Source: Escherichia phage RB14 | DNA: 64,000 bases | Sequence record: NC_012638.1 | Strand: one strand, 5' to 3' | Shown: piece after piece, positions 1 to 64,000 of the stretch | Layout of the letters: the number at the start of each line of letters is the position of its first letter | Numbering within the stretch: position 1 is the stretch's first letter | Notes under the pieces: model-generated | The model's database searches: none | What the model was told of the DNA's origin: nothing | Seen by the model: only the letters and a program-made list of their open reading frames with translations | Position numbers and translations under genes: made by a program

Positions 1-2178
1 TTAGGCCGCAAGGGCCTTCATAGTTTTAGCGATTTGGGAAACTTCATCATCACTTAAAGAGTTGCGATAACCGATGAAGTCGGAAACAATACGGAATTTC
101 TTGGTAAACTCAGCAACCATTTTATCACTGTTTTTTGAAGCATTATTTGATAATACATCAAAAAGATTAGTTACTGTCCAGATGTCATGACCGATAGTAT
201 CTTTTCCACCGTTGAAATATACACCCTGTAATGAACTAACCATATTAGCGAGTCGTGTATATTCTTCAGAAACTTCATCTACACTGAAGTACTTCATCAT
301 AAAATCTAACTCAGGATACTTGATAATTTTATCAATATATCGTTTAGCTGAACTTGAATAACCTACATACTTATCATAATCTACATCATCAAAAGCATCT
401 ACATATAAATCACGCAGAGTTTCAAAAATACATTGGCACTGACCAAGTTCTTTTACCTTTTTCTGTAAAAGCGGACGAATAACATAAAATTCATTAATGC
501 CAATAAGATTAGCCATACGAATCAAAATATTCGTAGATGGATGACAAAGCGATGTAGTACCATCCATAGAGAAAATATCAGAACGATGCATGTATGCTAC
601 ATAACCAGTAATTTCATCTGCTTCTGACGTAAGTGTAAACAATTCCTCTTTTTCCCAGCGCCCGTCTTTAATTTCAAACTTAAATGCAGTGGCAGCTTTA
701 GGACGAGGAGCTGTACTTTTTACTGCCTTTGGAATATAACTTTTAACTAAAGCTTCAATTTCTGACAAATAATGAATGTTAACTTCATCATTTTCAAACA
801 TTGCCATAATATCAGGGAGTAAATCAATCTGTGATTCTACTTCCGGATTAATAAACAGAAGACGCTCATTGTGATGAATATTTAAAGTGTTATTAAATTC
901 ACTATCATCTAATGCACGTGCTAATCCACGGACAATATTAACACGATTTTTAATATTATCAATAACGATATTAATTTTTGTTGTATTAATACCAAACAGA
1001 CGATAACTTGATGCAACGGCTGAAGTTTCATGGCTTTGCTTAATGCGTTTCAGTCGAGGGTCAAGATTTACTTCATACACAACTCCTGCATTACATAACT
1101 TACTGTCAGGTTCAAACATGCTCTGCATCTTTTTATATGACAGATTTTTAGTCGTGAATTTGACTGAATTACTAATCATATAATCTCGAGCAGAATACCC
1201 CATCTTCATCAATTCACGGTATGTGTGACGGGGAGATGTAGATTCTTTAAATCGTTTTACATCTTCATTAAATGCTTTCTCACTGAGTTCTTTAACTCGT
1301 TCAATAATATTTTTACGAGTGCGATCATCCAATGAAAGAGCTTCGCGTGATGGAGCAATATCCAGTGAACCCATTGGAAACTTAATGTAATTCACTTCAT
1401 TGCGAATGCTTAGCCAGTTACGGTCTCTAATAACACCATCGATAGGATAAACAATACCGCCATAGATAGCATATAATCCGCCGCGATCTGGCCAGTATCT
1501 TTCTGGATTTACGCCGTAATAATCATCAAAATCCGGAAAATAATCAATTTCGCGGTCAAGACCATTAATGATAGCCAAATCTTTGAACGGTCGCATGATA
1601 TAAGAAACTTCATAAGCAAAGTTTCTAAAGTCTTTTTCTTCAACTGGAACTACGATTTCAATACCAGTTTTATCATCTGGACCCATTTCTTTTACGAATG
1701 TAGGTTTAATCTGTGGGCCATCGCCATCCATGTAAGCTACATAACCACGAATTTCACCTTTATAGTATGAAGTAATACTAAACGTATCAGTATAACTAAA
1801 CGGAGATTTAGAACCTAAACCAAATCCGCCAATGAAATCGTTAGATTCAGCCTTAGATGAACTGAAGTATGAATTATACAGACCAGGAGAATTATCATCA
1901 CCTTGAATATCAAAATCACTCATACCCGGACCAAAATCTCGACAAACAAATCGTGGGTCTAAACGTCCAGGAACTTGTATAATAAATTTTTCAGGATTTC
2001 CATTAAGTGCATGAGCATCAATCATGTTAGTAATCAATTCACGGACTACTGCACGAATCTTGTTTGTATACAAATCAGATGACAGAATTTTAAATACTTT
2101 AGGAGATGCCGTGATGCTAAATGCTTTTGATTTAGAACCATTACCAAGAATTGTTTCTTTTTCAGTGGTGATAATCAT
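1..2178 (-). CDS. rIIA: rIIA protein, 725 aa, complete (stop codon at 1-3)
   Basis: 725-aa ORF; length and N-terminal sequence match T4 rIIA as I recall it; first gene of the T4 map, followed upstream by a small ORF and the topoisomerase gene. Confidence 0.9.
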
Positions 2179-2188
2179 AATTTCCTCA

Positions 2189-2392
2189 TTAATTCATATT
2201 ACGCTTAATAACTTCAGCAACTTCTAGTAATTCATCTTTAGTTGCGGTGTCGGATTGAATTTTATCTCTAATATCTTTAAAGCGGTTTTTAAATTCTTCG
2301 GCTTCTCCCATATCGAAAAAGCGTTGAATGATTCTATATTCTCGATGAACTGCTTTATCAAAAAGTTCTAAATTTACTTTATATGATTTCAT
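2189..2392 (-). CDS. small protein at the rIIA.1 position, 67 aa
   Basis: compact ORF between rIIA and the topoisomerase gene; position equals T4 rIIA.1. Confidence 0.6.
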
Positions 2393-2417
2393 TTCAATAT
2401 CCTCATTTGCCCAATTA

Positions 2418-2447
2418 ATTATACCACATCCTTGTGGTAAAGTAAAC
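2418..2447 (-). promoter_or_regulatory. T4-type early promoter (minus strand GTTTAC - 18 nt - TATAAT)
   Basis: plus-strand attata at 2418-2423 and gtaaac at 2442-2447; the same 32 bp recur at 46660-46689. Confidence 0.6.
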
Positions 2448-4267
2448 TACTGGCTCATCCATTCTTTACGAAGGTCAGCATTATCTCCCATGAGCATTTC
2501 AAAAAGCTCTTTCCAATTCTCAGGAAGTTTAACAACATCATATACTGGGTTTTGAATCATCTCACGATATTCAGATTTTTCCAAAGAACCAAGTCCTTTA
2601 ATATAACGGATGCTATGTTTAGGTAGAGCATCTTTGGCACTCTCATATTCAGCGACTGTATAAAACCATTCTTGTTTTTTACCGACCTGAGCGATGATTA
2701 CAGGAGTTTTGACAAAGCGAATTCTTCCTTGTTCAAACAGTTCTGGCCAATTACTAAAAAATCCGAGCAGAGAAGGATAAATGCTTCCTAAACCATCATG
2801 GTCAGCATCTGTCATAATAGCAATATTATGATAATTCAAGTTTTCAGCTTTTTCACCAAGAACTAATCCAGTGATTGCGCAAATATCAAATAGTTCTTTG
2901 TTTTTAAGCATATCAGCATATGACATACCCCAGCTATTAAGAACTTTACCACGCAATGGATAACCACCGTGAAGTTCTTTATCACGAACATCAATAAGAT
3001 ATCCGATAGCCGAATCACCCTCAGTCAAGAAAAGAGTAGTGTCAGCATCTTTACCACAAAGATTCGCTTTAATATGTTTATGAACCTTAGCTTTAGAAGC
3101 CTTTTTAGCTGCTTTAGTTTCTGCTGCTTTTTCTGCCGCCAATTTACGAGCCAAAGCAGCTTCAATAATCGGCATTAGAATTGCTTCATTATTTAGAATA
3201 GCGCGTGAAATCTTTTTAGCATCAAGCTGAATATGACTACGGATTTCACCAAATGGAGAAGTCAAACGCTCTTTAGTCTGAGAATCAAATCGCATGTTTT
3301 TCATATCACGAACAAACATAACGATAGTCAAACATTCTTTGACACGTGCTTTAGTCACATCAATTTTGAACTTACGTTTGATTTGTGGAATAAGGTCTTC
3401 ACAAATATCATCCATAACACAGTCAATGTGATGGCCACCATTCTTAGTATGAATGTTATTGACGTATGTTAATTGACGAAAACCATCCGGTGAACGACCA
3501 ACCGCAATAGAACAATTTTCTTGTTCTTGAACGATAGCATGCTCATCATATTGGCGTGCATATTTCTTAAAATTGCCCTGAACCTTTTTACCATTAAAGG
3601 TAAATTGAATATCAGGATAAACTACTGCAAGTGTCTGGAGACGATCTAGTGTAATGTCAAGATAAACTTGGGACAGCTCATTAGTTTCAAATGACATAAA
3701 ATCAGGAATGAAAGTAACACGAGTTCCTTTCCATTTTCCAGGAATATCTTCCCATGATTTATTTTCCATGCCATTTGAACAACGAACTACAATATTATTT
3801 TGACCATCACCAGTTTCACCGACAAACATCACAGAAAAAATGTTTGTCAAACTAGAACCAACACCATTCATACCGCCAGTGACGCGTTCTTTATCATCAC
3901 CAAAGTTACCACCTGCTTTTGGAATAGTCCACGCAGCAACTGGACCAGGAATTTCTTCACCGGTAGGTGTTTTGACCATCGCTTGTGGAATACCACGACC
4001 GTTATCTTCAACTGTTACTTGATTGTTTTTAATAGTAACATTAATTTTATTTGCGAATTTAAACTTAGTACGAATACCTTCATCTACTGAGTTATCGATA
4101 ATTTCATCAATAAGCTTAACAAGACCAGGTACATACTGAACACTTTCCCATTTACCAAACAGAAAGCGCTCATGCATTTCATTAGCAGAAGAGCCAATAT
4201 ACATGCCGCTACGCTTTTTGATATGTTCAATATCGCTCAGAATTTTAATTTCATTCTTAATCATCAC
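2447..4267 (-). CDS. 39: DNA topoisomerase II large subunit, unsplit (equivalent to T4 gp39 plus gp60), 606 aa
   Basis: GHKL ATPase and TOPRIM-type motifs in the translation; a single 606-aa ORF where T4 has genes 39 and 60 separated by mobA and a translational bypass. Confidence 0.9.
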   Translation of the reverse strand: MMIKNEIKILSDIEHIKKRSGMYIGSSANEMHERFLFGKWESVQYVPGLVKLIDEIIDNSVDEGIRTKFKFANKINVTIKNNQVTVEDNGRGIPQAMVKTPTGEEIPGPVAAWTIPKAGGNFGDDKERVTGGMNGVGSSLTNIFSVMFVGETGDGQNNIVVRCSNGMENKSWEDIPGKWKGTRVTFIPDFMSFETNELSQVYLDITLDRLQTLAVVYPDIQFTFNGKKVQGNFKKYARQYDEHAIVQEQENCSIAVGRSPDGFRQLTYVNNIHTKNGGHHIDCVMDDICEDLIPQIKRKFKIDVTKARVKECLTIVMFVRDMKNMRFDSQTKERLTSPFGEIRSHIQLDAKKISRAILNNEAILMPIIEAALARKLAAEKAAETKAAKKASKAKVHKHIKANLCGKDADTTLFLTEGDSAIGYLIDVRDKELHGGYPLRGKVLNSWGMSYADMLKNKELFDICAITGLVLGEKAENLNYHNIAIMTDADHDGLGSIYPSLLGFFSNWPELFEQGRIRFVKTPVIIAQVGKKQEWFYTVAEYESAKDALPKHSIRYIKGLGSLEKSEYREMIQNPVYDVVKLPENWKELFEMLMGDNADLRKEWMSQ

Positions 4268-4316
4268 TTATCCTCGTTTGGTTTCGGGAATATTATACTC
4301 CGGTAATCATAAAGCT

Positions 4317-4334
4317 AAAGGCCCGAAGGCCTTT
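4317..4334 (-). terminator. hairpin with UUCG tetraloop on the minus-strand transcript
   Basis: aaaggcc-cgaa-ggccttt inverted repeat (plus strand); reads GGCC-UUCG-GGCC on the minus RNA. Confidence 0.55.
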
Positions 4335-4603
4335 TATTTAAAACGGATAGTCGAATCCTTGAAGAATAGACCAGAACATACTGTTCCTTCTACTTTCTGC
4401 CCAGTAGGTCCAACAGCACGAAATCCAGTGTGTTGGAAATCATTTTCAGAGCAACCGAACCAGTTATATCCAGTGATTTCAATATTAGTAAAACCACTTG
4501 AAGACAAAACTTTGGTTGCATTATCAGCATCAGTACATCCTACTAAAGACACTGCTAATACTAATGCTGCGATAGAACGATTAATATATTTCATAATTTT
4601 CAC
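4334..4603 (-). CDS. putative lipoprotein, 89 aa
   Basis: N-terminal signal peptide with lipobox LVGC. Confidence 0.5.
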   Translation of the reverse strand: MKIMKYINRSIAALVLAVSLVGCTDADNATKVLSSSGFTNIEITGYNWFGCSENDFQHTGFRAVGPTGQKVEGTVCSGLFFKDSTIRFK

Positions 4604-4977
4604 TTAAATTTAATGGCTTGAAGAAGACTAATAACTCTCAAGCGACTTCTTTCATCTTTAACTGTAAAGGAAAGAGGGTCACCAGATTTCATAGTGATAG
4701 TGCATCCAAAATCAAAATTTTCGGGAACTTCTTCGAAGAAGTCAAATTCTTCAGCATAAATTAGAACATTACTCTGCATACTGTGAAGAATTTTTCCATT
4801 ATTTCCAGACGCTGTACTAATCATCGTAACATTATGACCTTTCATATCTTCAACGATAAATTCGCTTGTAGATATTACAGCATTAATAGAACCATTCCTA
4901 TAAATAGCAGACATTAGATATTTCTTTTCTTCGCCTTCGCGAATACGATATTTCTTACCGATTTTAAACATAATCAC
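4600..4977 (-). CDS. hypothetical protein, about 123-125 aa
   Basis: ORF table; tabulated start is GTG, an ATG lies two codons in at 4969-4971. Confidence 0.5.
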   Translation of the reverse strand: MIMFKIGKKYRIREGEEKKYLMSAIYRNGSINAVISTSEFIVEDMKGHNVTMISTASGNNGKILHSMQSNVLIYAEEFDFFEEVPENFDFGCTITMKSGDPLSFTVKDERSRLRVISLLQAIKFK

Positions 4978-5149
4978 CCTTTAAGTAAGTCGTAAAATCC
5001 ACCATTCACATGCTTAGGAGCAGAAGGCCGACGAGTAGACAAACGATGACATTTAGGGCAAACATCATTTTCTCGTTCAGAAATCTTTTTAATTTTTTCA
5101 TATTCATGCCCGCAGTCTTCAGATTGGCATTTATAATCATACATTGGCA
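4974..5149 (-). CDS. small zinc-ribbon protein, 58 aa (not in ORF table)
   Basis: my translation MPMYDYKCQSEDCGH...CPKCHRL has two CxxC pairs; stop overlaps the downstream start; fills the gap between flanking genes. Confidence 0.45.
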
Positions 5150-5152
5150 TAA

Positions 5153-5578
5153 TTATTCCTTAAAATGAGCTTTCAGCATCTGATACAAAGACCATGCCTG
5201 TTCATTATTTTCAATAGTAACTTTCATGACCGGGAATTCTGTGAAATCTTCTATTTGTTCTTGCTCTTTCTCTTCCTGCTCTTGCTCTTCAGCAGCCTGA
5301 TATGGATTTTCCACTTCATTAAAGAACTCGGCTTCGTTGCTAGAAAGCCAGATAAAGTTTTCGTCAATGACTGTACCTCGTGATGAATATCCAACTATGC
5401 CAGTAGATGTCACAATTTTAGTAGGACGCCCGTAATAGTCAACATCTAAAATTTTAAAAGGTTCCATACCTAAACGCCGCGCATAGATTCCATTATCAGT
5501 ATGGTCTTTAATAAAAGATTCTTGAGCTTGTTTATTTTTGAATTGATACCATTTATTAACTTCAAATTTAATAGCCAT
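5153..5578 (-). CDS. hypothetical protein with acidic [11 protein letters not shown] tract, 141 aa
   Basis: ORF table; same length as T4 goF as I recall, but sequence identity not verified. Confidence 0.5.
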
Positions 5579-5796
5579 TAATAAATTTCCTTCCAGTAAG
5601 TTGTGCCATCTTCAGTAATTTCACGAAATACACCGTAAATTGGCTGTTTATCACCGACTTTCTCATACACATAAACCGAAGTCAAGTGAGTAAACTTGAT
5701 GGTGTGTTCCTTTTGAACTACTACCAAATCTGGATCGAATAATACATCTTCAAATTCATCATTAGTGCAATTCTGAACAATTTTACGTTTCATCAT
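5578..5796 (-). CDS. hypothetical small protein, 72 aa
   Basis: ORF with GAGGAAA Shine-Dalgarno before ATGATG; downstream of a promoter/leader region. Confidence 0.5.
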
Positions 5797-5965
5797 AATT
5801 TCCTCATTAATTGAACATTGGAGCGATGCGTTTCAGAAGAGTAGCAGCACCTTTGGCGAATTATCCATTTTATTCTCCAAGCTGTTTTCTGTATCAGTAG
5901 TTGATATTGATATAGTACCATAATCAACTACTGATGTATATAGTTTTATGAAAAAATTTTAAACT

Positions 5966-6457
5966 TTATGCATAGCGAGCTTTGCTGTAGTGTTTAATCC
6001 AACTTTCAGGAATGACTTTGTATGTTCCTAAAAATACCGCGTTGTATAACTTAACGCCATCTTCTACCCATTGATCAGTAATGTATGCACACATAGCGCG
6101 AGTACGCCGAGGAAGTGGTTGTTCACCTTCGGTAAATTCGAATTCATAAGGAGCAATGAACTTAATAGCCTGACCGAGTTTCCACTTAAAGTCTACACCT
6201 ACATGTGAAGTATCAATCGTTTCAATTCCTTTAGCAGGAACAGCTTTCAAAAACGCAGATTCAAGAAATTTCGCACGAACATAGCCAAACTGAGGTTTAG
6301 ACTTTCCATCTTTAGGAATGATACGCACTTTTACTTCAGAATCTTCATCTTTAACGCCATGTTTAAGCTGAATGCTTACAATTTCAATCAATTTTCCTGC
6401 TGCTTTAGAACGGGATTTATCAGATACACGAGCAATTTCACCAATATTAATAATCAT
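5966..6457 (-). CDS. MotB-position protein, 163 aa; paralogue of the next ORF
   Basis: position between the goF/cef-like ORFs and dexA equals T4 motB (162 aa); C-terminal motif DQWVEDGV shared with 6534..7076. Confidence 0.5.
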   Translation of the reverse strand: MIINIGEIARVSDKSRSKAAGKLIEIVSIQLKHGVKDEDSEVKVRIIPKDGKSKPQFGYVRAKFLESAFLKAVPAKGIETIDTSHVGVDFKWKLGQAIKFIAPYEFEFTEGEQPLPRRTRAMCAYITDQWVEDGVKLYNAVFLGTYKVIPESWIKHYSKARYA

Positions 6458-6501
6458 AGTTATCTCTCACTTGTTAAAAAGATTTTATACTCCACAGGAC
6501 C

Positions 6502-6531
6502 ATTATACTCTGGTCCCAAGAGTTTGTAAAC
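6502..6531 (-). promoter_or_regulatory. T4-type early promoter
   Basis: plus attata 6502-6507 and gtaaac 6526-6531, 18-nt spacer. Confidence 0.55.
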
Positions 6532-6533
6532 TA

Positions 6534-7076
6534 TTAATTCAAAATAGCTACCACTGCACTACGAGGTACTACGCTAAAATCACCTGCATGAACAACGTTC
6601 AGAAGTTCAACACCATCTTCAATCCATTGGTCTGTTACCCAACCACAGACCGAAATAAATGGGGTCTTGATAGCTACAGCACGAGTCAAAAGGTCAGTAG
6701 GATCGCATTCTTGGAAGAGGATAAGCTCTGCTTCAAAGACTATAGTTTTAATTACTTCATCATTATCTAAGCGATGTGCTCGAATCACATAAGCTTTATT
6801 CTTATCATGCCAATTACTTTTTGAAAAACTTTTAACCACAAACTCGCCTTCACCAAAAACACTAGTCAATGCTTTATAACCCAAATCTAGTTCAGTAGTT
6901 TTAATTTCAGTTTCAACCAGTTTGTAGGTTTTGCCAATTTCGATGGTCCGAGCAGTCATAAATGTTTTCTTAATTTCTAATGGTTTAATAAGAGTGCCGT
7001 ACATGCTTGCTATATCCATATCAAACAGCTTATCTACAGGATTCGGTGTGTATTCAGGATTATAATTAAATTTCAT
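6534..7076 (-). CDS. paralogue of the MotB-position protein, 180 aa
   Basis: shares C-terminal motif WVTDQWIEDGVELLNVV with 5966..6457. Confidence 0.5.
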   Translation of the reverse strand: MKFNYNPEYTPNPVDKLFDMDIASMYGTLIKPLEIKKTFMTARTIEIGKTYKLVETEIKTTELDLGYKALTSVFGEGEFVVKSFSKSNWHDKNKAYVIRAHRLDNDEVIKTIVFEAELILFQECDPTDLLTRAVAIKTPFISVCGWVTDQWIEDGVELLNVVHAGDFSVVPRSAVVAILN

Positions 7077-7078
7077 AA

Positions 7079-7579
7079 TTATCTCATTTCAATAAAATCT
7101 ATAAGTTCAGCATGCGATTTGCGGAACATTACTTGGTGCCCGCCAATGATAACTTCATCTTCAGGAACTTCGTATACAGCGAGATAAAATCCTTTAGAAG
7201 ATAATTCTTCCCGCTCTTCTCGTGTGAACCATCTCATCATATCATACTCACTAGCGAAAGCAAAATGATAAAGAGCTATAAACCATCCTGGAATATGATA
7301 TTCTACTCCAACATAATCTTTCTTGAACTTAGTATTAATTACTATATTAGCGTTTTTAACTAATAGTTTATCTTCGTGTGGTAAAGGAATTCTTTTATTA
7401 TTATCGCTATGATGCATAAAATTAGGCCTGTCATAACCTACGTGTAATAGCCACTCTTCGCTCAATGAATCTATTATACTCCTGTACGGCGTTATTTGAA
7501 CACAAAGATCTCGACGTATTGTTATAGCATCTTCATAATCAAGAATACTAAACGATGATTCAACACGATAAATTTTCAT
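7079..7579 (-). CDS. hypothetical protein, 166 aa
   Basis: ORF table; tightly packed upstream of the paralogue pair. Confidence 0.5.
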   Translation of the reverse strand: MKIYRVESSFSILDYEDAITIRRDLCVQITPYRSIIDSLSEEWLLHVGYDRPNFMHHSDNNKRIPLPHEDKLLVKNANIVINTKFKKDYVGVEYHIPGWFIALYHFAFASEYDMMRWFTREEREELSSKGFYLAVYEVPEDEVIIGGHQVMFRKSHAELIDFIEMR

Positions 7580-7606
7580 TTTATTATCCTCAGTAGCTAT
7601 GGTGTT

Positions 7607-7636
7607 ATAATACTATAACTAACCGAGGAAGTAAAC
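7607..7636 (-). promoter_or_regulatory. T4-type early promoter
   Basis: plus gtaaac at 7631-7636 with TATTAT-like -10 18 nt away on the minus strand. Confidence 0.45.
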
Positions 7637-7642
7637 AACTTT

Positions 7643-8326
7643 TTATCGTTTAGTTGGAAGAGATAGAGGATCGCATTCTTCCTCTGATGGAGCGTCTTCA
7701 AGACCCATAGCATACCGCAAAGCATACTTCATCATCAGGATGTCTTTCGCACAGTCATGAATAGAATCATGTGCAACGAATCCATCTAAAGTTCCCTTTG
7801 GAAGAGGACACGTGGTCATATCACGAACAAGGAGAAGTGCTTCAATTCTGGTACGAATATCACGCTGATTCCAGAATTTACACGGTTCTAACTTAAATGT
7901 GTCAAGCTCATTCTCAGAAACGCCGTTAAGACGTTGAATATCGCGAATGAGATCGACTAAAATTGGAAAATCAAACGACATTCCACGGCACCAGCCTTGA
8001 GATTTCCAAGGATCGATATTATGTGCATTGATGTAATCATTAAATTTTGCAATACCGTCAATAGTGCTTACATCTTCATCTGATGGTGCAATATTTTTTC
8101 TAGCTTCAGGTGATTGATTTTTCCACCATTCAATAGTGCTTTTAGTAAAAAGACGATGTCCTTTTTGGCTTTTTAAATCAAATTTGATTTTAATGCCACG
8201 TGAAACTAATTCATCAAACGTTTCAACGACTTCTGGATTAGGGTCAAAAGCAATTACAGCCAAATCAATAACAGCTGCTTTTTCACCACTTCCCATTGTT
8301 TCAAAATCTATAATAAAATCAAACAT
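7643..8326 (-). CDS. dexA: exonuclease A (DEDD-type 3'-5' exonuclease), 227 aa
   Basis: length and N-terminal DFETMG motif match T4 DexA; position upstream of dda. Confidence 0.85.
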   Translation of the reverse strand: MFDFIIDFETMGSGEKAAVIDLAVIAFDPNPEVVETFDELVSRGIKIKFDLKSQKGHRLFTKSTIEWWKNQSPEARKNIAPSDEDVSTIDGIAKFNDYINAHNIDPWKSQGWCRGMSFDFPILVDLIRDIQRLNGVSENELDTFKLEPCKFWNQRDIRTRIEALLLVRDMTTCPLPKGTLDGFVAHDSIHDCAKDILMMKYALRYAMGLEDAPSEEECDPLSLPTKR

Positions 8327-8601
8327 TAAACTTTCCTCGCTAAATCGCGAATTTGGCCTACAGTATAGTCTTGAATATAAACTTTATTAATAGGTTCATC
8401 AATAAATTTTGCCATAGATTCAATGTCTTTTTGTATCTCTTCAAGACTGTATACTATCTTTGAAGCTTTTTCGCGAATAGTAATATTTTCAGGACCCGGA
8501 TTTTCTTCAATGACGGCTTTAATATTTGTCATAAGAGATTTAAACTGGTACCAACTCAATTCAATCATTAATAACCGCCTTATAAAGATGGCTAATTTCA
8601 C
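8326..8601 (-). CDS. small helical protein at the dexA.1 position, 91 aa
   Basis: ORF table; member of a recurring family of about 60-90 aa proteins. Confidence 0.5.
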   Translation of the reverse strand: MKLAIFIRRLLMIELSWYQFKSLMTNIKAVIEENPGPENITIREKASKIVYSLEEIQKDIESMAKFIDEPINKVYIQDYTVGQIRDLARKV

Positions 8602-8821
8602 CTAAAACATAATCACTGATTGTGACAGTTTTCACTTCACCACAAAAGAATTCTAACGCAATCAAATCTCGTTCAATTTCTTCTAATTGAAGCATTAACT
8701 TACTAGATTCAATTTTTACAGTTTTGCGATTTTTGCTATAAGCTATTTCATAAATTTCGCTCACTTTATCTTGAAGAAGATAAAACTGATCTTTAGTTAT
8801 TTCCACTAATAGCTTCCTCAA
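8561..8821 (-). CDS. small helical protein at the dexA.2 position; likely GTG start at 8806 giving 81 aa
   Basis: GAGGAAG Shine-Dalgarno precedes the GTG codon; N-terminus then fits the family pattern (EITKDQFYLL). Confidence 0.5.
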   Translation of the reverse strand: MRKLLVEITKDQFYLLQDKVSEIYEIAYSKNRKTVKIESSKLMLQLEEIERDLIALEFFCGEVKTVTISDYVLGEISHLYKAVIND

Positions 8822-9067
8822 ATTTAATCAGTAATTTACAAACACTTTCATCTAGTGTAATTACCGTATCTGTATTACTGTGATATGATTGTTTTTCAAT
8901 TCGTTTAATTGCTAATATAGTATCACTTATAAGATAAAGCTTCTGAAGGAGCTCAGCTCCTGTTACCATAACATTAAGATTATCTTGCTTATTAGTATGC
9001 TTCCTTATACCATCTATTAGACGATTTAAATATTTAAATATTTTGAATTGATGTTAATCATATATCC

Positions 9068-10387
9068 TCACACATAAAATACATCATAACGACCACGGGT
9101 GACACCAACATAAAGAAGTTGTTGAGCCAATTCAGCATCTGCGTAATGAATGCAAGGCGTATAAATGAAAGCACGGTCTACAGACATGCCCTGTGCTTTA
9201 TGGAATGTTGATGCAGGAAGTGCTTTCACTTTACTAAACTGTGATTTAGCATCCCAAAAATCACTCCATGGAGCTTTTCCGCCTTTGTTCCAATTTTTAT
9301 AAGTTTCTGCCGTTTTACCTAAAAATAGGTTAAACTTATACAGTTCTTCATCAGATGAAATTATTTTAATCTTTTCACGATAATATTCATCATCGCCATA
9401 AGTTTCTACTGTTAAATCCCAGTGACGAATTAGATATTCTCCAGGAACACCACGAGCTTTAACAAAGGTTGATGTATACTCTGCTTCTATAATACGAACT
9501 AATTGTCCGTTGTTAAAAATAATTTCTGACACAGGCTTTCCATCAATTTTATATGTTTTAATTAATGGTTCCTGCATTACAATAATTTCACCGACAATAA
9601 AATCTTTATCAGTTTCAAAAATCTTTTTACGAATAATGCTATTTAACTTATCAACAGATTTATTCGTAAATGCCATTACGCGATTTTCAAACAAATCATC
9701 TAGAGATTTGACGATTGAAAAATAATTTACCATAAAATCGCGTAAAGCGGTATCACCAGTAAATCCACGTACTCCATGTCCGTCAACAACTTTATCATAA
9801 ATCCACTTACCGTTACGAACGTCAGTAGCTACATCAATAATAGGAGCATTACTGCGTTTAACTTCAGTGAGTTCACACTGATAAAAATCTTTATGTGTAA
9901 AGAATGGACTGATATAAGCAGTGTTTTCTCCTGGGTCAACAGGTCTAATCTGCTTATTATCACCTATTCCAATTATAGTACACCACGGCGGGATAGTTGA
10001 AAGCAGAATTTTAAATAGCTTTCTATCATACATTGACACTTCATCGCAGATTAATACCCTGCATTTAGCTAAATCTGGTACTTCCTTCTGCTCAAAGAGG
10101 ACATTTTCTTCATATGTTACTGGGTTAATTTTAAGAATACTGTGAATAGTACTCGCTTCTTTCCCTGATAGTTTTGAAAGAATCTTTTTAGCCGCATGCG
10201 TAGGAGCTGCTAAAATAATACCAGTTTCACCCGTAGATATTAAAGCTTCAATGATGAACTTAGTAAGAGTAGTCTTACCAGTACCAGCAGGTCCATTAAT
10301 AGTTACATGGTGTTTCTTTTCTTTAATAGCCTTCATAACAATGTTAAAGGCATTTTTCTGGCCTTCGGTCAAATCATCAAATGTCAT
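9068..10387 (-). CDS. dda: Dda DNA helicase (SF1B), 439 aa
   Basis: Walker A GPAGTGKT; length and sequence match T4 Dda as I recall. Confidence 0.95.
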   Translation of the reverse strand: MTFDDLTEGQKNAFNIVMKAIKEKKHHVTINGPAGTGKTTLTKFIIEALISTGETGIILAAPTHAAKKILSKLSGKEASTIHSILKINPVTYEENVLFEQKEVPDLAKCRVLICDEVSMYDRKLFKILLSTIPPWCTIIGIGDNKQIRPVDPGENTAYISPFFTHKDFYQCELTEVKRSNAPIIDVATDVRNGKWIYDKVVDGHGVRGFTGDTALRDFMVNYFSIVKSLDDLFENRVMAFTNKSVDKLNSIIRKKIFETDKDFIVGEIIVMQEPLIKTYKIDGKPVSEIIFNNGQLVRIIEAEYTSTFVKARGVPGEYLIRHWDLTVETYGDDEYYREKIKIISSDEELYKFNLFLGKTAETYKNWNKGGKAPWSDFWDAKSQFSKVKALPASTFHKAQGMSVDRAFIYTPCIHYADAELAQQLLYVGVTRGRYDVFYV

Positions 10388-10695
10388 CGTAAATTCCCTG
10401 CAATTGGTATACTAACAATACGCCCAGTATCTAAAATTCGCTGATATAATCTTTGTGTGTCTACGTCAGGCTTAACATGTTTAACTTCTATTTTATTAAA
10501 CCAAAATTTACGTGGAGTCTCAACTAATCTTGGAATTCCCTTACCTAAAGCTAGTCGATACTGCTCTTTAAGAGTAGTAAATACTTTATCAGCAATCTTC
10601 CATTCAAAAAATACAGCAGGACGATGTTCATCAAGCGGAACTGGCGCCGTAAATCCGTCTTTGTCTCGGTAAACTATCGCATATACATAAACCAT
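10384..10695 (-). CDS. dda.1-position protein, 103 aa
   Basis: ORF overlapping the dda start by 4 bp. Confidence 0.55.
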   Translation of the reverse strand: MVYVYAIVYRDKDGFTAPVPLDEHRPAVFFEWKIADKVFTTLKEQYRLALGKGIPRLVETPRKFWFNKIEVKHVKPDVDTQRLYQRILDTGRIVSIPIAGNLR

Positions 10696-10696
10696 A

Positions 10697-11443
10697 TTAT
10701 CCTCGGATAAGTTTAAAAATTGAACAATTTAGCGGGTATCCTCTTTTCAGTTTAAGTTTATCAATAAAAGACAAGTTTTGATACCGCTCTACACCTTGAA
10801 TAATTTTATCACACATATCATATTGCATTTCTGCTTCTGACAACTTTTTCACAATTTTCCAATCCGAGCCTTTAAGAAGAACGTTCAATTTAACAACTTC
10901 AGCGCCTTCTGCTATGCGAGAACCATCAATACGAGCTTTGAGTGCTATAATCCTTAGCTTAATGTCAGAGGTCTGTTTTGATTTAGAAAGCTGAGAAATG
11001 TGTTCAATTCGGTTTTCACGTTTTTTCTGTATAGCTTTAATTTGATTATAAGTCTTTTTGATTTTAGCCCATTTCTTTTCATCTAAATTTAGTTTATGAA
11101 CTTTTTTCGCAGATGAACGACCAATTCGCAAAGCAAATAAATCCCGTTTTTCAATCAACTCCTCTAAAGTATAATCAGAACGAAATGTATTATACTTTTT
11201 CTTTACTGCAATAACATTCCCTTTAATGTATCCAACGTTATTATCAAAACGTTCTAATGATAATTTCTCTCCTTCAATACGATTATCAAAAGGTTCTCCC
11301 GAGTAAGCGCAAACTTTCTGATCTAAAATGTTCTTAATGTAATTGAAGTCTAAGTTAAAATCTTTAGAACGTCTTTTTGCAGATGCCTGAGTATGCTCTA
11401 GACGACGTTTAATTTTACGAATTTGATTATTAGACAGTTTCAT
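10697..11443 (-). CDS. srd: Srd (sigma-factor-related early protein), 248 aa
   Basis: position between dda and modA; size matches T4 Srd. Confidence 0.7.
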   Translation of the reverse strand: MKLSNNQIRKIKRRLEHTQASAKRRSKDFNLDFNYIKNILDQKVCAYSGEPFDNRIEGEKLSLERFDNNVGYIKGNVIAVKKKYNTFRSDYTLEELIEKRDLFALRIGRSSAKKVHKLNLDEKKWAKIKKTYNQIKAIQKKRENRIEHISQLSKSKQTSDIKLRIIALKARIDGSRIAEGAEVVKLNVLLKGSDWKIVKKLSEAEMQYDMCDKIIQGVERYQNLSFIDKLKLKRGYPLNCSIFKLIRG

Positions 11444-11566
11444 ATTTTTCTCACATCTTACGGACGGTTAACTACTTATACTATAACATTTTTACTTCAA
11501 ATTGTAAACAACTTTATGTAAAAATGCTTTAAAAATTTCATGGTATAATGAATCTAAGTCCTTCCA

Positions 11567-12169
11567 TTATAGATTAAATCCTTCAAAATCAAGAGTATAG
11601 ATAGTATATGTTGAATACTTTTTATACTCATATCTATCTGCAATTCTAAATACACTTCCAGCTGGTATCATTACTTCTTGTTCATCTGAAACTAATTCCA
11701 TATTACGATAACGATGGCTATCCGGAAACTTAAAGTTTGGATTGTATTCTTTACAGCGTAGAGCTTTTATAGCATACTCCTGGAAATTGAATACCATAGG
11801 AGCTTTGAATTCAAAAATAACTTGTGTGTTATACTCTAAACCGGAAGCAAAATGTAGAGCTATATTTTTATCATATGAAGCTGATACTACTTTATCAAAT
11901 GTAATAATATCAATTCCTTGATTTAACACTTGCTTAGTCTCGACTGGAACACCTCTCCAAAGAGGTTTATCGTTTGGAACCAAACGAGATTTGATTATTT
12001 CATTTAACCAAGTATGGTCATCTGGTTTGTTGGTAATACAATGAATTAAAAGTTCAATTTCAGATAAATTAAACCCTTCAGAAAGTAATTCTTCACGAAT
12101 AGAAGCACGCACCGATGCATCCATTGATTTTATTTTAAAATCTTTTAGTTGCATTACTGAGTATTTCAT
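11567..12169 (-). CDS. modA: ADP-ribosyltransferase ModA, 200 aa
   Basis: 200 aa as in T4; R / S-x-S / E-Q-E type motifs (WRG, SAS, DEQEV); adjacent paralogue. Confidence 0.75.
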   Translation of the reverse strand: MKYSVMQLKDFKIKSMDASVRASIREELLSEGFNLSEIELLIHCITNKPDDHTWLNEIIKSRLVPNDKPLWRGVPVETKQVLNQGIDIITFDKVVSASYDKNIALHFASGLEYNTQVIFEFKAPMVFNFQEYAIKALRCKEYNPNFKFPDSHRYRNMELVSDEQEVMIPAGSVFRIADRYEYKKYSTYTIYTLDFEGFNL

Positions 12170-12789
12170 TCAACTACCTCAATATCATAAACTTTAAATG
12201 TTCCAAATGAATCGTGTAATTTTTCTTTTGAAATAGAAGTTATTCTATACTTTCCAATTGGAATCATCCATTCTTGTTCACGCACAATCATCATTAAGTT
12301 ATCAGTACGCTCTGAATCTAGCCCATCAGTATCTTCATACGTGTACTTAAACTCAGTATTAGGAGAAGAAAGTATAATATCGCTGATATGGTCAGAATAA
12401 TTAAAAGCTTTATCAGTTTTTAAGCGAAATATTATTTCAGTGAAATACTCAACATAAGAAAAACCACATGCTGTGTGCAAACTAGTAGTAAATGAATCTA
12501 CCCTGTTCGTTGAAAACACTTCTCCAACCTGTAAATCTTTAATAAGTTCTTTTGTCGATTTTGATATACCACGATATAACTGATAAGGCGATTTAGTTAA
12601 ATGCTTTTTAATGATTTTATTCAATTGCCGATGAAGAGCTTCATTCTTTTTAGCTTCCATACATTGCCAAAGAACAGACTGCTCAAAATCAGTAAATTTT
12701 TCACAGACCTTTTTATACATATCATATTGAAAATCAACGCTTTCAGCTTTTATAGATAACTGTTCAACATCTGCAAGATTAATAATCAT
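12166..12789 (-). CDS. modB: ADP-ribosyltransferase ModB, 207 aa
   Basis: 207 aa as in T4; R-STN-EQE motifs (YRG, FSTN, REQEW). Confidence 0.75.
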   Translation of the reverse strand: MIINLADVEQLSIKAESVDFQYDMYKKVCEKFTDFEQSVLWQCMEAKKNEALHRQLNKIIKKHLTKSPYQLYRGISKSTKELIKDLQVGEVFSTNRVDSFTTSLHTACGFSYVEYFTEIIFRLKTDKAFNYSDHISDIILSSPNTEFKYTYEDTDGLDSERTDNLMMIVREQEWMIPIGKYRITSISKEKLHDSFGTFKVYDIEVVE

Positions 12790-12856
12790 GATAGCCTCCG
12801 TATACTTCAGAAGCTATCATATCATCGTTAGAAAGGAAAGTAAACAACTTTTTGAA

Positions 12857-13039
12857 TTATTTTGCCCAGGGAGCCCAAGGCGGAGGGTCAAGATGGTATG
12901 AAGCTAGTTCTTCTAGAAGAGCATCTGGGGCTTCAATTCCATAATTCTGTAATACTATACGGTACTCTTTCTTATAATCACTAGAATCATTCTGGTTATT
13001 CGTAGAATGATTATCTTCTAACATCTCAAATAAATCCAT
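12857..13039 (-). CDS. hypothetical small acidic protein, 60 aa
   Basis: ORF table. Confidence 0.45.
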   Translation of the reverse strand: MDLFEMLEDNHSTNNQNDSSDYKKEYRIVLQNYGIEAPDALLEELASYHLDPPPWAPWAK

Positions 13040-13047
13040 ATTAATTC

Positions 13048-13518
13048 CTAGCGATAAAAACCAAAATAACGATTAGCTTCAATAATCTTTCTTTCTTCTT
13101 CGGACATTCTCCAGCGTAGTCCAACGTCAAAATGAGCCCAGACCATCTTAACAAATGCATTTATATCTTTAATATCTTCAATAATGAATGTTTTACTTTT
13201 CGAAGGTTGACTCGCTAATTTAACTTTATCATCTTCAAACAGGTCAAAAAGACCATATTCATGAGCTCTTTTATAGCCTTTAATAGTTAAAGCTTCAGAA
13301 GAAGAAAACGGTGAATCAGTATTCTGCAAAATATCTTCAGTATGCTTTATAATTAGAATAACATTTTCTGGATATTTTCTTTCTTGTATATCTTTAATTA
13401 AAAAATCCGGATTTTCTGATAAAGGAATAATTAATGAGCATTTTTTACCAAGAGTATTTACTGATTTACCTTCTTTAGACATGAATCCTATTGAATACAG
13501 TTTTGCTACTTCAATCAT
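13048..13518 (-). CDS. hypothetical protein, 156 aa
   Basis: ORF table. Confidence 0.5.
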
Positions 13519-13671
13519 GTGATTTCCTTTTGCCTACTAATGGACCATCGGGAATTTTGTTTTCCTTGATATATTTCTCATTTTCTTCCATCATTTTACT
13601 ACCAATTTTAAGAAGCAAATCCAGTGCTTCATTTGCTTTAACCTTAGCTTCTTCTAACGTCATATCTTTGT

Positions 13672-13875
13672 TCATGATTTATCCCCATAGATGTCTCTCA
13701 TCAATTTAAGCGCTGAGCGTTCTAATTTCTTTTCTTTCTCAGCACTAATCATTGATTTCATCCATTCTTCCGATTCGTTCTGCATTTCTTTATTTGCTTG
13801 TTCAACCCAACCATCATCAATATACATTGAGTTTGGTCTATTGAACCATTCAAGTATTTTCTTCAGAACTTTCAT
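13672..13875 (-). CDS. hypothetical protein, 67 aa
   Basis: ORF table. Confidence 0.45.
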
Positions 13876-14347
13876 TTGTTTTACCTAAAACGACAGTAGG
13901 AGCATCGTCAAATTCATGAATTTTTAGCAAATTTGGATGTAAACTATTCCATACAGAAGAAATAAAGTATGATAAAGCGTCTTCACTCGCAATTATAAAT
14001 TTATTTCCTTTATCTATTTTCCAACTATATAATGAATCGTACGAATAGAAAGATAAAGGTTTATCATTATATTGTTCTGCGCTAACATTAATGTATTCGG
14101 ATTTAGTAAATGCTTCAATTGCTCTAAATGGAATATTTGGCACAGTTTCAATAATACCAATCTTTTTAAGTTTTATTTCAGCATCTTCTGGAACTGGCAT
14201 TGAAACGAAATTTTCTACGAGATACATTGGGTCACAATAACCCTTATCAATCATTACGGCTACAGTAATTGGAACATCTTTAGCAAATGACATGCTATTA
14301 CTGTTAATATACATTTCAAACAAAATTGCTTCCATAATTTTCCTCAA
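13850..14347 (-). CDS. hypothetical protein, 161-165 aa
   Basis: ORF table; likely start at the Met 4 codons in. Confidence 0.5.
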
Positions 14348-14682
14348 TCACAAGATGTAGATGAACAACTAGAATCACAAGAACTTCCACATGAATCGCC
14401 CGTCCATGTCCATACATGAACAGGAACATTAGTATCATATGAATCAGAACTAGACTGCGCATTAGATGATGTAGTAGGTGTTGACCAGCGCCAAGGGTTT
14501 TTATAATATTCTTGGGCTTCTTCATAAGTCATAGTAACTGCTTCTACTGTTCCATCTCCCATATAAACATACTCAACTACAGTTAAAGGAAGGTAGTCAT
14601 TTGAAATAGGAACTACACCTTCTCCAGGAGTCGTAGAGAAAAAATCCGTAAAGAAACTTTTAAACCAATTAAAGATAAACAT
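14344..14682 (-). CDS. hypothetical protein with hydrophobic N-terminus and Ser/Cys-rich C-terminal tail, 112 aa
   Basis: C-terminus [17 protein letters not shown]. Confidence 0.45.
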
Positions 14683-14888
14683 TACAAAAAGCCTCTCTTG
14701 AATTCGACTTGCTTCTCACCATAATCATATCGAATTTCTGCATTAAATTCGACAGAACCGTCTGCGTACATCATAAATGAATGCACAACAACTTCTGTAG
14801 ACCATGGTTGTAGTTCATATTTCTTCATTACATGTCGTGAAATGATAATATCTAAATCTTCATTCGGTTTAATCCAGCGATTTAACAT
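14682..14888 (-). CDS. hypothetical protein, 68 aa
   Basis: ORF table; downstream of an early promoter. Confidence 0.45.
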   Translation of the reverse strand: MLNRWIKPNEDLDIIISRHVMKKYELQPWSTEVVVHSFMMYADGSVEFNAEIRYDYGEKQVEFKRGFL

Positions 14889-14914
14889 AGTGCTCTCCTC
14901 TATAAGATAATTCT

Positions 14915-14944
14915 ATTATACCATACTCATTTTGGAAAGTAAAC
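14915..14944 (-). promoter_or_regulatory. early promoter of a PeSL-like cassette
   Basis: plus attata 14915-14920, gtaaac 14939-14944; immediately follows a terminator hairpin. Confidence 0.55.
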
Positions 14945-14960
14945 CGGTAAAATGAAAAAA

Positions 14961-14978
14961 GGACTCCCGAAGGAGTCC
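14961..14978 (-). terminator. rho-independent terminator after soc (UUCG hairpin plus U-run)
   Basis: ggactcc-cgaa-ggagtcc hairpin with plus-strand A-run 14955-14960. Confidence 0.65.
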
Positions 14979-14986
14979 TTGAATTA

Positions 14987-15223
14987 TTAACCACCTATTT
15001 CTGTTGGCGTAAACATTGCAGCATTCTTAGTTTTCCAGTCAGCTGCATCAGAAACTACAGTAGAATATGCCGCCTTTTCAGAAGGAAAGGTCTGATAATG
15101 AGAATCTGCAATACGATGCTCGTTAGAATAGATTTCAAACGGAACAGAAACTTCCATACCTTTAACTTCTTTGCCTTCACCCGCTGGATGAGTAAAGGTC
15201 TTGATGTTAACGAAACCACCCAT
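14987..15223 (-). CDS. soc: small outer capsid protein Soc (RB69-like variant), 78 aa
   Basis: conserved HYQTFPSEKAAYSTV core; N-terminus resembles RB69 Soc as I recall; late promoter and AAGGAG RBS upstream. Confidence 0.8.
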   Translation of the reverse strand: MGGFVNIKTFTHPAGEGKEVKGMEVSVPFEIYSNEHRIADSHYQTFPSEKAAYSTVVSDAADWKTKNAAMFTPTEIGG

Positions 15224-15254
15224 AATAAACTCCTTTATTGTTTAATTACAGGTG

Positions 15255-15262
15255 TATTTATA
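15255..15262 (-). promoter_or_regulatory. late promoter TATAAATA for soc
   Basis: plus tatttata at 15255-15262 reads TATAAATA on the minus strand, about 30 nt upstream of the soc start. Confidence 0.6.
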
Positions 15263-15431
15263 TCAGTCTTCAATGAAAACTTGTGCCAGGAATTCGTGTT
15301 CATCTTGAATTTGTTTATATAAAGCCATTACAGCATTTATATTAGAGCTATCTACTTTAAGTTGATAAGCATACCACTCGTGTAAATTAATTAAAGCTTT
15401 TGACGTCTAATAAATTCTTCTTTGGATATTT

Positions 15432-15635
15432 TCATTTTGAATGCTCTATAATTAATTTTAAGGCTTTTTCACTGACAAAAATTTCATCAGGACCTTCTTC
15501 TACAACCCAATCAACCATACGAAGCTGATTAGATAAGAGCTCGTATGTGAGCTCTTTGTCATAATTTTTAAATAGCTGGTCAATACGTTTCTTGCGGGCT
15601 TTCTTAAGCTGGCGTTTATTTAAACGAGCCATCAA
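15432..15635 (-). CDS. hypothetical basic protein, 67 aa
   Basis: ORF table. Confidence 0.45.
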   Translation of the reverse strand: MMARLNKRQLKKARKKRIDQLFKNYDKELTYELLSNQLRMVDWVVEEGPDEIFVSEKALKLIIEHSK

Positions 15636-16150
15636 TAACCTCGGTCTTGACGAGCGAAATTTTCAGCATTTTTCAGATAATAAAGTTTAAAGATTTCTTC
15701 AGCTGACATTCCAAGAGCAATGAATTTATTCATGAAAAAGTGAAATTGATCAATCAGTTCAAATTTAATTTCAAGTTGATCTTCAGGAGATAAATCTTGA
15801 ATTTTCTTGGATTGCATTTCAGAATAACGTTTCTTCCAAGGTTTCCATACAGCAGAAGCTTCTTTTTCACCATTACTCATACCGCCAAGAGAAGTATATA
15901 GCTCGCGAGTTTCGTCTGCGATATAATCGTCTTGGTTTCGCAACCAAGCAAGAACTTCTCCTGCAGTTTCAAGTGAATCAGGATGACGATTTGTTTCTGG
16001 TTTATCATTAGCCAAACGAATCTGTAAATGCCGCTGCATATCAAGCATAACCTGCAGTGGGTCAATATTGTGCATAATATTCTCAGCATATGCACGAGTT
16101 GCTTTATCAACACCTTCGATCAAATGAGCACATTCATTAAAGTGAGCCAT
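15632..16150 (-). CDS. 56: dCTP pyrophosphatase gp56, about 172 aa from internal ATG
   Basis: position between soc and 61; the 203-aa table ORF has a hydrophobic 31-aa artefactual extension, the Met at 16148-16150 gives a T4-like length. Confidence 0.7.
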   Translation of the reverse strand: MAHFNECAHLIEGVDKATRAYAENIMHNIDPLQVMLDMQRHLQIRLANDKPETNRHPDSLETAGEVLAWLRNQDDYIADETRELYTSLGGMSNGEKEASAVWKPWKKRYSEMQSKKIQDLSPEDQLEIKFELIDQFHFFMNKFIALGMSAEEIFKLYYLKNAENFARQDRGY

Positions 16151-16221
16151 TATTTTTCCTTTCAATTCATGGATTAATAGATTAATTATACAATAAATAT
16201 ATAAAGCAATAAGGAGGACAT

Positions 16222-16422
16222 ATGGTACAAAAATTAATGGCACTTGTTAATGCCATCAAAGGTAATAAAAAGCGTATAGCTTTTACTATTTCTGCTATGG
16301 TAGGAATTTTACTCTGGAACTTTATTCTATCACCTGTTGCAATTGCACATGGTATTAATATTCCAGTAGTTACTCTTGATACATTCGTAGATTTAGCATT
16401 TGCTTTAGTTGGGTTAATTTAA
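16222..16422 (+). CDS. small hydrophobic membrane protein on the plus strand, 66 aa
   Basis: AAGGAGG Shine-Dalgarno 4 nt before the ATG; fills the 268-bp gap between genes 56 and 61 without overlapping either. Confidence 0.5.
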   Translation: MVQKLMALVNAIKGNKKRIAFTISAMVGILLWNFILSPVAIAHGINIPVVTLDTFVDLAFALVGLI

Positions 16423-17447
16423 ATCTTGGCATATTTAGATAGCCGCATTTTAGCCATCAACCCCTGTGCAATATTATTTTTCATATATTCCATAATTTGT
16501 TCAGGGGTTGCACCTTCCTTTCTAATCATATCATTAACATCTTTTGATTTCCAGGGAGATTTATCCCAAAACATAACCCTTTCTCCTGCATCAACTAATT
16601 TAGTCATTCGTTTGATAGTGTCAGGATGACGAGGTTCATTATCTAAGACCCACACTCGTCTATCTTTAAATGGAACAATTTCTAGGTCTAATTGACCACC
16701 CGTAATAGCTATACCATTTTCAATAAAAAGTGAATCTATAGGTCCTTCTAGAACATATACATCACCATCTTTAACTCGTTCGACTCCATAGATTTTTGTT
16801 GCCTCAGGATAAGCTTTAATGGTGATATATTTTTGAGGAGCATTTTTCTTTAATGCACGTCCTTGAAAAGACTCAGCTTTTCCATTAGCATTATAAATTG
16901 GAATAACAAGACGAGGCTCAGATATTTCCTTTTTATATGTTCCCGGTGCTATGCTATTAACCAATTTAGGCCATTCGGTTGTAAACCAAAGATATTTCCA
17001 TTTATCCTTTGGAATACAACGAGCTTTTACATATTTTATAATTGGATGGTCTTCCGCCAGTTTATCTAATCTAACACATGACGGAAGAGATTTAATTATT
17101 TTCTTCTCAGGTTGTTTAGGAAGTTCTTTAGGTTTTTCTACTGGACGACTTTTACCTTTTTCTTTTCTTATTTCAAAGATATACTCACGATATAAATCAG
17201 GTTCAAACTCCTTTAAATATATTCCGATTGGTGCATGATAGTTACAGTTATAACAATGAATATTTCCTTCATTATTATCACCATAATACCATCCACGAGC
17301 TTTATTCTGGTCGGTTTTTGAATCTCCACAAACAGGGCATCTAAACCGCAATTTAAAAGTTGAACTATTATTTACTTGTGTGAATTTAGGTAAATGAGCT
17401 AATGCACGATACGCAAACTCATTATCAATCCAAGGTATTGATGACAT
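16419..17447 (-). CDS. 61: DNA primase gp61, 342 aa
   Basis: zinc-binding CPVCGD...CYNC motif and TOPRIM core; 342 aa as in T4. Confidence 0.9.
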   Translation of the reverse strand: MSSIPWIDNEFAYRALAHLPKFTQVNNSSTFKLRFRCPVCGDSKTDQNKARGWYYGDNNEGNIHCYNCNYHAPIGIYLKEFEPDLYREYIFEIRKEKGKSRPVEKPKELPKQPEKKIIKSLPSCVRLDKLAEDHPIIKYVKARCIPKDKWKYLWFTTEWPKLVNSIAPGTYKKEISEPRLVIPIYNANGKAESFQGRALKKNAPQKYITIKAYPEATKIYGVERVKDGDVYVLEGPIDSLFIENGIAITGGQLDLEIVPFKDRRVWVLDNEPRHPDTIKRMTKLVDAGERVMFWDKSPWKSKDVNDMIRKEGATPEQIMEYMKNNIAQGLMAKMRLSKYAKI

Positions 17448-17450
17448 TCT

Positions 17451-17615
17451 TTACTCTTCTTTTTCTTTAGATTCCTCTTTCTTCTTTTTAGGAATCTGTT
17501 CAGGGCCTTTATTTACTACAGCACCTGATGTTGTTCCAGTAGAGATATTTTCAGGATTACCACCTGAATCTCCAGCAACCATATCTTCTTTAATAAATTC
17601 TTTATATGTTTTCAT
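17451..17615 (-). CDS. small protein with capsid-targeting-like N-terminus, 54 aa (not in ORF table)
   Basis: my translation MKTYKEFIKEDMVAGDSGG...; GAGGT Shine-Dalgarno; position equals T4 61.1. Confidence 0.4.
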   Translation of the reverse strand: MKTYKEFIKEDMVAGDSGGNPENISTGTTSGAVVNKGPEQIPKKKKEESKEKEE

Positions 17616-17616
17616 A

Positions 17617-17973
17617 TTAACCTCTATTCATAAAAGCATTAAAAATTTGGTCATCAATAGACGGTGCAGTAATATTTTCTGCATCATTTAGCAAATCATT
17701 AATTTCATCAGATAGCATAACACATGTACCTTTATTTCCTGTAATTGTTACTGCGCAATTACGAACGTTTTCTTTATTAAATTTTAGGTTAATATTTTCG
17801 TAATGAAAATCCTTTAATGCTGAATATATTTTTAAAATAAAATTATCTTTTACTACAATAAACCCAACCTCACTATTAAAACGCGGTTCATGGAAACTGT
17901 AATAAACCTTTTCATCTATAAAATCGTATGAAATTTTTTCCATTTTTAAATATGAAAATTCAGAACTATACAT
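17617..17973 (-). CDS. hypothetical protein at the 61.2 position, 118 aa
   Basis: ORF table; position between primase and spackle. Confidence 0.5.
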   Translation of the reverse strand: MYSSEFSYLKMEKISYDFIDEKVYYSFHEPRFNSEVGFIVVKDNFILKIYSALKDFHYENINLKFNKENVRNCAVTITGNKGTCVMLSDEINDLLNDAENITAPSIDDQIFNAFMNRG

Positions 17974-17985
17974 ATTAACCTCTAA

Positions 17986-18279
17986 TTACTCACCTACCAC
18001 TTCAGCGATGATATTTTTATTATTAAAGTTTTTATCACAATACAGAACATAATTATACTGCATTACACCACCAGACTTAAGCTGTTTTTGCACTTCGGCT
18101 TTCATTTCAGGACGATCGCGCTCAACAATATTCATAATATCTGCTTCAATTTGGGTTTCAACTTCAGTCTGATCCGCAGTCATAGACCATTCACACAAAT
18201 CTTTATCATAACCTGCCATAGCAGGCTGAGCAGCACAAGAAGATAAAGCAAAAATTGTAGCAAAGATAATTTTTTTCAT
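17986..18279 (-). CDS. sp: Spackle periplasmic superinfection-exclusion protein, 97 aa
   Basis: signal peptide ending AQPAMA, then mature sequence matching T4 Sp (gp61.3) as I recall. Confidence 0.8.
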   Translation of the reverse strand: MKKIIFATIFALSSCAAQPAMAGYDKDLCEWSMTADQTEVETQIEADIMNIVERDRPEMKAEVQKQLKSGGVMQYNYVLYCDKNFNNKNIIAEVVGE

Positions 18280-18339
18280 GATAATCTCCTCAGTAGTTTA
18301 TGTTTATATAGTATCTCAATTTCCATCAAAAGTAAACAG

Positions 18340-18597
18340 TTATTTTAAAACTTCTGTGTAATCACATGTTACAAACTGTTTCTCTAACTTGACGATTTTA
18401 CGAAAGTATCTTTTGCATTGACGAATCTGCCGCTTCGTAGGACGTACAGCAAACTTAATAAATTCCACTCGACCAAATGGAGGGCTTTCTTCTGCTGGAA
18501 TATCTAACACCAATTCCCACGTATCTGCAATAAGTGCTTTGAATTGCGTATTTTTCCTGACGTTATACGGAGTAGGTTTAAATAAAACAATATGCAT
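18340..18597 (-). CDS. basic protein at the 61.4 position, 85 aa
   Basis: ORF table; position between sp and dmd. Confidence 0.5.
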   Translation of the reverse strand: MHIVLFKPTPYNVRKNTQFKALIADTWELVLDIPAEESPPFGRVEFIKFAVRPTKRQIRQCKRYFRKIVKLEKQFVTCDYTEVLK

Positions 18598-18598
18598 A

Positions 18599-18781
18599 TT
18601 ATCCTCGGCAATCTACTTCACATACTTTCTTGTCATCAATGAAAGCTTTAACTAGTGCTTTATTAACTTCAGCATATTGAGTAGTAGCCCATTGAACGTC
18701 ATCTTTCATCATTGTGATTTCTTTAGTAAACATGTTTTCATTCTTAAACCACCCCATAAAAACTACCTTTACCAATTCCAT
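18599..18781 (-). CDS. dmd: Dmd antitoxin (inhibitor of RnlA/LsoA), 60 aa
   Basis: 60-aa sequence MELVKVVFMGWFKNE... matches T4 Dmd as I recall. Confidence 0.85.
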   Translation of the reverse strand: MELVKVVFMGWFKNENMFTKEITMMKDDVQWATTQYAEVNKALVKAFIDDKKVCEVDCRG

Positions 18782-18839
18782 AACAATCTCCTCATTTAAC
18801 CAACAAGACTACTATACCATAGTCTTGTCAGCTTGTAAA

Positions 18840-20267
18840 CTAAAATTTTAATTCATTCGCCAAAGCATCTAACTGAGCTCGAGTGGATTCATTTCTTTGA
18901 TAACGATTCTGCTCAGCCTGAATCTGTTGTGAACCTGCTACTTCGTTCACTTCAGTTGGAGTAGAATCTTGTTCAATTTCTACCCATTTCTGATTTCCTT
19001 TTTGAACACCCATCAAAAACTTATTCCATTTATTCTTATCGCCATATCGTGATTTGATTTGCTTAATGAGTTGTTGTTCAGCGGCTGCTAACTCCTCGGT
19101 TTCAATGACCGCAAGCATAAAATCAGCTGTTGCTGGAAGACCGGCAGATTCTGCAATATCGCTCATGTTAACATCAGAAGAATCCCAAGCTTGTTTACCA
19201 ACCTGTGCTGCAGTCCAAAGAACAGTTTCGGTTTCAACAGCAAGAGCACGTAATTCCTCAGCAATGGCTTTAACAGTTGTGTAACTATTTTCTGAGTAAA
19301 CTCTAATGCGGCAAGATTTACAAATACCCAGATAGTCGACAATAATGATTGTTGGAACAAAATTCTTTTTGAGCTTCAATTCATTCAAGAGAGACCTGAA
19401 TGTGTTAGCATCTGCCCCACCAGTAGGATACTGTTTAACGATTAAACGACCGAGAGTAGATTTCTCACGCCATTTTTCCATTTTTCCTTTATACTCAGCG
19501 TAAGAAATATGCCCATCATCAATGTCATCAAGAGAAACATCAAGCATATTAGCATCAATACGTTTAGCACAGACTTCTTCTGCCATTTCCATGGAAATGT
19601 AAAGAACATTGTGTCCGAGCTGCAAATAATCTGCTGCCAATGAACACAATCCTAATGACTTACCGACGTTAACGCCAGCCATTAAAACGTTCAGTGTTCC
19701 AGTCTCAGCTCCGCCTTTAGTAATTTTGTTTAGAATTCTGAGTTTAAATGGAACCTTACGAGCTTTATTCATATAAGATAGCCAACGTGCTTCGTAGTCA
19801 TCCATCCAATCATGACCAACGTAGCTATCAAATGAAATAGATAATGCCTGGCGCATGATGTCAGGAATAGCACCAACATCCGGCATTTTCTTATTTCGTT
19901 TTTCCGGAGGAAGCTCAGCATTAGTTTGAATTTCGATTATTTTAGACGTAGCATTAAACATCGCCCTTTGCTGAACATATTTTTCTGTTTCTTTTATTAA
20001 CCAACTGTGGTCTTCCGGAGAATCAGCCAGTTTTGAAATAAGTGTTTTTACACCAGAATATTCTGTTTCAGTAAATGAACTATTTTCTAATGCAACATTT
20101 AACGCATTAATAGATGGAACGCTATGATACTCGTTGACATGAGATTTAATTAATTTGAATGTATTTTTAGCTGGACCACTTTCAAAATATTCTGAATCCA
20201 TATATGGCCAAACTTTTGAAAAATAAGCTTGATCAAATATGAGATGAGAAAGAATAATTTCTACCAC
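18840..20267 (-). CDS. 41: replicative DNA helicase gp41, 475 aa
   Basis: DnaB-family Walker A GVNVGKS; 475 aa as in T4. Confidence 0.95.
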   Translation of the reverse strand: MVEIILSHLIFDQAYFSKVWPYMDSEYFESGPAKNTFKLIKSHVNEYHSVPSINALNVALENSSFTETEYSGVKTLISKLADSPEDHSWLIKETEKYVQQRAMFNATSKIIEIQTNAELPPEKRNKKMPDVGAIPDIMRQALSISFDSYVGHDWMDDYEARWLSYMNKARKVPFKLRILNKITKGGAETGTLNVLMAGVNVGKSLGLCSLAADYLQLGHNVLYISMEMAEEVCAKRIDANMLDVSLDDIDDGHISYAEYKGKMEKWREKSTLGRLIVKQYPTGGADANTFRSLLNELKLKKNFVPTIIIVDYLGICKSCRIRVYSENSYTTVKAIAEELRALAVETETVLWTAAQVGKQAWDSSDVNMSDIAESAGLPATADFMLAVIETEELAAAEQQLIKQIKSRYGDKNKWNKFLMGVQKGNQKWVEIEQDSTPTEVNEVAGSQQIQAEQNRYQRNESTRAQLDALANELKF

Positions 20268-20276
20268 ACTTACTCC

Positions 20277-20639
20277 TTAAAAGAATTTAAATTTTTTCTT
20301 TGACCTTTTATTAAATGCATCTTGCAGTTGCATTGTAATACATTTTTCTACATGAGGAGCTAACTCAGCTTTTCTTTCTTGGTCAAGAACAGCAAAGTCC
20401 ATTACAACCTTTCCATTAACCCAATCTAGTTTTGTTACATATACTATATGCGTAGAACCATCTTCTAGTTTAATGACAATCTCCTGGATAACATTTTCCA
20501 TAGCGGATTTAATTATCTTAAGAGATTCATTAAAAAGACGTTCTTTTCTTTCTTCTTCCCCCTCCGAAGAGGGGGATTCATCGATAATTTCTAGATCTAA
20601 GTCTAAATCATCTTTATTCATTAAATTCTTCCATATCAC
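20277..20639 (-). CDS. 40: gp40-position protein, 120 aa
   Basis: position between uvsX and 41. Confidence 0.6.
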   Translation of the reverse strand: MIWKNLMNKDDLDLDLEIIDESPSSEGEEERKERLFNESLKIIKSAMENVIQEIVIKLEDGSTHIVYVTKLDWVNGKVVMDFAVLDQERKAELAPHVEKCITMQLQDAFNKRSKKKFKFF

Positions 20640-21795
20640 TTAACTGCTCGAGGTCAGTTTCTAAATCAGCAGCTGATTTACTTTTACTTTCTGGAGATTT
20701 AAATTTTTCAACCTTTGAGTTAATCAATTCATCAACTTCAGCTTCAACAATTTCATTACTATCAATAGCACCTAACTGATAAGCACGTTTAATAGCATCT
20801 CGGAATGGTTGATGCTTAAATAAAGGACCCCAGAATGTAGTGCAGTTGGTATCTTTTGCGCGCCAAGATTTTTCTTCGCGAATCATCTCGCCAGTTTCTT
20901 CATCAAGAAATTCACGAGCATACCAGCCATTTTTAGGTTTTACTACAAATCCTAATTCTAGAGCCATATCTAACAATCCAGAATAAGGATCGATACCACC
21001 ATCAAATTTAACATCAATAAAGAATTTACTTTTTTCTTTAACGGTACGAGATTTTTCTACATTTAGAACAAATTGATACCCCTGAAGATCAGAACCATCT
21101 TTAATCTGACGCTTACCGATAATGAATACTGTATCAGCCGAATACATTACGCCTGTACCACCTGTCATCACGGTTTTACTAAACATTTCAATTGTTTCAA
21201 TTGTATGGTTAACCGCAACACATGGAATATTTTTAATGCTAAAATAAGGAGTAACAATACGGAATAATGACTTCAGTGATTTAGCACGAGTCATATCTGC
21301 CACAGATTTTTCATTCAAGGCATCTTCCGTTTCTTTCTTAGAAGCCATATTACCGATTGAGTCGATGAATACAATAACTTTTTCACCGCGCTCAATAGCT
21401 TCAAGCTGATTCACCATATCAATTTTCAGCTGTTCAACTGACTGGATTGGCGTATGAATTACTCGTTCCGGGTCAACTCCCATGGATCGCAAATAAGCTG
21501 GAGTAATACCAAATTCACTATCATAGAATAGACAAACCGCGTCAGGATATTTGTTTAAATATGCCGCAACCATAGTCAAAGACATATTTGATTTAAAGTG
21601 TTTAGAAGGCCCTGCGAAAATAGTTAAACCAGACTGCATGCCGCCATCAATCGCACCAGAAATAGCAATATTAAGCATTGGGATTTTTGTACGGATTACA
21701 TCCTTTTCATTAAAGAATTTAGATGTAGTCAGTTCAGCAGTCATTTTAGAAGTGGAAGCTTTAATCAAACGGGATTTTAAATCTGCAATAGACAT
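20614..21795 (-). CDS. uvsX: UvsX recombinase (RecA-like), 393 aa
   Basis: Walker A GPSKHFKS; about 90 percent similar to T4 UvsX as I recall. Confidence 0.95.
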   Translation of the reverse strand: MSIADLKSRLIKASTSKMTAELTTSKFFNEKDVIRTKIPMLNIAISGAIDGGMQSGLTIFAGPSKHFKSNMSLTMVAAYLNKYPDAVCLFYDSEFGITPAYLRSMGVDPERVIHTPIQSVEQLKIDMVNQLEAIERGEKVIVFIDSIGNMASKKETEDALNEKSVADMTRAKSLKSLFRIVTPYFSIKNIPCVAVNHTIETIEMFSKTVMTGGTGVMYSADTVFIIGKRQIKDGSDLQGYQFVLNVEKSRTVKEKSKFFIDVKFDGGIDPYSGLLDMALELGFVVKPKNGWYAREFLDEETGEMIREEKSWRAKDTNCTTFWGPLFKHQPFRDAIKRAYQLGAIDSNEIVEAEVDELINSKVEKFKSPESKSKSAADLETDLEQLSDMEEFNE

Positions 21796-21872
21796 TCATT
21801 TTTTCCATAGGCATCATTATATTTTCCTCACTGGTTAAAGATAGAGTAATTATAACACAATAAATTTAGGCA

Positions 21873-22721
21873 TTAATCAACTGCTATTGGATGAATAGCA
21901 TTAAACTTATGAAATGCTTCTGATTTTTCTTTACGCGAAACACACATGCGAAGAACCTTTAATGGCTCGTCTTCTTCACCCAACGATTTTCGTTTTTCAA
22001 TATTAGAAGTTTTCCAACGAGCTTGCTCTGGAAACTCTCTATTGATTTGCTCAAGCGCTCTATTATGTTTAGAATTACTACGAATTGAACTACACCCGCC
22101 AGGAGCTTGTGCTTTTCCAGATACAACCAGATATTTGAACAAGGCCAAATGCGGATAACCTTGATTAATTAAATTGAGAAATGCATACATATCTTCGCAT
22201 AAATCAATTTTTCCATACCCAATTTGTTCTGTCGTAAGTTTTCCGAGGTCATACCATGTATTCGTAAATCCATATGAATTTTCACGATAATTACCCCAAG
22301 ATGAAGTAATTTTAAAAATTGGTAGACGAGCATGGCCATGATAATACCCGCAATCCATGGCATCCTCAACATATTGAATCAATTCATAGAACTGTTCACG
22401 AGTCAATTGATTGACTTTATCTACACAACGACGGTCATCTCTTTTTCGCATTGAACTCATACGAATAGTAGTATCATCGTCAATCATCCAGATTCGTTGA
22501 CCTGCATACATATCAGTAATTGCTTTACGAGTACCGGCAATTCCGTTTACATCATCAGGAATAGTTATAATTTTAGCTCTAGACCCATAGGCATCATAAT
22601 AAGCTTTTTCTTCATGTTCACGTACTACGATATGAGGTTCATAATCAGTCGGAAACATATCAAGGGCAGAAACTGCCCCTACACGTTGATAGCTCGGAAT
22701 TACGAATTGAATCATTTCCAC
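21873..22721 (-). CDS. putative GT-A-type glycosyltransferase at the beta-gt locus, 282 aa
   Basis: DxD motif (IWMIDDDTT); sits between uvsX and gene 42 where T4 has beta-gt, but bears no resemblance to the 351-aa T4 beta-gt. Confidence 0.6.
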   Translation of the reverse strand: MEMIQFVIPSYQRVGAVSALDMFPTDYEPHIVVREHEEKAYYDAYGSRAKIITIPDDVNGIAGTRKAITDMYAGQRIWMIDDDTTIRMSSMRKRDDRRCVDKVNQLTREQFYELIQYVEDAMDCGYYHGHARLPIFKITSSWGNYRENSYGFTNTWYDLGKLTTEQIGYGKIDLCEDMYAFLNLINQGYPHLALFKYLVVSGKAQAPGGCSSIRSNSKHNRALEQINREFPEQARWKTSNIEKRKSLGEEDEPLKVLRMCVSRKEKSEAFHKFNAIHPIAVD

Positions 22722-23452
22722 TCACCGTTATAATCTTTTTTCACAATATGAGTTTCGCCAGTATTCCACCAATGATCAACCAAGTAAAAATGACGAGAAT
22801 ATACATGAAGACTTCCAACATTCCATATAATAGAACCTGCTTTATACTGACGAGTTGAATCGCCGGCATTCAAATCAGATACTAATTTATCTAATACGTA
22901 TTTTTGCCATGCATAATCATTACGGAATCCGAAGACCACGTCATTTGAGCGCATGCTTACTACTGCATTGACTTTCTTATCACGAATCAGGTACTGTACT
23001 GTATTAGTACACATGAAATCTGACATACCATCTTTATTGTAGTCAAATTGCATGGATGGACGAGTATAAATCATGATACCACGTCGAGAATCAGGATTTT
23101 GACCAAGTTCAGCTAAACACATATCATACTGGGCATAGTTATCTTCTGACCAGATAGCCCAACCATAATTCGAGTTAATTTCGCCTTTAGAAGATGCTAC
23201 CTGCTGCCAAATCTTTGGTGTTTCACCTGGAATATCTTTAACAAACAAGCTCTTAGATTTATACCATTCAAGTTCACGCTGAATGTATTCATCATTAAGA
23301 GCGCCAAAAATAAACGGTTCATCTGCTACAAATGATGCGCCAATAATTTCAATAGTTTTAACACCAGTTTTATCAACTACGAAATCTTTTTCCTTTAATG
23401 CAGTTCCCAAATAAAAACGGATTTCTTCAACTGTCATAGAGTCATTAATCAT
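22712..23452 (-). CDS. 42: dCMP hydroxymethylase gp42, 246 aa
   Basis: near-identical to T4 gp42 as I recall; thymidylate-synthase-like fold. Confidence 0.9.
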   Translation of the reverse strand: MINDSMTVEEIRFYLGTALKEKDFVVDKTGVKTIEIIGASFVADEPFIFGALNDEYIQRELEWYKSKSLFVKDIPGETPKIWQQVASSKGEINSNYGWAIWSEDNYAQYDMCLAELGQNPDSRRGIMIYTRPSMQFDYNKDGMSDFMCTNTVQYLIRDKKVNAVVSMRSNDVVFGFRNDYAWQKYVLDKLVSDLNAGDSTRQYKAGSIIWNVGSLHVYSRHFYLVDHWWNTGETHIVKKDYNGEWK

Positions 23453-23459
23453 TTAAACC

Positions 23460-23609
23460 TCAATTGATGCATTCATATTTAAATTGTAACAGTAATAAAC
23501 CCCACCCTATGATAAGAGTTGGAATCATAGCAGGAACTGTTAAGCTATAGTATATACTTATTATAACCATCAAGATTAAAAGCAACACTGCTATAATTTT
23601 GCTTTTCAT
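23460..23609 (-). CDS. small membrane protein, 49 aa (not in ORF table)
   Basis: my translation MKSKIIAVLLLILMVIISIYY...; start overlaps the imm stop (ATGA). Confidence 0.35.
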   Translation of the reverse strand: MKSKIIAVLLLILMVIISIYYSLTVPAMIPTLIIGWGLLLLQFKYECIN

Positions 23610-23857
23610 TCCTTCTCTCTGATGATAATTACCTGATTTGGCTGCGCAGACTTTTTAGTTTCACCTGCAATTGACCAAATAAATGTAATAAACCAACCAA
23701 TAATTGACCAGTTAAACAGTAAAGACGTGAAAAAGATTCCTACTGTCGATTTTGACCCACGCATCAAGGCGATGAACCATGGAAGCATGTATATAATAAT
23801 AGCCAACACGCCTGAAACTAAAACCATAAAAATTGAACCTGCTACTAAAGTTTCCAT
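23606..23857 (-). CDS. imm: Imm immunity (superinfection exclusion) membrane protein, 83 aa
   Basis: 83 aa with two transmembrane segments, as T4 Imm. Confidence 0.85.
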   Translation of the reverse strand: METLVAGSIFMVLVSGVLAIIIYMLPWFIALMRGSKSTVGIFFTSLLFNWSIIGWFITFIWSIAGETKKSAQPNQVIIIREKE

Positions 23858-23864
23858 GTTTTCC

Positions 23865-24245
23865 TCACTTAGTCAAATTTTTTACACATGAATTATAAGA
23901 ATTCACTACATACTCCATCGGAGCATTTTTACCGGTACGCCATTGGTAATTATTAGCCCAATTTGCCCAAAGCTCGGCGCAGTAGTTTTCAATTTTTTCT
24001 TCGCGTGTAATTACATCAGAATTACGATATGCTTGAGCAGATTCATCTGGACGAATAGCCTCGTCAAAATTCGCCTGCATTTGTTCTACTGTCTGTTTTG
24101 GAGCTTCTTTATAACACTTGACATTAGGATTATAAAACTTGCTTGAACAGTTTACAATTTTTCCTACATCAGACTGATTTACTACCGGTCCTTGAGCTAC
24201 ACAACCAGTAAGACCTAATGCAATAACCAAAATAGCGATTTTCAT
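23865..24245 (-). CDS. putative lipoprotein at the imm.1 position, about 126 aa
   Basis: start MKIAILVIALGLTGC with lipobox; the 192-aa table ORF reads through the upstream promoter/leader cassette. Confidence 0.55.
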   Translation of the reverse strand: MKIAILVIALGLTGCVAQGPVVNQSDVGKIVNCSSKFYNPNVKCYKEAPKQTVEQMQANFDEAIRPDESAQAYRNSDVITREEKIENYCAELWANWANNYQWRTGKNAPMEYVVNSYNSCVKNLTK

Positions 24246-24288
24246 TTCATTCTCCAAGTTGTTTTCTGTATCAGTAGTTGATAGTTGT

Positions 24289-24318
24289 ATAGTACCATGG
24301 AAGAACAGGGATGTAAAC
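24289..24318 (-). promoter_or_regulatory. early promoter of a PeSL-like cassette (GTTTAC - 18 nt - TACTAT) with conserved leader
   Basis: plus atagta 24289-24294, gtaaac 24313-24318; leader ACAACTATCAACTAC...GGAGA-ATG is shared with three other cassettes. Confidence 0.55.
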
Positions 24319-24406
24319 CGTTTTGTGAAAAAATTTTTAATGAATTCTAGAGGTCCAGAATCATCTATTTTTCCTAAGTATAGATTTATATTACTTGTAT
24401 GAAAAA

Positions 24407-24422
24407 GGGACCCGGAGGTCCC
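24407..24422 (-). terminator. terminator hairpin after gene 43
   Basis: gggacc-cgga-ggtccc inverted repeat just below the gene 43 stop. Confidence 0.6.
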
Positions 24423-24435
24423 TAGATTTATTCTA

Positions 24436-27132
24436 TCAGCCAAACAGGAAGTCTAACGAAGCTTTTTCTTCATAGTCCATACCTGCCGATTCACACATAC
24501 CAGCAAGCGGTTTAACAAACGATTTTTGGAACAAAGTTGAGTAGTCAATCCAAGACAGTACATCAGAACGAATTTCTTTTGGAAGTTCTGTACCCGACGG
24601 CCAAGCAATGCACTTATCACCAAATGGATTTCCTTCACGCAATGGAAGAACCATTACCTTATTTCCATCCAAAATTGGAGCTACACCTAAACCGCTAACA
24701 GCTCGACGATAAGTTAGCACACCACGAATATGGAACGGGCATTTAAATCCTGGCCAACCTTTATCATCATATTTCGCTATATCGTTCGCAGTTTTTACTT
24801 CAGCAATAACTTTATAGTCAAGTTGACGATATTCTTTCTCGAAGTTCTTGTAATATTCTTGGACAGACTCTTCACCTTCCTGAAGAATGCGACGAATACT
24901 TTCTTCGAGAGCTTCTTGTACTGCTTTTGGTGTTGAACTCTGCTGAGTTTCCATACCCATGATTTTTAGATGCGGTTCAGCAAATCGCTTATCTTCCATA
25001 TCATAAACGTTCAGAGCATAACGTTTTTTCGCTTTCCAAAATCCACCAACACCCTTTGAACCGAGCGGAGGGCAAGAAATAGCTTCACGGTCCATGTGCA
25101 TCAGATGCTCGCGGTTATTCATATAATCACATAACTCACGATATGCAACATCAATCATAGGTTCCATCTTTTTCTTACCGAATTGATTCATGAATTCAAC
25201 TAAATCGTTCTGCTCTTTGAATCGGTCAAGACCAACTTTTTCAATAACTTTATCTACACAAACATATACCGAATCAGTATCACCTGCTGCAATGAAATCT
25301 TCACCATTAGTTCCGCATACTTTATTCAGATATTCATTAATTTTACGAGCAATCCACTGAATACCAACTTGGCCGAAAATTGTGATAGCAGTAGCATTTC
25401 GCAAATCATAGTAACGGAAATGAATATTACCAAGAGCACCATAAAGACTGTTAATAAGAATTTTACGGTTCAGCTGATTTGTATTAGCAAGTGTAGCCGC
25501 TTTTTCACATTCCTCAATCAGACTATTGAGAACAGATTCAGTATAATTCGATAGTTCATTTAAGAAATCATCACTGAACTTAACATATCGTTCAACTTCA
25601 GGTTTAGTTGAACAAGACCCTGCGCCTTTCATAATAATCTTTTTAATAGCTTCGGCATTCATTTCTTCAGCGAACATTTTCTTTTTCCAATCTTTACGCT
25701 GGAAAAATACTTTAGCGATTTCCTTTGGAATGATACCTTCTTGATGCTTATCATACATCCATCCATTCGGAGAACAAGAATATTCTTCACTTGGCTTAGG
25801 AGCTGTTCCTGCGATATATTCATGAATTGGATGAACTTTAAATTGCCCACGAATAGTCTCAGGACTAATGTTAACCTGACGAATAATGCTCGGATACAGA
25901 GACGTCAAGTCAAAACTCATAATATATCGACGAGCAATTGGTTTAGGTTCAAATACAAATGCACCCGGAAAACTCTGTTTAACGTGCGAACCTTGTTGAG
26001 GAATAACCTTATGTTCACCTTTCAATGAGTTAAAAATAATAGCATCCCAAGTTTTAATAGGACTCATTACACCAGAAAAAGGCATTTTAGCGTAATAAGA
26101 CATACTTAAAACTAGATCGATAAACCCGCGAATTTTATCAATTGCTTGAACTGATTCTACGTCAATGATGTTATAACTAATGTATCGTTGATGATTAGTC
26201 TCACGAAGTTTATTAATAGGACCATCATACGGTAATTTACCTTTTTTGGTTTCATGTTGAGCAACTGATTCCAAAGAGAATGACGGCAAATTAGTAAAAG
26301 CGAATTTCTTGTACAAATCTAAATAATCAAGAATAGATACGCCATCAATAGAATAAATTTCTTTGCTACCGTACATATTTTGAATTAGTTTAGATTTTAC
26401 TCGACCGATTGGAGAGAAACGTTTCATACTGCGTTCACCGAGAACCATTTTAACGCGATTCATGATATACGGAACGTCAAATCCCTCAATATTCCAACCA
26501 GTAAAAATAGCAGGTCGTTTCTGTTCCCAAAGATTGATATATTCCATGAGCATATCACGCTCATTATCGAATGGCATATAAATTACTCGGTCAAGAATTT
26601 CTTGAGGAACTTCATCACCACCTTCACAGTCAAGCTTAGCAGCTAACTTTGCATCCCATTTTGATACTGAACCGTACATTGAATTCAAAAGGTCGAAAAC
26701 ATAAAAACGATCATCAATTGAATCGTAATGAGTGATAGCATCAATTTCATATTCAGCTTTCATTGGGTCAGGAAATTTATCACCAGTAACCTCAATGTCA
26801 CAGTTAGCTACACGAACAAATTTTCGGTCATAAACAATTTCTGAACCATATGTATCACTGATATAAGCGAGTTTAAAATCGTTCATACCGAGAGCTTCGA
26901 GACCGATGTCTTCCATTCGTTTCATCCAATCTCGAGCATCTTTCATTGATGGAAATTTTTGAGGAGCGCAGTTTTTACCATAGATGTCTTTGTACTTTGA
27001 CTCTTCCTTACAATGCCTAAACATAGTTGGAAGATATTCTACTTCACGAGTACGTTCCTTTCCGTTTTCATCAATATAACGTTCAACAATGTTATTTCCG
27101 ACTGTTTCAATAGAGATATAAAATTCTTTCAT
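24436..27132 (-). CDS. 43: DNA polymerase gp43 (family B), 898 aa
   Basis: near-identical to T4 gp43 over the full length as I recall; exonuclease and polymerase motifs (e.g. GDTDS) present. Confidence 0.97.
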   Translation of the reverse strand: MKEFYISIETVGNNIVERYIDENGKERTREVEYLPTMFRHCKEESKYKDIYGKNCAPQKFPSMKDARDWMKRMEDIGLEALGMNDFKLAYISDTYGSEIVYDRKFVRVANCDIEVTGDKFPDPMKAEYEIDAITHYDSIDDRFYVFDLLNSMYGSVSKWDAKLAAKLDCEGGDEVPQEILDRVIYMPFDNERDMLMEYINLWEQKRPAIFTGWNIEGFDVPYIMNRVKMVLGERSMKRFSPIGRVKSKLIQNMYGSKEIYSIDGVSILDYLDLYKKFAFTNLPSFSLESVAQHETKKGKLPYDGPINKLRETNHQRYISYNIIDVESVQAIDKIRGFIDLVLSMSYYAKMPFSGVMSPIKTWDAIIFNSLKGEHKVIPQQGSHVKQSFPGAFVFEPKPIARRYIMSFDLTSLYPSIIRQVNISPETIRGQFKVHPIHEYIAGTAPKPSEEYSCSPNGWMYDKHQEGIIPKEIAKVFFQRKDWKKKMFAEEMNAEAIKKIIMKGAGSCSTKPEVERYVKFSDDFLNELSNYTESVLNSLIEECEKAATLANTNQLNRKILINSLYGALGNIHFRYYDLRNATAITIFGQVGIQWIARKINEYLNKVCGTNGEDFIAAGDTDSVYVCVDKVIEKVGLDRFKEQNDLVEFMNQFGKKKMEPMIDVAYRELCDYMNNREHLMHMDREAISCPPLGSKGVGGFWKAKKRYALNVYDMEDKRFAEPHLKIMGMETQQSSTPKAVQEALEESIRRILQEGEESVQEYYKNFEKEYRQLDYKVIAEVKTANDIAKYDDKGWPGFKCPFHIRGVLTYRRAVSGLGVAPILDGNKVMVLPLREGNPFGDKCIAWPSGTELPKEIRSDVLSWIDYSTLFQKSFVKPLAGMCESAGMDYEEKASLDFLFG

Positions 27133-27190
27133 AGATATTCCTTAGTTTATAGCCCGAGTTATTAGGCTCTTGATATATTATACTCCAAAT

Positions 27191-27208
27191 AAGGGGCCGA
27201 AGCCCCTT
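27191..27208 (-). terminator. UUCG hairpin in the gene 43 leader
   Basis: aaggggc-cgaa-gcccctt inverted repeat. Confidence 0.55.
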
Positions 27209-27210
27209 GC

Positions 27211-27474
27211 TTAAATTAGTACTATTTGCCGGGTGAAAATTGTCAATCCATCTGCATTAATTGACTTAACGACTGCAGTAAAATGTTTTTGTTCTGGGTG
27301 AACTAATTTTTGAAATTCTACCTGAAATTTTAATTGGAGATTTTCTGGTAAATCAAAAAGTGTTTCTGTTGCAGAAAGATTATATTTTTCTTTAAGAGAC
27401 GCCATGTATTCTTGCGGAGTTATAGCAGTCATATTAATTACCAATCGTATATTTAGGAACGAGTTTCCATTCAT
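27211..27474 (-). CDS. hypothetical ORF between regA and gene 43, 73-87 aa
   Basis: ATG at 27472-27474, alternative at 27430-27432; no strong Shine-Dalgarno; I do not recall an equivalent gene in T4. Confidence 0.4.
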   Translation of the reverse strand: MNGNSFLNIRLVINMTAITPQEYMASLKEKYNLSATETLFDLPENLQLKFQVEFQKLVHPEQKHFTAVVKSINADGLTIFTRQIVLI

Positions 27475-27802
27475 GTTTTTGTTTAAAAGAAATAACTCGG
27501 AAGTTATTAGTTAAATCTTTCATAAAAGTTCTTTGACCAGGAACGATTTCAATCAGTCCCCAATCTTCTAACAGCCATGCAATCGAATCACGACGAACTT
27601 CATCTTCTTCTGTCATTTCAACTTGACGGCCATCCATACGAAGCATTTCTTTAAAATGAACGATATAGTATAGTCCTTTTTTCTGAAGAATATGACAGGA
27701 CTGATACAGAACTTTATCTTTATTATTAGCAATTCCCATACGAGTCAAAGTTTCTTTTACTTTCAGAAAATCTTCAGGTTTTTTAAGAGTAATTTCAATC
27801 AT
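27434..27802 (-). CDS. regA: RegA translational repressor, 122 aa
   Basis: 122 aa as in T4; position downstream of gene 62. Confidence 0.9.
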   Translation of the reverse strand: MIEITLKKPEDFLKVKETLTRMGIANNKDKVLYQSCHILQKKGLYYIVHFKEMLRMDGRQVEMTEEDEVRRDSIAWLLEDWGLIEIVPGQRTFMKDLTNNFRVISFKQKHEWKLVPKYTIGN

Positions 27803-27803
27803 T

Positions 27804-28367
27804 TTACCATTCCAATGCTAGTTTTTTGAGTTGTTTCTGTTCTTTTACGTTCTTAGTCACTTCTTTCAAAAAATCATCCGTGACTAATCCTTTAAGTTCT
27901 TTTAATACTAAAGGTAGTTTTCCATTTTTAGTAAGAATTGATTTATAGTTAATTGCATCATTTGTATTAACTTGATAACGCTTAGCAAGTAACTTAATAA
28001 TCAATACTTCGGTGGAATCTTCAACTAGTTTTGCCCATTTACCATATCTTTTACCACGAGGAACTGCAGCCATTAGATAATTAAAATGGGCTTCATCACT
28101 TAAGCCTGATCCAATTAAATTCATAGCATATACAGCTGGCATGCACTCTGGAAATTGTGATAATGCATTTTCAACCATGAATTTTGAATAATCTTTTTGA
28201 GCAATAGAGCATTTAGTTTTATTATTAATAGCTCCAATTATTTCAAAAAACTCATTTTCAGCTTTTTCTTTAAAAGAATCAGCAGCGGATTGGACAGCCG
28301 TCCAATCTTTTGAATACCAAGCAACTTGATGCTCGTTTAATTGAATATCATCTTCAAATAAGCTCAT
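27804..28367 (-). CDS. 62: clamp-loader small subunit gp62, 187 aa from internal ATG
   Basis: position and length as T4 gp62; start overlaps the gene 44 stop. Confidence 0.85.
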
Positions 28368-28368
28368 A

Positions 28369-29328
28369 TCACTTCCACTGCATTTCACATGCTAACTGAA
28401 TGAAAAGATAAGCTAGATGCAATTCAGTATTAGCTGCAATACCATGATACTGATTATTTTCGCCGACAATTTCGTACATACGAATAATACTCTGCGGAGT
28501 TACACGTGAATAGATTTCTTCGGCAAGTTTACCCACGAACCACGAATAATCGGCTGCATATTTTGGTGCTAAAGCTCTGAGTTGTTTAACATCTTTATTT
28601 TTGAGAGACTCAAGAACATCATCAATAGCACCACGATCGTTAGTAACCAGTGATAAAATACCAGCATCCAAAACACCTTTAGATGAATAACTATCGAGCT
28701 CGCCAATAGTTTTACGAAAATCAGGAAAATTCTTTTTAACCAAAGCTGCTACAACTTTCATATCAGCTATAGCAATTCCTTCATGCTTGCAGATTTCAGT
28801 CAATCGACGAATCATCTGCTTCATCATTTCAATTTTATCTTCATCAGTTGGTTGACCGAATGTAATAACTCGGCAACGTGACTGAAGTGGTTTAATAATA
28901 CCATCAATATTGTTAGCAGTAATAATAATACTACAGTTTGAACTATAAGCTTCCATAAAGGAACGAAGATGTCGCTGAGACTCTGCTAACCCTGAACGGT
29001 CAAATTCATCAATAACGATTACTTTTTGACGACCGTCAAATGAAGCTGCGCTGGCAAAATTAGTCAAAGGACCACGAACGAAATCAATTTTACAATCTGA
29101 TCCATTCACAAACATCATATCAGCATTTACATCATGACACAATGCTTTCGCTACAGTTGTTTTACCTGTTCCTGGAGAAGGAGAATGAAGAATAATATGT
29201 GGAATCTTACCTTTACTTGTAATAGATTTAAAGGTTTCTTTATCAAAGGCGGGAAGAATACATTCATCGATAGTAGATGGACGATATTTCTGTTCAAGAA
29301 TGTGTTCTTTTTCATTTACGGTAATCAT
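28369..29328 (-). CDS. 44: clamp-loader ATPase gp44, 319 aa
   Basis: Walker A SPGTGKTT and SRC motif; matches T4 gp44 as I recall. Confidence 0.9.
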
Positions 29329-29362
29329 AATTTCCTCATTCAAGTTTTAGTGTAAATTATAA

Positions 29363-29376
29363 AGGGCCGAAGCCCT
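29363..29376 (-). terminator. UUCG hairpin between genes 45 and 44
   Basis: agggc-cgaa-gccct inverted repeat. Confidence 0.5.
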
Positions 29377-29379
29377 CTA

Positions 29380-30066
29380 TTAAAAATCGTGGGTAGAATC
29401 AGCTTCAAGAGCTACTACATAATTCGCATGTTCACCTTCAAATTTAGCAGCGCCTTGTTTACCTTTTGCCCAGAGCAGAAGTTTATAATTTCCTGGTTGC
29501 ATTTTCATATTTGCCATATTGATAATGAAATTAAATGTATTTTCACCATCATAATCACCAAGAGTCAAAGAATATTTAACACGGGTCAAAGCAGAATCTT
29601 CTACTTTATTAAAACCGTTAATTACGATTTTACCTTCTTTTACCGTGATAGCAATTGTATCAATTTGCAGACCACGAGATACACGCAACAGTTGTTGAAG
29701 GTCTTCAGCTTTAATTTCAGTAACAACAGATGCTACCGGGAATGGAATTGGTTTATTAGGAGCAACTACTGTACTCGGATCGGCTGCTGGCCAAAAAATT
29801 GTTGAGCGGGCATCAGCAATTTTAATATTTCCATCTTCTGACTGGGAAATTTCTGCATCATCATTAACTAGCGACAGAATACCGAGAAAACCGTTCAAAT
29901 CGTAAATTGCTACATCAAAATCAATAACGTCAGAAATATTCGCTTCTGCATAAGTTGTACCATTAACCGCACGAGTCATAATAAATTGACCGGATTTAAG
30001 CATAATACCAGAGTTAATAGTAGCGAAATTTTTCAGCAGAGCAGTAGTATCTTTAGACAGTTTCAT
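29380..30066 (-). CDS. 45: sliding clamp gp45, 228 aa
   Basis: 228 aa as T4 gp45; position upstream of 44. Confidence 0.9.
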   Translation of the reverse strand: MKLSKDTTALLKNFATINSGIMLKSGQFIMTRAVNGTTYAEANISDVIDFDVAIYDLNGFLGILSLVNDDAEISQSEDGNIKIADARSTIFWPAADPSTVVAPNKPIPFPVASVVTEIKAEDLQQLLRVSRGLQIDTIAITVKEGKIVINGFNKVEDSALTRVKYSLTLGDYDGENTFNFIINMANMKMQPGNYKLLLWAKGKQGAAKFEGEHANYVVALEADSTHDF

Positions 30067-30121
30067 GTAATTTCCTTCAATTCAAATGAGATTTAATTTT
30101 ATAACTAATTAAATAAAGCAA

Positions 30122-30511
30122 TTAACGATTAAAATCAGCTGCGATTGTTTCGGCAACAATTTGAGCAGCAACAATTAGACGTTCATCTGCATTACCGCAA
30201 TATTCATCTTCAAGGCGTTCACCACATGAAGTCATAATAAATTTAGCACCGGCGTTTAGAGATTCTGTAGTATGTTTGCGCATTAGTTCAATCCATTTAT
30301 TACTTACTTCACGATCGATAGCTTCATAATACGCATGACGAGCAGGTGCAGATTTAATTTTGTTCTGAATAACTTCCATTGCGTTATCAGAAAGAGACAA
30401 AACCCATGCTCGACGAATTTTATTTTGGTTTTGTGGATTTGATTCAGAACGCACGTGTTTTGGCTGAATATCTTTTACATCAACAGTATAATTCACAGTA
30501 ATTTTAGTCAT
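30122..30511 (-). CDS. rpbA: RNA polymerase-binding protein RpbA, 129 aa
   Basis: length and position as T4 rpbA. Confidence 0.7.
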
Positions 30512-30520
30512 AATACACCT

Positions 30521-30709
30521 TTAGTCATAATAATCAGTAACAGTCCAAGCTTCATTTCTATTGGACATTATTTTTGTATATTCTGCTTTAAATGCATTCC
30601 TAAGCATAGATTCAGTAACTATATGCTCTTCATTAGAAAAATTATTTCTCAGAATATATCGTTTTATTTCAGGAATAGTTAATAGATGTTGTCCAGTTGA
30701 ATATTCCAT
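30521..30709 (-). CDS. 45.2-position small protein, 62 aa
   Basis: ORF table. Confidence 0.5.
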   Translation of the reverse strand: MEYSTGQHLLTIPEIKRYILRNNFSNEEHIVTESMLRNAFKAEYTKIMSNRNEAWTVTDYYD

Positions 30710-30764
30710 GTTTTTCCTCCACAGAGATTATACTCTAATAAATTAAAGCATAATCTCTTATAAA

Positions 30765-32447
30765 TTAAACCATTACAGTAAATCGACCAACTTTCTTCAT
30801 TTGAAGGTGCTGACCATATGCTTGTGGGTCATGGTCTCTATGCGAAATAACAAAAACATTAGTATTTTTTAAACTATCTAAAATAGTTGAAATAGCTTTT
30901 ACACCTTCAACATCGGTCGCTGAATCAAAAACTTCATCAAGAATTAGTGTGTTTATTTTAACACCTGAAACTTTTTCAGCAATATCACGCCAAGTAAATA
31001 AAAGAGCAATATCAATTCGTGCTTTTTCACCTTGACTGAATGAAGCATAACTAAAATCTTCACGACCACGGGATTTAATTGTCTCATTAAATTCTTCATC
31101 TAATGTAAACACATAATCCGCTTCCATTATTTTAAGATAATGGTTAATCTGCTTATTAAATAATGGAATGTACTTTTTAATAATAGCACCTTTAATACCA
31201 GAATCTTTGAGCATATCAGTCAAAATTCCTCGGTGGTATTTTTCCATTACTAAATTAGTTTTTGTCTTAACAATTTTATCAAGTTCTTCTTGAAGCAGTG
31301 CTATTTCATCAGCATGGTCAATAAACTCAGAAGATGCTTTTTCTATAGCCGCTTTAACTTTTTTAGCTTTATCTACCGTCGTGATTAGAGATTGCTTTTT
31401 ATTGCGAATATCATTTGCCAACGACTGCTGGGTTTTAATATTATCTCGGTATTCATCAACAAGAACTTTTAAATTATCACGGTGTGTTGAAAGCTGTTCA
31501 AATGAATGCGTACATTCAGAAACTTTATCTTTAATTTTAGAAACAACTTTATCACCGGAACTTAATTGTGACAAACAGGTTGGACATAATCCACCTTCGT
31601 GATACATATTAATGACTTTATTATACGAGTCAATTTTTGATTTAATTAAAAATGCTTCTTGACCGATTTTATTAAATGCATCAGTCGGGTCTTCATCCAA
31701 AACAATATTAACTAATCTTTCATTAGCTTCTTCTATTTCCGATTTTAGCGTTCTAGCTTCTTTTGCCAAATCATCATACATATTTTGCAGACGAGTAAGA
31801 TTGTCACCCGTTAATTTTTTCTGGCGTTCAACGTTATCATTATATATTTTAATTTGTTGGATAATACTATCTTTTTTAACATCAAGCACTTGGTTTTGTG
31901 AATTTAATTCACGTATTAGTGCTTTATTAAGCTTATCCATTTCAGCTAATGTTCCTACCTCGAGCAGGTCTTCCACAAGCTTTCTTCGCGCAGGGGTCGA
32001 CAAACCCATGAAAGGGGTATACCCTGCTGTACCAAGGACAACAATCTGCTTGAAACTGGCATATGACATTCCGATAAGCTGTTCAAATTCTGCTTGGAAA
32101 TCTTTACTGCTGGCAGATTCATTAAGACGTGTACCGTTAACGGTGATTTCGAAAACGTTTGGTTTTTGTCCTCTTTTGATATAGTACTTTTTCTCATCAT
32201 ATTCCATCCACAGTTCAACTAAAAGTTCTTTCTTATTTGTGCTGTTTATTAATTGACCTTTCTTTACATCACGAAATGGCTTACCAAAAAGCCCAAATGT
32301 GATGGCTTCTAGCATAGTAGACTTACCACCGCCATTTCGTCCAGTAATAAGAGTTTTTTGAACCTTATCTAATTGAATGTCAATAGGATTTCCACCTACT
32401 GACATTATATTTTGATACCTAACTCGGTTTAGTTTAAAATTCTTCAC
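30765..32447 (-). CDS. 46: recombination nuclease subunit gp46 (SbcC/Rad50-like), 560 aa
   Basis: Walker A GRNGGGKS, long coiled-coil middle, CPTC zinc hook; 560 aa as T4. Confidence 0.9.
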   Translation of the reverse strand: MKNFKLNRVRYQNIMSVGGNPIDIQLDKVQKTLITGRNGGGKSTMLEAITFGLFGKPFRDVKKGQLINSTNKKELLVELWMEYDEKKYYIKRGQKPNVFEITVNGTRLNESASSKDFQAEFEQLIGMSYASFKQIVVLGTAGYTPFMGLSTPARRKLVEDLLEVGTLAEMDKLNKALIRELNSQNQVLDVKKDSIIQQIKIYNDNVERQKKLTGDNLTRLQNMYDDLAKEARTLKSEIEEANERLVNIVLDEDPTDAFNKIGQEAFLIKSKIDSYNKVINMYHEGGLCPTCLSQLSSGDKVVSKIKDKVSECTHSFEQLSTHRDNLKVLVDEYRDNIKTQQSLANDIRNKKQSLITTVDKAKKVKAAIEKASSEFIDHADEIALLQEELDKIVKTKTNLVMEKYHRGILTDMLKDSGIKGAIIKKYIPLFNKQINHYLKIMEADYVFTLDEEFNETIKSRGREDFSYASFSQGEKARIDIALLFTWRDIAEKVSGVKINTLILDEVFDSATDVEGVKAISTILDSLKNTNVFVISHRDHDPQAYGQHLQMKKVGRFTVMV

Positions 32448-32707
32448 AAAAGATTCCTTTTAATGTATCTTTTAGACCATTCTATCATATCATCATAATC
32501 TAAAAAGTATTCATCAAATTCAGCCATGCAAACAACGCCTTGTGCTGCTTTTGATGTGATATAAATTATTCCAACATATCTAGAATCTTCTTCGGTGTAA
32601 TCAATATTTGCTATGAATTCATCATTAATGTCAAATGTCGAAAACTTCACAGTATGCATCCTTAATACAAGATACAGCCATATCTCGTAATGATTTAGGT
32701 GTGTCAT
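32444..32707 (-). CDS. 46.1-position protein, 87 aa
   Basis: ORF table. Confidence 0.5.
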   Translation of the reverse strand: MTHLNHYEIWLYLVLRMHTVKFSTFDINDEFIANIDYTEEDSRYVGIIYITSKAAQGVVCMAEFDEYFLDYDDMIEWSKRYIKRNLL

Positions 32708-32894
32708 TATCTAAAATGTTGAAGTTAAAAGATACAGCCCAGTCAGTGCAGACTGTAACCTTTTTAATACAATTATCTTCAACCTCTAACGGTTCAAACC
32801 AATATTCAATAATTTCTTTATGCCCAATATCATCTTTTACTTCGCATTCAAAATGCTGACTCATCATAACATTTTTAAATTCATCAAAAGTCAT
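32631..32894 (-). CDS. 46.2-position protein, up to 87 aa (start uncertain)
   Basis: ORF table; overlaps the previous ORF by 77 bp. Confidence 0.45.
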   Translation of the reverse strand: MTFDEFKNVMMSQHFECEVKDDIGHKEIIEYWFEPLEVEDNCIKKVTVCTDWAVSFNFNILDNDTPKSLRDMAVSCIKDAYCEVFDI

Positions 32895-33910
32895 TGTGTT
32901 GCCTCTACATATAGCTGATTTGCATATTGAATAAGTGCTTCACGGTCAGAATCAGTGATGTCTGGAATTGCATTAATATACTCTTCCATTAATGTCTGAA
33001 GCGATTGGACTTCAACTTCTTCACTGTCATCTGACTCGACAGAGTTATCAATCTTTGACACAACTCGTAATGAATGCACAACTTTTTCTAGTTCAGATTC
33101 GAACTTCGTCAGATTTTTGTCTACCTCAGTTACTATAACACGTACTGATAGATTTGTAAAATCTTTATAGTCAATTTTTCCTTTAAATGGATAATGAATT
33201 CTACGATGCCAGGTAGTATTGTTTGGAATAAATTCCATTCGTTCTGTTTCTGTATCAAACATCCAGAACCCACGAGGGTCATTCTCGTCACCTGCAGTTA
33301 GTGTCCATGGTGTCCCAATATATCTGACGTTTGCAGCCTCAGAGATAGTATGGAAGTGACCAGACCACACTTCTTTATAAGTCTTAAGGAAATCAGGTTC
33401 AAGACCGTGAGATTTCATTCCTTTATAAAAATAAAATCCATTCAGTTCCCAGTGACCAACACAAAAAGAAGCAGATGAAGTTTTGATATGCTCAAGAATT
33501 TCACCAGTATTTTCTTCGCACATCCAAGGAATTAAATCAATCAAACATCCGTCAAAATCTACTGTAGTAGGCTTATCATATACTTTAACATTAGGATATT
33601 TAGCCAAAAGCTCAGTAGAAGCATTTGGATGCATTACATTTTTGTAGTGGAGATCGTGATTTCCTACAATAGTATGTAATGTGATTCCAGCACCATCAAG
33701 CATTTGAACTATTTCACGGGCAAACTCCATAGTTTTATGCGTGATCGCTTTTCGCACATCAAAAATATCACCGTATTGAATCCATACCGTAATTCCATTT
33801 TTCTTAGAATATTCTATCGCTTGCTTAATTCCATCAATTTGAATACCGCGAATCCACTCATCATCAGCTTTAACGCCTAAATGCCAATCACCTAAATTTA
33901 GAATTTTCAT
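32891..33910 (-). CDS. 47: recombination nuclease subunit gp47 (SbcD/Mre11-like), 339 aa
   Basis: calcineurin-like phosphoesterase motifs (DWHLG, GNHD); 339 aa as T4. Confidence 0.9.
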   Translation of the reverse strand: MKILNLGDWHLGVKADDEWIRGIQIDGIKQAIEYSKKNGITVWIQYGDIFDVRKAITHKTMEFAREIVQMLDGAGITLHTIVGNHDLHYKNVMHPNASTELLAKYPNVKVYDKPTTVDFDGCLIDLIPWMCEENTGEILEHIKTSSASFCVGHWELNGFYFYKGMKSHGLEPDFLKTYKEVWSGHFHTISEAANVRYIGTPWTLTAGDENDPRGFWMFDTETERMEFIPNNTTWHRRIHYPFKGKIDYKDFTNLSVRVIVTEVDKNLTKFESELEKVVHSLRVVSKIDNSVESDDSEEVEVQSLQTLMEEYINAIPDITDSDREALIQYANQLYVEATQ

Positions 33911-34047
33911 ATATCAAGAACCGTCATTGAAATGCAAAATAAAATTATTGAAATAAATCCATCTGGAGTGCTAAAGAACCCAATCCAACATGCTCTAGTG
34001 AATAGATAAAATGCAAGAAAAAGTATCACATATCCAAGAAATATCAT
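33907..34047 (-). CDS. small hydrophobic protein, 46 aa (not in ORF table)
   Basis: my translation MIFLGYVILFLAFYLF...; stop overlaps the gene 47 start. Confidence 0.4.
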   Translation of the reverse strand: MIFLGYVILFLAFYLFTRACWIGFFSTPDGFISIILFCISMTVLDI

Positions 34048-34070
34048 TATATCAAACTCCGTATAAAGCT

Positions 34071-34088
34071 AAAGGGCCGAAGCCCTTT
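34071..34088 (-). terminator. UUCG hairpin after a-gt
   Basis: aaagggc-cgaa-gcccttt inverted repeat. Confidence 0.55.
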
Positions 34089-35289
34089 ATTTTGTAATAA
34101 TATCAAACTGTTCTTTAAAGCAGAAGCTTGAATCTTGATGCTGATACAAAAATTCATATGCTTTTTCTCGCTCACGGTCATAAAGAGCTCGGTCAGATGA
34201 CAGTTCTTTAATACGTTCAAACGTTGATTCCATATCATTTTCATCAAACCAAATGATACCGCTATCATGCGAGGTCAAAGGAGTATTATCAACACGGAAT
34301 TTTAAATTTTCGCCAGTAGATTTCCAAAATACCGGAATTGTTCCACATGCACCAAGCTCGAGATGAGTATATTCTAAAGAGCGTTGTAGATATTTTTTAT
34401 CCAACTTACTCAACTGATAACCAAAACCGGATTTACTCATACGTTCAAGCATTTCGCTATTTACATAACGGTCAAGAATTTGCGTTGGCAAATTAGGAGC
34501 AATTTTAATTTGGTCTACTTGATGAAGACGATAATACTCGTATGGAATTCCTTTTTCTTTAATGGGAATGAACGCTGGAGAACGTTCCAGACCTTCCATA
34601 ATAGTACTTAGTCCTGCAGGTTTAAGATGTTTTTCATGAAAATCAAACATCTGATAAAAACCTTTCCACGTAGTCGTACGACCAATCCAACGGTTAATAT
34701 TCATGTTAATTTCAGAAACATCTTTCCAGTAGGTTGACCGAACCTTCGCAATATCCATAGGAGGCTGAAAGTTATATACGGTCGGTGCTTCTTCAATATC
34801 ATCAAACAGAGAAACTGTTTCAGGATACCATTCTTTCATCAGAACTTTATTAAAATCGCCATTATCAGAATGACTAAAAATAACATCAGCTCGACGAACA
34901 GTTTCTTCTAATCCCAAATTTCGACGCAAAGAAAGAGAAGAATGGTCATGTTGATAAACTACAACACGAACCGAAGGTTTAATGTTATCAATAATTTTTT
35001 TATAGTTATTAATAGTGTCTTCTTCAACTGAAGTAGCAGGAACTGAATTGATAATTAGAATATCACAATCATTTACCAGCTTAAGTGTTTTATCGTATTC
35101 TTTTGCCAATAAAACCGGAATTGAAAATGATTTATAATCATGTGCACAGTTACGAGTAAATGATTTATCTTTAGCATAAACCAAAGTTACTTCATGACCA
35201 TTTTTAATAAACCAATCACGTTGCTCGAGTGAGAATTTTGTCACACCACAACCTTCAAGACCTCGAGCCATAAAAATACATACTTTCAT
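34087..35289 (-). CDS. a-gt: HMC alpha-glucosyltransferase, 400 aa
   Basis: near-identical to T4 alpha-gt as I recall. Confidence 0.9.
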   Translation of the reverse strand: MKVCIFMARGLEGCGVTKFSLEQRDWFIKNGHEVTLVYAKDKSFTRNCAHDYKSFSIPVLLAKEYDKTLKLVNDCDILIINSVPATSVEEDTINNYKKIIDNIKPSVRVVVYQHDHSSLSLRRNLGLEETVRRADVIFSHSDNGDFNKVLMKEWYPETVSLFDDIEEAPTVYNFQPPMDIAKVRSTYWKDVSEINMNINRWIGRTTTWKGFYQMFDFHEKHLKPAGLSTIMEGLERSPAFIPIKEKGIPYEYYRLHQVDQIKIAPNLPTQILDRYVNSEMLERMSKSGFGYQLSKLDKKYLQRSLEYTHLELGACGTIPVFWKSTGENLKFRVDNTPLTSHDSGIIWFDENDMESTFERIKELSSDRALYDREREKAYEFLYQHQDSSFCFKEQFDIITK

Positions 35290-35338
35290 TTAATATCCTC
35301 TTTGTTTTGGTTTATTTTACCAAAAATTTATAAAGCAA

Positions 35339-35358
35339 TATAGGAGCCGAAGCTCCTA
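35339..35358 (-). terminator. UUCG hairpin
   Basis: ataggagc-cgaa-gctcctat inverted repeat. Confidence 0.5.
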
Positions 35359-35529
35359 TCCGCATAATACGCCATACAGAGGCTCATTAGAACTTTTAAA
35401 TTTTATGCGCTTATATGTTATAATTCCTTCTGCTTTAGCTTTATCATGAGACTCTTTAAAGCGTCTCATCATTTCCTCTTTAGAGGAACAAATTTTATTA
35501 TAATCTATTTCAGAAGTCTGGGTGTTCAT
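35356..35529 (-). CDS. small protein, 57 aa (not in ORF table)
   Basis: my translation MNTQTSEIDYNKICSSKEEMMRRFK...; fills the a-gt upstream gap. Confidence 0.35.
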   Translation of the reverse strand: MNTQTSEIDYNKICSSKEEMMRRFKESHDKAKAEGIITYKRIKFKSSNEPLYGVLCG

Positions 35530-35532
35530 CTT

Positions 35533-35739
35533 TCACAGTTGCCACCATTTTTTGACTTGATAAGAATCAACCCACACTTTCATATTAGGGTCTGCTCTTA
35601 CAATAGGAGGATTAACTTCTTTAATTGAACTATCATGGTATTCTTTTTCAGAAATTTTCACACAAAGATGACCATTCAAAGATTCAGTAAATCCTGCATT
35701 AATTTTAAGACGCTTGAATTTTACGTGTGTAAGCATCAA
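35533..35739 (-). CDS. hypothetical protein, 68 aa
   Basis: ORF table. Confidence 0.45.
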   Translation of the reverse strand: MMLTHVKFKRLKINAGFTESLNGHLCVKISEKEYHDSSIKEVNPPIVRADPNMKVWVDSYQVKKWWQL

Positions 35740-36022
35740 TCATATCCTCAATCTGCGATCTAGTAGTCTTCCAAAGAATACTGATGAGTTCATCGTTATA
35801 TGGCTGTTTTAGAATATCCCGACTTTTCTTGATAGCATATTCGTATTGAGCAAAATTATTGTTTTCAGCTGCGATCTGAGCGTGCTTATAAAGACGATTC
35901 AGTTCGCGTTTGTTTTTAGACAATAACTTATTTGCTTTTCTTTCTGCTTCAAGACGGTTCTTTTCTTCAATAGAAGAAATAAGCTTTTCCACTTCATCAT
36001 TAATTTCGGGTTTATCAGTCAT
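35705..36022 (-). CDS. hypothetical helical protein, 105 aa
   Basis: ORF table. Confidence 0.5.
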   Translation of the reverse strand: MTDKPEINDEVEKLISSIEEKNRLEAERKANKLLSKNKRELNRLYKHAQIAAENNNFAQYEYAIKKSRDILKQPYNDELISILWKTTRSQIEDMIDAYTRKIQAS

Positions 36023-36023
36023 A

Positions 36024-36242
36024 TTATTTCTCTAATATAAAATAAAAATCATCATCTGTTAAATGATACCGATAGTTTAATTCTACACCATTAGATTTAA
36101 AAGCGGTATCATACGGATTTTCTGGATCAATATCAATGTCAAGAGCTAAAACTTCCCTGAGATACATTTTAAGTAAATAGGGAATAGCTTCAACTTCAGG
36201 TATTTCTTCCAAGAATCCGGAGAGGTTAATCGTTAGCCTCAT
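36024..36242 (-). CDS. hypothetical protein, 72 aa
   Basis: ORF table. Confidence 0.45.
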
Positions 36243-36783
36243 ATAAAAAATCCAAACTAGGAGAATCGTCTACAACACTTTTCTTTTCAGCCCCCGGTGT
36301 TCTATAGGTTGATTCTTCGTAATGCGTCATTTTATCATAGATGTCTTGAATAAAAGTTTCATCTACTAACGCAACCATATCGTCGTCACGGCTGTCATAG
36401 ACATTGTGAACGAAGTAACTATATTTCTTTGCAACTTCCTTACGTTCTTTTTTAATACGTTGGACAAATGCATTAAAACAAGCTTGAGTTATATATGCAT
36501 GCGGGTTTTTATATTTCGTTTCATCAAAATTGTGAAGTCCCTTAATAGAAGCTTCTATACCATCTGCAATCATTTCTTGTTTCCAAGACTGGGTGTATCC
36601 TGAAAAGTTAAAACGTTTAGATAAGCCTTCTGCAATAAGCATAATGGCTAATCCGATAGTATCATTCTGACGAACTACTTTATTTGGGTCTTTATTATTT
36701 GCTAATTCTGTTTTCCAATCAATAATAGCTTGTAAAAGCTCTTTATTGTTTACGTAATTATATTTAGGCTTAGTTTCTGACAT
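36226..36783 (-). CDS. 55: late sigma factor gp55, 185 aa
   Basis: length and position as T4 gp55; start at the Met 2 codons into the table ORF. Confidence 0.85.
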
Positions 36784-36861
36784 TTTCACCTCTTAGCTCA
36801 ATTCATAGATCTATTATATCATAATATTTGAAGATCTATCTTAAAGCACAGAGGATATCAG

Positions 36862-37131
36862 TTATCTAAGTAAGCAGTATGCTTGGAACACTTTCTCCAT
36901 CATCTTTTTAAATTCATGAATATCTATATAATGACTAGTTAAATCAGCATGATATAAAAAGTCTAAAAACTTTTCATGTGTGCTAACATATTCACTTTCA
37001 TTTAATTCAGAAACATGACTTTCCCAATATCCAACACCAGTCTTATTTGGGAAAAATGAAATTTTCATGTATTGGTCAACATAGAAAATGCCATAATTTT
37101 CAATAGTAATAGAAATATTAATAAATTTCAT
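36862..37131 (-). CDS. hypothetical protein, 89 aa
   Basis: ORF table. Confidence 0.45.
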   Translation of the reverse strand: MKFINISITIENYGIFYVDQYMKISFFPNKTGVGYWESHVSELNESEYVSTHEKFLDFLYHADLTSHYIDIHEFKKMMEKVFQAYCLLR

Positions 37132-37343
37132 ACATTCATCAACTTAGCCGCTTCAAGAGCTGCATCTAGTGAATCAAATTGGTCAACATATTCAATCAAT
37201 TCGCCGTAATTGGCATATAACCACCATTGGCTAAATTCATACTCAAGGATGAATCCGTTTCCTTCAATTTGAGTTAAACCAATGCCATTTGTATTTACTT
37301 CATATCCAGCAAGACGCAAATCGTTAATAAGAGCTTCGTTCAT
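37128..37343 (-). CDS. hypothetical acidic protein, 71 aa
   Basis: ORF table. Confidence 0.45.
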   Translation of the reverse strand: MNEALINDLRLAGYEVNTNGIGLTQIEGNGFILEYEFSQWWLYANYGELIEYVDQFDSLDAALEAAKLMNV

Positions 37344-37345
37344 AA

Positions 37346-37672
37346 TTATACCTTAGTAATTTTCAGGTCTGCAAATTTTTTCTTGCGTTGATTTTTCATA
37401 CGACGAATAGTCTTATCGGAAATTTCATGCTTTTGATAAGCTTTAGATTCTACACCAAAAGCTTTAACATCAAATTCTGACAAGATATATTGAACCAACA
37501 ATTCACGGACAGTATTGCGTCCAATCTTCTGATCATTCTGTTTCATCGTCTGATGAAGCTCTTTTTCCCATTTATCCAAAATTTGAGGAGTTACAATATC
37601 GCCTTTTTCTAGCAAAGAAACTACTTTATCATATGCGTAAGAATTGATGGCGTTTTTAATTTGAATAGTCAT
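37346..37672 (-). CDS. hypothetical protein, 108 aa
   Basis: ORF table. Confidence 0.5.
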   Translation of the reverse strand: MTIQIKNAINSYAYDKVVSLLEKGDIVTPQILDKWEKELHQTMKQNDQKIGRNTVRELLVQYILSEFDVKAFGVESKAYQKHEISDKTIRRMKNQRKKKFADLKITKV

Positions 37673-37709
37673 ACATTATCCTCAATTGCATTAAAATTTT
37701 ATTATCCAA

Positions 37710-37725
37710 AAGGGCCGAAGCCCTT
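37710..37725 (-). terminator. UUCG hairpin
   Basis: aagggc-cgaa-gccctt inverted repeat. Confidence 0.5.
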
Positions 37726-37924
37726 AGCTAAACTTTTTGGCACCCTTCCAGCCTTCGTACATCATTGCGACTGACAATGACAAAGCTCCTTCACATGCTG
37801 CATACTTATTATTCCAGAACCAATTTAGAAAAACTTCATCCTCAATACCATTGTGTTTCATGTTCTGGAAAAATTTGGCGCGTTCTTCAGCAATTCGCTG
37901 CGATAATTTAGATTCAGGATTCAT
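37724..37924 (-). CDS. hypothetical protein, 66 aa
   Basis: ORF table. Confidence 0.45.
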   Translation of the reverse strand: MNPESKLSQRIAEERAKFFQNMKHNGIEDEVFLNWFWNNKYAACEGALSLSVAMMYEGWKGAKKFS

Positions 37925-38063
37925 TTAAATTTTCCAGTTACCGTTTTCATCAATAAATTTAATCCAGTCATTTACTGACCACTTAGTTGTATCGCCTTTT
38001 GGAGTAACATTTAAAGTATATAGCCCTTGCTTAAAAAGCATTCGTTTGATATTCATATTTTCC

Positions 38064-38402
38064 TCAGCTGTAACGATAGCACTCGTTTGATTTACGCTTA
38101 GCAACTAGTTGAGAAGTATTATAATCAAAATCATCGTCAATGTAAACAGATTTTTTCAACTTTCTTACTTCACCACGCAGTTGACGATTCAATTCATTCT
38201 TAACCTCTGAATCAACACCTCGCATACGTCGCCATTTATCTGAACGAAAAATGTTTTCAACCATATCTTTATGACTTACCCCATCAGGAGCTTTACGCTT
38301 TCCGAAATAGTCATAATCGCGCACTTTTAAATCTTTACGACGATACGTTTTACCCATGGAGTTTAATTTCCTTAGCAACTGAACTAAATACAGCACGGTC
38401 AC
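38064..38402 (-). CDS. highly basic protein, about 97-112 aa
   Basis: ORF table; probable start at the internal Met (MGKTYRRKDLK...). Confidence 0.45.
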   Translation of the reverse strand: MTVLYLVQLLRKLNSMGKTYRRKDLKVRDYDYFGKRKAPDGVSHKDMVENIFRSDKWRRMRGVDSEVKNELNRQLRGEVRKLKKSVYIDDDFDYNTSQLVAKRKSNECYRYS

Positions 38403-38532
38403 AAATCATCTGTTTATGTAACTTGAGTATAAGATAATAAACTTCAAAACCGTTTACATAAGTAACACGAACAACATTACCATTAATAAAATAATACTGT
38501 CCCTTTTTAATTTCTTTATCAACCACAACCAT
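38350..38532 (-). CDS. hypothetical small protein, 60 aa
   Basis: ORF table. Confidence 0.4.
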   Translation of the reverse strand: MVVVDKEIKKGQYYFINGNVVRVTYVNGFEVYYLILKLHKQMICDRAVFSSVAKEIKLHG

Positions 38533-38690
38533 ATCAATTCCTCAAAGGCAATTCATATGTTAATAATACCACAGTTTGAACTTCTTGTAAACAACTTTGT
38601 GAAAATTATTTTAGGGAATGATAAGAAGGGAACGATAGCTTAGAATGGTAATATACAGAATGTGAAAAAGAAAGGCCCAGAGGGCCCGTC

Positions 38691-39014
38691 TTAGTCTTCT
38701 ATGATATCTCTATCATATCCAAGTGAAATGAGAGTTTCTTTGAAGTGTTTAATGTTCTTTTGTCTAGAATCATTAATGAAAATGACTGGATAACGAATGT
38801 TAAGAGATGTGAATCCAGCGCGTTTAGCAAGAGATACAATCAGCGGACGATCATACTCAATCTTACCGTTATTTGTAAGAACTTTATAGAAAGTAAAAGG
38901 AGCATTGAGCTCCTTTAGAAGTTTTGTAACTGATTGACATCCAGGACAACGACCTACTTCTTCGGGGATGCCATAGATTTCAATCTTATTCTTTAAGTTC
39001 GAGTTTTGTTCCAC
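38691..39014 (-). CDS. nrdH: glutaredoxin-like protein NrdH (CPGC active site), about 107 aa
   Basis: CPGC redox motif; AAGGA Shine-Dalgarno before GTG at 39012-39014; the longer table ORF overlaps the upstream gene. Confidence 0.6.
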   Translation of the reverse strand: MEQNSNLKNKIEIYGIPEEVGRCPGCQSVTKLLKELNAPFTFYKVLTNNGKIEYDRPLIVSLAKRAGFTSLNIRYPVIFINDSRQKNIKHFKETLISLGYDRDIIED

Positions 39015-39297
39015 GAGAAATAATTCCTTGATAAGCCCAGTATGGCGGGTTAACAGAATCCTCACCAGAGTTTTCTTCAGGAAAATAAACCTGGATAACG
39101 AAGCCGGATTCATCAAAGGTGAAATAAGTAGTAGGCAGTTCACCTAACAAATCGGCACGAGCGTTGATTTCTTCGAGGTCTTGTTCACGTCCAGCCCAGA
39201 AGCTTGGGTTCAGACTACATTCATAGAAATAATAGTCATTACCGAACATATCAAAACCATTCCAACTCTCTACTACATACCGCTCAAAACTAATCAT
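38986..39297 (-). CDS. hypothetical protein, 103 aa
   Basis: ORF table. Confidence 0.5.
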   Translation of the reverse strand: MISFERYVVESWNGFDMFGNDYYFYECSLNPSFWAGREQDLEEINARADLLGELPTTYFTFDESGFVIQVYFPEENSGEDSVNPPYWAYQGIISRGTKLELKE

Positions 39298-39299
39298 AA

Positions 39300-39515
39300 T
39301 TAAGCCTTTTTATCAAGAACAGCATTCAGCTTGTTAGTAATTTTATCCAGACGCTCATTAAACTCACTAGAAGATAAGCCCTTTTCTGGAGAAATTAAAC
39401 TAATCACGAAAAATATAGCAATAAAAGGAATAAGGAAAATAGCTCCAACTGCCATAAACAGAAAGAATGTTACAGTTGTAAGAAAATCAGCTAAACCTTT
39501 ACGAAATTTATACAT
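39300..39515 (-). CDS. small membrane protein, 71 aa
   Basis: one long hydrophobic segment. Confidence 0.5.
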   Translation of the reverse strand: MYKFRKGLADFLTTVTFFLFMAVGAIFLIPFIAIFFVISLISPEKGLSSSEFNERLDKITNKLNAVLDKKA

Positions 39516-39630
39516 ATTTTACCCTTAATTAATTAACCAAGCATTGATAAGCACTAAACTATATTGGGAATAAAATTCTGGACCAAAATGAAAAATCATA
39601 TCATTTATAGTATCCATAATGTAATTCAGT

Positions 39631-40101
39631 TTAATCATGTTTCCACACCCCATCGGTATTTGACCAAAGTCGCTGATTATCTGATCCTCGCCACAGCTTT
39701 TTGGTCGGAAGATTTTTCTCATACTTCCCATCAATAATAACATCAACATATTTAAGCATTTCTAGTTGTTTAATATCTTCAAACTTATATCCTGTCCACA
39801 ACCAAATGCTTTTATTGGGATAAAGATTTTTAATAGTTTGAACCACAGAGTGAATCACGTCTCTGTTATCAGGATAAAGAGGGTCTCCTCCAGTTATAGT
39901 TAATCCTTCTATATAATCATTATTCAAACATTCAATTAATTGTTCTAATGTTTCACCAGTGAATGGAATACCATTTCTAGCATTCCATGTTGATTTATTA
40001 TAACACCCTTCGCATTTATGCAAACATCCAGTAACAAAAAGAACGGTCCTGCACCCAGGACCATTAACAAAATCGCAAGGATAAAATCTATCATAATTCA
40101 T
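39631..40101 (-). CDS. nrdG: anaerobic ribonucleotide reductase activase NrdG (radical SAM), 156 aa
   Basis: cysteine cluster CLHKCEGC; 156 aa as T4. Confidence 0.9.
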   Translation of the reverse strand: MNYDRFYPCDFVNGPGCRTVLFVTGCLHKCEGCYNKSTWNARNGIPFTGETLEQLIECLNNDYIEGLTITGGDPLYPDNRDVIHSVVQTIKNLYPNKSIWLWTGYKFEDIKQLEMLKYVDVIIDGKYEKNLPTKKLWRGSDNQRLWSNTDGVWKHD

Positions 40102-41915
40102 TGGTGTTTAACCCTATGCATGATTTCTTTATTTTTACCGAGATTAAATCCGCGTTCGTTCGGATTTCCCAAATAACCACATGTTCTTCTTATTGTATTC
40201 ATCTTTTTAGGATCAGTTTCTCCACAAATAGAACAAACAAATCCGTTTTCAGTAGGAGTCATTTCATGGGTACTTCCACATGTAAAACATTTATCTACTG
40301 GCATATTAACACCAAAATAATCTAAATGTTGTGCGGCATAATCCCATACAGCCTCAAGACCTTTTAAGTTATTTTTCATATCAGGAAGTTCAACATAAGA
40401 AATGTGACCACCTGTCGCAATGAAATGATATGGCGCTTCACGAGAAATCTTTTCAAACGGAGTAACATTTTCTTCTACTGAAACATGGAAACTGTTAGTG
40501 TACCAGCCTTTATCAGTAACATCCTTTACACTTCCATATTTTTCTGTATCAAGTTTACAGAAGCGATAGCAAAGGTTTTCAGCAGGAGTAGAATACAAAC
40601 TAAAAGCAAACCCAGTTCTTTCAGTCCACTGTTTAAGATGAGCATTCATTTTAGTTAAAATTTCTCGTCCAATATCACGACCGACAAGAATATTCAATTC
40701 GTGAATACCAATGTATCCTAAAGACACTGAACTTCTACCGTTTTTAAATAACTCAATTATGTCGTCATCAGGTTTAAGACGAACCCCGAATGCACCTTCT
40801 TGGTAAAGAATAGGAGCAACAGTCGCTTTAACTCCTTTTAAGGAACTAATTCTGCACATCAAAGCTTCAAAACATAAATCCATTCGTTCATTGAACAATT
40901 CGATAAATTTCTGTTCATTGAACTGTGTTCCAATATAAGAATCTAATGCGATACGAGGAAGATTCAGTGTTACAACACCGAGATTATTACGTCCATCAAG
41001 AATTTCATTGCCAGTCGAATCTTTCCATACGCTCAAGAAACTACGACAACCCATTGGAGAAACAGGAATAGATGAGCCGGTGATAGCTTTATTGTTCTTA
41101 GCTGAAATAATATCAGGATACATCCTTTTGCTTGCGCACTCTAGAGCAAGCTGTTTAATATCATAGTTCGGATCGTCTTTATAAAGATTAACACCTTCTT
41201 CAACGAACATAACAAGCTTAGGGAAAATAGGAGTTATCCCATCACGACCAAGACCTTTAATACGATTTTTCAGAATTGCTTTCTGAATCATTCGTTCAGT
41301 CCAGTCAGTTCCCGTACCAAATGTAATTGTTACAAAAGGCGTTTGTCCGTTTGAACTAAAGAGAGTATTTACTTCATATTCATAAGCTTGGAATGCATCG
41401 TATACATCTTTTTCTGTTTTAGATTGAGCATAATTCAACGCATCAGCGATTTGCCATTTTTCTGCATCCTCAATATGTTTTGCATAGGTGCGTTTAACAT
41501 AAGGAGAAAGTACTTTATCTACATTAGCAAAAGTCGTTCCGCCGTATTGATGGGAAGCAACCTGTGCAGTAATTTGTGCCATAATTGCAGTAGCAACACC
41601 GATTGATTTAGGAGTTTCAATCTGTGCATTACCAAGCTTAAATCCGTTCTCAAGCATTCCTTTTAAATCTACTAAACAACAATTAGTAAATGGAAGAGCA
41701 GGGGAATAATCAATATCATGGAAATGAATAATTCCGCTTTCATGCGCTTTCATAATAAAAGACGGGACCATATTTTTGGCAATGTGTTTAGACACAATAC
41801 CAGCCATAAGGTCCCGTTGAGTTGGAAAAACACGAGAATCTTTATTAGCATTCTCGTTTAAAAGGTCTTTATTAGTTTTATGAATCAATCCTTCAATTTC
41901 TTTTTCAATTGTCAT
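40098..41915 (-). CDS. nrdD: anaerobic ribonucleoside-triphosphate reductase NrdD, 605 aa, uninterrupted
   Basis: C-terminal glycyl-radical motif RRTCGYLG; a single continuous ORF with no intron. Confidence 0.95.
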   Translation of the reverse strand: MTIEKEIEGLIHKTNKDLLNENANKDSRVFPTQRDLMAGIVSKHIAKNMVPSFIMKAHESGIIHFHDIDYSPALPFTNCCLVDLKGMLENGFKLGNAQIETPKSIGVATAIMAQITAQVASHQYGGTTFANVDKVLSPYVKRTYAKHIEDAEKWQIADALNYAQSKTEKDVYDAFQAYEYEVNTLFSSNGQTPFVTITFGTGTDWTERMIQKAILKNRIKGLGRDGITPIFPKLVMFVEEGVNLYKDDPNYDIKQLALECASKRMYPDIISAKNNKAITGSSIPVSPMGCRSFLSVWKDSTGNEILDGRNNLGVVTLNLPRIALDSYIGTQFNEQKFIELFNERMDLCFEALMCRISSLKGVKATVAPILYQEGAFGVRLKPDDDIIELFKNGRSSVSLGYIGIHELNILVGRDIGREILTKMNAHLKQWTERTGFAFSLYSTPAENLCYRFCKLDTEKYGSVKDVTDKGWYTNSFHVSVEENVTPFEKISREAPYHFIATGGHISYVELPDMKNNLKGLEAVWDYAAQHLDYFGVNMPVDKCFTCGSTHEMTPTENGFVCSICGETDPKKMNTIRRTCGYLGNPNERGFNLGKNKEIMHRVKHQ

Positions 41916-42385
41916 TTTAAACTCTTTCTAAGCTGCTTCTTAAATGAAGCTATTAATTGTGTTTTAGTGTCAGATTCATTATATTCAAATCCTCTTCGAA
42001 GCATCTCAGCCACCATTTCCTCTTTTCCTAAACGAGAAAATTCCTTTGATTTATCTCCAACAAAGTTAGGGTGAATATTATTTTGGGTGTAATCGGATTT
42101 TAAATAAGTAAGTAAATTTTCTAACCATTCAAGATAATCAACACCTTGTCCCTTTAAGCCAGAACGATTAAATTTATGCTTCATTTGACCTTCTGCGGCA
42201 TTGCATAGATTACAAAGCAATCCACGTACCTTTCCTGCTTTTGGTCCATTTAATTCATGGTCATGATCGAGGTGATTAGCTTGAACATCAGGATTTAGTT
42301 CTCGTTGGCAAATTAAGCATTTACCGTTTTGTGCATCATAAAATTTCTGTTTTTCTTCTTTATATAATTTGCCAGTCAATAACAT
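41912..42385 (-). CDS. 49: endonuclease VII gp49 (Holliday junction resolvase), 157 aa
   Basis: 157 aa with zinc-binding cysteines, as T4 gp49. Confidence 0.85.
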   Translation of the reverse strand: MLLTGKLYKEEKQKFYDAQNGKCLICQRELNPDVQANHLDHDHELNGPKAGKVRGLLCNLCNAAEGQMKHKFNRSGLKGQGVDYLEWLENLLTYLKSDYTQNNIHPNFVGDKSKEFSRLGKEEMVAEMLRRGFEYNESDTKTQLIASFKKQLRKSLK

Positions 42386-42426
42386 AATAAACCCTTACCT
42401 TAAATAGATAAGGGTATTTATTATTT

Positions 42427-42912
42427 TCAAGTATTGTAAAACATTTGATTCAATCGCTTATATTGCCGAATCTTTTGGTCAGAAAAAGAAATTTGGGTTT
42501 CAAGCCATTCAATATATTCTGCCGCAGCTTGCATCAAATTTCCTTCATAGCCATCGTTATTTTCTTGTGCAGCTAATTTAGCTAATGCGTATGAAATACG
42601 TTCACCTTGAAAACCAGCTTTAGGCTTCTGAACAACTTGATTAGTTCTCTCTACAACTTCCTCGATTTCACCATTTTCTACTGATTCAGTATTCCACAAG
42701 CACCAATACGCAGTTGGCTTATCGTAGATATTAATAATCTTTCCATCAGAAAGTTCAATTTCAATAATTCCAGTATCAGGTTCTATATCATCTTCACATT
42801 CTTTTGCAAGTTCACGAACTTTAAAGACAGTACCTGCACTAAGTTCCGGCCAGTAATTACATAGCTCTTTATCAACACGATTAATTCTAAACCACTTATC
42901 TACTGTAATCAT
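42427..42912 (-). CDS. pin: Pin-position protein (inhibitor of host Lon), 161 aa from ATG
   Basis: position downstream of gene 49 and size match T4 pin; the table start is TTG, an ATG lies 6 codons in. Confidence 0.5.
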   Translation of the reverse strand: MITVDKWFRINRVDKELCNYWPELSAGTVFKVRELAKECEDDIEPDTGIIEIELSDGKIINIYDKPTAYWCLWNTESVENGEIEEVVERTNQVVQKPKAGFQGERISYALAKLAAQENNDGYEGNLMQAAAEYIEWLETQISFSDQKIRQYKRLNQMFYNT

Positions 42913-43035
42913 GTCCCATCTCCATATCAATTAAGTCATTTATCGTTGGTTCATTATATACTGTTTCTTCATCAGTGTAAACCGGTTCTTCCGGCTCTGG
43001 CTCTACAGTTTCCCATCTAGCCGCCCACCAAGGTT

Positions 43036-43356
43036 TTATAGCGTAATCCATTCTCGTACTATCTGAGTTACTACACGTTCATGGGGCTCGACTAGTTCAA
43101 CAGTCGGAACTGCATAATACCAGTCAGAATGATAAGAACCTGACCGAGATTCATTTACCGCTACATGTACATTATGTTTTGGACTAAAGTAAACACACTG
43201 ACGATATTGACATTTACCATCTTGCACCCAGTCTTCTATTTCGACAGGTTTAAGATAATCGGAAAAATCGAAATCATAGTTTTCCGAAAATGCATCATGG
43301 TCTTCAATGATTTCGCTCAGAACTGCATCAACATCTAATTTATTTTCAATAGTCAT
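43036..43356 (-). CDS. hypothetical protein, 106 aa
   Basis: ORF table. Confidence 0.5.
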   Translation of the reverse strand: MTIENKLDVDAVLSEIIEDHDAFSENYDFDFSDYLKPVEIEDWVQDGKCQYRQCVYFSPKHNVHVAVNESRSGSYHSDWYYAVPTVELVEPHERVVTQIVREWITL

Positions 43357-43366
43357 TTTTCACCAA

Positions 43367-43537
43367 TTAATTTCGCAATTTATTAAGTTCTTCATCATCA
43401 ATCCAGGATTCTAGTCCTGATGGCAGGGCACATTCAATTTCCCAAAGAAGTTCTTCAATTTTCTGAAGACGTTCTAGTTCTTCGGCTGGAATAGTAACCA
43501 TTGACGGAGCTCGTGATACATTAATATCGTAAATCAT
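43367..43537 (-). CDS. small acidic protein, about 56 aa (not in ORF table)
   Basis: my translation MIYDINVSRAPSMVTIPAEELERLQKIEELLWEIE... Confidence 0.35.
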   Translation of the reverse strand: MIYDINVSRAPSMVTIPAEELERLQKIEELLWEIECALPSGLESWIDDEELNKLRN

Positions 43538-43539
43538 AT

Positions 43540-43755
43540 TTACCCCAATTTAACCATACAATCGCCGTATTTCCACTTAGAAATAGACTTTTCACCATTA
43601 GAATAATAAACTTCGAGTTTAGCACGATTATTTTTAATTTGAATAACCTTGGCTGTCATCAAAGTTCCACACCCATAATAAACTGCAACTTCATCACCTA
43701 CATATACCGCGCTTCCGCGGTAATCATGAATATAGTCAGTTCCTTCGAGCATCAT
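43540..43755 (-). CDS. hypothetical protein, 71 aa
   Basis: ORF table. Confidence 0.45.
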   Translation of the reverse strand: MMLEGTDYIHDYRGSAVYVGDEVAVYYGCGTLMTAKVIQIKNNRAKLEVYYSNGEKSISKWKYGDCMVKLG

Positions 43756-44015
43756 TTAAAATATTCTCGCAGTTGGTCAAATCCACCAATATGACTTCCA
43801 TCAGGAGCAAATACCTGGGGCATTGTCAAGCCGATTTGAGTATCACGACCTAGTTTAGTCAGAAGCTCAGCAATTTTCTCATCATCAAAAACACCTTTTT
43901 CCGGCATAATGTTGATAAATTCAAACGGCTGTTTCTTCACGGTCAAAAGACGTTTTGCATTATCGCAATACACACATTTATGAATGTTGCTATCATAACC
44001 ATATACTTTAAACAT
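43752..44015 (-). CDS. nrdC: thioredoxin/glutaredoxin NrdC, 87 aa
   Basis: CVYC active site; matches T4 NrdC as I recall. Confidence 0.9.
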   Translation of the reverse strand: MFKVYGYDSNIHKCVYCDNAKRLLTVKKQPFEFINIMPEKGVFDDEKIAELLTKLGRDTQIGLTMPQVFAPDGSHIGGFDQLREYFK

Positions 44016-44016
44016 A

Positions 44017-44259
44017 TTATTCCTTAATTCCTAGTACTTGTTTAAAAGTCTCGTCGTAATCAAGACTTTGGCCCGTTTGTTCTTTATGTTTGTATATAAT
44101 ATCACTTACTTCTGATAGCATATTTTTATATGAACGAGTTAAAGCAGATTTAAGCACGCTGTATCTATCAGGAAATTTACCATGTTCATTATAATAAGCT
44201 ATTGCTAATTCACGGACTGCCTTTTCAGCAGCCTCCATATATTCTTTACGCTTGGTCAT
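44017..44259 (-). CDS. nrdC.1-position protein, 80 aa
   Basis: ORF table. Confidence 0.5.
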
Positions 44260-44261
44260 TT

Positions 44262-44651
44262 TTAATCCAAAATATTATTAGGCATTGGTTGAACACTCAC
44301 AAGTTCTTTAAAGAACTCAGTAGAGTCAGGCAATTTAACCATTTCCGGAGCATGCTTACTGAATTTATGTTTACATTGACGGCATTTATATTCAAGCTCT
44401 GGTTTACGCCAGTTAATCAATTGAACTTGTTCAGTTCCACATTCAGGGCAATTAGGAACGTTTTTAGAAGCCCTTTCACGTCGTTCAACCATAGCCATAA
44501 TAGCATCCCATGCTGGAGGTTTAAAATCTAAATCGTCGCAGCCGTGAATCTTTCCACGCATTTCCATATCATCTTCCTCACCAGCCATAATAATTTTAAT
44601 TAAACTGGAATTACTTGAAGCTGCAATGTCTTCTAATAGACGCTTTTTCAT
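44262..44651 (-). CDS. zinc-ribbon protein, 129 aa
   Basis: CPEC...CRQC motif. Confidence 0.5.
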
Positions 44652-45577
44652 TTCAATACCTCAATAGCATTACGTAAACCATTTGCTTTTGCATTAAGAG
44701 CTTTTAATAATTTGGTGTGTTCTGCAATTTGGGCTTCAACTTCAATCAAACGAGCATTGAGATATTCGCGTTCTTCACTCAGATTATCAGCCTTTTCTGC
44801 TTTAGGTTCTTTTACAACTTGCTTATATGTATTAGGGTTCTTCAGTTTAATTAGAATGCGTGAACTGTACAGCATTGAACCATTATCTTCGGTTTCGTCA
44901 TACATTTCCACTACGTCCATCATCTCCACCATCGTGCAGAGTTTATAAGACAACGAACGAATAATTTTGTTGTGCTTATTAATTTCTCTAGCTGTCATGG
45001 TGCCGAGATTACGTGAGTAATAATAAGGAACCTGGATATTAATTAATACTGATGAACCACCTGGCTTGTGTGTTACTTCATCAGCAATAACCCAATCCTT
45101 AACATGAACTGTATTTGTACGGTCATCGCCCGCGGTAAATAGTTTACGAGCATGCTTAAAAAGCATATTCACTTGGTCATTGAATTGACAAGCGAATTTA
45201 TCAGCAAATTTAGTTTCGGGAATGGTAGATAACCAATCAGCCAAATGGGTCTTTTTAACATCGTTAACAATAGTAAATTGAACCAAATCGGTTATAGATG
45301 TCGCAGATTTAATGAAGCTCGGCTTCATAAAGTTTTTAATGTTATCACGAGCTACAGTAGAAGATAACATACGAGAACGTTTAAACCATTCAAGCAAATT
45401 GCCTAACGAATGAGAATAAGCGTTTTGAGTATCTTTACAGATATGATTTTCCTGACCAACATATTGAAGGAAATCACGAAGAATATTATTGATTACTGCT
45501 CTGTGCCCGATCTGATAATTACGGTGTTTAGTAATAAGACTATCAAAATAATCAATATAATGTTTACGAGTTTTCAT
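44648..45577 (-). CDS. paralogue A with C-terminal coiled coil, 309 aa
   Basis: one of four tandem ORFs with similar architecture and heptad-rich C-termini. Confidence 0.55.
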   Translation of the reverse strand: MKTRKHYIDYFDSLITKHRNYQIGHRAVINNILRDFLQYVGQENHICKDTQNAYSHSLGNLLEWFKRSRMLSSTVARDNIKNFMKPSFIKSATSITDLVQFTIVNDVKKTHLADWLSTIPETKFADKFACQFNDQVNMLFKHARKLFTAGDDRTNTVHVKDWVIADEVTHKPGGSSVLINIQVPYYYSRNLGTMTAREINKHNKIIRSLSYKLCTMVEMMDVVEMYDETEDNGSMLYSSRILIKLKNPNTYKQVVKEPKAEKADNLSEEREYLNARLIEVEAQIAEHTKLLKALNAKANGLRNAIEVLK

Positions 45578-45629
45578 GTTCTTCTCACTTGGTTAATGAT
45601 TTATGCTCCGAGCCATCCTTGGCTTTAAA

Positions 45630-46631
45630 TTACTTAATTAACTGTAAAGCTTGTTCCAAACGATCAAGACGATTAACAGATTCTTCCCAAATCTTTTTAG
45701 CCTGCTCATATTCTTTCTGCGCTTTATTAGAAATTTCTAGAACTTCCTTATAAGCTTTTTCTAGTGCAATAACTTCTGGACGAATTTCTACCGGTTCAGG
45801 TGAATCATCAAGATTATCCATTAGTTCCTCAAGGGTAGTTTCTTCTTTAGGAGTATTCACAATTTCATCACATTTTTGTTGATAAATTTCTTTATCAGTA
45901 GGTGAGTACGCGCACTTTACTTCACGAAGACTAATTACAATTTTATATCCTTCCCAACCACCCATATTTTTGAAAGGATATGTATGAATACTTTTTACAG
46001 TTTCCATACAATCCAAAGCCGTCTCTAATTGATGAGTTATAGTGCTAGCAATTGAGAAAAATTTATTAATATTCTTTTGGTTAGCTTCTGGTGTAAAAAA
46101 TTCGTAATTCACAAAAATAGCTACTTTATTTTTATCAAGCTCATATTCTTTTACGATAATCATATCAGAAGCCAAAGGATGAATTTGACGATAATCGCCA
46201 TAACATAATTTAGAAGCTGATTTCAGAATTTGTCCTTTAAAAAGTCTGAAATTACTAATCCAACGACGAGTAAAAATATTCTTAGGGTCTTCTTTGATAT
46301 TAAGATGATAAGAATTAACATCACCGAACCAATTGTATCCTATTACACCTTTAGTTCGTTTAATTTCTTTCCCAAAATTACCAAGAATATCCCGATTAAC
46401 CAAATATGAAAGAAGACGAGACCCTTTAAAGATTATCTTAATATCATCTTTATCTACACGGCTAGAAATTTCACGAACTTCATGAATAAATTTACTGGAA
46501 GAAACAATACTTGCATCAATACTGCTGAGCCATTGATTGATAATAGAAAGAACAGCGTTCTGACTAGACATGGGTTTAACTTTATCATCAATAACGCTAT
46601 TGAATGATTTGATATATTCGTTACGAGTCAT
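45630..46631 (-). CDS. paralogue B with C-terminal coiled coil, about 333 aa
   Basis: GAGGAG Shine-Dalgarno before the ATG at 46629-46631, downstream of an early promoter. Confidence 0.55.
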   Translation of the reverse strand: MTRNEYIKSFNSVIDDKVKPMSSQNAVLSIINQWLSSIDASIVSSSKFIHEVREISSRVDKDDIKIIFKGSRLLSYLVNRDILGNFGKEIKRTKGVIGYNWFGDVNSYHLNIKEDPKNIFTRRWISNFRLFKGQILKSASKLCYGDYRQIHPLASDMIIVKEYELDKNKVAIFVNYEFFTPEANQKNINKFFSIASTITHQLETALDCMETVKSIHTYPFKNMGGWEGYKIVISLREVKCAYSPTDKEIYQQKCDEIVNTPKEETTLEELMDNLDDSPEPVEIRPEVIALEKAYKEVLEISNKAQKEYEQAKKIWEESVNRLDRLEQALQLIK

Positions 46632-46659
46632 ATTAATCTCCTCAGTAGAAAGTAAAAAC

Positions 46660-46689
46660 ATTATACCACATCCTTGTGGTAAAGTAAAC
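46660..46689 (-). promoter_or_regulatory. early promoter, exact duplicate of the one at 2418-2447
   Basis: 32-bp identity attataccacatccttgtggtaaagtaaacta. Confidence 0.6.
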
Positions 46690-47708
46690 TAGTTCAGTGC
46701 ATTTAATGCATTGTTCAGTTTAGAACGTTGCTTCGTGAGATTTTTGACTTTTTCTTGTGCTTTTTCTAGCATCTTTTCAGCTTCTAACACTTCATTGGTC
46801 GCTTTAACGAGTTCATCATCTACTGCCTTAAGAGACTTCTCAATCGCATCCGCGTGCCATTTTTCAACAGGTTTAAGACTCGGATTTTCAATAGGAAGAA
46901 AATTCACTTTATTAAATTTCCATGCATCTTTATTACCTGAGCTATACATCCAAAATTTAGGATCGTTTGATGAGCAATTAGATAAATTTAAGTTATCTTG
47001 CACTTCCTGCTTTTTCTCTTGCGGGACTTCATCCTTTCTCAAAAAATCGTATTTAAATGAAACGATCATATCAAGTTCATACGTTGTTGTATGTTCCCAA
47101 TTTCGCTCAAAATGAGGTAAAATCTTAGACTGAACAGCAGAAACAACATCCATATACTTAAATGCTTCTGTCAGCTGTGATTTAAGACATTCACAAATTG
47201 AAAGAGAATTTTTAGTACTAGGTTTAAAGCTAATTCGTGCAGTTCTATTATTTTCTTTTAATGGTCTTACTTCCATCTGAAGAGTATAACCATCAAATTT
47301 CAGATTCTTTAAGTTAATATCAGAGCCCTTTAATCGACTAGCAGTAGACAAAATTTGCTTTAATTGTTTACGAAATAGAGCAATAAATCTCCATTCAATA
47401 CGATAATGATTTGGATTAAAAAATCCTGTTGATAAATCAACCTTACTCTGACCAACGCCTTGAACAAATAGAGGATTTTTATAATCAATAGTTTTACAGA
47501 AATCGGTGAGCTGCTCACGAGCAGTCATTTGAGTAATATACCCTGCTTCATTAAAATGACGTAACCATTCACTGCTATTCATATACTTAAAGTGAATATC
47601 ACGATTAACTTTATCAGGGTCTAAATTATTTTGGCACAAAAATGTCATAACATTACGGGTATAGCTGGCATTACGAACCATATCTTCAATTTGAGAACGA
47701 GTTTTCAT
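46689..47708 (-). CDS. paralogue C with C-terminal coiled coil, 339 aa
   Basis: ORF table; same architecture as neighbours. Confidence 0.55.
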   Translation of the reverse strand: MKTRSQIEDMVRNASYTRNVMTFLCQNNLDPDKVNRDIHFKYMNSSEWLRHFNEAGYITQMTAREQLTDFCKTIDYKNPLFVQGVGQSKVDLSTGFFNPNHYRIEWRFIALFRKQLKQILSTASRLKGSDINLKNLKFDGYTLQMEVRPLKENNRTARISFKPSTKNSLSICECLKSQLTEAFKYMDVVSAVQSKILPHFERNWEHTTTYELDMIVSFKYDFLRKDEVPQEKKQEVQDNLNLSNCSSNDPKFWMYSSGNKDAWKFNKVNFLPIENPSLKPVEKWHADAIEKSLKAVDDELVKATNEVLEAEKMLEKAQEKVKNLTKQRSKLNNALNALN

Positions 47709-47716
47709 GGTGTTCC

Positions 47717-48619
47717 TTAAGATTTAAGTAAATCAACAATTTTAATTAATTTTTCACGCTCAGATTTAGCTTTACTACTCAATCCAGATAGTCTGAAAAT
47801 TTCATCGTCATACTGTTGAATAGAAATATTCAGCTCTTCAATTTGCTTATTAAAATAATCAATTTGCTCAGAATGTTTTTCGTTACTACGAACTGGTACA
47901 GGGTTTGTAGGCAATTTAGTTGAACTGGATTCATCCGGGCGATAAATTAAAATACAACTTGAACCAATAGGGCATTTTGCACCAGATGAATATTCTAATG
48001 TTCCGGCTTCTTTTAAAACTTCAAAAGCTAAACAGAGATGATGCCCCATATTAACATAATCAGTAGAGCGAGCTCTGATGTAATAATCATCTCCACGAGT
48101 ACTAAATTTAAAGCATTTAAGGTCTTCTGTATTATTGGTCTTAAAAATCATTTGTTTATCTAGACCTTTAGCTAATCGAGCGCCTAATGCTAATAATCGT
48201 CGTTGATTTTCCCACAAATCTGCGATCATTTGGTCAAATGATAATTTCGGCATTAGTCGACCATAAAGGTCGTATCCTTTATTATAATTGCGAAGGATTT
48301 CACTCGCATTAATACGAGACAACGCTCCAATTTTATTAAGGGCTTTCATGATGCGATTAGATAAACCCATTCCAGACCCGTTTGTTCGTTGTAAATGTTT
48401 ATCTAATCCAAACCCAATATCAACTTTAAATTTATCTAAAATTTCAGCATGAACATCTCTGTCAATAACATTCAAATCCAAAGTTGGGTTAAATCTATGA
48501 AAAAATTTATCTGGCTCTCCACGACGAAGTACAGTCCATTCATTCAATTTTTTATTAACTAAAGATTTAATTACTGCATTGACATTATTAATTACTACTG
48601 ACATATTTTCCTCACTCAA
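47717..48619 (-). CDS. paralogue D with C-terminal coiled coil, 300 aa
   Basis: ORF table; same architecture as neighbours. Confidence 0.55.
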   Translation of the reverse strand: MSEENMSVVINNVNAVIKSLVNKKLNEWTVLRRGEPDKFFHRFNPTLDLNVIDRDVHAEILDKFKVDIGFGLDKHLQRTNGSGMGLSNRIMKALNKIGALSRINASEILRNYNKGYDLYGRLMPKLSFDQMIADLWENQRRLLALGARLAKGLDKQMIFKTNNTEDLKCFKFSTRGDDYYIRARSTDYVNMGHHLCLAFEVLKEAGTLEYSSGAKCPIGSSCILIYRPDESSSTKLPTNPVPVRSNEKHSEQIDYFNKQIEELNISIQQYDDEIFRLSGLSSKAKSEREKLIKIVDLLKS

Positions 48620-49020
48620 TTTTCAATTTTACTAAATACGCAGAATATGATGGAAAAGACTATATAAGCACCGCATACAGATTGAACTAATACCATTCCA
48701 AAGAACCAAACAATATTATCAAACCATGTCTGTTTTACGTCGAAAGGACGTAAACTTACAGTAATATTATCGCCTTTTTCTATTGATGAATACATCTCTG
48801 GTGAAATATATTCGCTAAATCTATAACCGTCTTTAAGTTCATATACAGCAATAAACGATAAACTAGACCCCTTTCCTTGAGTTCCTGTAAAGGTATTAAC
48901 TACAGTAACATCATAATCTTTATAATGCATATAATCATTAATTGCGTAATAACCATATGCAATTACTATACATAAACAACATATCAATAAATTCAATCTT
49001 TTAATTATCAACTGTTTCAT
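48616..49020 (-). CDS. membrane protein with two terminal transmembrane segments, 134 aa
   Basis: hydrophobic N- and C-termini; stop overlaps the start of paralogue D. Confidence 0.55.
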   Translation of the reverse strand: MKQLIIKRLNLLICCLCIVIAYGYYAINDYMHYKDYDVTVVNTFTGTQGKGSSLSFIAVYELKDGYRFSEYISPEMYSSIEKGDNITVSLRPFDVKQTWFDNIVWFFGMVLVQSVCGAYIVFSIIFCVFSKIEN

Positions 49021-49075
49021 AATAATCTCAATTAAAAGGGCTTAGAACCATTATACCATCCTTGGTATAAAGCGG

Positions 49076-49603
49076 TTATGCGAGTACCGTCTTTAACCGT
49101 TCTTCAAACTTCCGAAGAGTATTTTGGCGTTCAGCTCTTTGCTTTTTGTAAGTTTCAATACGCTCTGAAATGAGAGTGTATCGTTCATTTACTGATTCTT
49201 TCATAAAATCAGGAATTTCACGAGAAGCTTTAATCTCGTCAAATTTATCAATAACAGCTTGCTCTTCAGCAATTAAGTTATCATACATCAAAATATCTTT
49301 CTTGATGAACTCAATATCTTCTTGAGTTACACGAGATAATTTAGATGCTTTATCCTTTTTGTACTGTTCGTTAGTATCACGAGACCAGTGTAATGTACGA
49401 TTTTTATTCGTATTCTTGTAAATTTCTACAATACCAATCTCATCGATAATAACGATCCAATTCCAACGGGATTTGTAAATTTGTCCTCCATCAACAGTGA
49501 TTTCACCTCCGATTGAGATGTCATTAAAGAACTTGCTTTGTGCTTCAGATTTAAATTTACCATCGTTGTAATTTACCAGGTTGAAAATATCTTTAGCGTT
49601 CAT
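49076..49603 (-). CDS. hypothetical protein, about 175 aa
   Basis: GGAGG Shine-Dalgarno before ATG at 49601-49603; the table ORF reads through the promoter leader. Confidence 0.5.
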   Translation of the reverse strand: MNAKDIFNLVNYNDGKFKSEAQSKFFNDISIGGEITVDGGQIYKSRWNWIVIIDEIGIVEIYKNTNKNRTLHWSRDTNEQYKKDKASKLSRVTQEDIEFIKKDILMYDNLIAEEQAVIDKFDEIKASREIPDFMKESVNERYTLISERIETYKKQRAERQNTLRKFEERLKTVLA

Positions 49604-49631
49604 TTTGTGTTCCTCCGTAGTTGATAGTTGT

Positions 49632-49661
49632 ATAGTACCACAGAGGAACGGTCTTGTAAAC
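49632..49661 (-). promoter_or_regulatory. early promoter with conserved leader
   Basis: plus atagta 49632-49637, gtaaac 49656-49661. Confidence 0.55.
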
Positions 49662-49663
49662 AA

Positions 49664-49978
49664 CTAAAAGAAACTTCTTTCACAATTTTTTCCACTGAAC
49701 CACGCGCTCACTGCTTTCTTAGTCTCAGGAGCAGTGTTATCCATAAACCATTCAAAGGCAGCCTTTTTATGATTCTGGAGGGCTTCTCGGGCTTTAATCT
49801 GCTCACGGTCTATTAACACTAACATATGAGCCTTTCTTGTCACCAGGGGCTTCTTATGATTTTTTGAATATTCCCAATCATTTGTCCATCGCATTGTCGT
49901 TGCGAACTGATGAACCGCGTCTTTAATTTTAGTTTCATAAATTTCACGAGCCTTTGAGTATAACATCATTACCTCCAT
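49664..49978 (-). CDS. hypothetical protein, 104 aa
   Basis: ORF table. Confidence 0.5.
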   Translation of the reverse strand: MEVMMLYSKAREIYETKIKDAVHQFATTMRWTNDWEYSKNHKKPLVTRKAHMLVLIDREQIKAREALQNHKKAAFEWFMDNTAPETKKAVSAWFSGKNCERSFF

Positions 49979-50048
49979 TTACCAGTTTAATTCTAGTCAT
50001 CTTTTTAATGGCAGTCCATATAATCTATTTCTGAACTGCCTTTTTGTC

Positions 50049-50768
50049 TTACGATTCTTCTAAATGTCTTTTCTGAAAAGTTGATACCATACTACGATAC
50101 GGTTCATTTGGATACCCATGTTTTATAGCTTCCTTTGTAAATTTTCTCCATCCATATTTAGTTTCTTTCCAAAGCTCGAATAATTCATCTTCATATTGCC
50201 ATATAGTTAAATGAGAACGCTTTGCAGCTTTAATTCCATTAATATGCTTTTCTTTTACTACAGGATTGCTTAGTTTCTTTTTAATAATATTACTAACTTT
50301 TCTAACAAAAACTGGGTCCTTATATCGTTGAGAAGTTTTTATTGAAGTGTTTAATTTAGCTTCCGGCGTGGATGTAACCTCTTTCATCTTTTTCTTCATA
50401 TGCTGTATATGATTAGGATTTTTCCATAAATTTATAGAATGCTTTTTGCATTTTATCCTAGTTTCATCTGCAACCTTTCCTCCTTCACCCCCGTATGACA
50501 GGTTAACACAGTTTTTTCCATATTTCAATTTACCTGCCATGATATATAATATTTCAGCTTGTACCATTTTATCATAATTATCAAAAACTTCTAAAACCGT
50601 TTTTGATAATATGTGGTCATTTGACACTTTTACACGTTCTATATAATTTCCACTACCAACATACGAATCATTGATGTTATTAGTTATATGTCGACCATAA
50701 TAGTATTTCTTAATACCTGTCTTTAAATTTAATATTTCAGTTTTATAGATAGTAAAATATTTTTTCAT
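50049..50768 (-). mobile_element. free-standing GIY-YIG homing endonuclease (Seg-like), 239 aa
   Basis: N-terminal TIY...YYG-R module (FTIYKTEILNLKTGIKKYYYGRH) and basic C-terminal half; start overlaps the upstream gene stop. Confidence 0.6.
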
Positions 50769-51745
50769 TTTAATAATACCGTTTCAGCAATTTCTTCCCA
50801 ATGATTTTTGTCGGTCATAATAAAGTCAGCAAGATAAAGAGCAGTACGCAGTGAAACATTGCGTAAACGATTAACATTGACTTTCATCCATGATAATGCT
50901 TTATAAGTTTCTTCATCAGAAAGACCGCGCTTTTGCATCATGTCGGTTGAAAGAATAACATCTTCAACCCTGACCATAATTTCTTCATTAGTGTGAACAC
51001 CCAAATCCAAATAAACTGAGCGGGACACTAATGCTTGTAAATGTGGAGCAAGTTTAGTACCACGGTCTAATTCGCGGTCAATGTCAACGTTTGTGATAAA
51101 AACAATCGTTCCTTTAAATTCAAACTCACGCTCAATGCCTTTTTCTTCTAAGTAAGAAGATGCAGTGCTCCAGCAGACTTTACGGGTCTCTCCAGTGTCC
51201 AGAGCAGCTTTTAGAAGATTAAGAATGTCCATATCAGAGAAAACATCCACATCATCAATCAAAAGGACAGAATTCTCTTCACGATTATTCCAAAGCTGTT
51301 CATAAAGACCGATACCAGAGATTTTACCATTAATGCTTTTATATTCAATGTATCCAATATCATTTGCTTTATTTAAAGCTTTATCCAAAGAATACGTTTT
51401 ACCAATACCTGCTGCTCCCGAGATAATTAATGAACGAATGTTTCCGTTAATAATACCATTCGTCATCATTCCCATAACATTAAATCTTTTATTAATGCGG
51501 GTTTTCATATCTTCATATGATTCTTTAACTTCTTCAACTTTTACGCCATCATATGAAATGTCTGATTTGTAAACCCAAACACCGCGACGTTTACCGTCAA
51601 TTTCAACAAAAACTTTACCATCTCCTTGTGCATCTACCGGAGCATTATCCGGGAACCATTCGCCTAAGAGCTCAAAAGTTCCAGAGATTTCTTTACCGAA
51701 GTAGATACCCTTATTGATAGTTACAGTTTTCATTTTATTCTCCAA
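50765..51745 (-). CDS. AAA+ ATPase, 326 aa
   Basis: Walker A GAAGIGKT and Walker B LLIDDVD, preceded by a roughly 100-aa N-terminal domain. Confidence 0.65.
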   Translation of the reverse strand: MENKMKTVTINKGIYFGKEISGTFELLGEWFPDNAPVDAQGDGKVFVEIDGKRRGVWVYKSDISYDGVKVEEVKESYEDMKTRINKRFNVMGMMTNGIINGNIRSLIISGAAGIGKTYSLDKALNKANDIGYIEYKSINGKISGIGLYEQLWNNREENSVLLIDDVDVFSDMDILNLLKAALDTGETRKVCWSTASSYLEEKGIEREFEFKGTIVFITNVDIDRELDRGTKLAPHLQALVSRSVYLDLGVHTNEEIMVRVEDVILSTDMMQKRGLSDEETYKALSWMKVNVNRLRNVSLRTALYLADFIMTDKNHWEEIAETVLLK

Positions 51746-51767
51746 ATCCGTATCAGTTGATAGTTGT

Positions 51768-51797
51768 ATAGTACCATAAAGCTTTATGCTTGTAAAC
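51768..51797 (-). promoter_or_regulatory. early promoter of a PeSL-like cassette
   Basis: plus atagta 51768-51773, gtaaac 51792-51797; conserved leader to the AAA+ ATPase start. Confidence 0.55.
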
Positions 51798-51826
51798 CGT
51801 TTTGTGAAAAATTTTTGAAATAAAAA

Positions 51827-51846
51827 AGGGAGCCCGAAGGCTCCCT
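51827..51846 (-). terminator. rho-independent terminator (UUCG hairpin plus U-run)
   Basis: agggagcc-cgaa-ggctccct with plus A-run 51822-51827. Confidence 0.65.
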
Positions 51847-51847
51847 A

Positions 51848-52861
51848 TCATTTATAATAACTTCGATGGTTTTTAAGATAGACCTTCTCAAGGAAGTCAT
51901 CCCAGAAACCCATGTCTACTTTTTGCTGCATACCGTTCTTAGAAGCTTCAATAGATGCTGCTTCTACTTGATCGACCACATCTTCCAAAAACTCTTGAAC
52001 GGTTTTAAATGGATGTTTACCCAACTTCACGTCGAGAATAAATGGAGCATCTTGGAGTGGATAAACCAAGTCACCAGTTTTGTAAATTTCCAATAGTTGG
52101 AGTCCACCACGACAAGCATGACTCAAAGCTTTCCAGTCAATGCCTTCATTGGCTTCGGCCTTACGGGCACGTTCACCATATTCAGCATCTAATTTGTTCA
52201 GTGACTGCTTAAGCTCAATAAGAGAAAGCGTCGTCTGATATTTACGACCCAACACAGTGTAGAACGTTTGTGGGCCTGTTTTCTCATGATTATGGAACAC
52301 CCATTCACAGAATTCGTTTTCTGGAAGACGATGCTTAATATCTTCAACTTTAGTGCGACGCTGCTTAATAGAACCATCTTCTTGGTAATCAACCCATTGC
52401 TCAGGGATTTGATTAACTACTTTCAATACATCACGTAATGCAGCCAAACGAGAACCCTTGACACCGTATTTAGAAGCTTGCTTGCGGACATATCCTAAAT
52501 ATGATTTCATGTTAGTCGTATAAAAACGAGAACGGTTGTCTTGAATAAACTTCCACACATCAGGCAAATCAGATTTAACCACTAGTTCAGGTGGAGTGTG
52601 AAGCATATCTAATGCTACGGTTTCACCATCTGCTGCTAATTTAAAGAAATATTTAAGACTGTATAGTTCATGGTCAATATCATCTTTAGTGTTTTTAGAT
52701 GATGTGTTGTTGGTATTTTTACTCATATGCTCTTTAACATTTCCGATAAGAATATCACGAGCAGGAGGAACAAAGATTTCTTTAAAATCTACATCAGATT
52801 CTGGAGTAGAAGTTCCATAAAGATGACTACCAAAATAGCTTTTCATTACTGTTTTCATCAT
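51848..52861 (-). CDS. pol-beta superfamily nucleotidyltransferase-like protein, 337 aa
   Basis: N-terminal motif FGSHLYGTSTPESDVDF (GS-x9-DxD) followed by a helical domain. Confidence 0.6.
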   Translation of the reverse strand: MMKTVMKSYFGSHLYGTSTPESDVDFKEIFVPPARDILIGNVKEHMSKNTNNTSSKNTKDDIDHELYSLKYFFKLAADGETVALDMLHTPPELVVKSDLPDVWKFIQDNRSRFYTTNMKSYLGYVRKQASKYGVKGSRLAALRDVLKVVNQIPEQWVDYQEDGSIKQRRTKVEDIKHRLPENEFCEWVFHNHEKTGPQTFYTVLGRKYQTTLSLIELKQSLNKLDAEYGERARKAEANEGIDWKALSHACRGGLQLLEIYKTGDLVYPLQDAPFILDVKLGKHPFKTVQEFLEDVVDQVEAASIEASKNGMQQKVDMGFWDDFLEKVYLKNHRSYYK

Positions 52862-53319
52862 TCAGCCTTATATTCAATAACAGGACATACTTTAGCTTTA
52901 CGAGCTTTTAAAAATTCAACGATAACCGATTTCTTGGGTTGAATAGGAGGTAAACCTTTATACGCCCTATCAATATTTTCTACGTGTAAAGCATAATCCT
53001 TTTTCCATTTATAATCTTTATATTTTTCACGCAAATGTGCAGGAATAACAAATGAACCGATAATAAGTAAAACAACCAAAAGCGCAAGTATAAATGCTGA
53101 TGGAAGCAAAGTCCATAAACTACCGAAAATAAGCCAACGTTGTAGGCTTTCTACACAAATAATTGTTAGCCCTACGAGTATAGCACATCCAAAAATAGAA
53201 ACGAAAAATGTAGGAATGGCAATAGACCAAAAATATGCGCATAGTGTCTTAGGTCGTTGCCATTCATCGTTAAACAATTTGAATAATTTATAATGCCAAG
53301 AGTTTTCATTAATAATCAT
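52858..53319 (-). CDS. membrane protein, 153 aa
   Basis: three predicted transmembrane segments; stop overlaps the nucleotidyltransferase start. Confidence 0.55.
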   Translation of the reverse strand: MIINENSWHYKLFKLFNDEWQRPKTLCAYFWSIAIPTFFVSIFGCAILVGLTIICVESLQRWLIFGSLWTLLPSAFILALLVVLLIIGSFVIPAHLREKYKDYKWKKDYALHVENIDRAYKGLPPIQPKKSVIVEFLKARKAKVCPVIEYKAE

Positions 53320-53321
53320 AA

Positions 53322-53843
53322 TTATCCTTTCATTGAAGGCGTAACGGTTGTTAAATACTTAATCATAGCTTCAGCTTCTGATTTTGATAATGAAATTTCT
53401 CCATTGTTTTGACGAATAGAAATAAAATCTGGATGACGGTCACCACCAGCTTTTAAAACACACATATAAGTATCAACTTCGCCTTCAATATTTGAAATGA
53501 TTGAAGCAGTTCCACATGAATGTGGTTTTTGATAAATCAATACAGCTTTTCTTCCACCGTTTGACTGTTCATAGGCTTTTAATACATCAAGCAAATCAGT
53601 TCTTTTATCAATAGCTAAAATGTTATTTTCATCTTCAATGTTAAATCCTTCGGATACTTCATAAAGTGTTACCCATAAATCACCAATGTCAATAACAGCA
53701 TTTACGTTTCCACGGCTTTCAAGAGTATGACAAATTTTCTTGATTTCGTCATAACTCATTTTAATAATATCATCTCCTTGAATAAGAAAGATGTCATTTT
53801 TAAATTCAACACGAATTAAACCACTTCCACTTGAAATAAACAT
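53322..53843 (-). CDS. hypothetical protein with GFNIE motif, 173 aa
   Basis: GAGGAAA Shine-Dalgarno; paralogous to 53999..54382. Confidence 0.5.
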   Translation of the reverse strand: MFISSGSGLIRVEFKNDIFLIQGDDIIKMSYDEIKKICHTLESRGNVNAVIDIGDLWVTLYEVSEGFNIEDENNILAIDKRTDLLDVLKAYEQSNGGRKAVLIYQKPHSCGTASIISNIEGEVDTYMCVLKAGGDRHPDFISIRQNNGEISLSKSEAEAMIKYLTTVTPSMKG

Positions 53844-53849
53844 ATTTCC

Positions 53850-53990
53850 TCACTTTGAAATCATAGTTGGAATGACAGAATCAAGATAAGTCTTTAGTGC
53901 AATAGCTTCGTCTTTGGTAAATGTGACAATATGCGCTCGAAAATCATCAATTTGACGAATAGTTAAGACATCTCCATCTTCATAACATTT
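53850..53990 (-). pseudogene. start-less remnant of a GFNIE-family paralogue, about 45 codons
   Basis: open frame (…YEDGDVLTIRQIDDFRAHIVTFTKDEAIALKTYLDSVIPTMISK) with no start codon, resembling the N-terminal region of the neighbours. Confidence 0.3.
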
Positions 53991-53998
53991 TGATACGT

Positions 53999-54382
53999 TT
54001 AAACAGTTTCATCATTCTGATCGCAAGCGTTAGTAATAATAGCATTGCAATTTTTAAGCCATTTTAAACTATGTTTTCTTTCATTAGAATAATAAAAATA
54101 TTTAATCTTAGTTATAAAATTATCCCAATTATTAATTGATAAGCATATTGACTCGCTTTCAATATTAAATCCTGGGCATAAAGAATAAAAATGAATTTTA
54201 TGCTCATCATTAATGCTTACAATTTTATCAGTATAAGGATTTTCAATTTTGGTTAAATGAATGATTTCACTAGGCGTAAAATACAGCATATCGTCTTCTT
54301 GTGTCAAACGATACATATTATTTACTTTTTCTATAGCCAATTCACCAAAAAGTGAACTAACTTCTAATACTAATCGTTTCAT
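53999..54382 (-). CDS. hypothetical protein with GFNIE motif, about 127 aa
   Basis: paralogue of 53322..53843 (CPGFNIESE versus SEGFNIEDE). Confidence 0.5.
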   Translation of the reverse strand: MKRLVLEVSSLFGELAIEKVNNMYRLTQEDDMLYFTPSEIIHLTKIENPYTDKIVSINDEHKIHFYSLCPGFNIESESICLSINNWDNFITKIKYFYYSNERKHSLKWLKNCNAIITNACDQNDETV

Positions 54383-54383
54383 A

Positions 54384-54662
54384 TTAATCCTTTTTAATGG
54401 CATGAATTTGTTCTAAAATTTTAGAGTATTCCTTTATATCAGATTTACGTACAATCGATACACTATAAGGCATACTATCGGTGTCTTTTATAAAGCGTTC
54501 CAAATGACACTCTAACAAAATTTCTGGATTATAAATCGTGTACATCAAATTACCTGTTGCTCCACGATATTGACAGATTTCTACTGATTGAGCATCATTC
54601 CACAATTTTGTTAAGACTAAATCACCTACTTCTAATTTAGGAAAGCCCATGTTATTCACCAA
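54384..54662 (-). CDS. hypothetical protein, 92 aa
   Basis: ORF table. Confidence 0.5.
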   Translation of the reverse strand: MVNNMGFPKLEVGDLVLTKLWNDAQSVEICQYRGATGNLMYTIYNPEILLECHLERFIKDTDSMPYSVSIVRKSDIKEYSKILEQIHAIKKD

Positions 54663-54840
54663 TTAAAGTTTCAATATAAGAATCAAGATTTACTTTAGCT
54701 TCTTCCATAAGAGTTTTGTATTTAATCTTGTTAGCATGTCCGGAGAAAGCTAATTCATCAATAACTGTTGCTGTATGAACAGCTTTGCTATATGTTTCAA
54801 TTAATTCTCTTAATTTAAAAGCCTGCTCACTTGTCATCAC
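54652..54840 (-). CDS. small helical protein family member, 62 aa
   Basis: N-terminus MMTSEQAFKLRELI fits the family pattern. Confidence 0.5.
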   Translation of the reverse strand: MMTSEQAFKLRELIETYSKAVHTATVIDELAFSGHANKIKYKTLMEEAKVNLDSYIETLIGE

Positions 54841-55001
54841 ATACTCCTCTGAATCATATCAATAATGTTATTCACCAGATTATAGGTAAACAAAGGATAA
54901 TTATATTGAATCATCACATACACAACAAACAAAACTTTCATTCTCTTCTCCTTGGCAGTTGACAAGATTACTATACCATAACCTTGCCAACTTGTAAACC
55001 A

Positions 55002-55175
55002 TTAAATGACGTTTTCGATAAAATTCTGAAGCTTTGTATGAGCATCAACCATGATTTTCATTTCTTCTTTGGCGAAAGCTGTACCTCTTTCCCGAGAAGA
55101 ACATTCATAGTCAGAAACTGCGTTAGCATATTCTTCAATTAGTTTCATTAAAAACATCTGCTTTTCAGTTTTCAT
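55002..55175 (-). CDS. small helical protein family member, 57 aa (not in ORF table)
   Basis: my translation MKTEKQMFLMKLIEEYANAVSDYE... Confidence 0.4.
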   Translation of the reverse strand: MKTEKQMFLMKLIEEYANAVSDYECSSRERGTAFAKEEMKIMVDAHTKLQNFIENVI

Positions 55176-55359
55176 TATTCCACCTAATCATTTCAAGATA
55201 TTGAACTAGCTTAGCTTTAGATTTATCCAAATCCTTTTTAGCTGCTTCTATACCGTCGTATGAATATCCTTCACAATGCTCAACTGCTAATTGATATGAA
55301 TCTATTTCAATATCACGTGCTAATTTAATGATTTTTTCAAACTGTTCGCGTGTTAGCAT
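55165..55359 (-). CDS. small helical protein family member, 64 aa
   Basis: N-terminus MLTREQFEKIIKL. Confidence 0.5.
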   Translation of the reverse strand: MLTREQFEKIIKLARDIEIDSYQLAVEHCEGYSYDGIEAAKKDLDKSKAKLVQYLEMIRWNNEN

Positions 55360-55361
55360 AC

Positions 55362-55565
55362 TTACACTCTCGTATTATGATCGATAATTTCATCAAGAAA
55401 CATATCTAACGCTTCTATAGCATTATCCACTTTAGTTTCAAAGTCTTTAATGCCTTTATTCGAAATACCCGATGAATACCAAGCAAAGTCAATCAGCTCT
55501 TCATCTGCTTTGCGAATTGAAGCCACTAATTCCTTGATTTTATCCGCTTGCTCTACACTAACCAT
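55362..55565 (-). CDS. small helical protein family member, about 68 aa
   Basis: internal start [13 protein letters not shown] fits the family. Confidence 0.45.
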   Translation of the reverse strand: MVSVEQADKIKELVASIRKADEELIDFAWYSSGISNKGIKDFETKVDNAIEALDMFLDEIIDHNTRV

Positions 55566-55753
55566 TATTCCACCACATATGAAAGAGAGAATATTGCACA
55601 CGCCATATGAGTTGCAACTTCATCACACATATTATAACGTTTCTTAAGAAGTTCTACAAGTTCTTCACTGGTAACTTCATCCATGTCGACGAAAAAATCA
55701 CCATTAATGATGACGTAGATATTTCCTTCTTGATTAAGTGCTTCAATTTTCAT
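55565..55753 (-). CDS. small protein, 62 aa
   Basis: AAGAGGAG Shine-Dalgarno 6 nt before ATG at 55751-55753, downstream of a PeSL promoter. Confidence 0.5.
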
Positions 55754-55781
55754 GATGTTCTCCTCTTTATCCGATGGTTGT

Positions 55782-55811
55782 ATAGTACCACGGCTCAAAC
55801 GAAAAGTAAAC
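55782..55811 (-). promoter_or_regulatory. early promoter of a PeSL-like cassette
   Basis: plus atagta 55782-55787, gtaaac 55806-55811. Confidence 0.55.
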
Positions 55812-55826
55812 CGGTAAAATGAAAAA

Positions 55827-55844
55827 AGTCTCCCGAAGGAGACT
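55827..55844 (-). terminator. rho-independent terminator (UUCG hairpin plus U-run)
   Basis: agtctcc-cgaa-ggagact with plus A-run 55821-55826. Confidence 0.65.
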
Positions 55845-55848
55845 AATG

Positions 55849-56235
55849 CTATTCGAGGGAAAGAAGATATTTACTTTGGTAAAACATTCCAGTAATATCA
55901 TCTATCGTGCTTTGGATGGCTGGAGGCATTTCTTTATAAATGCTGTTAGATTGGTCTAGTATGCGATCAATCATTTTAATTGTGTCGGTAGGAAGTTTAC
56001 TGGCATCTGGAATTGAAGGCGTGTATTTTCTACCAGAATACCCCAAATATTGCTCACCAAATTTATCAATCAAATCTGGCAACTCGGAGAAAATAAAATC
56101 GTATGCTTTGTGTCTAGCATAACTTTTAGTTTCAAAATGTGCAGAATGAAAATAAGCTTGTGCAGCCATTAATAAACCTAAGTATTCATCTGCCTTTGAA
56201 GGTTTTCCACTTTGTGAAAAGTCGCTGAATTTCAT
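55849..56235 (-). CDS. protein downstream of rI (rI.1 position), 128 aa
   Basis: ORF table; position adjacent to rI. Confidence 0.55.
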
Positions 56236-56525
56236 TCAGTCTCCAATTTAATGTTCATAATTCTAGCGTATGATTGTGCCATCTCCGCGCCTCGTTCTAT
56301 ACATTCAAAATCAGAAGAGCACGGGTCATTTTTATAGGTCGTTCTCATAAAACTATAGAATTGTTCAGACGATTCTACGCTTTTATTTTCAAAAAGTGTA
56401 TAAACGTGCCTAATACCAGATTCCATAAATTTATCAAAATGAGGATCGACATTCGCTTCAATCGATGGAGATAAAACAAATGACAATCCTAGCATGGCAA
56501 AAAGTGCCGTTGCTTTTAAGGCCAT
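56232..56525 (-). CDS. rI: lysis-inhibition regulator RI, 97 aa
   Basis: signal-anchor N-terminus and sequence match T4 RI as I recall. Confidence 0.9.
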   Translation of the reverse strand: MALKATALFAMLGLSFVLSPSIEANVDPHFDKFMESGIRHVYTLFENKSVESSEQFYSFMRTTYKNDPCSSDFECIERGAEMAQSYARIMNIKLETE

Positions 56526-56537
56526 AAAGGCCTCCTA

Positions 56538-56750
56538 TCATTTTTGTCCTGTATTTACTTTATGCCGATGCACGGCCTTAACTTTATCAAGGTATTTTTC
56601 AAAATTTCGCAATCTAGTATAGTCTGCCGGAGATTGGTTGAGCGATACTTCTCGACGCAAAGCTGAAATGATATTTCCAACTTCCCTACGAATTTCATCT
56701 AATTGAAGCACAGTAAGATTGCGAAGTTGCTTTTCAGTTAATTGTAGCAT
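56538..56750 (-). CDS. protein upstream of rI (rI.-1 position), 70 aa
   Basis: ORF table. Confidence 0.5.
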
Positions 56751-56792
56751 ATATACCCCTTTAGTTAGATAAACCTATTTATAACTTTTGCA

Positions 56793-57374
56793 CTAACCGA
56801 GCTTTTTAGTTAATTCATTCCAATGTTTTCTACACAAAGAAACATAAATTTCATCACCAATACAGATTTGATTACCTTCTTTAACTGGTGTTCCATCTTC
56901 CATTAATCGAGCTGTCATAATCGCTTTTTTACCGCAATGACAAACTGCTTTTAGTTCAATAAGTTTATCTGCAATCGCTAAAAGTTCTTTAGAACCTTCA
57001 AACAATTTTCCAGCGAAATCAGTCCTTAATCCATAAGCCATAACAGGAACATTATATGTATCAACAATTCGGCTCAATTGATGCACTTGTTCAGTTTTTA
57101 AAAACTGAGCTTCATCTACAAATACGCAATGAATATCTTTTTGTGCTTCAGCCCATTTATAGAACTCGAAAATATCCATATCATCTGTAATAATATTCGC
57201 TTCCTGCTTAATTCCAATGCGAGAAACAACTTCACAGACAGAATCGCGAGTATCAATAGCAGGCTTAAGAACTAATACACTCATTCCACGTTCTTTATAA
57301 TTATGTGCAGCAGTCAAAAGAGAAGCAGATTTTCCAGCATTCATTGCTGCATAAGTAAAAATTAAACTCGCCAT
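56793..57374 (-). CDS. tk: thymidine kinase, 193 aa
   Basis: Walker A MNAGKS and zinc-ribbon CHCGKK; 193 aa as T4. Confidence 0.9.
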   Translation of the reverse strand: MASLIFTYAAMNAGKSASLLTAAHNYKERGMSVLVLKPAIDTRDSVCEVVSRIGIKQEANIITDDMDIFEFYKWAEAQKDIHCVFVDEAQFLKTEQVHQLSRIVDTYNVPVMAYGLRTDFAGKLFEGSKELLAIADKLIELKAVCHCGKKAIMTARLMEDGTPVKEGNQICIGDEIYVSLCRKHWNELTKKLG

Positions 57375-57375
57375 T

Positions 57376-57564
57376 TTAGTCCTTAGTTAAATTTTCTAAA
57401 TATGTTTCTAAATCATTTTCAGCTTTATCGATAGATTTTACTAATTCGTAATATGTTTCGGCATCTCCATAATCAGAAGATAATTCAAAAGACAAATCCT
57501 TTTCTAAACTAATAATTTCACCAACTAAAAATAATATTTCGTTCTTTTGTTCGCGAGTAATCAT
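57376..57564 (-). CDS. small helical protein family member, 62 aa
   Basis: N-terminus MITREQKNEILFLV. Confidence 0.5.
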   Translation of the reverse strand: MITREQKNEILFLVGEIISLEKDLSFELSSDYGDAETYYELVKSIDKAENDLETYLENLTKD

Positions 57565-57746
57565 AAAGAATTTATATAATCAATGAGTTCTTGTTCTTTA
57601 TTATCGAATTCTTTAGAAAGTTCTTCGTATTCATTTGCATTAAAAGGACCGCATTCATCACAAACTTTTTCCAATTCACTGTTTTTATCCATAACTTCGT
57701 GGATAAGAGAAAAGAGTTTGTCTTTTTGTTCTTTGCTTAAACTCAT
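57561..57746 (-). CDS. small helical protein family member, 61 aa
   Basis: N-terminus MSLSKEQKDKLFSLI. Confidence 0.5.
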   Translation of the reverse strand: MSLSKEQKDKLFSLIHEVMDKNSELEKVCDECGPFNANEYEELSKEFDNKEQELIDYINSL

Positions 57747-57916
57747 ATATTAATTTCCAAAAGTTTTAAAATAATTCGCTTTTGCTTAAATATTTCCACA
57801 GTTAAATGATCAGTATCTTTTTGACCAATTCCAATGGCAAAACCTTTATTAACAGCGAGTTCAATTAAATTATCAAGTTCACGTAACACTTCATATTGTA
57901 ACTCAGAACTATTCAT
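57743..57916 (-). CDS. small protein, 57 aa (not in ORF table)
   Basis: my translation MNSSELQYEVLRELDNLIELAVNKGF...; ATGA overlaps at both ends. Confidence 0.4.
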   Translation of the reverse strand: MNSSELQYEVLRELDNLIELAVNKGFAIGIGQKDTDHLTVEIFKQKRIILKLLEINI

Positions 57917-58125
57917 TTCGGTTTACCTTCTTTAACGAAATCTGGATAAGGATAAAATCCCGAATAAAATCCTTCACCTTTATGATTGATACATCCTTTA
58001 TTAGAACAATAGCACCAATAATCGAAATCACAAGCCATTTCATCGTTGCATAAAGCAAAAACAACCGGCCATTTACACTTTTCACAGTGGGCATTTTTAA
58101 GAATACTAGTTTGGCTCATAACCAT
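57913..58125 (-). CDS. Cys-rich small protein, 70 aa
   Basis: about ten cysteines including CEKCKW and CYCSNKGC. Confidence 0.5.
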   Translation of the reverse strand: MVMSQTSILKNAHCEKCKWPVVFALCNDEMACDFDYWCYCSNKGCINHKGEGFYSGFYPYPDFVKEGKPK

Positions 58126-58343
58126 GTCACCTTTAAGCAGTATTCTTCTACATGCTGTTTACGACCTTTCTTATCAATAAAGGTATATTCAACGAATGTT
58201 CCAATGTAGTCTTTATCTACATCGTGTGGACTATTAATTGGACATTTAGTACGGCAAATGCGTTCCCATTGACGAATAATTACTGCCTTATTCTTTGGGT
58301 CATACGGATGTGGATAATGTATATTCATAATAATGGTTCCCAA
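58116..58343 (-). CDS. hypothetical protein, 70-75 aa
   Basis: ORF table. Confidence 0.45.
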   Translation of the reverse strand: MGTIIMNIHYPHPYDPKNKAVIIRQWERICRTKCPINSPHDVDKDYIGTFVEYTFIDKKGRKQHVEEYCLKVTWL

Positions 58344-58792
58344 TCAACAATCACAATTTCTAATTTAGAGGAATACGTATCTAAAATATCTTCAATAATA
58401 TCCCAGTTCCCTTTACCTATGCCTGCACCAATCCTAGGCATATAGATTGTAGGTTTAATTAGTTTATTTTCACCAAACTCATTTAATTCTAACATACAAT
58501 TCATTAAAGCGGAATACTCAAAATTTGGCCCTGGTTGAAATTGAGTATAAAGGTTGAAGCAATACGCTTTATGAGTCCTAAAGTATTTTTCATAGACTGA
58601 ATAAGAACCGAGTTTAGTTACATCACCCCATTCAGTCTGTAATTTATCAGCTTCCAAAATTTTAGGGAAAGCTTTGGTTAATTGACCCGCTACGCCTGAA
58701 CCCATAGTATGAAAACAATTGCATCCATGCGCAATATTTTTACCTTCAGCGAAAAGGGCGACAATATCGCCCTTGATATATTTTACAATCAT
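58325..58792 (-). CDS. macrodomain protein of TARG1/OARD1 type (putative ADP-ribose hydrolase), 155 aa
   Basis: motifs YIKGDI, AHGCNCFHTMGSGVAGQL and MPRIGAGIGKGNW line up with human TARG1 (YVKGDLF, AHCISEDCRMGAGIAV, MPRIGCGLDRLQW) as I recall it. Confidence 0.65.
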   Translation of the reverse strand: MIVKYIKGDIVALFAEGKNIAHGCNCFHTMGSGVAGQLTKAFPKILEADKLQTEWGDVTKLGSYSVYEKYFRTHKAYCFNLYTQFQPGPNFEYSALMNCMLELNEFGENKLIKPTIYMPRIGAGIGKGNWDIIEDILDTYSSKLEIVIVDWEPLL

Positions 58793-59136
58793 CTAGTACT
58801 CAATCCTCGATTATAAGAATCTACCAAACGGTCAACCATTGAATGACAAGCGGCTTTATCTTTCTCCTCCGCAACTGAACATTCTAAAGTATTCCACTTT
58901 TTAGCATATCGTTTTAACAATGTATAGTTTTTGTATCTGCTTGATTTATCCCTTTCTCCGTCTTTATATGCATATATTAATTTCTGTGCAAATTCAGCTT
59001 GACATGCTTTATTTTTCCCACAATAATCTGCCGCAGTGCGGTTTACATATTCTCTAATTTCAGTATATGATGTATCTGCTGACGCAGAAGCAGAAAATGA
59101 AATTAATCCTATACATAAAACCAAAATTTTAGTCAT
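58789..59136 (-). CDS. secreted/periplasmic protein, 115 aa
   Basis: N-terminal signal peptide MTKILVLCIGLISFSASASA; four cysteines in the mature part. Confidence 0.55.
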   Translation of the reverse strand: MTKILVLCIGLISFSASASADTSYTEIREYVNRTAADYCGKNKACQAEFAQKLIYAYKDGERDKSSRYKNYTLLKRYAKKWNTLECSVAEEKDKAACHSMVDRLVDSYNRGLSTR

Positions 59137-59674
59137 TTACTATTTCCAAAAGTTTATTATTTTTAAGGTAATTAGCCTTTTCTAGGACTTCAGAAGCATA
59201 TTTAGAACCTGCTTTAACATTCCATCCCGAATTATAAGAGGATATTGCTTTTCTTATATCTCCCTTATGTATATTTAACCAATAAGAAAGTTCAATGTAC
59301 GCCCAGGAAGCTGAATTGGACCGTTTATTCAACATTCTTTTTATTTCAGCATCGGTCATATTATAACCAAGTTCCTTAACTCTTGCTCGCATAGTAGGCA
59401 AATAATTTTGGAACATTCCGTAGGCGTGATGCTTTGGTTTAGATTTTAAATTAACTCCGCCAGAGCTTTCTTGCCATAAAATAGCAGCCATTATATGACC
59501 TAATCCGCTCTTGTGGATATTTTTGTGTGTTTTATATTTTCCATCCTTAGAAAATTGTTCCCCGAATTGATACGCGTAACGCATGTTATCGAGTTGGACA
59601 TTACTGAAAGTATGCTCGGAGCTATGTGCCATCATTGAAATGGCCAATAGACCAGCGAGTAGTGCTTTTCTCAT
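59129..59674 (-). CDS. secreted lytic transglycosylase-like (SLT domain) protein, 181 aa
   Basis: signal peptide plus SLT catalytic motif AAILWQESSGG. Confidence 0.6.
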   Translation of the reverse strand: MRKALLAGLLAISMMAHSSEHTFSNVQLDNMRYAYQFGEQFSKDGKYKTHKNIHKSGLGHIMAAILWQESSGGVNLKSKPKHHAYGMFQNYLPTMRARVKELGYNMTDAEIKRMLNKRSNSASWAYIELSYWLNIHKGDIRKAISSYNSGWNVKAGSKYASEVLEKANYLKNNKLLEIVND

Positions 59675-59681
59675 GCTTACC

Positions 59682-60143
59682 TCATTGAGTTTTAATTACT
59701 GCTTTAGAAGCCTTTCCTGGTAAACGACGACTGTTGATAATTGCCATCCTACATTGAAGTGACGGGTCTTTGAACTTCTCATTAGGTTTACAAACCGTAA
59801 ATCCAAGCCAAAGATTTCCATCTGTGATTTCTAAACGTCCAGGACGATATTCAACCCCATCAATAAAATCCTCGTCAATGTCAGGACGCGGAGGCATACT
59901 CAGAAATTCATTAACTTCTAAAACATGGTCTTTTATTTTATGGAATAATTCAAAAACGTATGTCTCATCAATCTCCCGTTGAATTGCGCGATCAAGAAGA
60001 TGCTGAGAATATTTTAGATGAAACGATGAGACCCCTGCTGCTTTTGATGCCTCACGAATCTCATTGTTAATTTGACGAAACTCCGACTCAAAGTGACGAC
60101 GAAGCTTATTTCGACGGATAAAAACTTCTGTATTGATAGTCAT
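59682..60143 (-). CDS. regB: RegB endoribonuclease, 153 aa
   Basis: 153 aa as T4 RegB; position between the tk and e regions. Confidence 0.85.
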   Translation of the reverse strand: MTINTEVFIRRNKLRRHFESEFRQINNEIREASKAAGVSSFHLKYSQHLLDRAIQREIDETYVFELFHKIKDHVLEVNEFLSMPPRPDIDEDFIDGVEYRPGRLEITDGNLWLGFTVCKPNEKFKDPSLQCRMAIINSRRLPGKASKAVIKTQ

Positions 60144-60202
60144 GTTATTCTCCTCTTAACTGATAGAAAAATTATACCACAGTCAAGAGGAAAAGTAAAC
60201 AG

Positions 60203-60523
60203 TTATTCTTTAAATCTAATCAATTTATTCATAGACTTTGAAACTTCTGCACGAACCTCATGTAAGTTTTTAAGCTGTTCAAGACGCTGCTCATAGTAAG
60301 CAATTTCATCTTCTTCGAGACAGTCCTGTGAATCTTCTTTAAGATAACGTGCATAGTCCTGAAAAGCTTTACGGACTACTTCCTGGAAGTCATCAAGACT
60401 TTGAATTTTCTTAGGAGCGGCAGATACACGACGAGGTGCAGTATAATACTCATAACCAAACCCTGCACTTAATTGAGCCATTAGTATTTTTCCTCTGGTT
60501 GGAACACTGCACGACAAGCCCAC
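60203..60523 (-). CDS. hypothetical helical protein, 92-106 aa
   Basis: ORF table; probable start at the internal Met ([13 protein letters not shown]...). Confidence 0.5.
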
Positions 60524-60783
60524 ATACTGGCTTCTTTGAGTTTCGTTTTAGCAATAGTTAACTGATCGAGGCTTTCAGCATAATTCTTCGCGAGTTCATC
60601 ATCTTCACAGCTATCGAATGCTTCCCAGAATTCATCGTATAAAGCATCAAAGATAAGTCCTAAACGAACTTCAGCGTCTTTGATAGCATTCACTTTACCG
60701 ATTTTCTCTTCAGTATGCGGCTTATAACCTTTAATGTCTTCAATCATATTTGACTTCCTCACCAGTACATAAATCATATTCAA
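60481..60783 (-). CDS. hypothetical protein, up to 100 aa
   Basis: ORF table; start uncertain. Confidence 0.45.
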
Positions 60784-60961
60784 CTAAACGAATAGGTTCA
60801 TGAATGCCATATCCTTGAACAGAAATTTCTGTCGTAGGATAAATTCCATCAATATCACCCATATTCCAGGCTTCATTAAATTGCTGTTCGCCTGAATTAC
60901 TAAACCACTCGGCGAAAGCATTTAGCACATCTTTAGAACCTTCAATAATTATCTTTGCCAT
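60740..60961 (-). CDS. hypothetical protein, 73 aa
   Basis: ORF table. Confidence 0.45.
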   Translation of the reverse strand: MAKIIIEGSKDVLNAFAEWFSNSGEQQFNEAWNMGDIDGIYPTTEISVQGYGIHEPIRLVEYDLCTGEEVKYD

Positions 60962-61323
60962 TACAAACTCTCAGTAAAGGTACGAGCGATAACGTCGCGC
61001 TGCTGTTCCGGAGTCAGAGAGTTAAAGCGAACTGCATAACCGGATACACGGATGGTCAGCTGCGGATATTTTTCCGGATGCTTAACTGCATCTTCCAGAG
61101 TTTCACGACGCAGAACGTTAACGTTCAGGTGTTGACCACCTTCAATTTTAACTGTAGGTTGTTGCTCAATTTCAATTTCACGGGCATGCAAACCATAGAA
61201 AATTTCTGGGTCTACAAAAGAGTCCTCTTTAAAGGTTTTAGAGACAATAATTCGTGCTTGAATATCATCTTCAAAATAAATAGTACCTTTATGTGTGCCT
61301 TCAAGAATTTGATATGCTTTCAT
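60961..61323 (-). CDS. autonomous glycyl-radical cofactor (GrcA/YfiD-like), 120 aa
   Basis: C-terminal 60-65 aa including the RVSGYAVRF glycyl-radical motif identical to E. coli GrcA as I recall; the 3' 190 bp are GC-rich with host-like codons. Confidence 0.75.
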
Positions 61324-61330
61324 ATAAACC

Positions 61331-61660
61331 TCAATTAGAAAATAAATTTATCCAAGATTGTTCTTTAATTAAAAATGGCTCAGAATCATATGCCATTAAA
61401 CTTTGGGTGATTAGTCCTTTAAAAGGTCCATCAATAAATTCCATGGTAAAATATGGAATTTTATTCATTAGCCGTGCATTAGGAGCAGTACACAAAACTC
61501 TGCATCCTTTGAATACGCCTTTTTGTAATTTGTATTGCTTGGGATAAAATTCGCTTAAAATGTTGTTATTTGCCAAAATTTCAAAATGATTTACCAATTT
61601 ATTTTTAATAGTTTTTGGCGAAAAATAGAGATATTCGAAAAGCTGCGTGTCTGTCATCAT
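61331..61660 (-). CDS. hypothetical protein, 109 aa, translationally coupled to the upstream P-loop gene
   Basis: ATGATG start overlaps the upstream TGA stop. Confidence 0.5.
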
Positions 61661-62244
61661 TGCATTCCGATTACGAAAAACTGCGGACGAGTAATACCAC
61701 CAATGCAACATTTACTATTACAGCAGTAGTGTACAGTGTCAATATGGACGCTATAAATCTTATCCATATCAGGAGATTTGACAGGCTCATCAATTATATA
61801 CAAAATTCGCGAAAGCGATAAACCTCTGAACTTGCTTCCTTTATTACCAATAAAACTGCGCACAGAATCAGTAAATAAACGAAAACGTATATCATCATTA
61901 GAATAACGCGAAAATTCCTTTTTAATGTTATTTGCAGAAATTTTAGCGTAAGCTGAAGTATTAGAAAGAACAATAACTGTTCCGCCATCATACAGCCAAT
62001 TAGCGGCAAAGTTAGTCACAGCAATTGATTTACCGGATTGACGTCCACCATCTATACGAAGTGTGCAGTACTGTTTAAGTAATTCTTCAAATGGCGGGAT
62101 ATATTCGTTTTTACAAATTTCTTCTACTCTAGCATCAGAATGGTGTGTAAAAGCATTCATCAGGGATAGATAAGGACCAGTTAAAAATGTTCTCATTTTA
62201 TTCTCTCTAAATTTGGGCCATTCCATGGCGCATGAATTGTCCAT
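61657..62244 (-). CDS. small P-loop NTPase, about 179-195 aa
   Basis: Walker A GGRQSGKS and Walker B-like ILYIIDEP. Confidence 0.5.
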   Translation of the reverse strand: MDNSCAMEWPKFRENKMRTFLTGPYLSLMNAFTHHSDARVEEICKNEYIPPFEELLKQYCTLRIDGGRQSGKSIAVTNFAANWLYDGGTVIVLSNTSAYAKISANNIKKEFSRYSNDDIRFRLFTDSVRSFIGNKGSKFRGLSLSRILYIIDEPVKSPDMDKIYSVHIDTVHYCCNSKCCIGGITRPQFFVIGMQ

Positions 62245-62337
62245 TTCTGTATTTACCCATTACCGCACTCAGGCTCGACCTTATTACAGGTTGGCGGGAA
62301 TCCCTCATAGAATCATGAGGTCCAGGTTGTTCCCATA

Positions 62338-62811
62338 TTATTTGAACGATTTAACGTACTGAATAGAACCTTTACTATTCACAAAGGCAATTTTACCATT
62401 TTTGTTATACATGGTAGCAGTACGTTGATAGCCATAAGTTTGTTTACCAGATTGATAACCAACTAATGCAAAATTATCTTCACCCATTTTATTCTGTTTA
62501 GCACGAATGCGTTCATGGCCATGTGCCATAAGAACCTTAGCATCACCTGTTGCAATGGATCGACGAGTTTTTTCATCTTCAACTGTATTAACAAAGTCGT
62601 CAAATGAATCAAATTTAGCATGAGATTTATTATACAGTTTTCCATCTACTGCATAATTATATCCTTGTACATCCATCTCAACTTCTGTACCATCATCCAA
62701 TACAGCAGTGATTTTCTGTCCTTTTTTAAATTTCAAAAGATCAGTAAAAGATTCAGCAATAATTTGAGAATTAATAGCTGCTTCAGTAATAAATTCTTGA
62801 TATGTTTTCAT
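62338..62811 (-). CDS. capsid internal protein with capsid-targeting sequence, 157 aa
   Basis: N-terminus MKTYQEFITEAA matches the T4 internal-protein targeting sequence; locus next to e as for ipII/ipIII. Confidence 0.65.
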   Translation of the reverse strand: MKTYQEFITEAAINSQIIAESFTDLLKFKKGQKITAVLDDGTEVEMDVQGYNYAVDGKLYNKSHAKFDSFDDFVNTVEDEKTRRSIATGDAKVLMAHGHERIRAKQNKMGEDNFALVGYQSGKQTYGYQRTATMYNKNGKIAFVNSKGSIQYVKSFK

Positions 62812-62905
62812 GTGTATCCTTTAAATGTAAATATTTTAATTAATAATTTATCTCTTCAAATAACTGTGAATATACTATCACAATTCTAGGAGAAAGTAAA
62901 TAACT

Positions 62906-63436
<531 letters not shown>

Positions 63437-63892
63437 TTAAAAGAGGCTGTTCATTATTCGGTAAAGTGAAGGACCCATCACATATTGCCACTGAGTACGA
63501 GGAATAAGAGCAAAAGCATCCATCTCTGGAATCATAACGCCATCTTTATTTTCAAAATAAGACTCGCAGCGGCAATTTCTAAACATCTCATGCTCTACTG
63601 GAATCGTATAGTAAAATAGCTGTAAGTCTTTATTACTAGAATATTTAAATACACCTAGGTCTTCTAGAAGGTCTGGATTATAATTGCTAAAGCCAGTCTC
63701 TTCTAAACATTCTCTTCGTGCTGCATCTAGCGCGCTTAAATCAGAATTTTCTACACGGCCCTTTGGAATATCCCAGCGATGGGCCATCATTCCAGGCTTA
63801 CGAGAACCGGTAACACGACCCATAAATAAATCTTTATCTTCTGTCATAAAGATAATACCAGCTGATAATGTTTTCATTTTAATTTCCTGCAT
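63437..63892 (-). CDS. nudE: Nudix hydrolase NudE, 151 aa
   Basis: Nudix box GRVENSDLSALDAARRECLEETGF; position upstream of e as T4 e.1. Confidence 0.8.
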   Translation of the reverse strand: MQEIKMKTLSAGIIFMTEDKDLFMGRVTGSRKPGMMAHRWDIPKGRVENSDLSALDAARRECLEETGFSNYNPDLLEDLGVFKYSSNKDLQLFYYTIPVEHEMFRNCRCESYFENKDGVMIPEMDAFALIPRTQWQYVMGPSLYRIMNSLF

Positions 63893-64000
63893 TCAGTGAT
63901 AAAGTTATTTAAATTTTGAGTATATTTCTTTTCATCAAAAATCTTTTGTTGTCTGCGTAAACGCCATGGCATTTCAATGAACGTATACCATATCCCAGAT
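63890..64000 (-). CDS. partial CDS (C-terminal 36 codons), continues beyond the window end
   Basis: open frame reaching position 64000 whose TGA overlaps the nudE start codon. Confidence 0.4.

Follow-up and report, generated by a model that had tools for sequence, protein, structure and literature searches.

Repeated units in a T4-like phage genome are very probably immediate-early promoters, some preceded by putative intrinsic terminators

The DNA analysed here (hereafter "the window") comprises the first 64 kb of a Tequatrovirus (T4/T6-like) genome, matched by megablast to more than 500 Tequatrovirus records at 95-98% identity. In the same type of search, T6 aligned to positions 50000-58000 over their full length at 97.5% identity, and positions 1-25000, beginning at rIIA, were ~96% identical to several T4-like phages. 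Genes in the window are read from the minus strand, matching their orientation in the T4 reference. For comparison, we used the equivalent 64-70 kb of each of T4, T6, NIC06P2, LF73P1, ES26, and ESh34, plus a piece of Shinka. On T4-based coordinates, the main locus is the spacer between rI.-1 and mobD.5. Its hairpin has a 7-bp stem (dG -10.3 kcal/mol), with the -35 element of the adjacent promoter beginning 16 nt downstream:

55821-55844, minus strand: intrinsic-terminator hairpin AGTCTCC-TTCG-GGAGACT (55827-55844) and T-run, 3' of the rI.-1 homologue (DUF5856 by Pfam)
55782-55811, minus strand: predicted early promoter, with -35 GTTTAC (55806-55811), 15-nt spacer, and extended -10 TGGTACTAT (55782-55790)
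55751-55781, minus strand: leader ACAACCATCGGATAAAGAGGAGAACATC, with GGAG Shine-Dalgarno (SD) sequence and the ATG of the mobD.5 homologue

The original prediction had reported at least four such loci and a variant, and all five are present where it placed them, on the minus strand. However, the set is larger, i.e., 11 strong and about eight weaker sites. A strict pattern, GTTTAC-N13-17-TGGTAYWAT, matched nine times, each time on the minus strand, against an expectation of 0.00 from 100 shuffles; moreover, GGTACTATACAAC is present in four exact copies, with 0.76 expected even when two mismatches are tolerated. Chance was thus rejected as the origin of the units. With a looser -10, the strong sites (60200, 55811, 54999, 51797, 49661, 46689, 38592, 24318, 18840, 14944, and 2447) conform to GTTTAC-N15-TGGTAnnnT with invariant spacing and an exact GTTTAC in 11/11; the reading given by a promoter scan is TTTACA-17-TACTAT with a TG. 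A PWM derived from these 11 identified the weaker minus-strand sites (5941, 6531, 18337, 12845, 11509, 7636, 62901, and 33161), while the same scan of the plus strand returned no convincing site in the window. The resulting ~19 copies per 64 kb are crowded in the nrdC-mobD-tk-vs region. By T4 coordinates, P51797 occupies the nrdC.11/nrdC.10 spacer, P24318 the gene 43/imm.1 spacer, and P14944 the soc/mrh.2 spacer, with P60200 being the regB promoter and P49661 the predicted promoter of nrdC.8. The principal sites beyond the main locus are as follows:

51733-51846, minus strand: P51797 unit (nrdC.11/nrdC.10), with UUCG terminator (51827-51846), UP-like AAAAATTTTTCACAAAACG, -35 (51792-51797), extended -10 (51768-51776), leader ACAACTATCAACTGATACGGATTTGGAGAATAAA, and ATG at 51733
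49603-49661, minus strand: P49661, predicted to drive the nrdC.8 homologue, without upstream terminator; dG -20.8, z -4.25
24245-24422, minus strand: P24318, predicted to drive the imm.1-like DUF5481 lipoprotein gene, with UCCG hairpin (24407-24422), 89-nt gap, UP-like element, -35 (24313-24318), extended -10 (24289-24297), and a 43-nt leader in common with P5941
14888-14980, minus strand: P14944 (soc/mrh.2 spacer), with UUCG terminator (14959-14980), TTTTTTCATTTTACCG, -35 (14939-14944), TGGTATAAT (14915-14923), leader, and ATG at 14888
60141-60200, minus strand: regB early promoter (60171-60200), bisected by a hairpin with its 5' arm at 60180-60194 (spacer) and its 3' arm at 60148-60162 (leader, including SD GAGGAG), with ATG at 60141-60143; dG -23.1, z -3.84
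62872-62901, minus strand: P62901, at the IP locus 3' of gene e, a weaker early promoter with the sequence ATTTAC-N15-TGATAGTAT
5868-5965, minus strand: P5941 (motB/cef spacer), family B, with -35 ATATAC; dG -20.2, z -4.39
54941-54999, minus strand: P54999, predicted to drive mobD.2, family D, with the -10 between hairpin arms; dG -24.0, z -4.18
18781-18840, minus strand: P18840, predicted to drive dmd, family D, with the -10 between hairpin arms; dG -18.9, z -3.40
46660-46689, minus strand: P46689, predicted to drive nrdC.4, sharing 32 identical nt, TAGTTTACTTTACCACAAGGATGTGGTATAAT, with P2447
2418-2447, minus strand: P2447, predicted to drive rIIA.1, family C, partner of P46689
38563-38592, minus strand: P38592, predicted to drive the 55.6 homologue, with a terminator-like hairpin (38673-38687) 81 nt upstream

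Positional orthologues were found for all 12 sites examined in T4, T6, NIC06P2, LF73P1, ES26, and ESh34; the promoters are located 5' of early-expressed genes, are co-oriented with them, and are orthologous to T4 sites. Upstream of the -35, an A/T-rich, UP-like region reads AAAAATTTTT(T)CACAAAAC at 24318, 51797, 38592, and 5941, with TTTTTTCATTTTACC common to 14944 and 55811; it is weaker at the other promoters, where the coding end of the upstream gene fills the region. At the opposite end of the unit, a GGAG SD precedes 12/14 promoter-proximal genes compared to ~8/114 other genes, as counted over the minus-strand gene starts of the whole window. The RegB nuclease cleaves GGAG in early translation initiation regions (PMC3014915), and the clustering of this SD in genes directly behind an early promoter is consistent with RegB acting on promoter-proximal early mRNAs. 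Across the entire window, no Rfam family reached its gathering threshold.

Scanning the minus strand for a hairpin followed by a U-run yielded 10 sites, of which three lie 15-30 nt and two lie 81-89 nt upstream of a -35. The former are the adjacent UUCG terminators preceding 14944, 51797, and 55811, and the latter the distal hairpins at 24318 and 38592. The terminators have the features of Rho-independent termination sites, with a GC-rich stem, a short loop, dG values between -10 and -16 kcal/mol, and six or more T within 9 nt; at P14944, the stem GGACTCC/GGAGTCC is replaced by GGAATCC/GGATTCC in ES26 and LF73P1, i.e., a compensatory C-G to A-U double change. By terminator scan and folding, the stem-loop is absent at 46689, 2447, 18337, and 11509. 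Since only 3 of the ~19 promoters have an adjacent terminator, "cassette" does not describe the general architecture. This bears on the original claim that one and the same unit recurs at each reported locus, which holds for 51797 and 55811, where the full series of UUCG terminator, promoter, and ACAAC leader is present, but not for the remaining three loci: (i) at P14944, the UUCG hairpin is adjacent, yet the -10 reads TATAAT and the leader is of another type, (ii) P24318 has a UCCG rather than a UUCG hairpin, 89 nt upstream of its -35, and (iii) P49661 lacks an upstream terminator hairpin in the minus-strand hairpin-plus-U-run scan. The combination of TACTAT and the ACAAC leader is shared by 24318, 49661, 51797, and 55811 and is absent at 14944. 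Outside the genus, the region upstream of regB in Aeromonas phage Aes508 (Tulanevirus) carries a UUCG hairpin (GGGCTC-TTCG-GAGCCC), ATTTTCATTTTATG, and a -35-like GTGTAC; the family-A composite thus recurs in a distant genus.

We consider it very probable that the repeated units serve a T4-like phage as its immediate-early promoters (Pe), with a terminator upstream and a common leader at some of them. Host σ70 RNA polymerase would recognise them directly after infection. Each unit consists of an A/T-rich UP-like element, the -35 GTTTAC, 15 nt of spacer, the extended -10 TGGTAnnnT, and 20-40 nt of leader, at the 3' end of which a GGAG-type SD doubles as a RegB cleavage motif. At 14944, 51797, and 55811, a putative intrinsic terminator (GC stem, UUCG loop, U-run) is situated 15-30 nt upstream; as this is just ahead of the promoter, transcription of the previous unit would halt right before the new unit begins. 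Transcription start sites, terminator efficiency, and timing we infer from the sequence and from T4 orthology, with no genome-wide start-site data set for T4 found in the literature. P7636 is probably the well-studied T4 promoter P8.1, as we take it from the T4 coordinate of ~8.2 kb. The conserved leader motif ACAACTATCAAC counts against this explanation in that known RNA polymerase contacts do not account for it. As given, the finding serves mainly as a correct annotation of the early promoters of the window.

How the copies came to resemble each other beyond the promoter hexamers was approached via alignment, the check named in the original prediction. Similarity does extend past the hexamers, in patches of the leader and upstream region, but at the five original loci the spacer does not take part. 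Among the five original loci, mean pairwise identity in the leader (+1 to +30) is 0.55 versus a background of 0.28 (SD 0.08), upstream-region identity reaches 0.56-0.62 solely within the pairs 14944/55811 and 24318/51797, and identity in the 15-nt spacer is at the background level (0.31). Within the larger set, P18840 and P54999 have a spacer in common, while P5941 and P24318 have ~100 nt in common, including the entire leader. The copies form sub-families with different common patches, be it the upstream region, the spacer, or the leader. We suggest that this similarity mostly reflects functional constraint, to which occasional ectopic exchange between copies adds. A purely convergent origin, in which constraint on promoters and translation starts accounts for all similarity past the hexamers without any exchange, would agree with the spacer identity just given, with the resemblance of the upstream patch to a UP-element-like A/T pattern, and with the extra consensus regions known for T4 early promoters (Hinton 2010, PMC2988021). 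Nevertheless, we regard it as quite unlikely. Across phages, the P24318 leader alternates between two paralogous types (P5941-type in the window, P51797-type in T6 and ESh34) and its spacer between three, with the one in ESh34 resembling P49661. The family-B cassette of 103 nt occurs at 4223 places in 547 records, or ~8-9 copies per genome, with the best match often at another locus; for the P24318 cassette of the window, the best database match is often at another locus, e.8. Finally, the 32 nt of TAGTTTACTTTACCACAAGGATGTGGTATAAT that are identical between P2447 (2416-2447) and P46689 (46658-46689), 44 kb apart, span the unconstrained spacer. In the P46689 spacer, T4, T6, NIC06P2, LF73P1, and ESh34 have G where the window and ES26 have A; because the other five phages carry G, the window/ES26 allele, which equals that of P2447, looks converted to the P2447 copy.

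The original prediction also likened the units to PeSLs (promoter-early stem-loops), defined in RB49/phi1 as elements made up of an AT-rich region, a σ70-like early promoter, a stem-loop, and an SD with start codon (Arbiol 2010, PMC2839356). This match stands: the units have an early promoter, AT-rich sequence upstream, a nearby stem-loop, and an SD with start codon. PeSL is also the literature's name for a composite of terminator, promoter, and leader such as that at 51797 and 55811. The promoter and a stable stem-loop share one intergenic element (the latter adjacent, distal, or overlapping the promoter), the conserved element terminates in the SD and start codon of the downstream gene, and multiple conserved copies are present, preferentially in hyperplastic regions. 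PeSLs have been described for the T4/PST pair, with consensus TTTACW-N17-TAYWAT, as well as for nt-1/KVP40 (Comeau 2014, PMC4122927). Since that work covers T4/PST, the PeSL reading restates published work on the same genus, and the finding as given is correct but already known.

A further step is to regard the units as primarily mobile recombination linkers, conserved because they enable excision, insertion, and swapping of cassettes among T4-type phages. Individual events of this kind are readily observed, and mini-circles between PeSLs have been demonstrated experimentally in RB49/phi1 (PMC2839356). In T6, the regB-e spacer is a hybrid, like P62901 of the window 5' of the -35 and like the regB promoter P60200 from the -35 on; the crossover falls within (G/A)TTTACTTT, inside the -35, and the 2.7 kb between the two promoters (window 60202-62887) are missing. 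NIC06P2 has a 455-bp two-ORF cassette bounded by a P51797-type promoter and a second early promoter; insertions at the P51797 junction are found in ~9/30 sampled genomes (~30%). In three relatives, an ORF of 233 bp has been inserted into the P24318 leader at its SD/ATG, and in ES26 the P5941 leader precedes a gene unrelated to the small ORF found there in the window. That small ORF (5780-5868, in the motB/cef spacer) is itself a remnant, the NIC06P2 version being ~200 bp longer. As dispersed repeats, the copies sometimes act as crossover points for cassette gain or loss.

Conservation for the sake of shuffling is nonetheless doubtful in our estimation. Indels of at least 50 bp relative to the six relatives gave 60 distinct breakpoints, 45 of them at gene junctions, yet in this small panel of six genomes with crude gene calls, a breakpoint was found at 3/12 strong-promoter junctions versus 38/115 other junctions (one-sided Fisher p = 0.81); the result was the same with the weaker promoters included or with the comparison limited to spacers of at least 40 nt. 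Most indels fall instead at promoter-less stop/start overlaps or with homing-endonuclease genes. The main-locus junction is contiguous in 498/500 matching phage records, 12/12 promoters are positionally conserved across the panel, and the patches that are conserved fall on functional elements (UP, -35, TGn/-10, SD). Because promoter junctions are no richer in breakpoints and the main locus is contiguous, we conclude that recombination at the promoter repeats is real but, on present evidence, not preferential, with a modest enrichment conceivable; the evolutionary (shuffling) claim of the PeSL reading is weakly supported. Mapping of the junctions in related genomes, as originally proposed, thus bore out individual exchanges (T6, NIC06P2, P51797) without enrichment. 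The assertion that the units flank exactly the accessory genes did not hold up, given the junction counts and the fact that most flanked genes are widespread: T4, T6, and the majority of relatives have nrdC.10, nrdC.11, imm.1, and mobD.5. The labels given to the flanking genes (lipoprotein, AAA+ ATPase, nucleotidyltransferase) do agree with Pfam, in which the lipoprotein matched DUF5481, nrdC.10 gave a weak AAA-like match, and nrdC.11 was assigned to the RlaP family of nucleotidyltransferases. As the junction-level control lacks the indel enrichment implied by PeSL shuffling, that hypothesis merits a population-scale test.

Several rearrangements in these genomes are recorded here in their own right. 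Shinka (MZ502379; positions 2500-2560, equivalent to window 55780 and 51063), the one exception to contiguity at the main locus, lacks the block from C-terminal nrdC.10 to mobD.5, leaving a 101-codon 3' fragment of nrdC.10 behind a damaged mobD.5 promoter; as a PeSL event at the main locus, this breakpoint was rejected, the deletion running from the -10 into the nrdC.10 coding sequence. Three segments of 219-319 bp at the regA/43, 55/55.1, and nrdH/55.8 junctions (27215-27433, 36864-37116, and 38991-39309, respectively) are missing from T4 and T6, the first and third also from ESh34; none of the three adjoins an early promoter. At the start of the gene 45.2 homologue (30709), a very strong hairpin (window 30700-30775; dG -20.8, z -5.4) lies in a spacer that is an insertion site of ~750-830 bp in NIC06P2 and LF73P1, with a similar case in ESh34 near 30100. 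Lastly, a 239-aa ORF (50049-50768) between the nrdC.9 and nrdC.10 homologues is absent from T4, ES26, and Shinka and is annotated in T6 as a DNA endonuclease; it has no Pfam match and is probably a free-standing homing endonuclease.

Numerous early promoters in the window are themselves bisected by a hairpin. Folding of 78 nt around each of 16 promoters against dinucleotide shuffles revealed a strong hairpin at seven (regB, P49661, P54999, P18840, P5941, P6531, and P12845; z -3.1 to -4.4, dG -19 to -24 kcal/mol), with the -35/-10 spacer providing the 5' arm and the leader the 3' arm; P7636 is a further case (z -2.7). Their regions, given for the minus strand, are as follows:

60141-60200, minus strand: regB
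49603-49661, minus strand: P49661
54941-54999, minus strand: P54999
18781-18840, minus strand: P18840
5868-5943, minus strand: P5941
6456-6533, minus strand: P6531
12770-12847, minus strand: P12845
7561-7638, minus strand: P7636

A z of -3.1 or lower was reached by only 2/108 promoter-less gene starts compared to 7/16 promoters (Fisher p = 5e-6), with e, 49, and soc the top control gene starts. The 3' arm contains the SD at regB, P49661, P12845, and P7636 (genes regB, nrdC.8, modB, and motB.2), while the SD lies outside the helix in the family D promoters and at P5941. In P49661, the spacer GTTCCTCTGTGGT is complementary to the leader/SD ACTACGGAGGAAC, a complementarity that in its orthologues is made of different sequences; in P5941, the spacer ATCAGTAGTTGAT is the exact reverse complement of the leader ATCAACTACTGAT. 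A promoter-spanning hairpin was found for the regB orthologues in 9/9 lineages examined (z -3.2 to -5.9), with the SD held in the 3' arm in six genera or clades. Anchored in-register counting identified compensatory double changes at five helix positions in the three clades with in-register arms; RNAalifold on a MAFFT alignment of the nine regB upstream regions, in which the arms are out of register, predicted no pairs. Since several helices need G.U pairs, which exist on the sense RNA strand only, RNA structure is favoured and a DNA-level operator or cruciform is the less likely reading of these promoter-spanning inverted repeats.

The structures as such are already known, as they are annotated in the 1986 T4 record X04567.1, in which inverted repeats A-D at ipIII, ipII, denV, and regB have the -10 between the arms and the ribosome-binding site in the 3' arm (the regB hairpin being D/D'), and as they fit PeSL subclasses with the stem-loop between the boxes or over the -10 (Arbiol 2010, PMC2839356). 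As to what they do, two readings, each of which we would put forward tentatively at most, can be compared. In the one, many -35/-10 spacers of early promoters have been selected to pair with their own leader/SD, such that the ribosome-binding and RegB site would be hidden in the fold of read-through RNA from upstream units; RNA begun at the proximal promoter would be without the 5' arm, hence presumably open. Early genes could then be insulated by an anti-SD spacer in place of an upstream terminator, which in the case of regB would limit synthesis to the first minutes of infection. In the other, the hairpins at the seven promoters are terminators or attenuators of upstream transcription rather than masks against translation or RNase, as X04567.1 implies by labelling its repeats "pot. 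transcription terminator" and as was proposed for the PeSL subclasses, with a PeSL stem-loop acting as an effective terminator in a lacZ assay (Arbiol 2010, PMC2839356). Against this termination role, possible as it may be, are the lack of a U-run after these hairpins (0 in the hairpin-plus-U-run scan), the SD in the regB 3' arm across six genera or clades, and their distribution: bisected hairpins occur at 0/5 promoters with a terminator within 90 nt upstream and at 7/11 without (p = 0.029). Terminators and bisected hairpins thus look mutually exclusive, which, small as the numbers are, suggests two alternative insulations of the early gene. We found no description of the SD-masking reading, the cross-genus covariation, or the exclusivity with terminators in the literature; these may be undescribed so far. 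If true, a simple and testable rule would follow, i.e., early genes are insulated by either a terminator or an anti-SD spacer, with implications for the confinement of RegB and other early proteins to the first minutes of infection.

Among known systems, the units of the window differ in no essential respect from the early promoters of T4, which were described as combining GTTTAC (-36 to -31) with A-rich, UP-like sequence and, 5' of -12, a GT-rich stretch (Nolan 2006, PMC1524935), and were named "uber UP/-35/TGn/-10" with additional consensus regions (Hinton 2010, PMC2988021). Both sets share the GTTTAC -35, a conventional spacing of 17 nt, the TGn-extended -10, the UP-like region, and location 5' of early genes; the window has a few substitutions per promoter and another leader/spacer variant at P24318. 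With the PeSLs of RB49/phi1, T4/PST, and nt-1/KVP40, they share the composite structure, the multiple dispersed copies, and crossovers between the -35 and the ATG by which ORFs are lost or gained; every site in the window conforms to the T4/PST consensus. However, the RB49 stem-loop is mostly between or over the boxes, whereas the GC-rich UUCG terminators of the window are upstream of the promoter, and, in the window and six-genome panel, promoter junctions have no excess of indels over other gene junctions, in contrast to the preferential indel association published for PeSLs. The bisected hairpins, in turn, resemble those of T4 e, soc, 49, and I-TevI, in which late promoters bisect SD-sequestering hairpins such that the SD is masked on long transcripts (Uzan and Miller 2010, PMC3014915). 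In both groups, a promoter lies inside a hairpin, and long transcripts would fold while those begun at the internal promoter would lack the 5' arm; as in the T4 examples, the 3' arm holds the SD and/or AUG at regB, P49661, P12845, and P7636, with the 5' arm located upstream of the inferred internal start site. The internal promoter of the T4 examples is late (TATAAATA), whereas those of the window are of the early σ70 type with the -35/-10 spacer as 5' arm. The window hairpins would thus work like that class without being members of it and, the internal promoter being early, translation is predicted to be limited to the immediate-early rather than the late period.

What the first reader, a model, noticed from the sequence alone, without database searches (positions are those of the whole stretch)
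58325..58792. Free-standing TARG1/OARD1-type macrodomain gene between tk and regB
The 155-aa product carries the hallmark motifs of the TARG1/OARD1 macrodomain class, the same class as the DarG antitoxin macrodomain, which removes ADP-ribose from protein glutamates and from DarT-modified thymidine in ssDNA. This phage also encodes the ADP-ribosyltransferases ModA and ModB. A phage macrodomain could therefore reverse host DarT-type DNA ADP-ribosylation (an anti-defence role) or edit phage-installed ADP-ribosylation. By my count this region (tk to regB) holds more ORFs than the T4 equivalent, so the gene may be accessory, but I cannot confirm whether T4 has a homologue.
Basis: partly seen in the sequence, partly recalled or inferred. 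Interest (0 to 1): 0.75.

Follow-up and report, generated by a model that had tools for sequence, protein, structure and literature searches.

The report
T4 tk.4/adfM anti-DarT2 macrodomain gene
This is the well-conserved T-even phage gene tk.4, recently named adfM, a small ADP-ribose-removing enzyme that T4 needs to grow on bacteria carrying the DarTG2 defence system, so the finding is real but already known.

Summary
The ORF is real: 58325..58792 on the minus strand, 155 aa, lying between vs and tk.3 in the regB-to-tk gene run. It is a macrodomain (Pfam Macro above the gathering score; AlphaFold2 pLDDT 95; best structural matches TARG1, BT1257, Poa1p, DarG).

It is not accessory. It is 154/155 identical to T4 Tk.4 at the same position. 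The extra ORFs relative to T4 are two small ORFs between tk.2 and tk.3.

A November 2025 preprint found tk.4 as the only T4 transposon-screen hit on a DarTG2 host, confirmed by a clean knockout, and named it adfM. The T4 protein has not been tested biochemically.

One refinement: the TARG1 Lys84/Asp125 dyad and DarG Lys80 are absent. The position holds Gln84, invariant in 260/260 relatives. That matches SCO6735, a thymidine-ADP-ribose DNA hydrolase whose Gln85 is essential.

PhiKZ gp104, also called AdfM, is a different, DarG-like, Lys-type lineage.

Reversal of ModA/ModB marks is unlikely.

Novelty: already known. Interest is low to moderate.

The parts
58325..58792 (-). tk.4 / adfM coding sequence: a 155-aa free-standing ALC1-like macrodomain
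   Evidence: ORF. It is 154/155 identical to T4 NP_049723. Pfam Macro. AlphaFold2 pLDDT 95.4. Foldseek top matches are TARG1, BT1257, Poa1p and DarG.
58688..58729 (-). Codons 22-35, H-G-C-N25-C-F-H-T-M-G-S-G33-V-A35. This is ADP-ribose-binding loop 1. It includes Asn25, the equivalent of SCO6735 Asn27 and of the conserved Asn of DarG and PhiKZ AdfM.
   Evidence: N25 is found in 259/260 family members, G33 in 259/260 and A35 in 260/260. Alignment A2. The role of Asn27 is described in PMC9411070. An Asn mutant of PhiKZ AdfM is impaired.
58541..58555 (-). Codons 80-84, N-L-Y-T-Q84. Gln84 sits at the position of the catalytic Lys84 of TARG1 and Lys80 of DarG, and of the essential Gln85 of SCO6735.
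   Evidence: hhalign and hmmsearch alignments. MAFFT alignment A2. Q84 is invariant in 260/260 and Y82 in 260/260.
58403..58438 (-). Codons 119-130, P-R-I-G122-A-G124-I-G126-K-G-N-W130. This is diphosphate-binding loop 2. G124 is the equivalent of SCO6735 Gly128, and G126 sits at the position of TARG1 Asp125.
   Evidence: Position 126 is Ala or Gly in 259/260 members and never Asp.
58804..58808 (-). GAGGA Shine-Dalgarno sequence, 11 nt upstream of the tk.4 ATG and inside the 3' end of vs
   Evidence: Read directly from the sequence.
58789..59136 (-). Upstream gene vs (valyl-tRNA synthetase modifier). Its TGA stop overlaps the tk.4 ATG (ATGA), which is consistent with translational coupling.
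58116..58328 (-). Downstream gene tk.3. Its ATG at 58328 overlaps the tk.4 TGA.
   Evidence: PHROG 2008.

Best explanation
The ORF is the orthologue of bacteriophage T4 tk.4, recently renamed adfM (anti-DarT factor, macrodomain). It encodes a single-domain macrodomain of the ALC1-like class. It sits in the same-strand regB-vs.1-vs-tk.4-tk.3-tk gene run, with start and stop codons overlapping its neighbours. Most likely mechanism: when a DarTG2-carrying host releases DarT2, the toxin ADP-ribosylates thymidines in single-stranded phage DNA and blocks replication. Tk.4 binds the ADP-ribose in its cleft (loops 22-35 and 119-130) and hydrolyses the ribose-thymine bond, restoring normal DNA. It does this without the lysine used by DarG and TARG1. 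Gln84, held in place by Asn25, would position the distal ribose for water-mediated cleavage, as proposed for Streptomyces SCO6735. It lacks DarG's C-terminal DarT-binding domain, so neutralisation should be mainly enzymatic. Shown here: gene identity, fold, class, active-site make-up and conservation. Shown in the literature: the requirement of T4 tk.4 for growth on a DarTG2 host. Inferred: the hydrolase activity of this protein, its thymidine-ADP-ribose substrate, and the catalytic role of Gln84 and Asn25.
For: The protein is 154/155 identical to T4 Tk.4 at the syntenic position. tk.4 was the single significant T4 transposon-screen hit on a darTG2 host, and a clean knockout sensitised T4. T4 lacking adfA and adfN stays DarTG2-resistant, which implies another factor. 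The only NCBIfam and PADLOC matches are to the macrodomain part of DarG. Sequence and fold matches are all to the ALC1-like class: BT1257 8.6e-18, TARG1 3.9e-15, Poa1p 4.5e-14, SCO6735 7.8e-14, Mtb DarG 3.3e-13, and Foldseek TARG1 at 4.4e-10. Gln84 aligns with SCO6735 Gln85, TARG1 Lys84 and DarG Lys80 by three methods. Gln84 is invariant in 260/260 relatives and Asn25 in 259/260. SCO6735 cleaves dT-ADP-ribose on DNA, and its Q85A mutant is dead and N27S nearly dead. Another phage macrodomain, PhiKZ gp104, removes DarT2-made ADP-ribose from DNA in vitro. T5 is DarTG2-sensitive and has no such ORF anywhere in its genome.
Against: No biochemical assay of T4 Tk.4 was found; the preprint itself says hydrolysis 'seems likely'. 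The genetics come from one preprint, one DarTG2 system and special conditions (M9 glucose, 30 C). The SCO6735 lysines Lys34 and Lys89, which position the DNA, are not conserved (Ser32 and Gly88). The SCO6735 mechanism itself rests on molecular dynamics and mutagenesis. The N-terminal half resembles the Poa1p phosphatase (H-x-C-N-C motif). Homologues in other phages sit beside NAD salvage and RNA repair genes, which leaves room for a small-molecule substrate.
Confidence: 0.8

Rival explanations
1. It is a small-molecule ADP-ribose-1''-phosphate phosphatase, Poa1p-like. This is the current database label ('phosphatase', 'A1pp'). It would clear by-products of RNA repair or NAD metabolism rather than repair DNA.
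For: Poa1p chains match at E 2e-6 with the single sequence and 4.5e-14 with the profile, and give the highest Foldseek TM-scores (0.79-0.82). The N-terminal H-x-C-N-C motif is shared. Homologues in Saclayvirus, Pakpunavirus and Vibrio phages lie in RNA ligase - Prs - Nampt - macro clusters, and next to PseT/RnlA in a KVP40-like phage.
Against: The label comes from domain homology only. The T4 knockout has a specific DarTG2 phenotype. From my own knowledge, T4 RNA repair (Pnk plus Rnl1) does not go through a 2'-phosphotransferase that would make Appr>p; this was not tested here. By eye on the alignment, the position of Gln84 is Ser in Poa1p and Poa1p Phe152 corresponds to Gly126 here. The gene clusters may simply be counter-defence islands.
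Confidence: 0.08
2. It protects mainly without catalysis, by binding and inhibiting DarT2 or by shielding its product.
For: Catalytically dead SCO6735 Q85A, DarG K80A and TARG1 K84A all inhibit DarT in vitro, and SCO6735 does so most strongly. In Tequatrovirus UFV-AREG1 tk.4 is only 57% identical while its flanks are 99-100% identical. That kind of allele replacement is expected if surfaces co-evolve with a partner.
Against: The DarT-binding C-terminal domain of DarG is absent. The active-site residues are invariant across 260 relatives, which argues for selection on catalysis. PhiKZ AdfM is catalytic.
Confidence: 0.07
3. It edits ADP-ribosylation installed by the phage's own Alt/ModA/ModB enzymes on host proteins or RNA.
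For: ModA and ModB are encoded in the same window. Macro and ART domains often co-occur in phages.
Against: By established knowledge, the T4 ARTs modify arginine, and macrodomains are not known to cleave arginine-ADP-ribose; ARH-type enzymes do that. This was not tested here. The macro family occurs in 2,766 phage records, including Pseudomonas, Vibrio, Acinetobacter and Aeromonas phages. ModB homologues occur in 1,009 records, essentially enterobacterial T4-like phages. tk.4 is dispensable on plain K-12.
Confidence: 0.03

Closest known systems
T4 Tk.4 = AdfM (NP_049723; bioRxiv 10.1101/2025.11.20.689424)
   Same: 154/155 identical (D135 here, G135 in T4). Same length, same neighbours (vs upstream, tk.3 downstream), same strand.
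   Different: One residue differs. The phage itself is T2/RB18-like, with two extra small ORFs between tk.2 and tk.3.
Streptomyces coelicolor SCO6735 (PDB 5E3B) and Bacteroides BT1257 (PDB 2FG1/2AFC): free-standing Gln-type ALC1-like macrodomains
   Same: Single-domain proteins of about 150 aa. They have Gln at the TARG1-Lys84/DarG-Lys80 position, a conserved Asn in loop 1, G-x-G-(I/L)-(A/G)-G-G-x-W in loop 2, and no Asp at the TARG1-125 position. SCO6735 cleaves dT-ADP-ribose on DNA and protects against DarT.
   Different: Only 21-30% identical. The motif is NLYTQ rather than NMIGQHG. SCO6735 Lys34 and Lys89 are not conserved. Asp49 is invariant only in the Tk.4 family. These are cellular proteins, not phage proteins.
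DarG antitoxin macrodomain (Thermus aquaticus 5M31/5M3E, M. tuberculosis 5M3I)
   Same: Same class and fold. The only NCBIfam and PADLOC hit. The same biological target is implied: DarT2-made thymidine ADP-ribose.
   Different: Scores 31 bits against the 250-bit equivalog cut-off. No C-terminal DarT-binding domain. No adjacent darT. The catalytic Lys80 is replaced by Gln.
PhiKZ gp104, also named AdfM (PMC13309987)
   Same: A phage-encoded free-standing macrodomain that counters DarTG2. It shares the name.
   Different: A separate lineage. gp104 matches Mtb DarG at E 9e-25 and keeps the F-P-T-K lysine. Against Tk.4 it gives only a 23-residue BLASTP match at E 0.004.
Human TARG1/OARD1
   Same: Best Foldseek match (E 4.4e-10, TM 0.71-0.81). 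Profile E 3.9e-15. The binding loops are shared.
   Different: The catalytic dyad Lys84/Asp125 is replaced by Gln84/Gly126.

Membership tests
Macro domain (Pfam PF01661) | Profile score above the curated gathering threshold | tested here: met
   28.4 bits against a cut-off of 22, covering profile positions 2-117 of 118.
Macro domain (Pfam PF01661) | Alpha/beta macro fold with two glycine-rich ADP-ribose-binding loops | tested here: met
   The AlphaFold2 model has pLDDT 95.4 and six strands. The listed top-50 Foldseek PDB matches are macrodomains or designed enzymes apparently built on macrodomain scaffolds. Loop residues G33, A35, P119, G122 and G124 are invariant or nearly so.
T4 Tk.4 / AdfM orthologous group | Near-identity and synteny with T4 tk.4, between vs and tk.3 | tested here: met
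   154/155 identical, with the same gene order in T4 and T2.
T4 Tk.4 / AdfM orthologous group | Required for phage growth on a DarTG2 host | not testable with these tools
   Reported for T4 itself by transposon screen and clean knockout. Not tested for this phage.
TARG1/OARD1-type hydrolase | Catalytic Lys84-Asp125 dyad | tested here: not met
   Gln84 and Gly126 sit at those positions by hhalign, hmmsearch and MAFFT. Gln is found in 260/260 relatives, and position 126 is never Asp.
TARG1/OARD1-type hydrolase | Membership of the ALC1-like structural class | tested here: met
   The top sequence and fold matches are TARG1, BT1257, SCO6735, Poa1p, DarG and ALC1.
DarG antitoxin (NCBIfam NF048014, PADLOC DarG) | Full-length equivalog score, i.e. 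macrodomain plus C-terminal DarT-binding domain | tested here: not met
   31.4 bits against a cut-off of 250. Only profile positions 2-147 of 338 are matched. For PADLOC, 2-145 of 329.
DarG antitoxin (NCBIfam NF048014, PADLOC DarG) | Catalytic Lys80 in the N-F-P-T-K motif | tested here: not met
   The motif here is N-L-Y-T-Q.
DarG antitoxin (NCBIfam NF048014, PADLOC DarG) | Operon partner darT | tested here: not met
   The neighbours are vs and tk.3. The gene is an orphan in a phage genome.
SCO6735/BT1257-type (Gln-type) dT-ADP-ribose hydrolase | Gln at the catalytic-Lys position, supported by the loop-1 Asn and the loop-2 Gly (SCO6735 Gln85, Asn27, Gly128) | tested here: met
   Q84, N25 and G124 align with them and are invariant or nearly so. 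Their roles are described in PMC9411070.
SCO6735/BT1257-type (Gln-type) dT-ADP-ribose hydrolase | DNA-positioning Lys34 and Lys89 | tested here: not met
   Ser32 and Gly88 sit at those positions.
SCO6735/BT1257-type (Gln-type) dT-ADP-ribose hydrolase | Hydrolysis of thymidine-linked ADP-ribose on ssDNA | not testable with these tools
   Inferred only. No assay of Tk.4 was found.
Poa1p ADP-ribose-1''-phosphate phosphatase | Residues probed in the solved mutant structures (His23, Ser30, Phe152) | tested here: inconclusive
   By eye on the alignment, His22 corresponds to His23, Thr29 to Ser30, and Gly126 to Phe152. The primary paper is not in the library.

The most novel reading that the evidence does not exclude
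T-even AdfM (Tk.4) represents a large clade of lysine-independent, Gln-type thymidine-ADP-ribose DNA glycohydrolases. The family has 18,233 cluster representatives, and all 260 members inspected here carry an invariant N...D49...N-x-Y-T-Q signature. On this reading the clade was not co-opted from DarG but from free-standing ALC1-like macrodomains. Phages would then have acquired anti-DarT2 macrodomains at least twice: Tk.4-type and PhiKZ-type. Allele replacement within otherwise identical Tequatroviruses, and recurrent linkage to Nampt/Prs/RNA-ligase genes in other phages, would point to a second layer of function. That layer could be partner-specific interaction or coupling to NAD/ADP-ribose metabolism.
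Probability: 0.4. Interest if true: 0.45.

Novelty: already known. Interest (0 to 1): 0.27.

Why it matters
It matters mostly as confirmation. A sequence-only reader arrived at the same function that a transposon screen assigned to T4 tk.4 in late 2025. The added value is mechanistic. The T-even protein lacks the lysine that defines DarG and TARG1 catalysis and carries the glutamine configuration of SCO6735. Work on T4 AdfM should therefore target Gln84 and Asn25 rather than a lysine. It also shows that the two phage proteins now called AdfM (T4 Tk.4 and PhiKZ gp104) are different lineages. The family is very widespread (2,766 of 50,697 phage records), so its substrate range bears on how commonly phages erase nucleic-acid ADP-ribosylation.

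Tried and rejected
1. 'Accessory gene' is rejected. T4, T2 and T6 all carry it. Megablast record counts are tk.4 646, vs 500 and tk 506.

2. 'Loss of the TARG1 catalytic residues refutes hydrolase function' is rejected. SCO6735 has the same Gln and is active.

3. 'Tk.4 and PhiKZ AdfM are the same family member' is rejected.

4. The half-length PDB query recovered only the SCO6735 loop-2 segment. The full SCO6735 sequence came only by using BT1257 as the query.

5. The sigma-70 promoter scan of 56.5-60.7 kb found no more sites than shuffles (19 against 17.5), so no promoter is claimed.

6. The Poa1p primary paper could not be found in the library, so the phosphatase rival could be judged only from alignments.

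7. The role of the family-specific invariant Asp49 could not be assessed, because model coordinates cannot be inspected with these tools.

8. Papers on CmdTAC and on type II Thoeris were checked for a phage macrodomain link. None was found.

Full report
**Observation.** The window has an ATG-to-TGA ORF at 58325..58792 on the minus strand encoding 155 aa. A GAGGA Shine-Dalgarno lies at 58804-58808. The start codon overlaps the stop of the upstream gene and the stop codon overlaps the start of the downstream gene, ATGA in both cases. The minus-strand gene order is regB (59682..60143), vs.1, vs, this ORF, tk.3, two small ORFs, tk.2, tk.1 and tk (56793..57374). The protein passes the Pfam Macro gathering threshold (28.4 against 22 bits) and matches PHROG 335 at E 7e-66.

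**Identity.** The 3.5-kb region is 98-99% identical to T2, T6, RB18, RB27, RB32 and many other Tequatroviruses, in which this gene is labelled tk.4, 'phosphatase' or 'macro domain protein'.
- T4 carries tk.4 (468 bp) at the same position between vs and tk.3.
- The proteins are 154/155 identical.
They are 57743..57916 and 57913..58125 between tk.2 and tk.3, exactly as in T2, and belong to PHROGs of unknown function.
- tk.4 was listed as a conserved ORF of six T4-like genomes with an A1pp match in 2006.
- Megablast finds tk.4 in 646 phage records, against 500 for vs and 506 for tk.

The gene is therefore not accessory.

**What is already known.** A November 2025 preprint (HIDEN-SEQ, 10.1101/2025.11.20.689424) infected a DarTG2-expressing E. 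coli with a T4 transposon library.
- tk.4 was the single significant hit.
- A clean knockout sensitised T4 to DarTG2.
- The authors named the gene adfM and proposed, without biochemistry, that it removes ADP-ribose from DNA.

This fits the earlier finding that T4 lacking adfA and adfN remains DarTG2-resistant. A Cell Reports 2026 paper independently used the name AdfM for PhiKZ gp104. It showed in vitro removal of DarT2-installed ADP-ribose from DNA and rescue from DarT2 toxicity.

**Class and active site.** The only NCBIfam and PADLOC matches are to the macrodomain part of DarG, far below the equivalog cut-off because the C-terminal DarT-binding domain is missing. A profile of 58 homologues matches these solved structures:

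| Structure | E-value |
|---|---|
| BT1257 | 8.6e-18 |
| TARG1 | 3.9e-15 |
| Poa1p | 4.5e-14 |
| SCO6735 | 7.8e-14 |
| M. tuberculosis DarG | 3.3e-13 |
| T. aquaticus DarG | 4e-11 |

The AlphaFold2 model (pLDDT 95.4) gives the same set by Foldseek, with TARG1 first. All of these belong to the ALC1-like class.

The TARG1 catalytic dyad is absent. hhalign, hmmsearch and MAFFT all place Gln84 at TARG1 Lys84 and DarG Lys80, and Gly126 at TARG1 Asp125. My recalled TARG1 sequence was checked against PDB 2LGR and is identical. Across 260 relatives, Gln84 is invariant, Asn25 is found in 259/260, and position 126 is always Ala or Gly.

This is the configuration of SCO6735 (His24, Asn27, Gln85, Gly128; sequence recovered) and of its close homologue BT1257. 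SCO6735 cleaves thymidine-linked ADP-ribose on DNA and protects against DarT. Its Q85A mutant is dead and N27S nearly so, and a water-mediated mechanism was proposed for it. The residues to test are Gln84 and Asn25.

Two differences from SCO6735 remain. Its DNA-positioning Lys34 and Lys89 are not conserved here. Asp49 is invariant only in the Tk.4 family and is unexplained.

**Two lineages called AdfM.** PhiKZ gp104 matches M. tuberculosis DarG at E 9e-25 and keeps the F-P-T-K lysine. Against Tk.4 it gives only a 23-residue BLASTP match at E 0.004. The T-even and PhiKZ proteins are therefore distinct macrodomain lineages with, apparently, the same job.

**Distribution and consistency checks.**
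- tblastn finds the Tk.4 family in 2,766 of 50,697 phage records across many host genera.
- An exhaustive profile search finds 18,233 cluster representatives at E <= 1e-3 and 1,226 at E <= 1e-30. Most of the top hits are free-standing proteins of about 150 aa.
- ModA and ModB are present in the window. ModB homologues occur in only 1,009 records, essentially enterobacterial T4-like phages. This, together with the arginine specificity of the T4 ARTs (established knowledge, not tested here), argues against a role in editing phage-installed marks.
- Phage T5 is DarTG2-sensitive. It has no ORF matching the family profile or a broader ALC1-like profile anywhere in its 121,750 bp. The window has exactly one such ORF.

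**Mechanism and confidence.** I consider it most likely (0.8) that this protein hydrolyses DarT2-made thymidine-ADP-ribose on phage ssDNA using a Gln84/Asn25-dependent, lysine-independent active site.
- Shown here: identity with T4 tk.4, fold, class, and active-site make-up and conservation.
- Shown in the literature: the T4 genetic phenotype.
- Inferred: the enzymatic activity, the substrate and the residue roles.

Three rivals remain:
- a Poa1p-like small-molecule phosphatase, supported by the database label, N-terminal similarity and gene neighbourhoods in other phages;
- non-catalytic DarT2 inhibition, supported by in vitro inhibition by dead SCO6735, DarG and TARG1;
- reversal of phage ART marks.

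**Verdict.** The feature is real and correctly recognised, the main interpretation is correct, and it is already known. The new points are modest: the Gln-type active site, the separation from PhiKZ AdfM and DarG, and mosaic allele replacement at tk.4.

Noticed in passing
window 57743-57916 (-) and 57913-58125 (-): Two small ORFs (57 and 70 aa; the second is Cys-rich) lie between tk.2 and tk.3. T4 lacks them and T2 has them. They match PHROG 3452 and PHROG 2306, both of unknown function.
   Followed up: partly
L012 (Escherichia phage UFV-AREG1) 1801-2280, compared with window 58325-58792: There is allele replacement at tk.4. In UFV-AREG1 the flanking RegB, Vs.1, Tk and rI proteins are 99-100% identical to the window, but Tk.4 is only 57% identical, Tk.3 73% and Vs 92%. 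In the more distant JK45 (L013), Tk.4 (84%) and Tk.3 (100%) are more conserved than the flanks (51-82%). All alleles keep the N25 and NLYTQ motifs.
   Followed up: partly
L003 (Acinetobacter phage Liucustia) 798-5474; L005 (Pseudomonas phage PaGz-1) 1-4480; L004 (Vibrio phage Pylo) 1632-7191; L006 (Vibrio phage phi-pp2) 1-4513: Tk.4-family macrodomains in unrelated phages sit in a recurring cluster: RNA ligase - ribose-phosphate pyrophosphokinase - nicotinamide phosphoribosyltransferase - macrodomain. In a KVP40-like phage the cluster is RnlA ... PseT - macrodomain. This is either a counter-defence island or a functional link to NAD/ADP-ribose metabolism.
   Followed up: partly
window 17617-17973 (-): The slot of T4 gene 61.2 (adfA, an anti-DarT1 factor in RB69) holds a 118-aa ORF (PHROG 4122). 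Only its C-terminal part resembles the 208-aa T4 gp61.2: the tblastn match extends beyond the ORF and is 31% identical over 142 aa. This phage therefore carries a divergent, shorter AdfA-position protein.
   Followed up: partly
window 58754-58774 (+): A terminator-like hairpin (AAGGGCGACAATATCGCCCTT followed by a T-rich tail) sits on the plus strand, inside and antisense to the 5' end of tk.4. One related record annotates a terminator here.
   Followed up: no
window 58646-58648 (-), codon 49 of tk.4: Asp49 is invariant in 259/260 Tk.4-family proteins, but the aligned position is Tyr in DarG, BT1257 and SCO6735 and Leu in TARG1. Its role is unknown and could not be assessed without model coordinates.
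   Followed up: no
ModB homologues are found in 1,009 phage records.
   Followed up: yes

Follow-up and report, generated by a model that had tools for sequence, protein, structure and literature searches.

Host grcA sequence in the glycyl-radical domain of vs.6 in T4-like phages: a case for repeated host-to-phage gene conversion

Phage T4 encodes a small protein, Vs.6 (Y06I), related to the E. coli cofactor GrcA (YfiD), an autonomous glycyl-radical 'spare part' for pyruvate formate-lyase (PFL). Once PFL activase has acted on it, T4 Y06I is able to reactivate PFL that oxygen has cleaved (Wagner et al. 2001, as described in PMC8683613). In the passages of PMC8683613, PMC1524935 and PMC13450708 that treat it, vs.6/Y06I is presented as a protein-level relative of GrcA with a Pfam Gly_radical match, and as nothing further. 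We found no account in the open-access literature of a DNA-level host tract in vs.6 or of its recurrent overwriting; a mention in key older papers is possible. The gene and its biochemical role are already known, and what we add is evolutionary.

The best described parallel is that of psbA and psbD in cyanophages (Zeidner et al. 2005; Sullivan et al. 2006, PMC1484495). These too are auxiliary metabolic genes of T4-like phages with patchy G+C, in which some segments are nearer to host genes than to phage homologues, a pattern attributed to recombination between host and phage copies (PMC1484495). Unlike psbA, vs.6 displays a single host-like block with base-exact bounds, 100% identity to a named donor species and a clear host-to-phage direction; it belongs to a virulent coliphage that degrades host DNA, and the same segment appears to have been hit independently across phage genera with different hosts. 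The psbA signals, in contrast, are statistical, older and bidirectional.

Closer relatives are found in Karamvirus, Pseudotevenvirus, Krischvirus and the T5-like Tequintavirus and Epseptimavirus (PHROG 1209), whose GrcA-like genes share family, architecture and radical domain with vs.6 and, within the Straboviridae, its genomic neighbourhood as well. They differ from vs.6 in being free of any recent host tract: compared with the sampled host grcA genes, their 3' halves reach 73-87% identity and share no exact run longer than 38 bp, and the Karamvirus codons are AT-rich.

The vs.6 gene and its product

The DNA analysed here, which we call the window, is a stretch of 64,000 nucleotides from a T4-like phage (Tequatrovirus); over positions 56000-64000 it shares 98% identity with Shigella phage SHBML-50-1 and with RB18. 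Gene order near the vs.6 orthologue is that of T4, regB-vs.3-vs.4-vs.5-vs.6-vs.7-vs.8 ... e-nudE. The parts of the locus are as follows.

60961..61323, minus strand: vs.6/Y06I orthologue, a 120-aa GrcA-like autonomous glycyl-radical cofactor with motif RVSGYAVRF (ORF, Pfam, TIGR04365, identity to T4, PDB 6owr)
60971..61145, minus strand: host-derived patch, 175 bp equal to E. coli grcA nt 200-374, codons 60-118, glycyl-radical domain (100% identity, GC)
61146..61323, minus strand: phage-type 5' part, codons 1-59 and first base of codon 60 (AT-rich, GC3 ~19%, no E. coli DNA match)
60961..60970, minus strand: phage-type 3' tail, third base of codon 118, codons 119-120 and stop, ..G AGT TTG TAA (synonymous differences from grcA)
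60740..60961, minus strand: downstream vs.5-like ORF, 73 aa (start codon overlaps the vs.6 stop, TAATG)
61331..61711, minus strand: upstream vs.7-like ORF, upstream limit of the locus (ORF, T4 gene order)

A Pfam search with the vs.5-like ORF gave no match. Its ribosome-binding region may lie within the unconverted 3' tail of vs.6, which varies among T4-type alleles (GAA/GAG, AGT/AGC, TTG/CTG/CTA). Promoters and terminators predicted around vs.6 were no more numerous than in shuffled sequence. The window departs from T4 at 61657-63400: between the vs.8-like ORF (61657..62244) and lysozyme e (62906..63400), T4 has denV, ipII and ipIII, whereas the window has a single ORF, 62338..62811 (Pfam DUF7412), with the N-terminus MKTYQEFITEA. 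At this T4-equivalent position denV is absent from the window.

The window protein is identical to T4 Vs.6 (NP_049730) at 117 of 120 residues (97.5%), in the same vs.7-vs.6-vs.5 context, and the T4 product bears the RefSeq name 'autonomous glycyl radical cofactor GrcA'. The first-pass annotation, made from the sequence alone, had noted that T4 carries a YfiD-like protein able to rescue oxygen-damaged PFL; this agrees with what the cited account says of Vs.6/Y06I. The differences from T4 are D20G, Q54P and R73H. The last falls inside the patch, where the window allele is nearer to E. coli than T4 is, the T4 patch carrying one non-synonymous change.

The GrcA/YfiD family corresponds to TIGR04365 and InterPro IPR011140. 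Vs.6 has the stand-alone GrcA architecture, that of a small protein (about 14 kDa in the family, 120 aa here) with little besides a C-terminal glycyl-radical domain, and Pfam PF01228 (Gly_radical) matches its residues 60-101 with 66.9 bits (cutoff 22.2). With TIGR04365 it scores 155.7 bits over residues 18-120, which places it outside the strict family (curated equivalog cutoff 170; E. coli GrcA 233.9), because its N-terminal half is diverged and shorter, by 7 aa, than that of GrcA. This half is nevertheless homologous to GrcA (35% identity over 40 aa, pairwise E=5e-6).

Which glycyl-radical enzyme would such a protein serve? The first-pass annotation had named NrdD as a possible partner, since the phage encodes its own. 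The window indeed holds NrdD (40098..41915, minus strand, 605 aa; matched by Pfam NRDD at 571 bits and by Gly_radical), together with the activase NrdG (39631..40101, minus strand, 156 aa). The NrdD C-terminus reads IRRTCGYLGNP, with the radical motif RRTCGYLG, and no such RxCGY-type motif occurs in Vs.6. Vs.6 instead has the PFL-type motif RVSGYAVRF, and its ~60 C-terminal residues are homologous to PflB. Its closest solved relative is E. coli GrcA (PDB 6owr, E=1e-41), followed by PflB (1h16) over residues 697-759 (E=6e-26); among its PDB sequence matches at E<=0.001 there are no NrdD chains. These comparisons lend no support to a role with NrdD and indicate a PFL-type spare part; the function itself rests on the experiment with T4 Y06I. 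In vivo, we infer, Vs.6 would be activated by the host PFL activase and take the place of the C-terminal radical domain lost when oxygen cleaves host pyruvate formate-lyase.

Bounds, donor and direction of the host-identical segment

The C-terminal 60 residues of Vs.6 (EGGQHLNV...TFTESL) are identical to E. coli GrcA, and just before them, at position -61, the phage has Ile where E. coli has Val; the first-pass annotation had read the last 60-65 residues as identical, at the lower end of which the actual figure lies. It had also expected near-100% DNA identity with a sharp breakpoint. By BLASTN, grcA of all 5426 complete E. coli genomes matched gene nt 179-363 at 98.4% identity. In a direct comparison the two genes agree without a mismatch over at most 175 bp (window 60971..61145, corresponding to gene nt 179-353 and grcA nt 200-374). 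Upstream of this run identity to grcA collapses to ~45-50%, the break falling at the Ile/Val codon that precedes EGGQHLNV. Downstream, the phage ends its reading frame with GAG AGT TTG and E. coli with GAA AGC CTG, three synonymous codon differences, and past the vs.6 stop codon there is no similarity to the grcA locus; the patch itself ends before the stop.

Composition marks out the same segment, as had been noticed on first reading. Patch GC is 49.1%, against a window mean of 34.4% (sd 4.0); in a sliding-window check, 11 of 63,826 windows of 175 bp reach the GC of the patch and all 11 overlap it, which makes it the most GC-rich 175-bp segment of the 64 kb. GC3 is 18.6% in the 5' part of vs.6 and 42.6% in the 3' part. 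When the whole 64-kb window was compared by megablast with the same E. coli genomes, the patch was the sole match, and no other host-derived tract was found. Within the window, host overwriting is specific to vs.6, because NrdD and NrdG have no DNA-level match to E. coli even though E. coli has homologues of both.

Protein conservation does not account for the 175-bp identity, which is far beyond chance. The window patch has no synonymous difference from E. coli grcA, whereas over the same codons E. coli differs from C. amalonaticus, K. pneumoniae and Salmonella with dS of 0.38, 0.59 and 1.11, respectively. Moreover, Citrobacter phage Maroon has a radical domain with all 60 residues as in E. 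coli, and Enterobacter phage YI837 one with all but the final residue (Leu to Ile); conservation of the protein is insufficient because their domain DNA is only 84-86% identical to E. coli, with dS of about 1.1-1.2. The patch is 74-86% identical to other phage genera and 100% identical over 175 bp to E. coli, so that the expected excess over phage homologues is plain. Vs.6 displays the marks of a mosaic gene: a host-like composition within a phage-like gene, a segment nearer to the host than to phage homologues, with discrete breakpoints, and separate events in different lineages with different donors (the Jiaodaviruses and two Klebsiella-group alleles, below).

Among candidate donors, E. coli proper is the closest, with 97.8% identity and the 175-bp run, ahead of cryptic Escherichia sp. 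(96.8%), Citrobacter (90%) and Salmonella (~84%). All 22 sites diagnostic of E. coli versus K. pneumoniae are E. coli-like in the window patch. In host grcA, compared across Escherichia, Citrobacter, Salmonella and Klebsiella, the 5' half has diverged in step with the 3' half, and GC3 is similar in both; in the phage gene GC3 leaps from 19% to 43%. We conclude that the sequence passed from host to phage. The parallel divergence of the host halves and their host-like GC3 led us to reject the reverse transfer, from phage to host. We also rejected pflB as the donor: grcA is the best match in every genome, and 11 of the 60 residues are different in the PflB domain.

The first-pass annotation had described a chimeric gene in which a phage-type N-terminus was fused to a recently host-acquired C-terminus. 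The recent E. coli grcA copy joined to a phage-type 5' half stands. The fusion does not, and the copy stops short of the stop codon: because the N-terminal half of Vs.6 is itself a diverged GrcA homologue, the patch appears to have overwritten in place part of an old, diverged, full-length phage grcA homologue, not to have been joined to an unrelated N-terminus.

A side observation concerns one metagenomic grcA gene. Contig OHAV01008836.1 carries an E. coli-type grcA, of which we examined the last 186 nt: nt ~3-104 of the domain are identical to a pflB-type sequence (L247) and nt 70-186 to E. coli grcA, which puts the PflB residues MNREMLLDAMEN into GrcA. This is either a conversion between the bacterial paralogues grcA and pflB or an assembly chimera formed through 35 bp common to both genes.

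Distribution among phages of different hosts

The chimera is not confined to this phage. The patch is present at >=94% identity in ~645 records of the phage collection (Tequatrovirus and Mosigvirus), T4 included, and the T4-type 5' half at >=87% in ~647; the patch is therefore essentially fixed in the two genera. Between them the patch is conserved at 98-99% identity, against 88-89% for the 5' half and 67-73% for the flanking 300 bp (Fisher p=1.8e-4), and dS is 0.05-0.07 in the patch versus 0.39-0.49 in the 5' half. The contrast between patch and 5' half indicates that the patch is younger than the Tequatrovirus/Mosigvirus split, or has been homogenised since. The 5' part of the window gene is likewise 88-89% identical to Mosigvirus, and 72-75% identical to Jiaodavirus and Karamvirus.

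Variation within these phages is suggestive of repeated conversion. Three phage variants coincide with E. coli polymorphisms, against ~0.7 expected by a rough estimate; these rare variants, common to a T4-type phage and E. coli alleles, are C42 (L176/L123), A105 (L177/L113) and T18 (L178/L111). Each tail codon is also found in the E. coli state in some phage: GAA in T4, AGC in L177 and CTG in L175. T4-type phages as a whole are E. coli-like at 21-22 of the 22 diagnostic sites. Tequatroviruses isolated on Yersinia, Salmonella and Citrobacter still carry the E. coli patch, so the patch follows the phage lineage as much as the isolation host.

A divergent allele was seen in the Tequatrovirus Escherichia phage vB_EcoM_Nami (L258:321-683), whose patch is 92.5% identical to E. 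coli grcA. Among its 12 differences are N-to-H and I-to-S changes at residues that are invariant elsewhere, and three fall on E. coli polymorphisms. The pattern stems either from a donor that was a divergent Escherichia or from errors in the sequence.

The Jiaodaviruses, which infect Klebsiella, have a vs.6 built as in T4, with GC3 of 22-24% in the 5' half and 57-59% in the 3' half. Their 3' halves share exact runs of 107 bp (VIPKPNUMC01) and 140 bp (IMG/VR contig L200) with a metagenomic grcA, L094, itself a 100% match to a K. pneumoniae record, and they are K. pneumoniae-like at 17 of the 22 diagnostic sites in the patch. Phage ValerieMcCarty02, on a near-identical Jiaodavirus backbone, instead shares an unbroken 164 bp with another donor allele, L097, and agrees with it at all 6 sites that tell L097 from L094. 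L097 is a Klebsiella-group allele whose identity over the locus is 92% with K. pneumoniae and 91% with K. aerogenes. Other Jiaodaviruses are mosaics of the L094 and L097 types. All this points to at least two Klebsiella donor alleles for the Jiaodavirus patches, in parallel to the E. coli case. These phages also share the T4 5' junction (ATT|GAAGG) and a phage-type 3' tail, ACAGAGGCACTATAATG, in which GAGG stands nine bases before the overlapping downstream start codon.

In the Enterobacter Karamviruses the 3' half is AT-rich (GC3 26-30%), and none of 160 host alleles exceeds 80% identity to it; they represent the unconverted state. No long exact run to sampled host grcA was found in the Pseudotevenvirus, Krischvirus or T5-like homologues. 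Two phages carry the Klebsiella-type residues LLDAVEH: Klebsiella phage Roth23 (L090), where they come without DNA-level identity to Klebsiella grcA, and Escherichia phage Phi1 (L091, Krischvirus), even though its host is E. coli. Matching to the host at the protein level is thus imperfect, and Roth23 and Phi1 may hold older, eroded tracts.

GrcA-like genes occur as well in a group of metagenomic phages on contigs of 33-154 kb (L192-L197 and L204). Within it, only L196 (IMGVR_UViG_3300008607_000007) agrees with a Haemophilus-type host allele (L136) over 56 bp without a mismatch, a stretch in which its relatives differ at 6-10 sites; its 3' part may be a third, shorter host-derived tract.

Origin of the patch and its meaning

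We propose that vs.6 is an old, full-length homologue of grcA whose 3' half, encoding the glycyl-radical domain, has repeatedly undergone gene conversion by host sequence, and we give this reading a probability of about 0.85. It builds on the identity, breakpoints, phage distribution, donor matching and direction observed above; from these we infer the recombination mechanism and the reason for the fixed boundaries. T4-type phages have very active homologous recombination, and fragments of host DNA are released during infection. Host DNA is degraded early in T4 infection, so exchange between host and phage must be rare. A diverged full-length grcA homologue would already have resided in the phage before any conversion. 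Diverged phage and host copies have exact runs of 17-38 bp in common, left by the invariant 60-aa radical domain, and these could seed a first exchange. The conversion tract would have replaced gene nt 179-353 with E. coli sequence and left the protein unchanged, so that selection would not remove converted alleles; once a first tract was in place, near-identity would make further exchange easy. Tracts must end within the homologous region, which would explain the common 5' boundary. At the other end, homology gives out at the stop codon, and the region from which translation of the next gene starts reaches into the final codons of vs.6, whose tail would therefore stay phage-type. The process would be recurrent and follow the host, bringing E. 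coli sequence into Tequatrovirus and Mosigvirus and Klebsiella sequences into the Jiaodaviruses.

Could the patch be older, or not real at all? A T-even ancestor might have acquired the gene or its 3' half once, long ago, with slow evolution under constraint ever since. The extreme protein-level conservation of the radical domain in all phage and host homologues and the identical 5' junction in all Tevenvirinae examined would fit such a history. Synonymous sites are not constrained, however: homologues with the same 60 residues stand at dS 1.1-1.2 to E. coli, yet the window patch shows no synonymous difference, where E. coli and Citrobacter, Klebsiella or Salmonella are separated by dS of 0.38-1.11. 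E. coli phages moreover match their own host at 21-22 of 22 diagnostic sites and Klebsiella phages at 17 of 22, and two Jiaodaviruses match two different donor alleles, all of which makes a single ancient acquisition very improbable. Still less credence is due to an artefact in which mis-assembly placed host reads or DNA in the phage genome and gave a false chimera. Phage preparations do contain host DNA, the patch is identical to it, and the metagenomic grcA/pflB chimera may be such a case; against this, the same patch and junctions recur in ~645 independently sequenced genomes, including T4 (NC_000866), and the patch is also in the 8,008-bp T4 GenBank record X04567, with the reading frame intact and the phage-type tail and overlapping downstream start preserved. 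On the strength of these ~645 genomes with the same junctions we rejected an assembly artefact.

Two further explanations are harder to set aside, although we regard both as unlikely. According to one, a single recent conversion from E. coli in one T-even lineage was followed by spread from phage to phage at co-infection, with no ongoing exchange with the host. T-evens recombine freely with one another, the patch is 98-99% identical across two genera where the adjoining sequence is 88-89% identical, and within Mosigvirus both halves are equally diverged (96.6% vs 97.3%). The rare variants common to phages and particular E. coli alleles do not fit with this, nor do 3' endpoints that vary codon by codon; with flanks at 67-73% between genera, the exchange would have to be confined to ~180 bp; and at least two donors are seen in Jiaodavirus, so repeated conversion does occur in vs.6. 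According to the other, selection maintains host-identical sequence, for an exact fit to PflA/PflB or for host-optimal codons in expression, and converted alleles sweep. It is also the stronger version of the wider view given below, that of continuing concerted evolution: converted alleles would be favoured through their match to host PflA/PflB or to host codon usage. The presence of the patch in ~645 of 647 T4-type genomes is in keeping with it, as is the distribution of residues, LLDAVEH in the Jiaodaviruses and in Roth23 (no genus on record) and LEDAVKH in E. coli and Citrobacter phages. Yet Karamvirus and T5-like domains are 6-12 aa from any host, so that unpatched or protein-divergent phages evidently persist, Tequatroviruses from Yersinia and Salmonella keep the E. 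coli type, and Krischvirus Phi1, an E. coli phage, has Klebsiella-type residues. Such a role for selection seems to us doubtful, at about the same level as spread between phages.

If repeated host-to-phage conversion is the right reading, does it continue today? We lean slightly towards a wider view, in which the 3' half of vs.6 would be in continuing concerted evolution with the grcA gene of the lineage's recent enterobacterial host. It would then form a self-renewing record of host history, and strictly lytic phages that degrade host DNA would still sample host chromosomes, through homologous recombination, at a measurable rate.

For annotation, the host-identical stretch in vs.6 is real and does not reflect contamination. 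The locus presents what appears to be an unusually clean, base-exact case of host-to-phage gene conversion in the best-studied family of virulent phages, repeated across genera with the sequences of their own hosts. If exchange is ongoing, the vs.6 patch may serve as a sequence marker of a phage lineage's recent host, and it would provide an experimental handle on the frequency with which lytic phages recombine with the host chromosome and on the phage functions needed for it.

Follow-up and report, generated by a model that had tools for sequence, protein, structure and literature searches.

Two overlapping minus-strand open reading frames of Escherichia phage RB14 (NC_012638.1) were found, with high confidence, to be the orthologues of the bacteriophage T4 early genes vs.8 and vs.7, as judged from sequence comparison. 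This confidence applies jointly to the identity of the genes and to the mechanism proposed for them. The vs.8 product would be an active NTPase, probably oligomeric, with Arg124 acting in trans. The vs.7 product would be made by coupled translation at an ATGA overlap and would most likely serve as a stoichiometric partner or regulator of vs.8. Together, they would form a conserved coupled pair in the vs.8-to-vs.3 early gene string of T4-like phages. The pair is already known, and is ordinary for a T4-like phage. Annotation of these genes in T4 dates from the 1980s. As a discovery the pair is thus minor, the genes being long annotated and the terminase-like nature of vs.8 having been published in 2026.

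The window, the whole 64,000-nt stretch of DNA that was analysed, corresponds to the leftmost 64 kb of a T4-like genome (Tequatrovirus). ORF scanning and inspection of the raw sequence confirmed the arrangement described in the initial annotation, a minus-strand P-loop ORF (GGRQSGKS, ILYIIDEP) overlapping a 109-aa ORF. Taken from its first ATG, the P-loop frame spans 61657..62244 (-), encodes 195 aa, and carries both DGGRQSGKS and ILYIIDEP. In BLASTP comparisons, the 109-aa product (61331..61660, minus strand) was identical to T4 Vs.7 at 108/109 residues (99%), and the 195-aa ORF was 92% identical to T4 Vs.8, with about 98% identity over a 179-aa core (98.3% in one T4 record). Tblastn revealed that the T4 proteins tk.4, vs, vs.1, regB and vs.3 to vs.8, then e and nudE, are colinear in the window. 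The position of vs.8 is orthologous: as in T4 and RB27, the gene has the variable ip/denV segment on one side and vs.7-vs.6 on the other. In the curated RB27 genome the junction of the two genes is identical, and the genes are named vs.7, vs.8, and Ip4. The adjacent vs.6 gene (60961..61323, minus strand), which encodes a GrcA-like glycyl-radical protein (Pfam Gly_radical, E 2.7e-18) 97.5% identical to T4 vs.6, starts 7 nt downstream of vs.7. Profile searches gave the same assignment. The phrog_1488 profile matched vs.8 with E 5.3e-79 over positions 2-177 of 177, and PHROG 1488 was matched by 37/37 aligned vs.8 homologues; phrog_2049 matched vs.7 over its full length (E 3e-54), and the homologues of vs.7 carry the Pfam family PF26834 (Phage_T4_Y06J) in precomputed tables. 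A megablast search with the locus matched 825 phage records.

The initial annotation had placed the pair in a hypervariable locus, at the site where T4 has vs.7/vs.8, denV, and ipII. BLASTP, gene order, the flanking vs.6, and the 4-nt overlap instead identify the pair as vs.8/vs.7 themselves, so that both proteins match conserved T4 vs.x genes of this locus. It is therefore extremely improbable that a lineage-specific cassette replaced T4 vs.7/vs.8, denV, and ipII here. This candidate was rejected, since both proteins are direct T4 orthologues with identical flanks, and only the denV/ip segment differs. The variability is confined to that segment, between vs.8 and e, on the upstream side of vs.8, and does not depend on the vs.8/vs.7 pair.

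Two observations of the initial annotation on this neighbouring segment were borne out. Tblastn with T4 DenV found no match in the 64-kb window even at E<=10, in agreement with the reported absence of denV from the window, and T4 IPIII gave no match there at the same threshold. The match of T4 IPII to the window was limited to the capsid-targeting leader at the N-terminus of the one internal-protein gene. This gene, at 62338..62811 (-), encodes an Ip4-type internal virion protein (Pfam DUF7412, E 5.7e-96; PHROG 3155, 'internal virion protein'; RB27 counterpart 'Ip4'). It is the sole gene between vs.8 and e, an interval that contains no denV, ipII, or ipIII, and one internal-protein gene is indeed present instead of two. 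The Ip4-only arrangement without denV is common to many relatives, such as RB27, vB_EcoM_112, and KAW1E185, which also argues against a cassette particular to this lineage. Other phages show other combinations: teqhad has Ip4 and denV in the segment, and APCEc01 has ip, denV, and ip. The missing denV and the single Ip4-type gene are thus a separate, known, and common polymorphism of the adjacent variable segment. A search of the complete genome of RB27 likewise showed denV to be absent, and Tequatrovirus genomes of this kind indicate that the UV-repair endonuclease V is dispensable in nature.

The true start of vs.8 is probably the methionine of a conserved MRTFLTG sequence at position 62196, which gives a gene of 179 aa at 61657..62196 (-). 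Several findings led to this assignment. The first 32 residues of T4 Vs.8 matched the window, in tblastn, in another frame than the remainder of the protein, and the DNA upstream of MRTFLTG was 127/136 (93%) identical to that of T4 in an ungapped alignment, with divergence just before that ATG. In several genera the homologous proteins begin with M-[RKN]-TFLTG, and a Shine-Dalgarno-like GAGAG motif is located 9 to 5 nt before the ATG at 62196. The in-frame extension to the first ATG of the 195-aa ORF (62197..62244, minus strand) is probably an untranslated 5′ leader, and its 16 N-terminal residues are probably not part of the protein. In the T4 reference annotation, Vs.8 starts 40 codons further upstream and is 219 aa long, in contrast to the 179 aa of the window gene. 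That start is probably mis-annotated, because in the window the extension is not in frame, and the homologues of other genera do not have it.

The region between the internal-protein gene and vs.8 (62197..62337, minus strand) appears as a conserved non-coding leader, the 127/136 identity being to the T4 sequence downstream of denV. The presence of an RNA element in this 141-nt leader was considered and rejected: folding revealed no significant structure (z = -0.06), and no Rfam match was found. Scans of the vs.8/vs.7 locus for sigma-70 promoters and terminators gave sites no more numerous than in shuffled sequences.

The junction between the two genes reads GGAATGCAATGATGACAGAC in the window, with the TGA of vs.8 at 61657-61659 and the ATG of vs.7 at 61658-61660. 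The 109-aa ORF (MMTDTQ...) begins at an internal methionine, at 61660, of a longer frame (61331..61711). The resulting ATGA stop/start overlap at 61657..61660 (-), contained in the sequence GGAATGCAATGATGAC shared by the window and T4, is the site of translational coupling, and the initial annotation was correct in describing the P-loop gene as coupled to the downstream ORF. In T4 the 4-nt overlap is at 64253-64256. The GGAATGCAATGATGAC junction was found, with minor upstream variants, in phages of the genera Mosigvirus, Gaprivervirus, Karamvirus, and Jiaodavirus; the overlap together with the junction GGAATGCAATGATGA is kept in these four genera and in one metagenomic contig (L005), and a second contig (L004) keeps the overlap within a more divergent junction. 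The 4-nt overlap is thus retained across five Tevenvirinae genera. In Yersinia phage MHG19, the gene that begins at this ATGA overlap is vs.5-like and not vs.7, and in another metagenomic contig a gap of 151 nt separates vs.8 from a vs.5-like gene downstream; vs.7 was not found in either of these loci. Because a vs.5-like gene follows vs.8 where vs.7 is missing, the coupling may reflect the vs.8 3′ end itself, and need not prove that the two genes function as a pair.

Both genes are widely distributed. Tblastn identified vs.8 homologues, one copy each, in 1008 phage records and vs.7 homologues in 921, the hosts including Escherichia, Shigella, Klebsiella, Enterobacter, Yersinia, Salmonella, Citrobacter, and Serratia. 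An exhaustive hidden Markov model search of 1.84 billion representative proteins returned only 41 vs.8 clusters, nearly all of 170-180 aa, and by these searches the vs.8 family is compact and, in the loci inspected, restricted to phages. The dN/dS values relative to T4 were 0.023 for vs.7 and 0.094 for vs.8, and that of vs.8 relative to a Mosigvirus was 0.10; judged by these ratios, both genes are under strong purifying selection. In T4, vs.7 and vs.8 have been reported as early RNA and early protein (PMC9697503 supplements). The low dN/dS, together with these expression reports, establishes the two as real genes and not chance ORFs.

In a CRISPRi-ART study of T4, both vs.7 and vs.8 were scored 'Not Fit', with no fitness cost upon knock-down (PMC11879866). 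The guides directed at vs.8 were placed on the mis-annotated start, which precedes the true one by about 100 nt, and dispensability is consequently less certain for vs.8 than for vs.7; the T4 annotation has in this way misplaced guides used for fitness scoring. The accessory character attributed to the genes in the initial annotation is correct, and vs.8 and vs.7 are dispensable accessory proteins made early in infection. In a separate study, a T4 segment with vs.3 to vs.8 was cloned, and plasmids expressing Vs.3 to Vs.8 singly were constructed under the vs.8 promoter (PMC13243611). Among the six proteins tested singly, only vs.3, the sponge TadIV-1, blocked type IV Thoeris, and toxicity was suspected only for another segment (PMC13243611). 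Homologues of vs.4 carry the Acb2_Tad1 hairpin family. The vs.3 and vs.4 sponge genes are located 0.6-1.1 kb downstream of the pair, on the same strand.

These data bear on the suggestion that the pair might form a toxin-antitoxin-like module, in which the P-loop protein would be the toxin and the 109-aa protein the antitoxin, or the reverse. The architecture, two small overlapping genes of which one encodes an NTPase, is the feature that recalls such modules. The genes are, however, present in single copy and fixed synteny in about 1000 lytic phage genomes and are under purifying selection, and vs.8 is kept without vs.7 in some lineages (MHG19 and the metagenomic contig). Plasmids expressing each T4 gene alone could be built (PMC13243611), and knock-down of vs.7 was without fitness effect (PMC11879866). 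The only PADLOC match of vs.8, to HerA (E 0.017), was not significant, vs.7 had none, and NCBIfam gave nothing. Fixed synteny, the occurrence of vs.8 without vs.7, the single-gene clones, and the lack of a knock-down phenotype make a toxin-antitoxin function very improbable.

The P-loop NTPase assignment made for the larger ORF is supported by its motifs and by a predicted RecA-like fold. The Walker A motif, or P-loop, GGRQSGKS comprises residues 50-57 of the 179-aa protein (62026..62049, minus strand), and Gly51, Arg52, Gln53, Gly55, and Lys56 are invariant or nearly so in 37 homologues. The Walker B motif LYIIDEP, residues 132-138 with Asp136 and Glu137, is encoded at 61783..61803 (-) and was located from the sequence and from alignment with the T4 large terminase subunit, gp17. 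Between these motifs, homologue alignments and the gp17 alignment revealed an F-R-G motif containing Arg124 and Gly125 (61822..61830, minus strand). Both residues are invariant in 13 closer vs.8 homologues, and Gly125 is nearly invariant in the 37-sequence alignment. Arg124 is a candidate arginine finger, for which a trans-acting role is suggested by analogy with terminases.

An AlphaFold 2 (AF2) model of vs.8 computed with the 37 diverse homologues reached a pLDDT of 85.8 and a pTM of 0.85; with only the 13 close homologues, the pLDDT was 53. In the model, two helices at the N-terminus precede a RecA-like core of five strands, with which the protein ends. The 179 aa form one domain, and the two tandem RecA-like domains of an SF2 helicase are not present. 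Foldseek searches of the PDB with this model found generic ASCE matches only, with TM < 0.5, and profile searches of PDB sequences gave only sub-threshold P-loop matches. In the predicted model, the fold similarity is generic for ASCE/RecA domains. The neighbours in BFVD were uncharacterised proteins, all small, from jumbo phages and other T4-like phages.

A more specific relationship was suggested by comparison with the terminase. Alignment of the vs.8 family with T4 gp17 by hhalign gave a probability of 87% (E 3.7e-6) over gp17 residues 158-262. The Walker A motif of vs.8 was aligned with gp17 S161-R-Q-L-G-K-T167, such that R52-Q53-S-G55-K56-S57 pairs with gp17 Arg162 to Thr167. F-R124-G125 was aligned with gp17 V244-R245-G246, 11 residues before the catalytic Glu256, and D136-E137 was aligned with gp17 D255-E256 of the Walker B motif (M251-IYIDE256). 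All three terminase-type features, namely the P-loop arginine, the arginine before Walker B, and the D-E pair, were thus found in vs.8 by hhalign. PHROG 2, 'terminase large subunit', was matched by 26/37 vs.8 family members, and Pfam Terminase_6N by 22/37 relatives, all of them sub-threshold (best E 6.8e-5); vs.8 itself did not reach the gathering threshold of Terminase_6N (PF03237), scoring 12.7 bits against a cut-off of 22. The C-terminal RNase H-like nuclease domain is absent, vs.8 ending at residue 179 after the last core strand. By these profile comparisons, vs.8 is closest in sequence to gp17, the large terminase subunit, and specifically to its ATPase core. The protein is predicted to be an ATPase core of terminase type that stands alone and whose active site appears intact. 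Vs.8 is itself no terminase. The homology to the T4 terminase ATPase and the conservation of Walker A and B in vs.8 have already been reported by Evans et al. (Nat Commun 2026; PMC13601566).

In one reading, vs.8 would be a minimal ATPase of translocase or helicase type that acts early in infection on DNA or RNA of the phage or its host, with vs.7 as its substrate adaptor; alternatively, vs.8 might modulate proteins of packaging or recombination, such as gp17. Every fold neighbour is a nucleic-acid motor (SF2 RecA1 domains, terminases, RecD, and phi29 gp16), the catalytic motifs are intact, and BFVD contains comparable small stand-alone proteins from jumbo phages and other T4-like phages. Yet a single RecA domain of 179 aa offers no evident nucleic-acid-binding module, vs.8 is expressed early and packaging is late, and no knock-down phenotype was recorded. 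A nucleic-acid accessory function is on balance unlikely, without being far-fetched.

The vs.7 protein was less readily placed. Its conserved core has the form Y-x-x-x-x-G-P-F-K-G...E-F-I-x-G-P-x-K-G-L-I, in which the G-P-F-K-G motif is duplicated. The homologues were taken from phage records, word-index searches having given few full-length sequences. Profile searches detected no relatives of vs.7 outside its own family (PF26834, PHROG 2049), a PDB profile search gave one weak, non-significant match, and Pfam scans gave no match with a Pfam copy that does not include PF26834. Two candidate relationships were rejected. The G-P-F-K-G motif resembles the KOW motif of NusG/RfaH, but hhalign against E. 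coli NusG returned a probability of 0.6%. The idea of a split terminase, with vs.7 as the equivalent of the gp17 portion after the ATPase core, was assigned a probability of 0.1% by hhalign against full gp17, and vs.7 resembled no part of gp17.

Published work also links vs.8 to the terminase sensor EcAvs2. T4 vs.8 emerged when T4 proteins were screened against this sensor with AlphaFold 3; its co-expression with EcAvs2 was toxic, and vs.8 triggers this sensor (PMC13601566). The authors suggested that activators such as vs.8 might be anti-defence proteins; vs.7 goes unmentioned in that paper (PMC13601566). The most likely role of vs.8 and vs.7 is, putatively, in host takeover or counter-defence.

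A counter-defence function in particular, with vs.8 alone or together with vs.7 as an early anti-defence factor, is a possible role within the explanation preferred here, and is proposed tentatively. In one version, vs.8 would mimic the terminase ATPase and compete for, or blind, terminase-sensing receptors; in another, it would use ATP hydrolysis to remove or remodel a component of host immunity. The sensing of vs.8 by EcAvs2 would then be a secondary evolutionary development. This role is consistent with the early expression of both genes, with the costless knock-down in a laboratory host, and with the neighbouring sponges, vs.3 being TadIV-1 (PMC13243611) and vs.4 of the Acb2 type. It is also consistent with the recognition of vs.8 by EcAvs2, the authors of that study having suggested that non-terminase activators of this kind may be anti-defence proteins (PMC13601566). 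On the other hand, neither vs.8 nor vs.7 is known to inhibit any defence system, and of Vs.3 to Vs.8 expressed singly, vs.3 was the only one to impair type IV Thoeris (PMC13243611). The pair is near-universal and slow-evolving in T4-like phages, unlike typical anti-defence genes with their fast turnover, and binding to Avs2 activates Avs2, to the harm of the phage. A more elaborate form of the idea is improbable: vs.7 would form a complex with vs.8 and cover the face of it that resembles the terminase, and the early pair would occupy or blind Avs1-3 and Upx before gp17 appears. If it were true, the activation of EcAvs2 by vs.8 alone would be an artefact of omitting vs.7.

Among known systems, the closest counterparts of the window genes are those of T4 itself. 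T4 Vs.8 (UniProt P13318, Y06K_BPT4; PHROG 1488) shares its motifs, its neighbours, and the overlap with vs.7, and T4 Vs.7 (UniProt P13317, Y06J_BPT4; PF26834; PHROG 2049) has no notable difference from the vs.7 of the window. Compared with the RecA1 domain of SF2 proteins (DEAD-box, RIG-I-like), vs.8 lacks RecA2 and the helicase motifs beyond Walker A and B, and the identity is 9-18%. With the terminase ATPase domain (gp17 N-terminal, Terminase_6N), vs.8 shares the RecA-like core, the P-loop R-Q-x-G-K-[ST], and an R-G motif that precedes the Walker B D-E by 11-13 residues; according to published work, the terminase sensor EcAvs2 recognises both. It differs from gp17 in its length of 179 aa, in the absence of a nuclease domain and of any counterpart of the sequence after the ATPase core, and in its early expression, gp17 being late. 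A further parallel is provided by the non-terminase Avs2 activators Ksap1 and Ksap2, which, like vs.8, are phage accessory proteins that resemble the terminase ATPase and trigger Avs2 (PMC13601566), but which occur in other phage taxa than vs.8.

The vs.8 start annotated in the T4 reference, which gives a protein of 219 aa, is probably an annotation error, because the N-terminal extension that it adds lies in a different frame in the window and is missing from the homologues of other genera. The extra 5′ part of the reading frame spans 62197-62244 in the window and 64793-64912 in T4 (NC_000866). In the published CRISPRi-ART knock-down screen, the guides against vs.8 were placed at T4 64887-64937, on the false start, and the "Not Fit" score of this gene may therefore not reflect a real knock-down.

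The leader upstream of vs.8 (62197-62337, minus strand) includes a 136-nt stretch with 93% identity to T4, despite the different preceding gene (Ip4 in the window, denV in T4). The leader contains a 7-bp hairpin, CCUCAUG/UAUGAGG; no significant RNA structure and no Rfam match were found over 62197-62337. It may be the site of the vs.8 promoter employed in PMC13243611.

No denV is present between the internal-protein gene and e in the window (62812-62905), and the close relative RB27 shares the window's junction. A tblastn search of the whole, complete RB27 genome (NC_025448; E ≤ 10) revealed no DenV homologue; thus, Tequatroviruses that naturally lack denV exist.

At the 3′ end of vs.8, the stop/start junction GGAATGCAATGA (61657-61660 in the window) was also found in the Yersinia phage MHG19 locus (L003, 4519-4522), where it is retained although a vs.5-like gene, rather than vs.7, lies downstream. 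The overlap seems to be bound to the last vs.8 codons (I-G-M-Q-stop). The window vs.5 is an intact 73-aa ORF (60740-60961, minus strand) with 45% identity to its MHG19 homologue. The T4 reference copy (58 aa), listed as a PHROG singleton in the CRISPRi-ART supplementary table, looks frameshifted, since its match to the window vs.5 falls in two separate frames. Two published anti-defence sponges, vs.3 and vs.4 (60203-60747, minus strand), lie a short distance downstream of the vs.8/vs.7 pair: vs.3 (60203-60481, minus strand) is 97% identical to T4 Vs.3, the anti-type IV Thoeris protein TadIV-1, and the Acb2_Tad1 hairpin family was found on homologues of vs.4 (60481-60747, minus strand).

The vs.8 homologue bears a terminase label in some deposited genomes, either plain "terminase large subunit" or the more guarded "putative large terminase subunit"; in others vs.7 and vs.8 are named "endoribonuclease RegB", a wrong carry-over from the adjoining regB. 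Examples of such records are those of phages JLBYU22 (OK272484) and Roth68 (PQ657815).

The BFVD matches to the Vs.8 model were small, uncharacterised proteins of about 145-175 aa with a similar single RecA-like fold, encoded by T4-like phages of Aeromonas, Acinetobacter, and Vibrio, and also by the jumbo phages phiRSL1, 201phi2-1, PhiPA3, and Phabio. This spread of fold matches suggests a broader superfamily of stand-alone mini-ATPases of large myoviruses.
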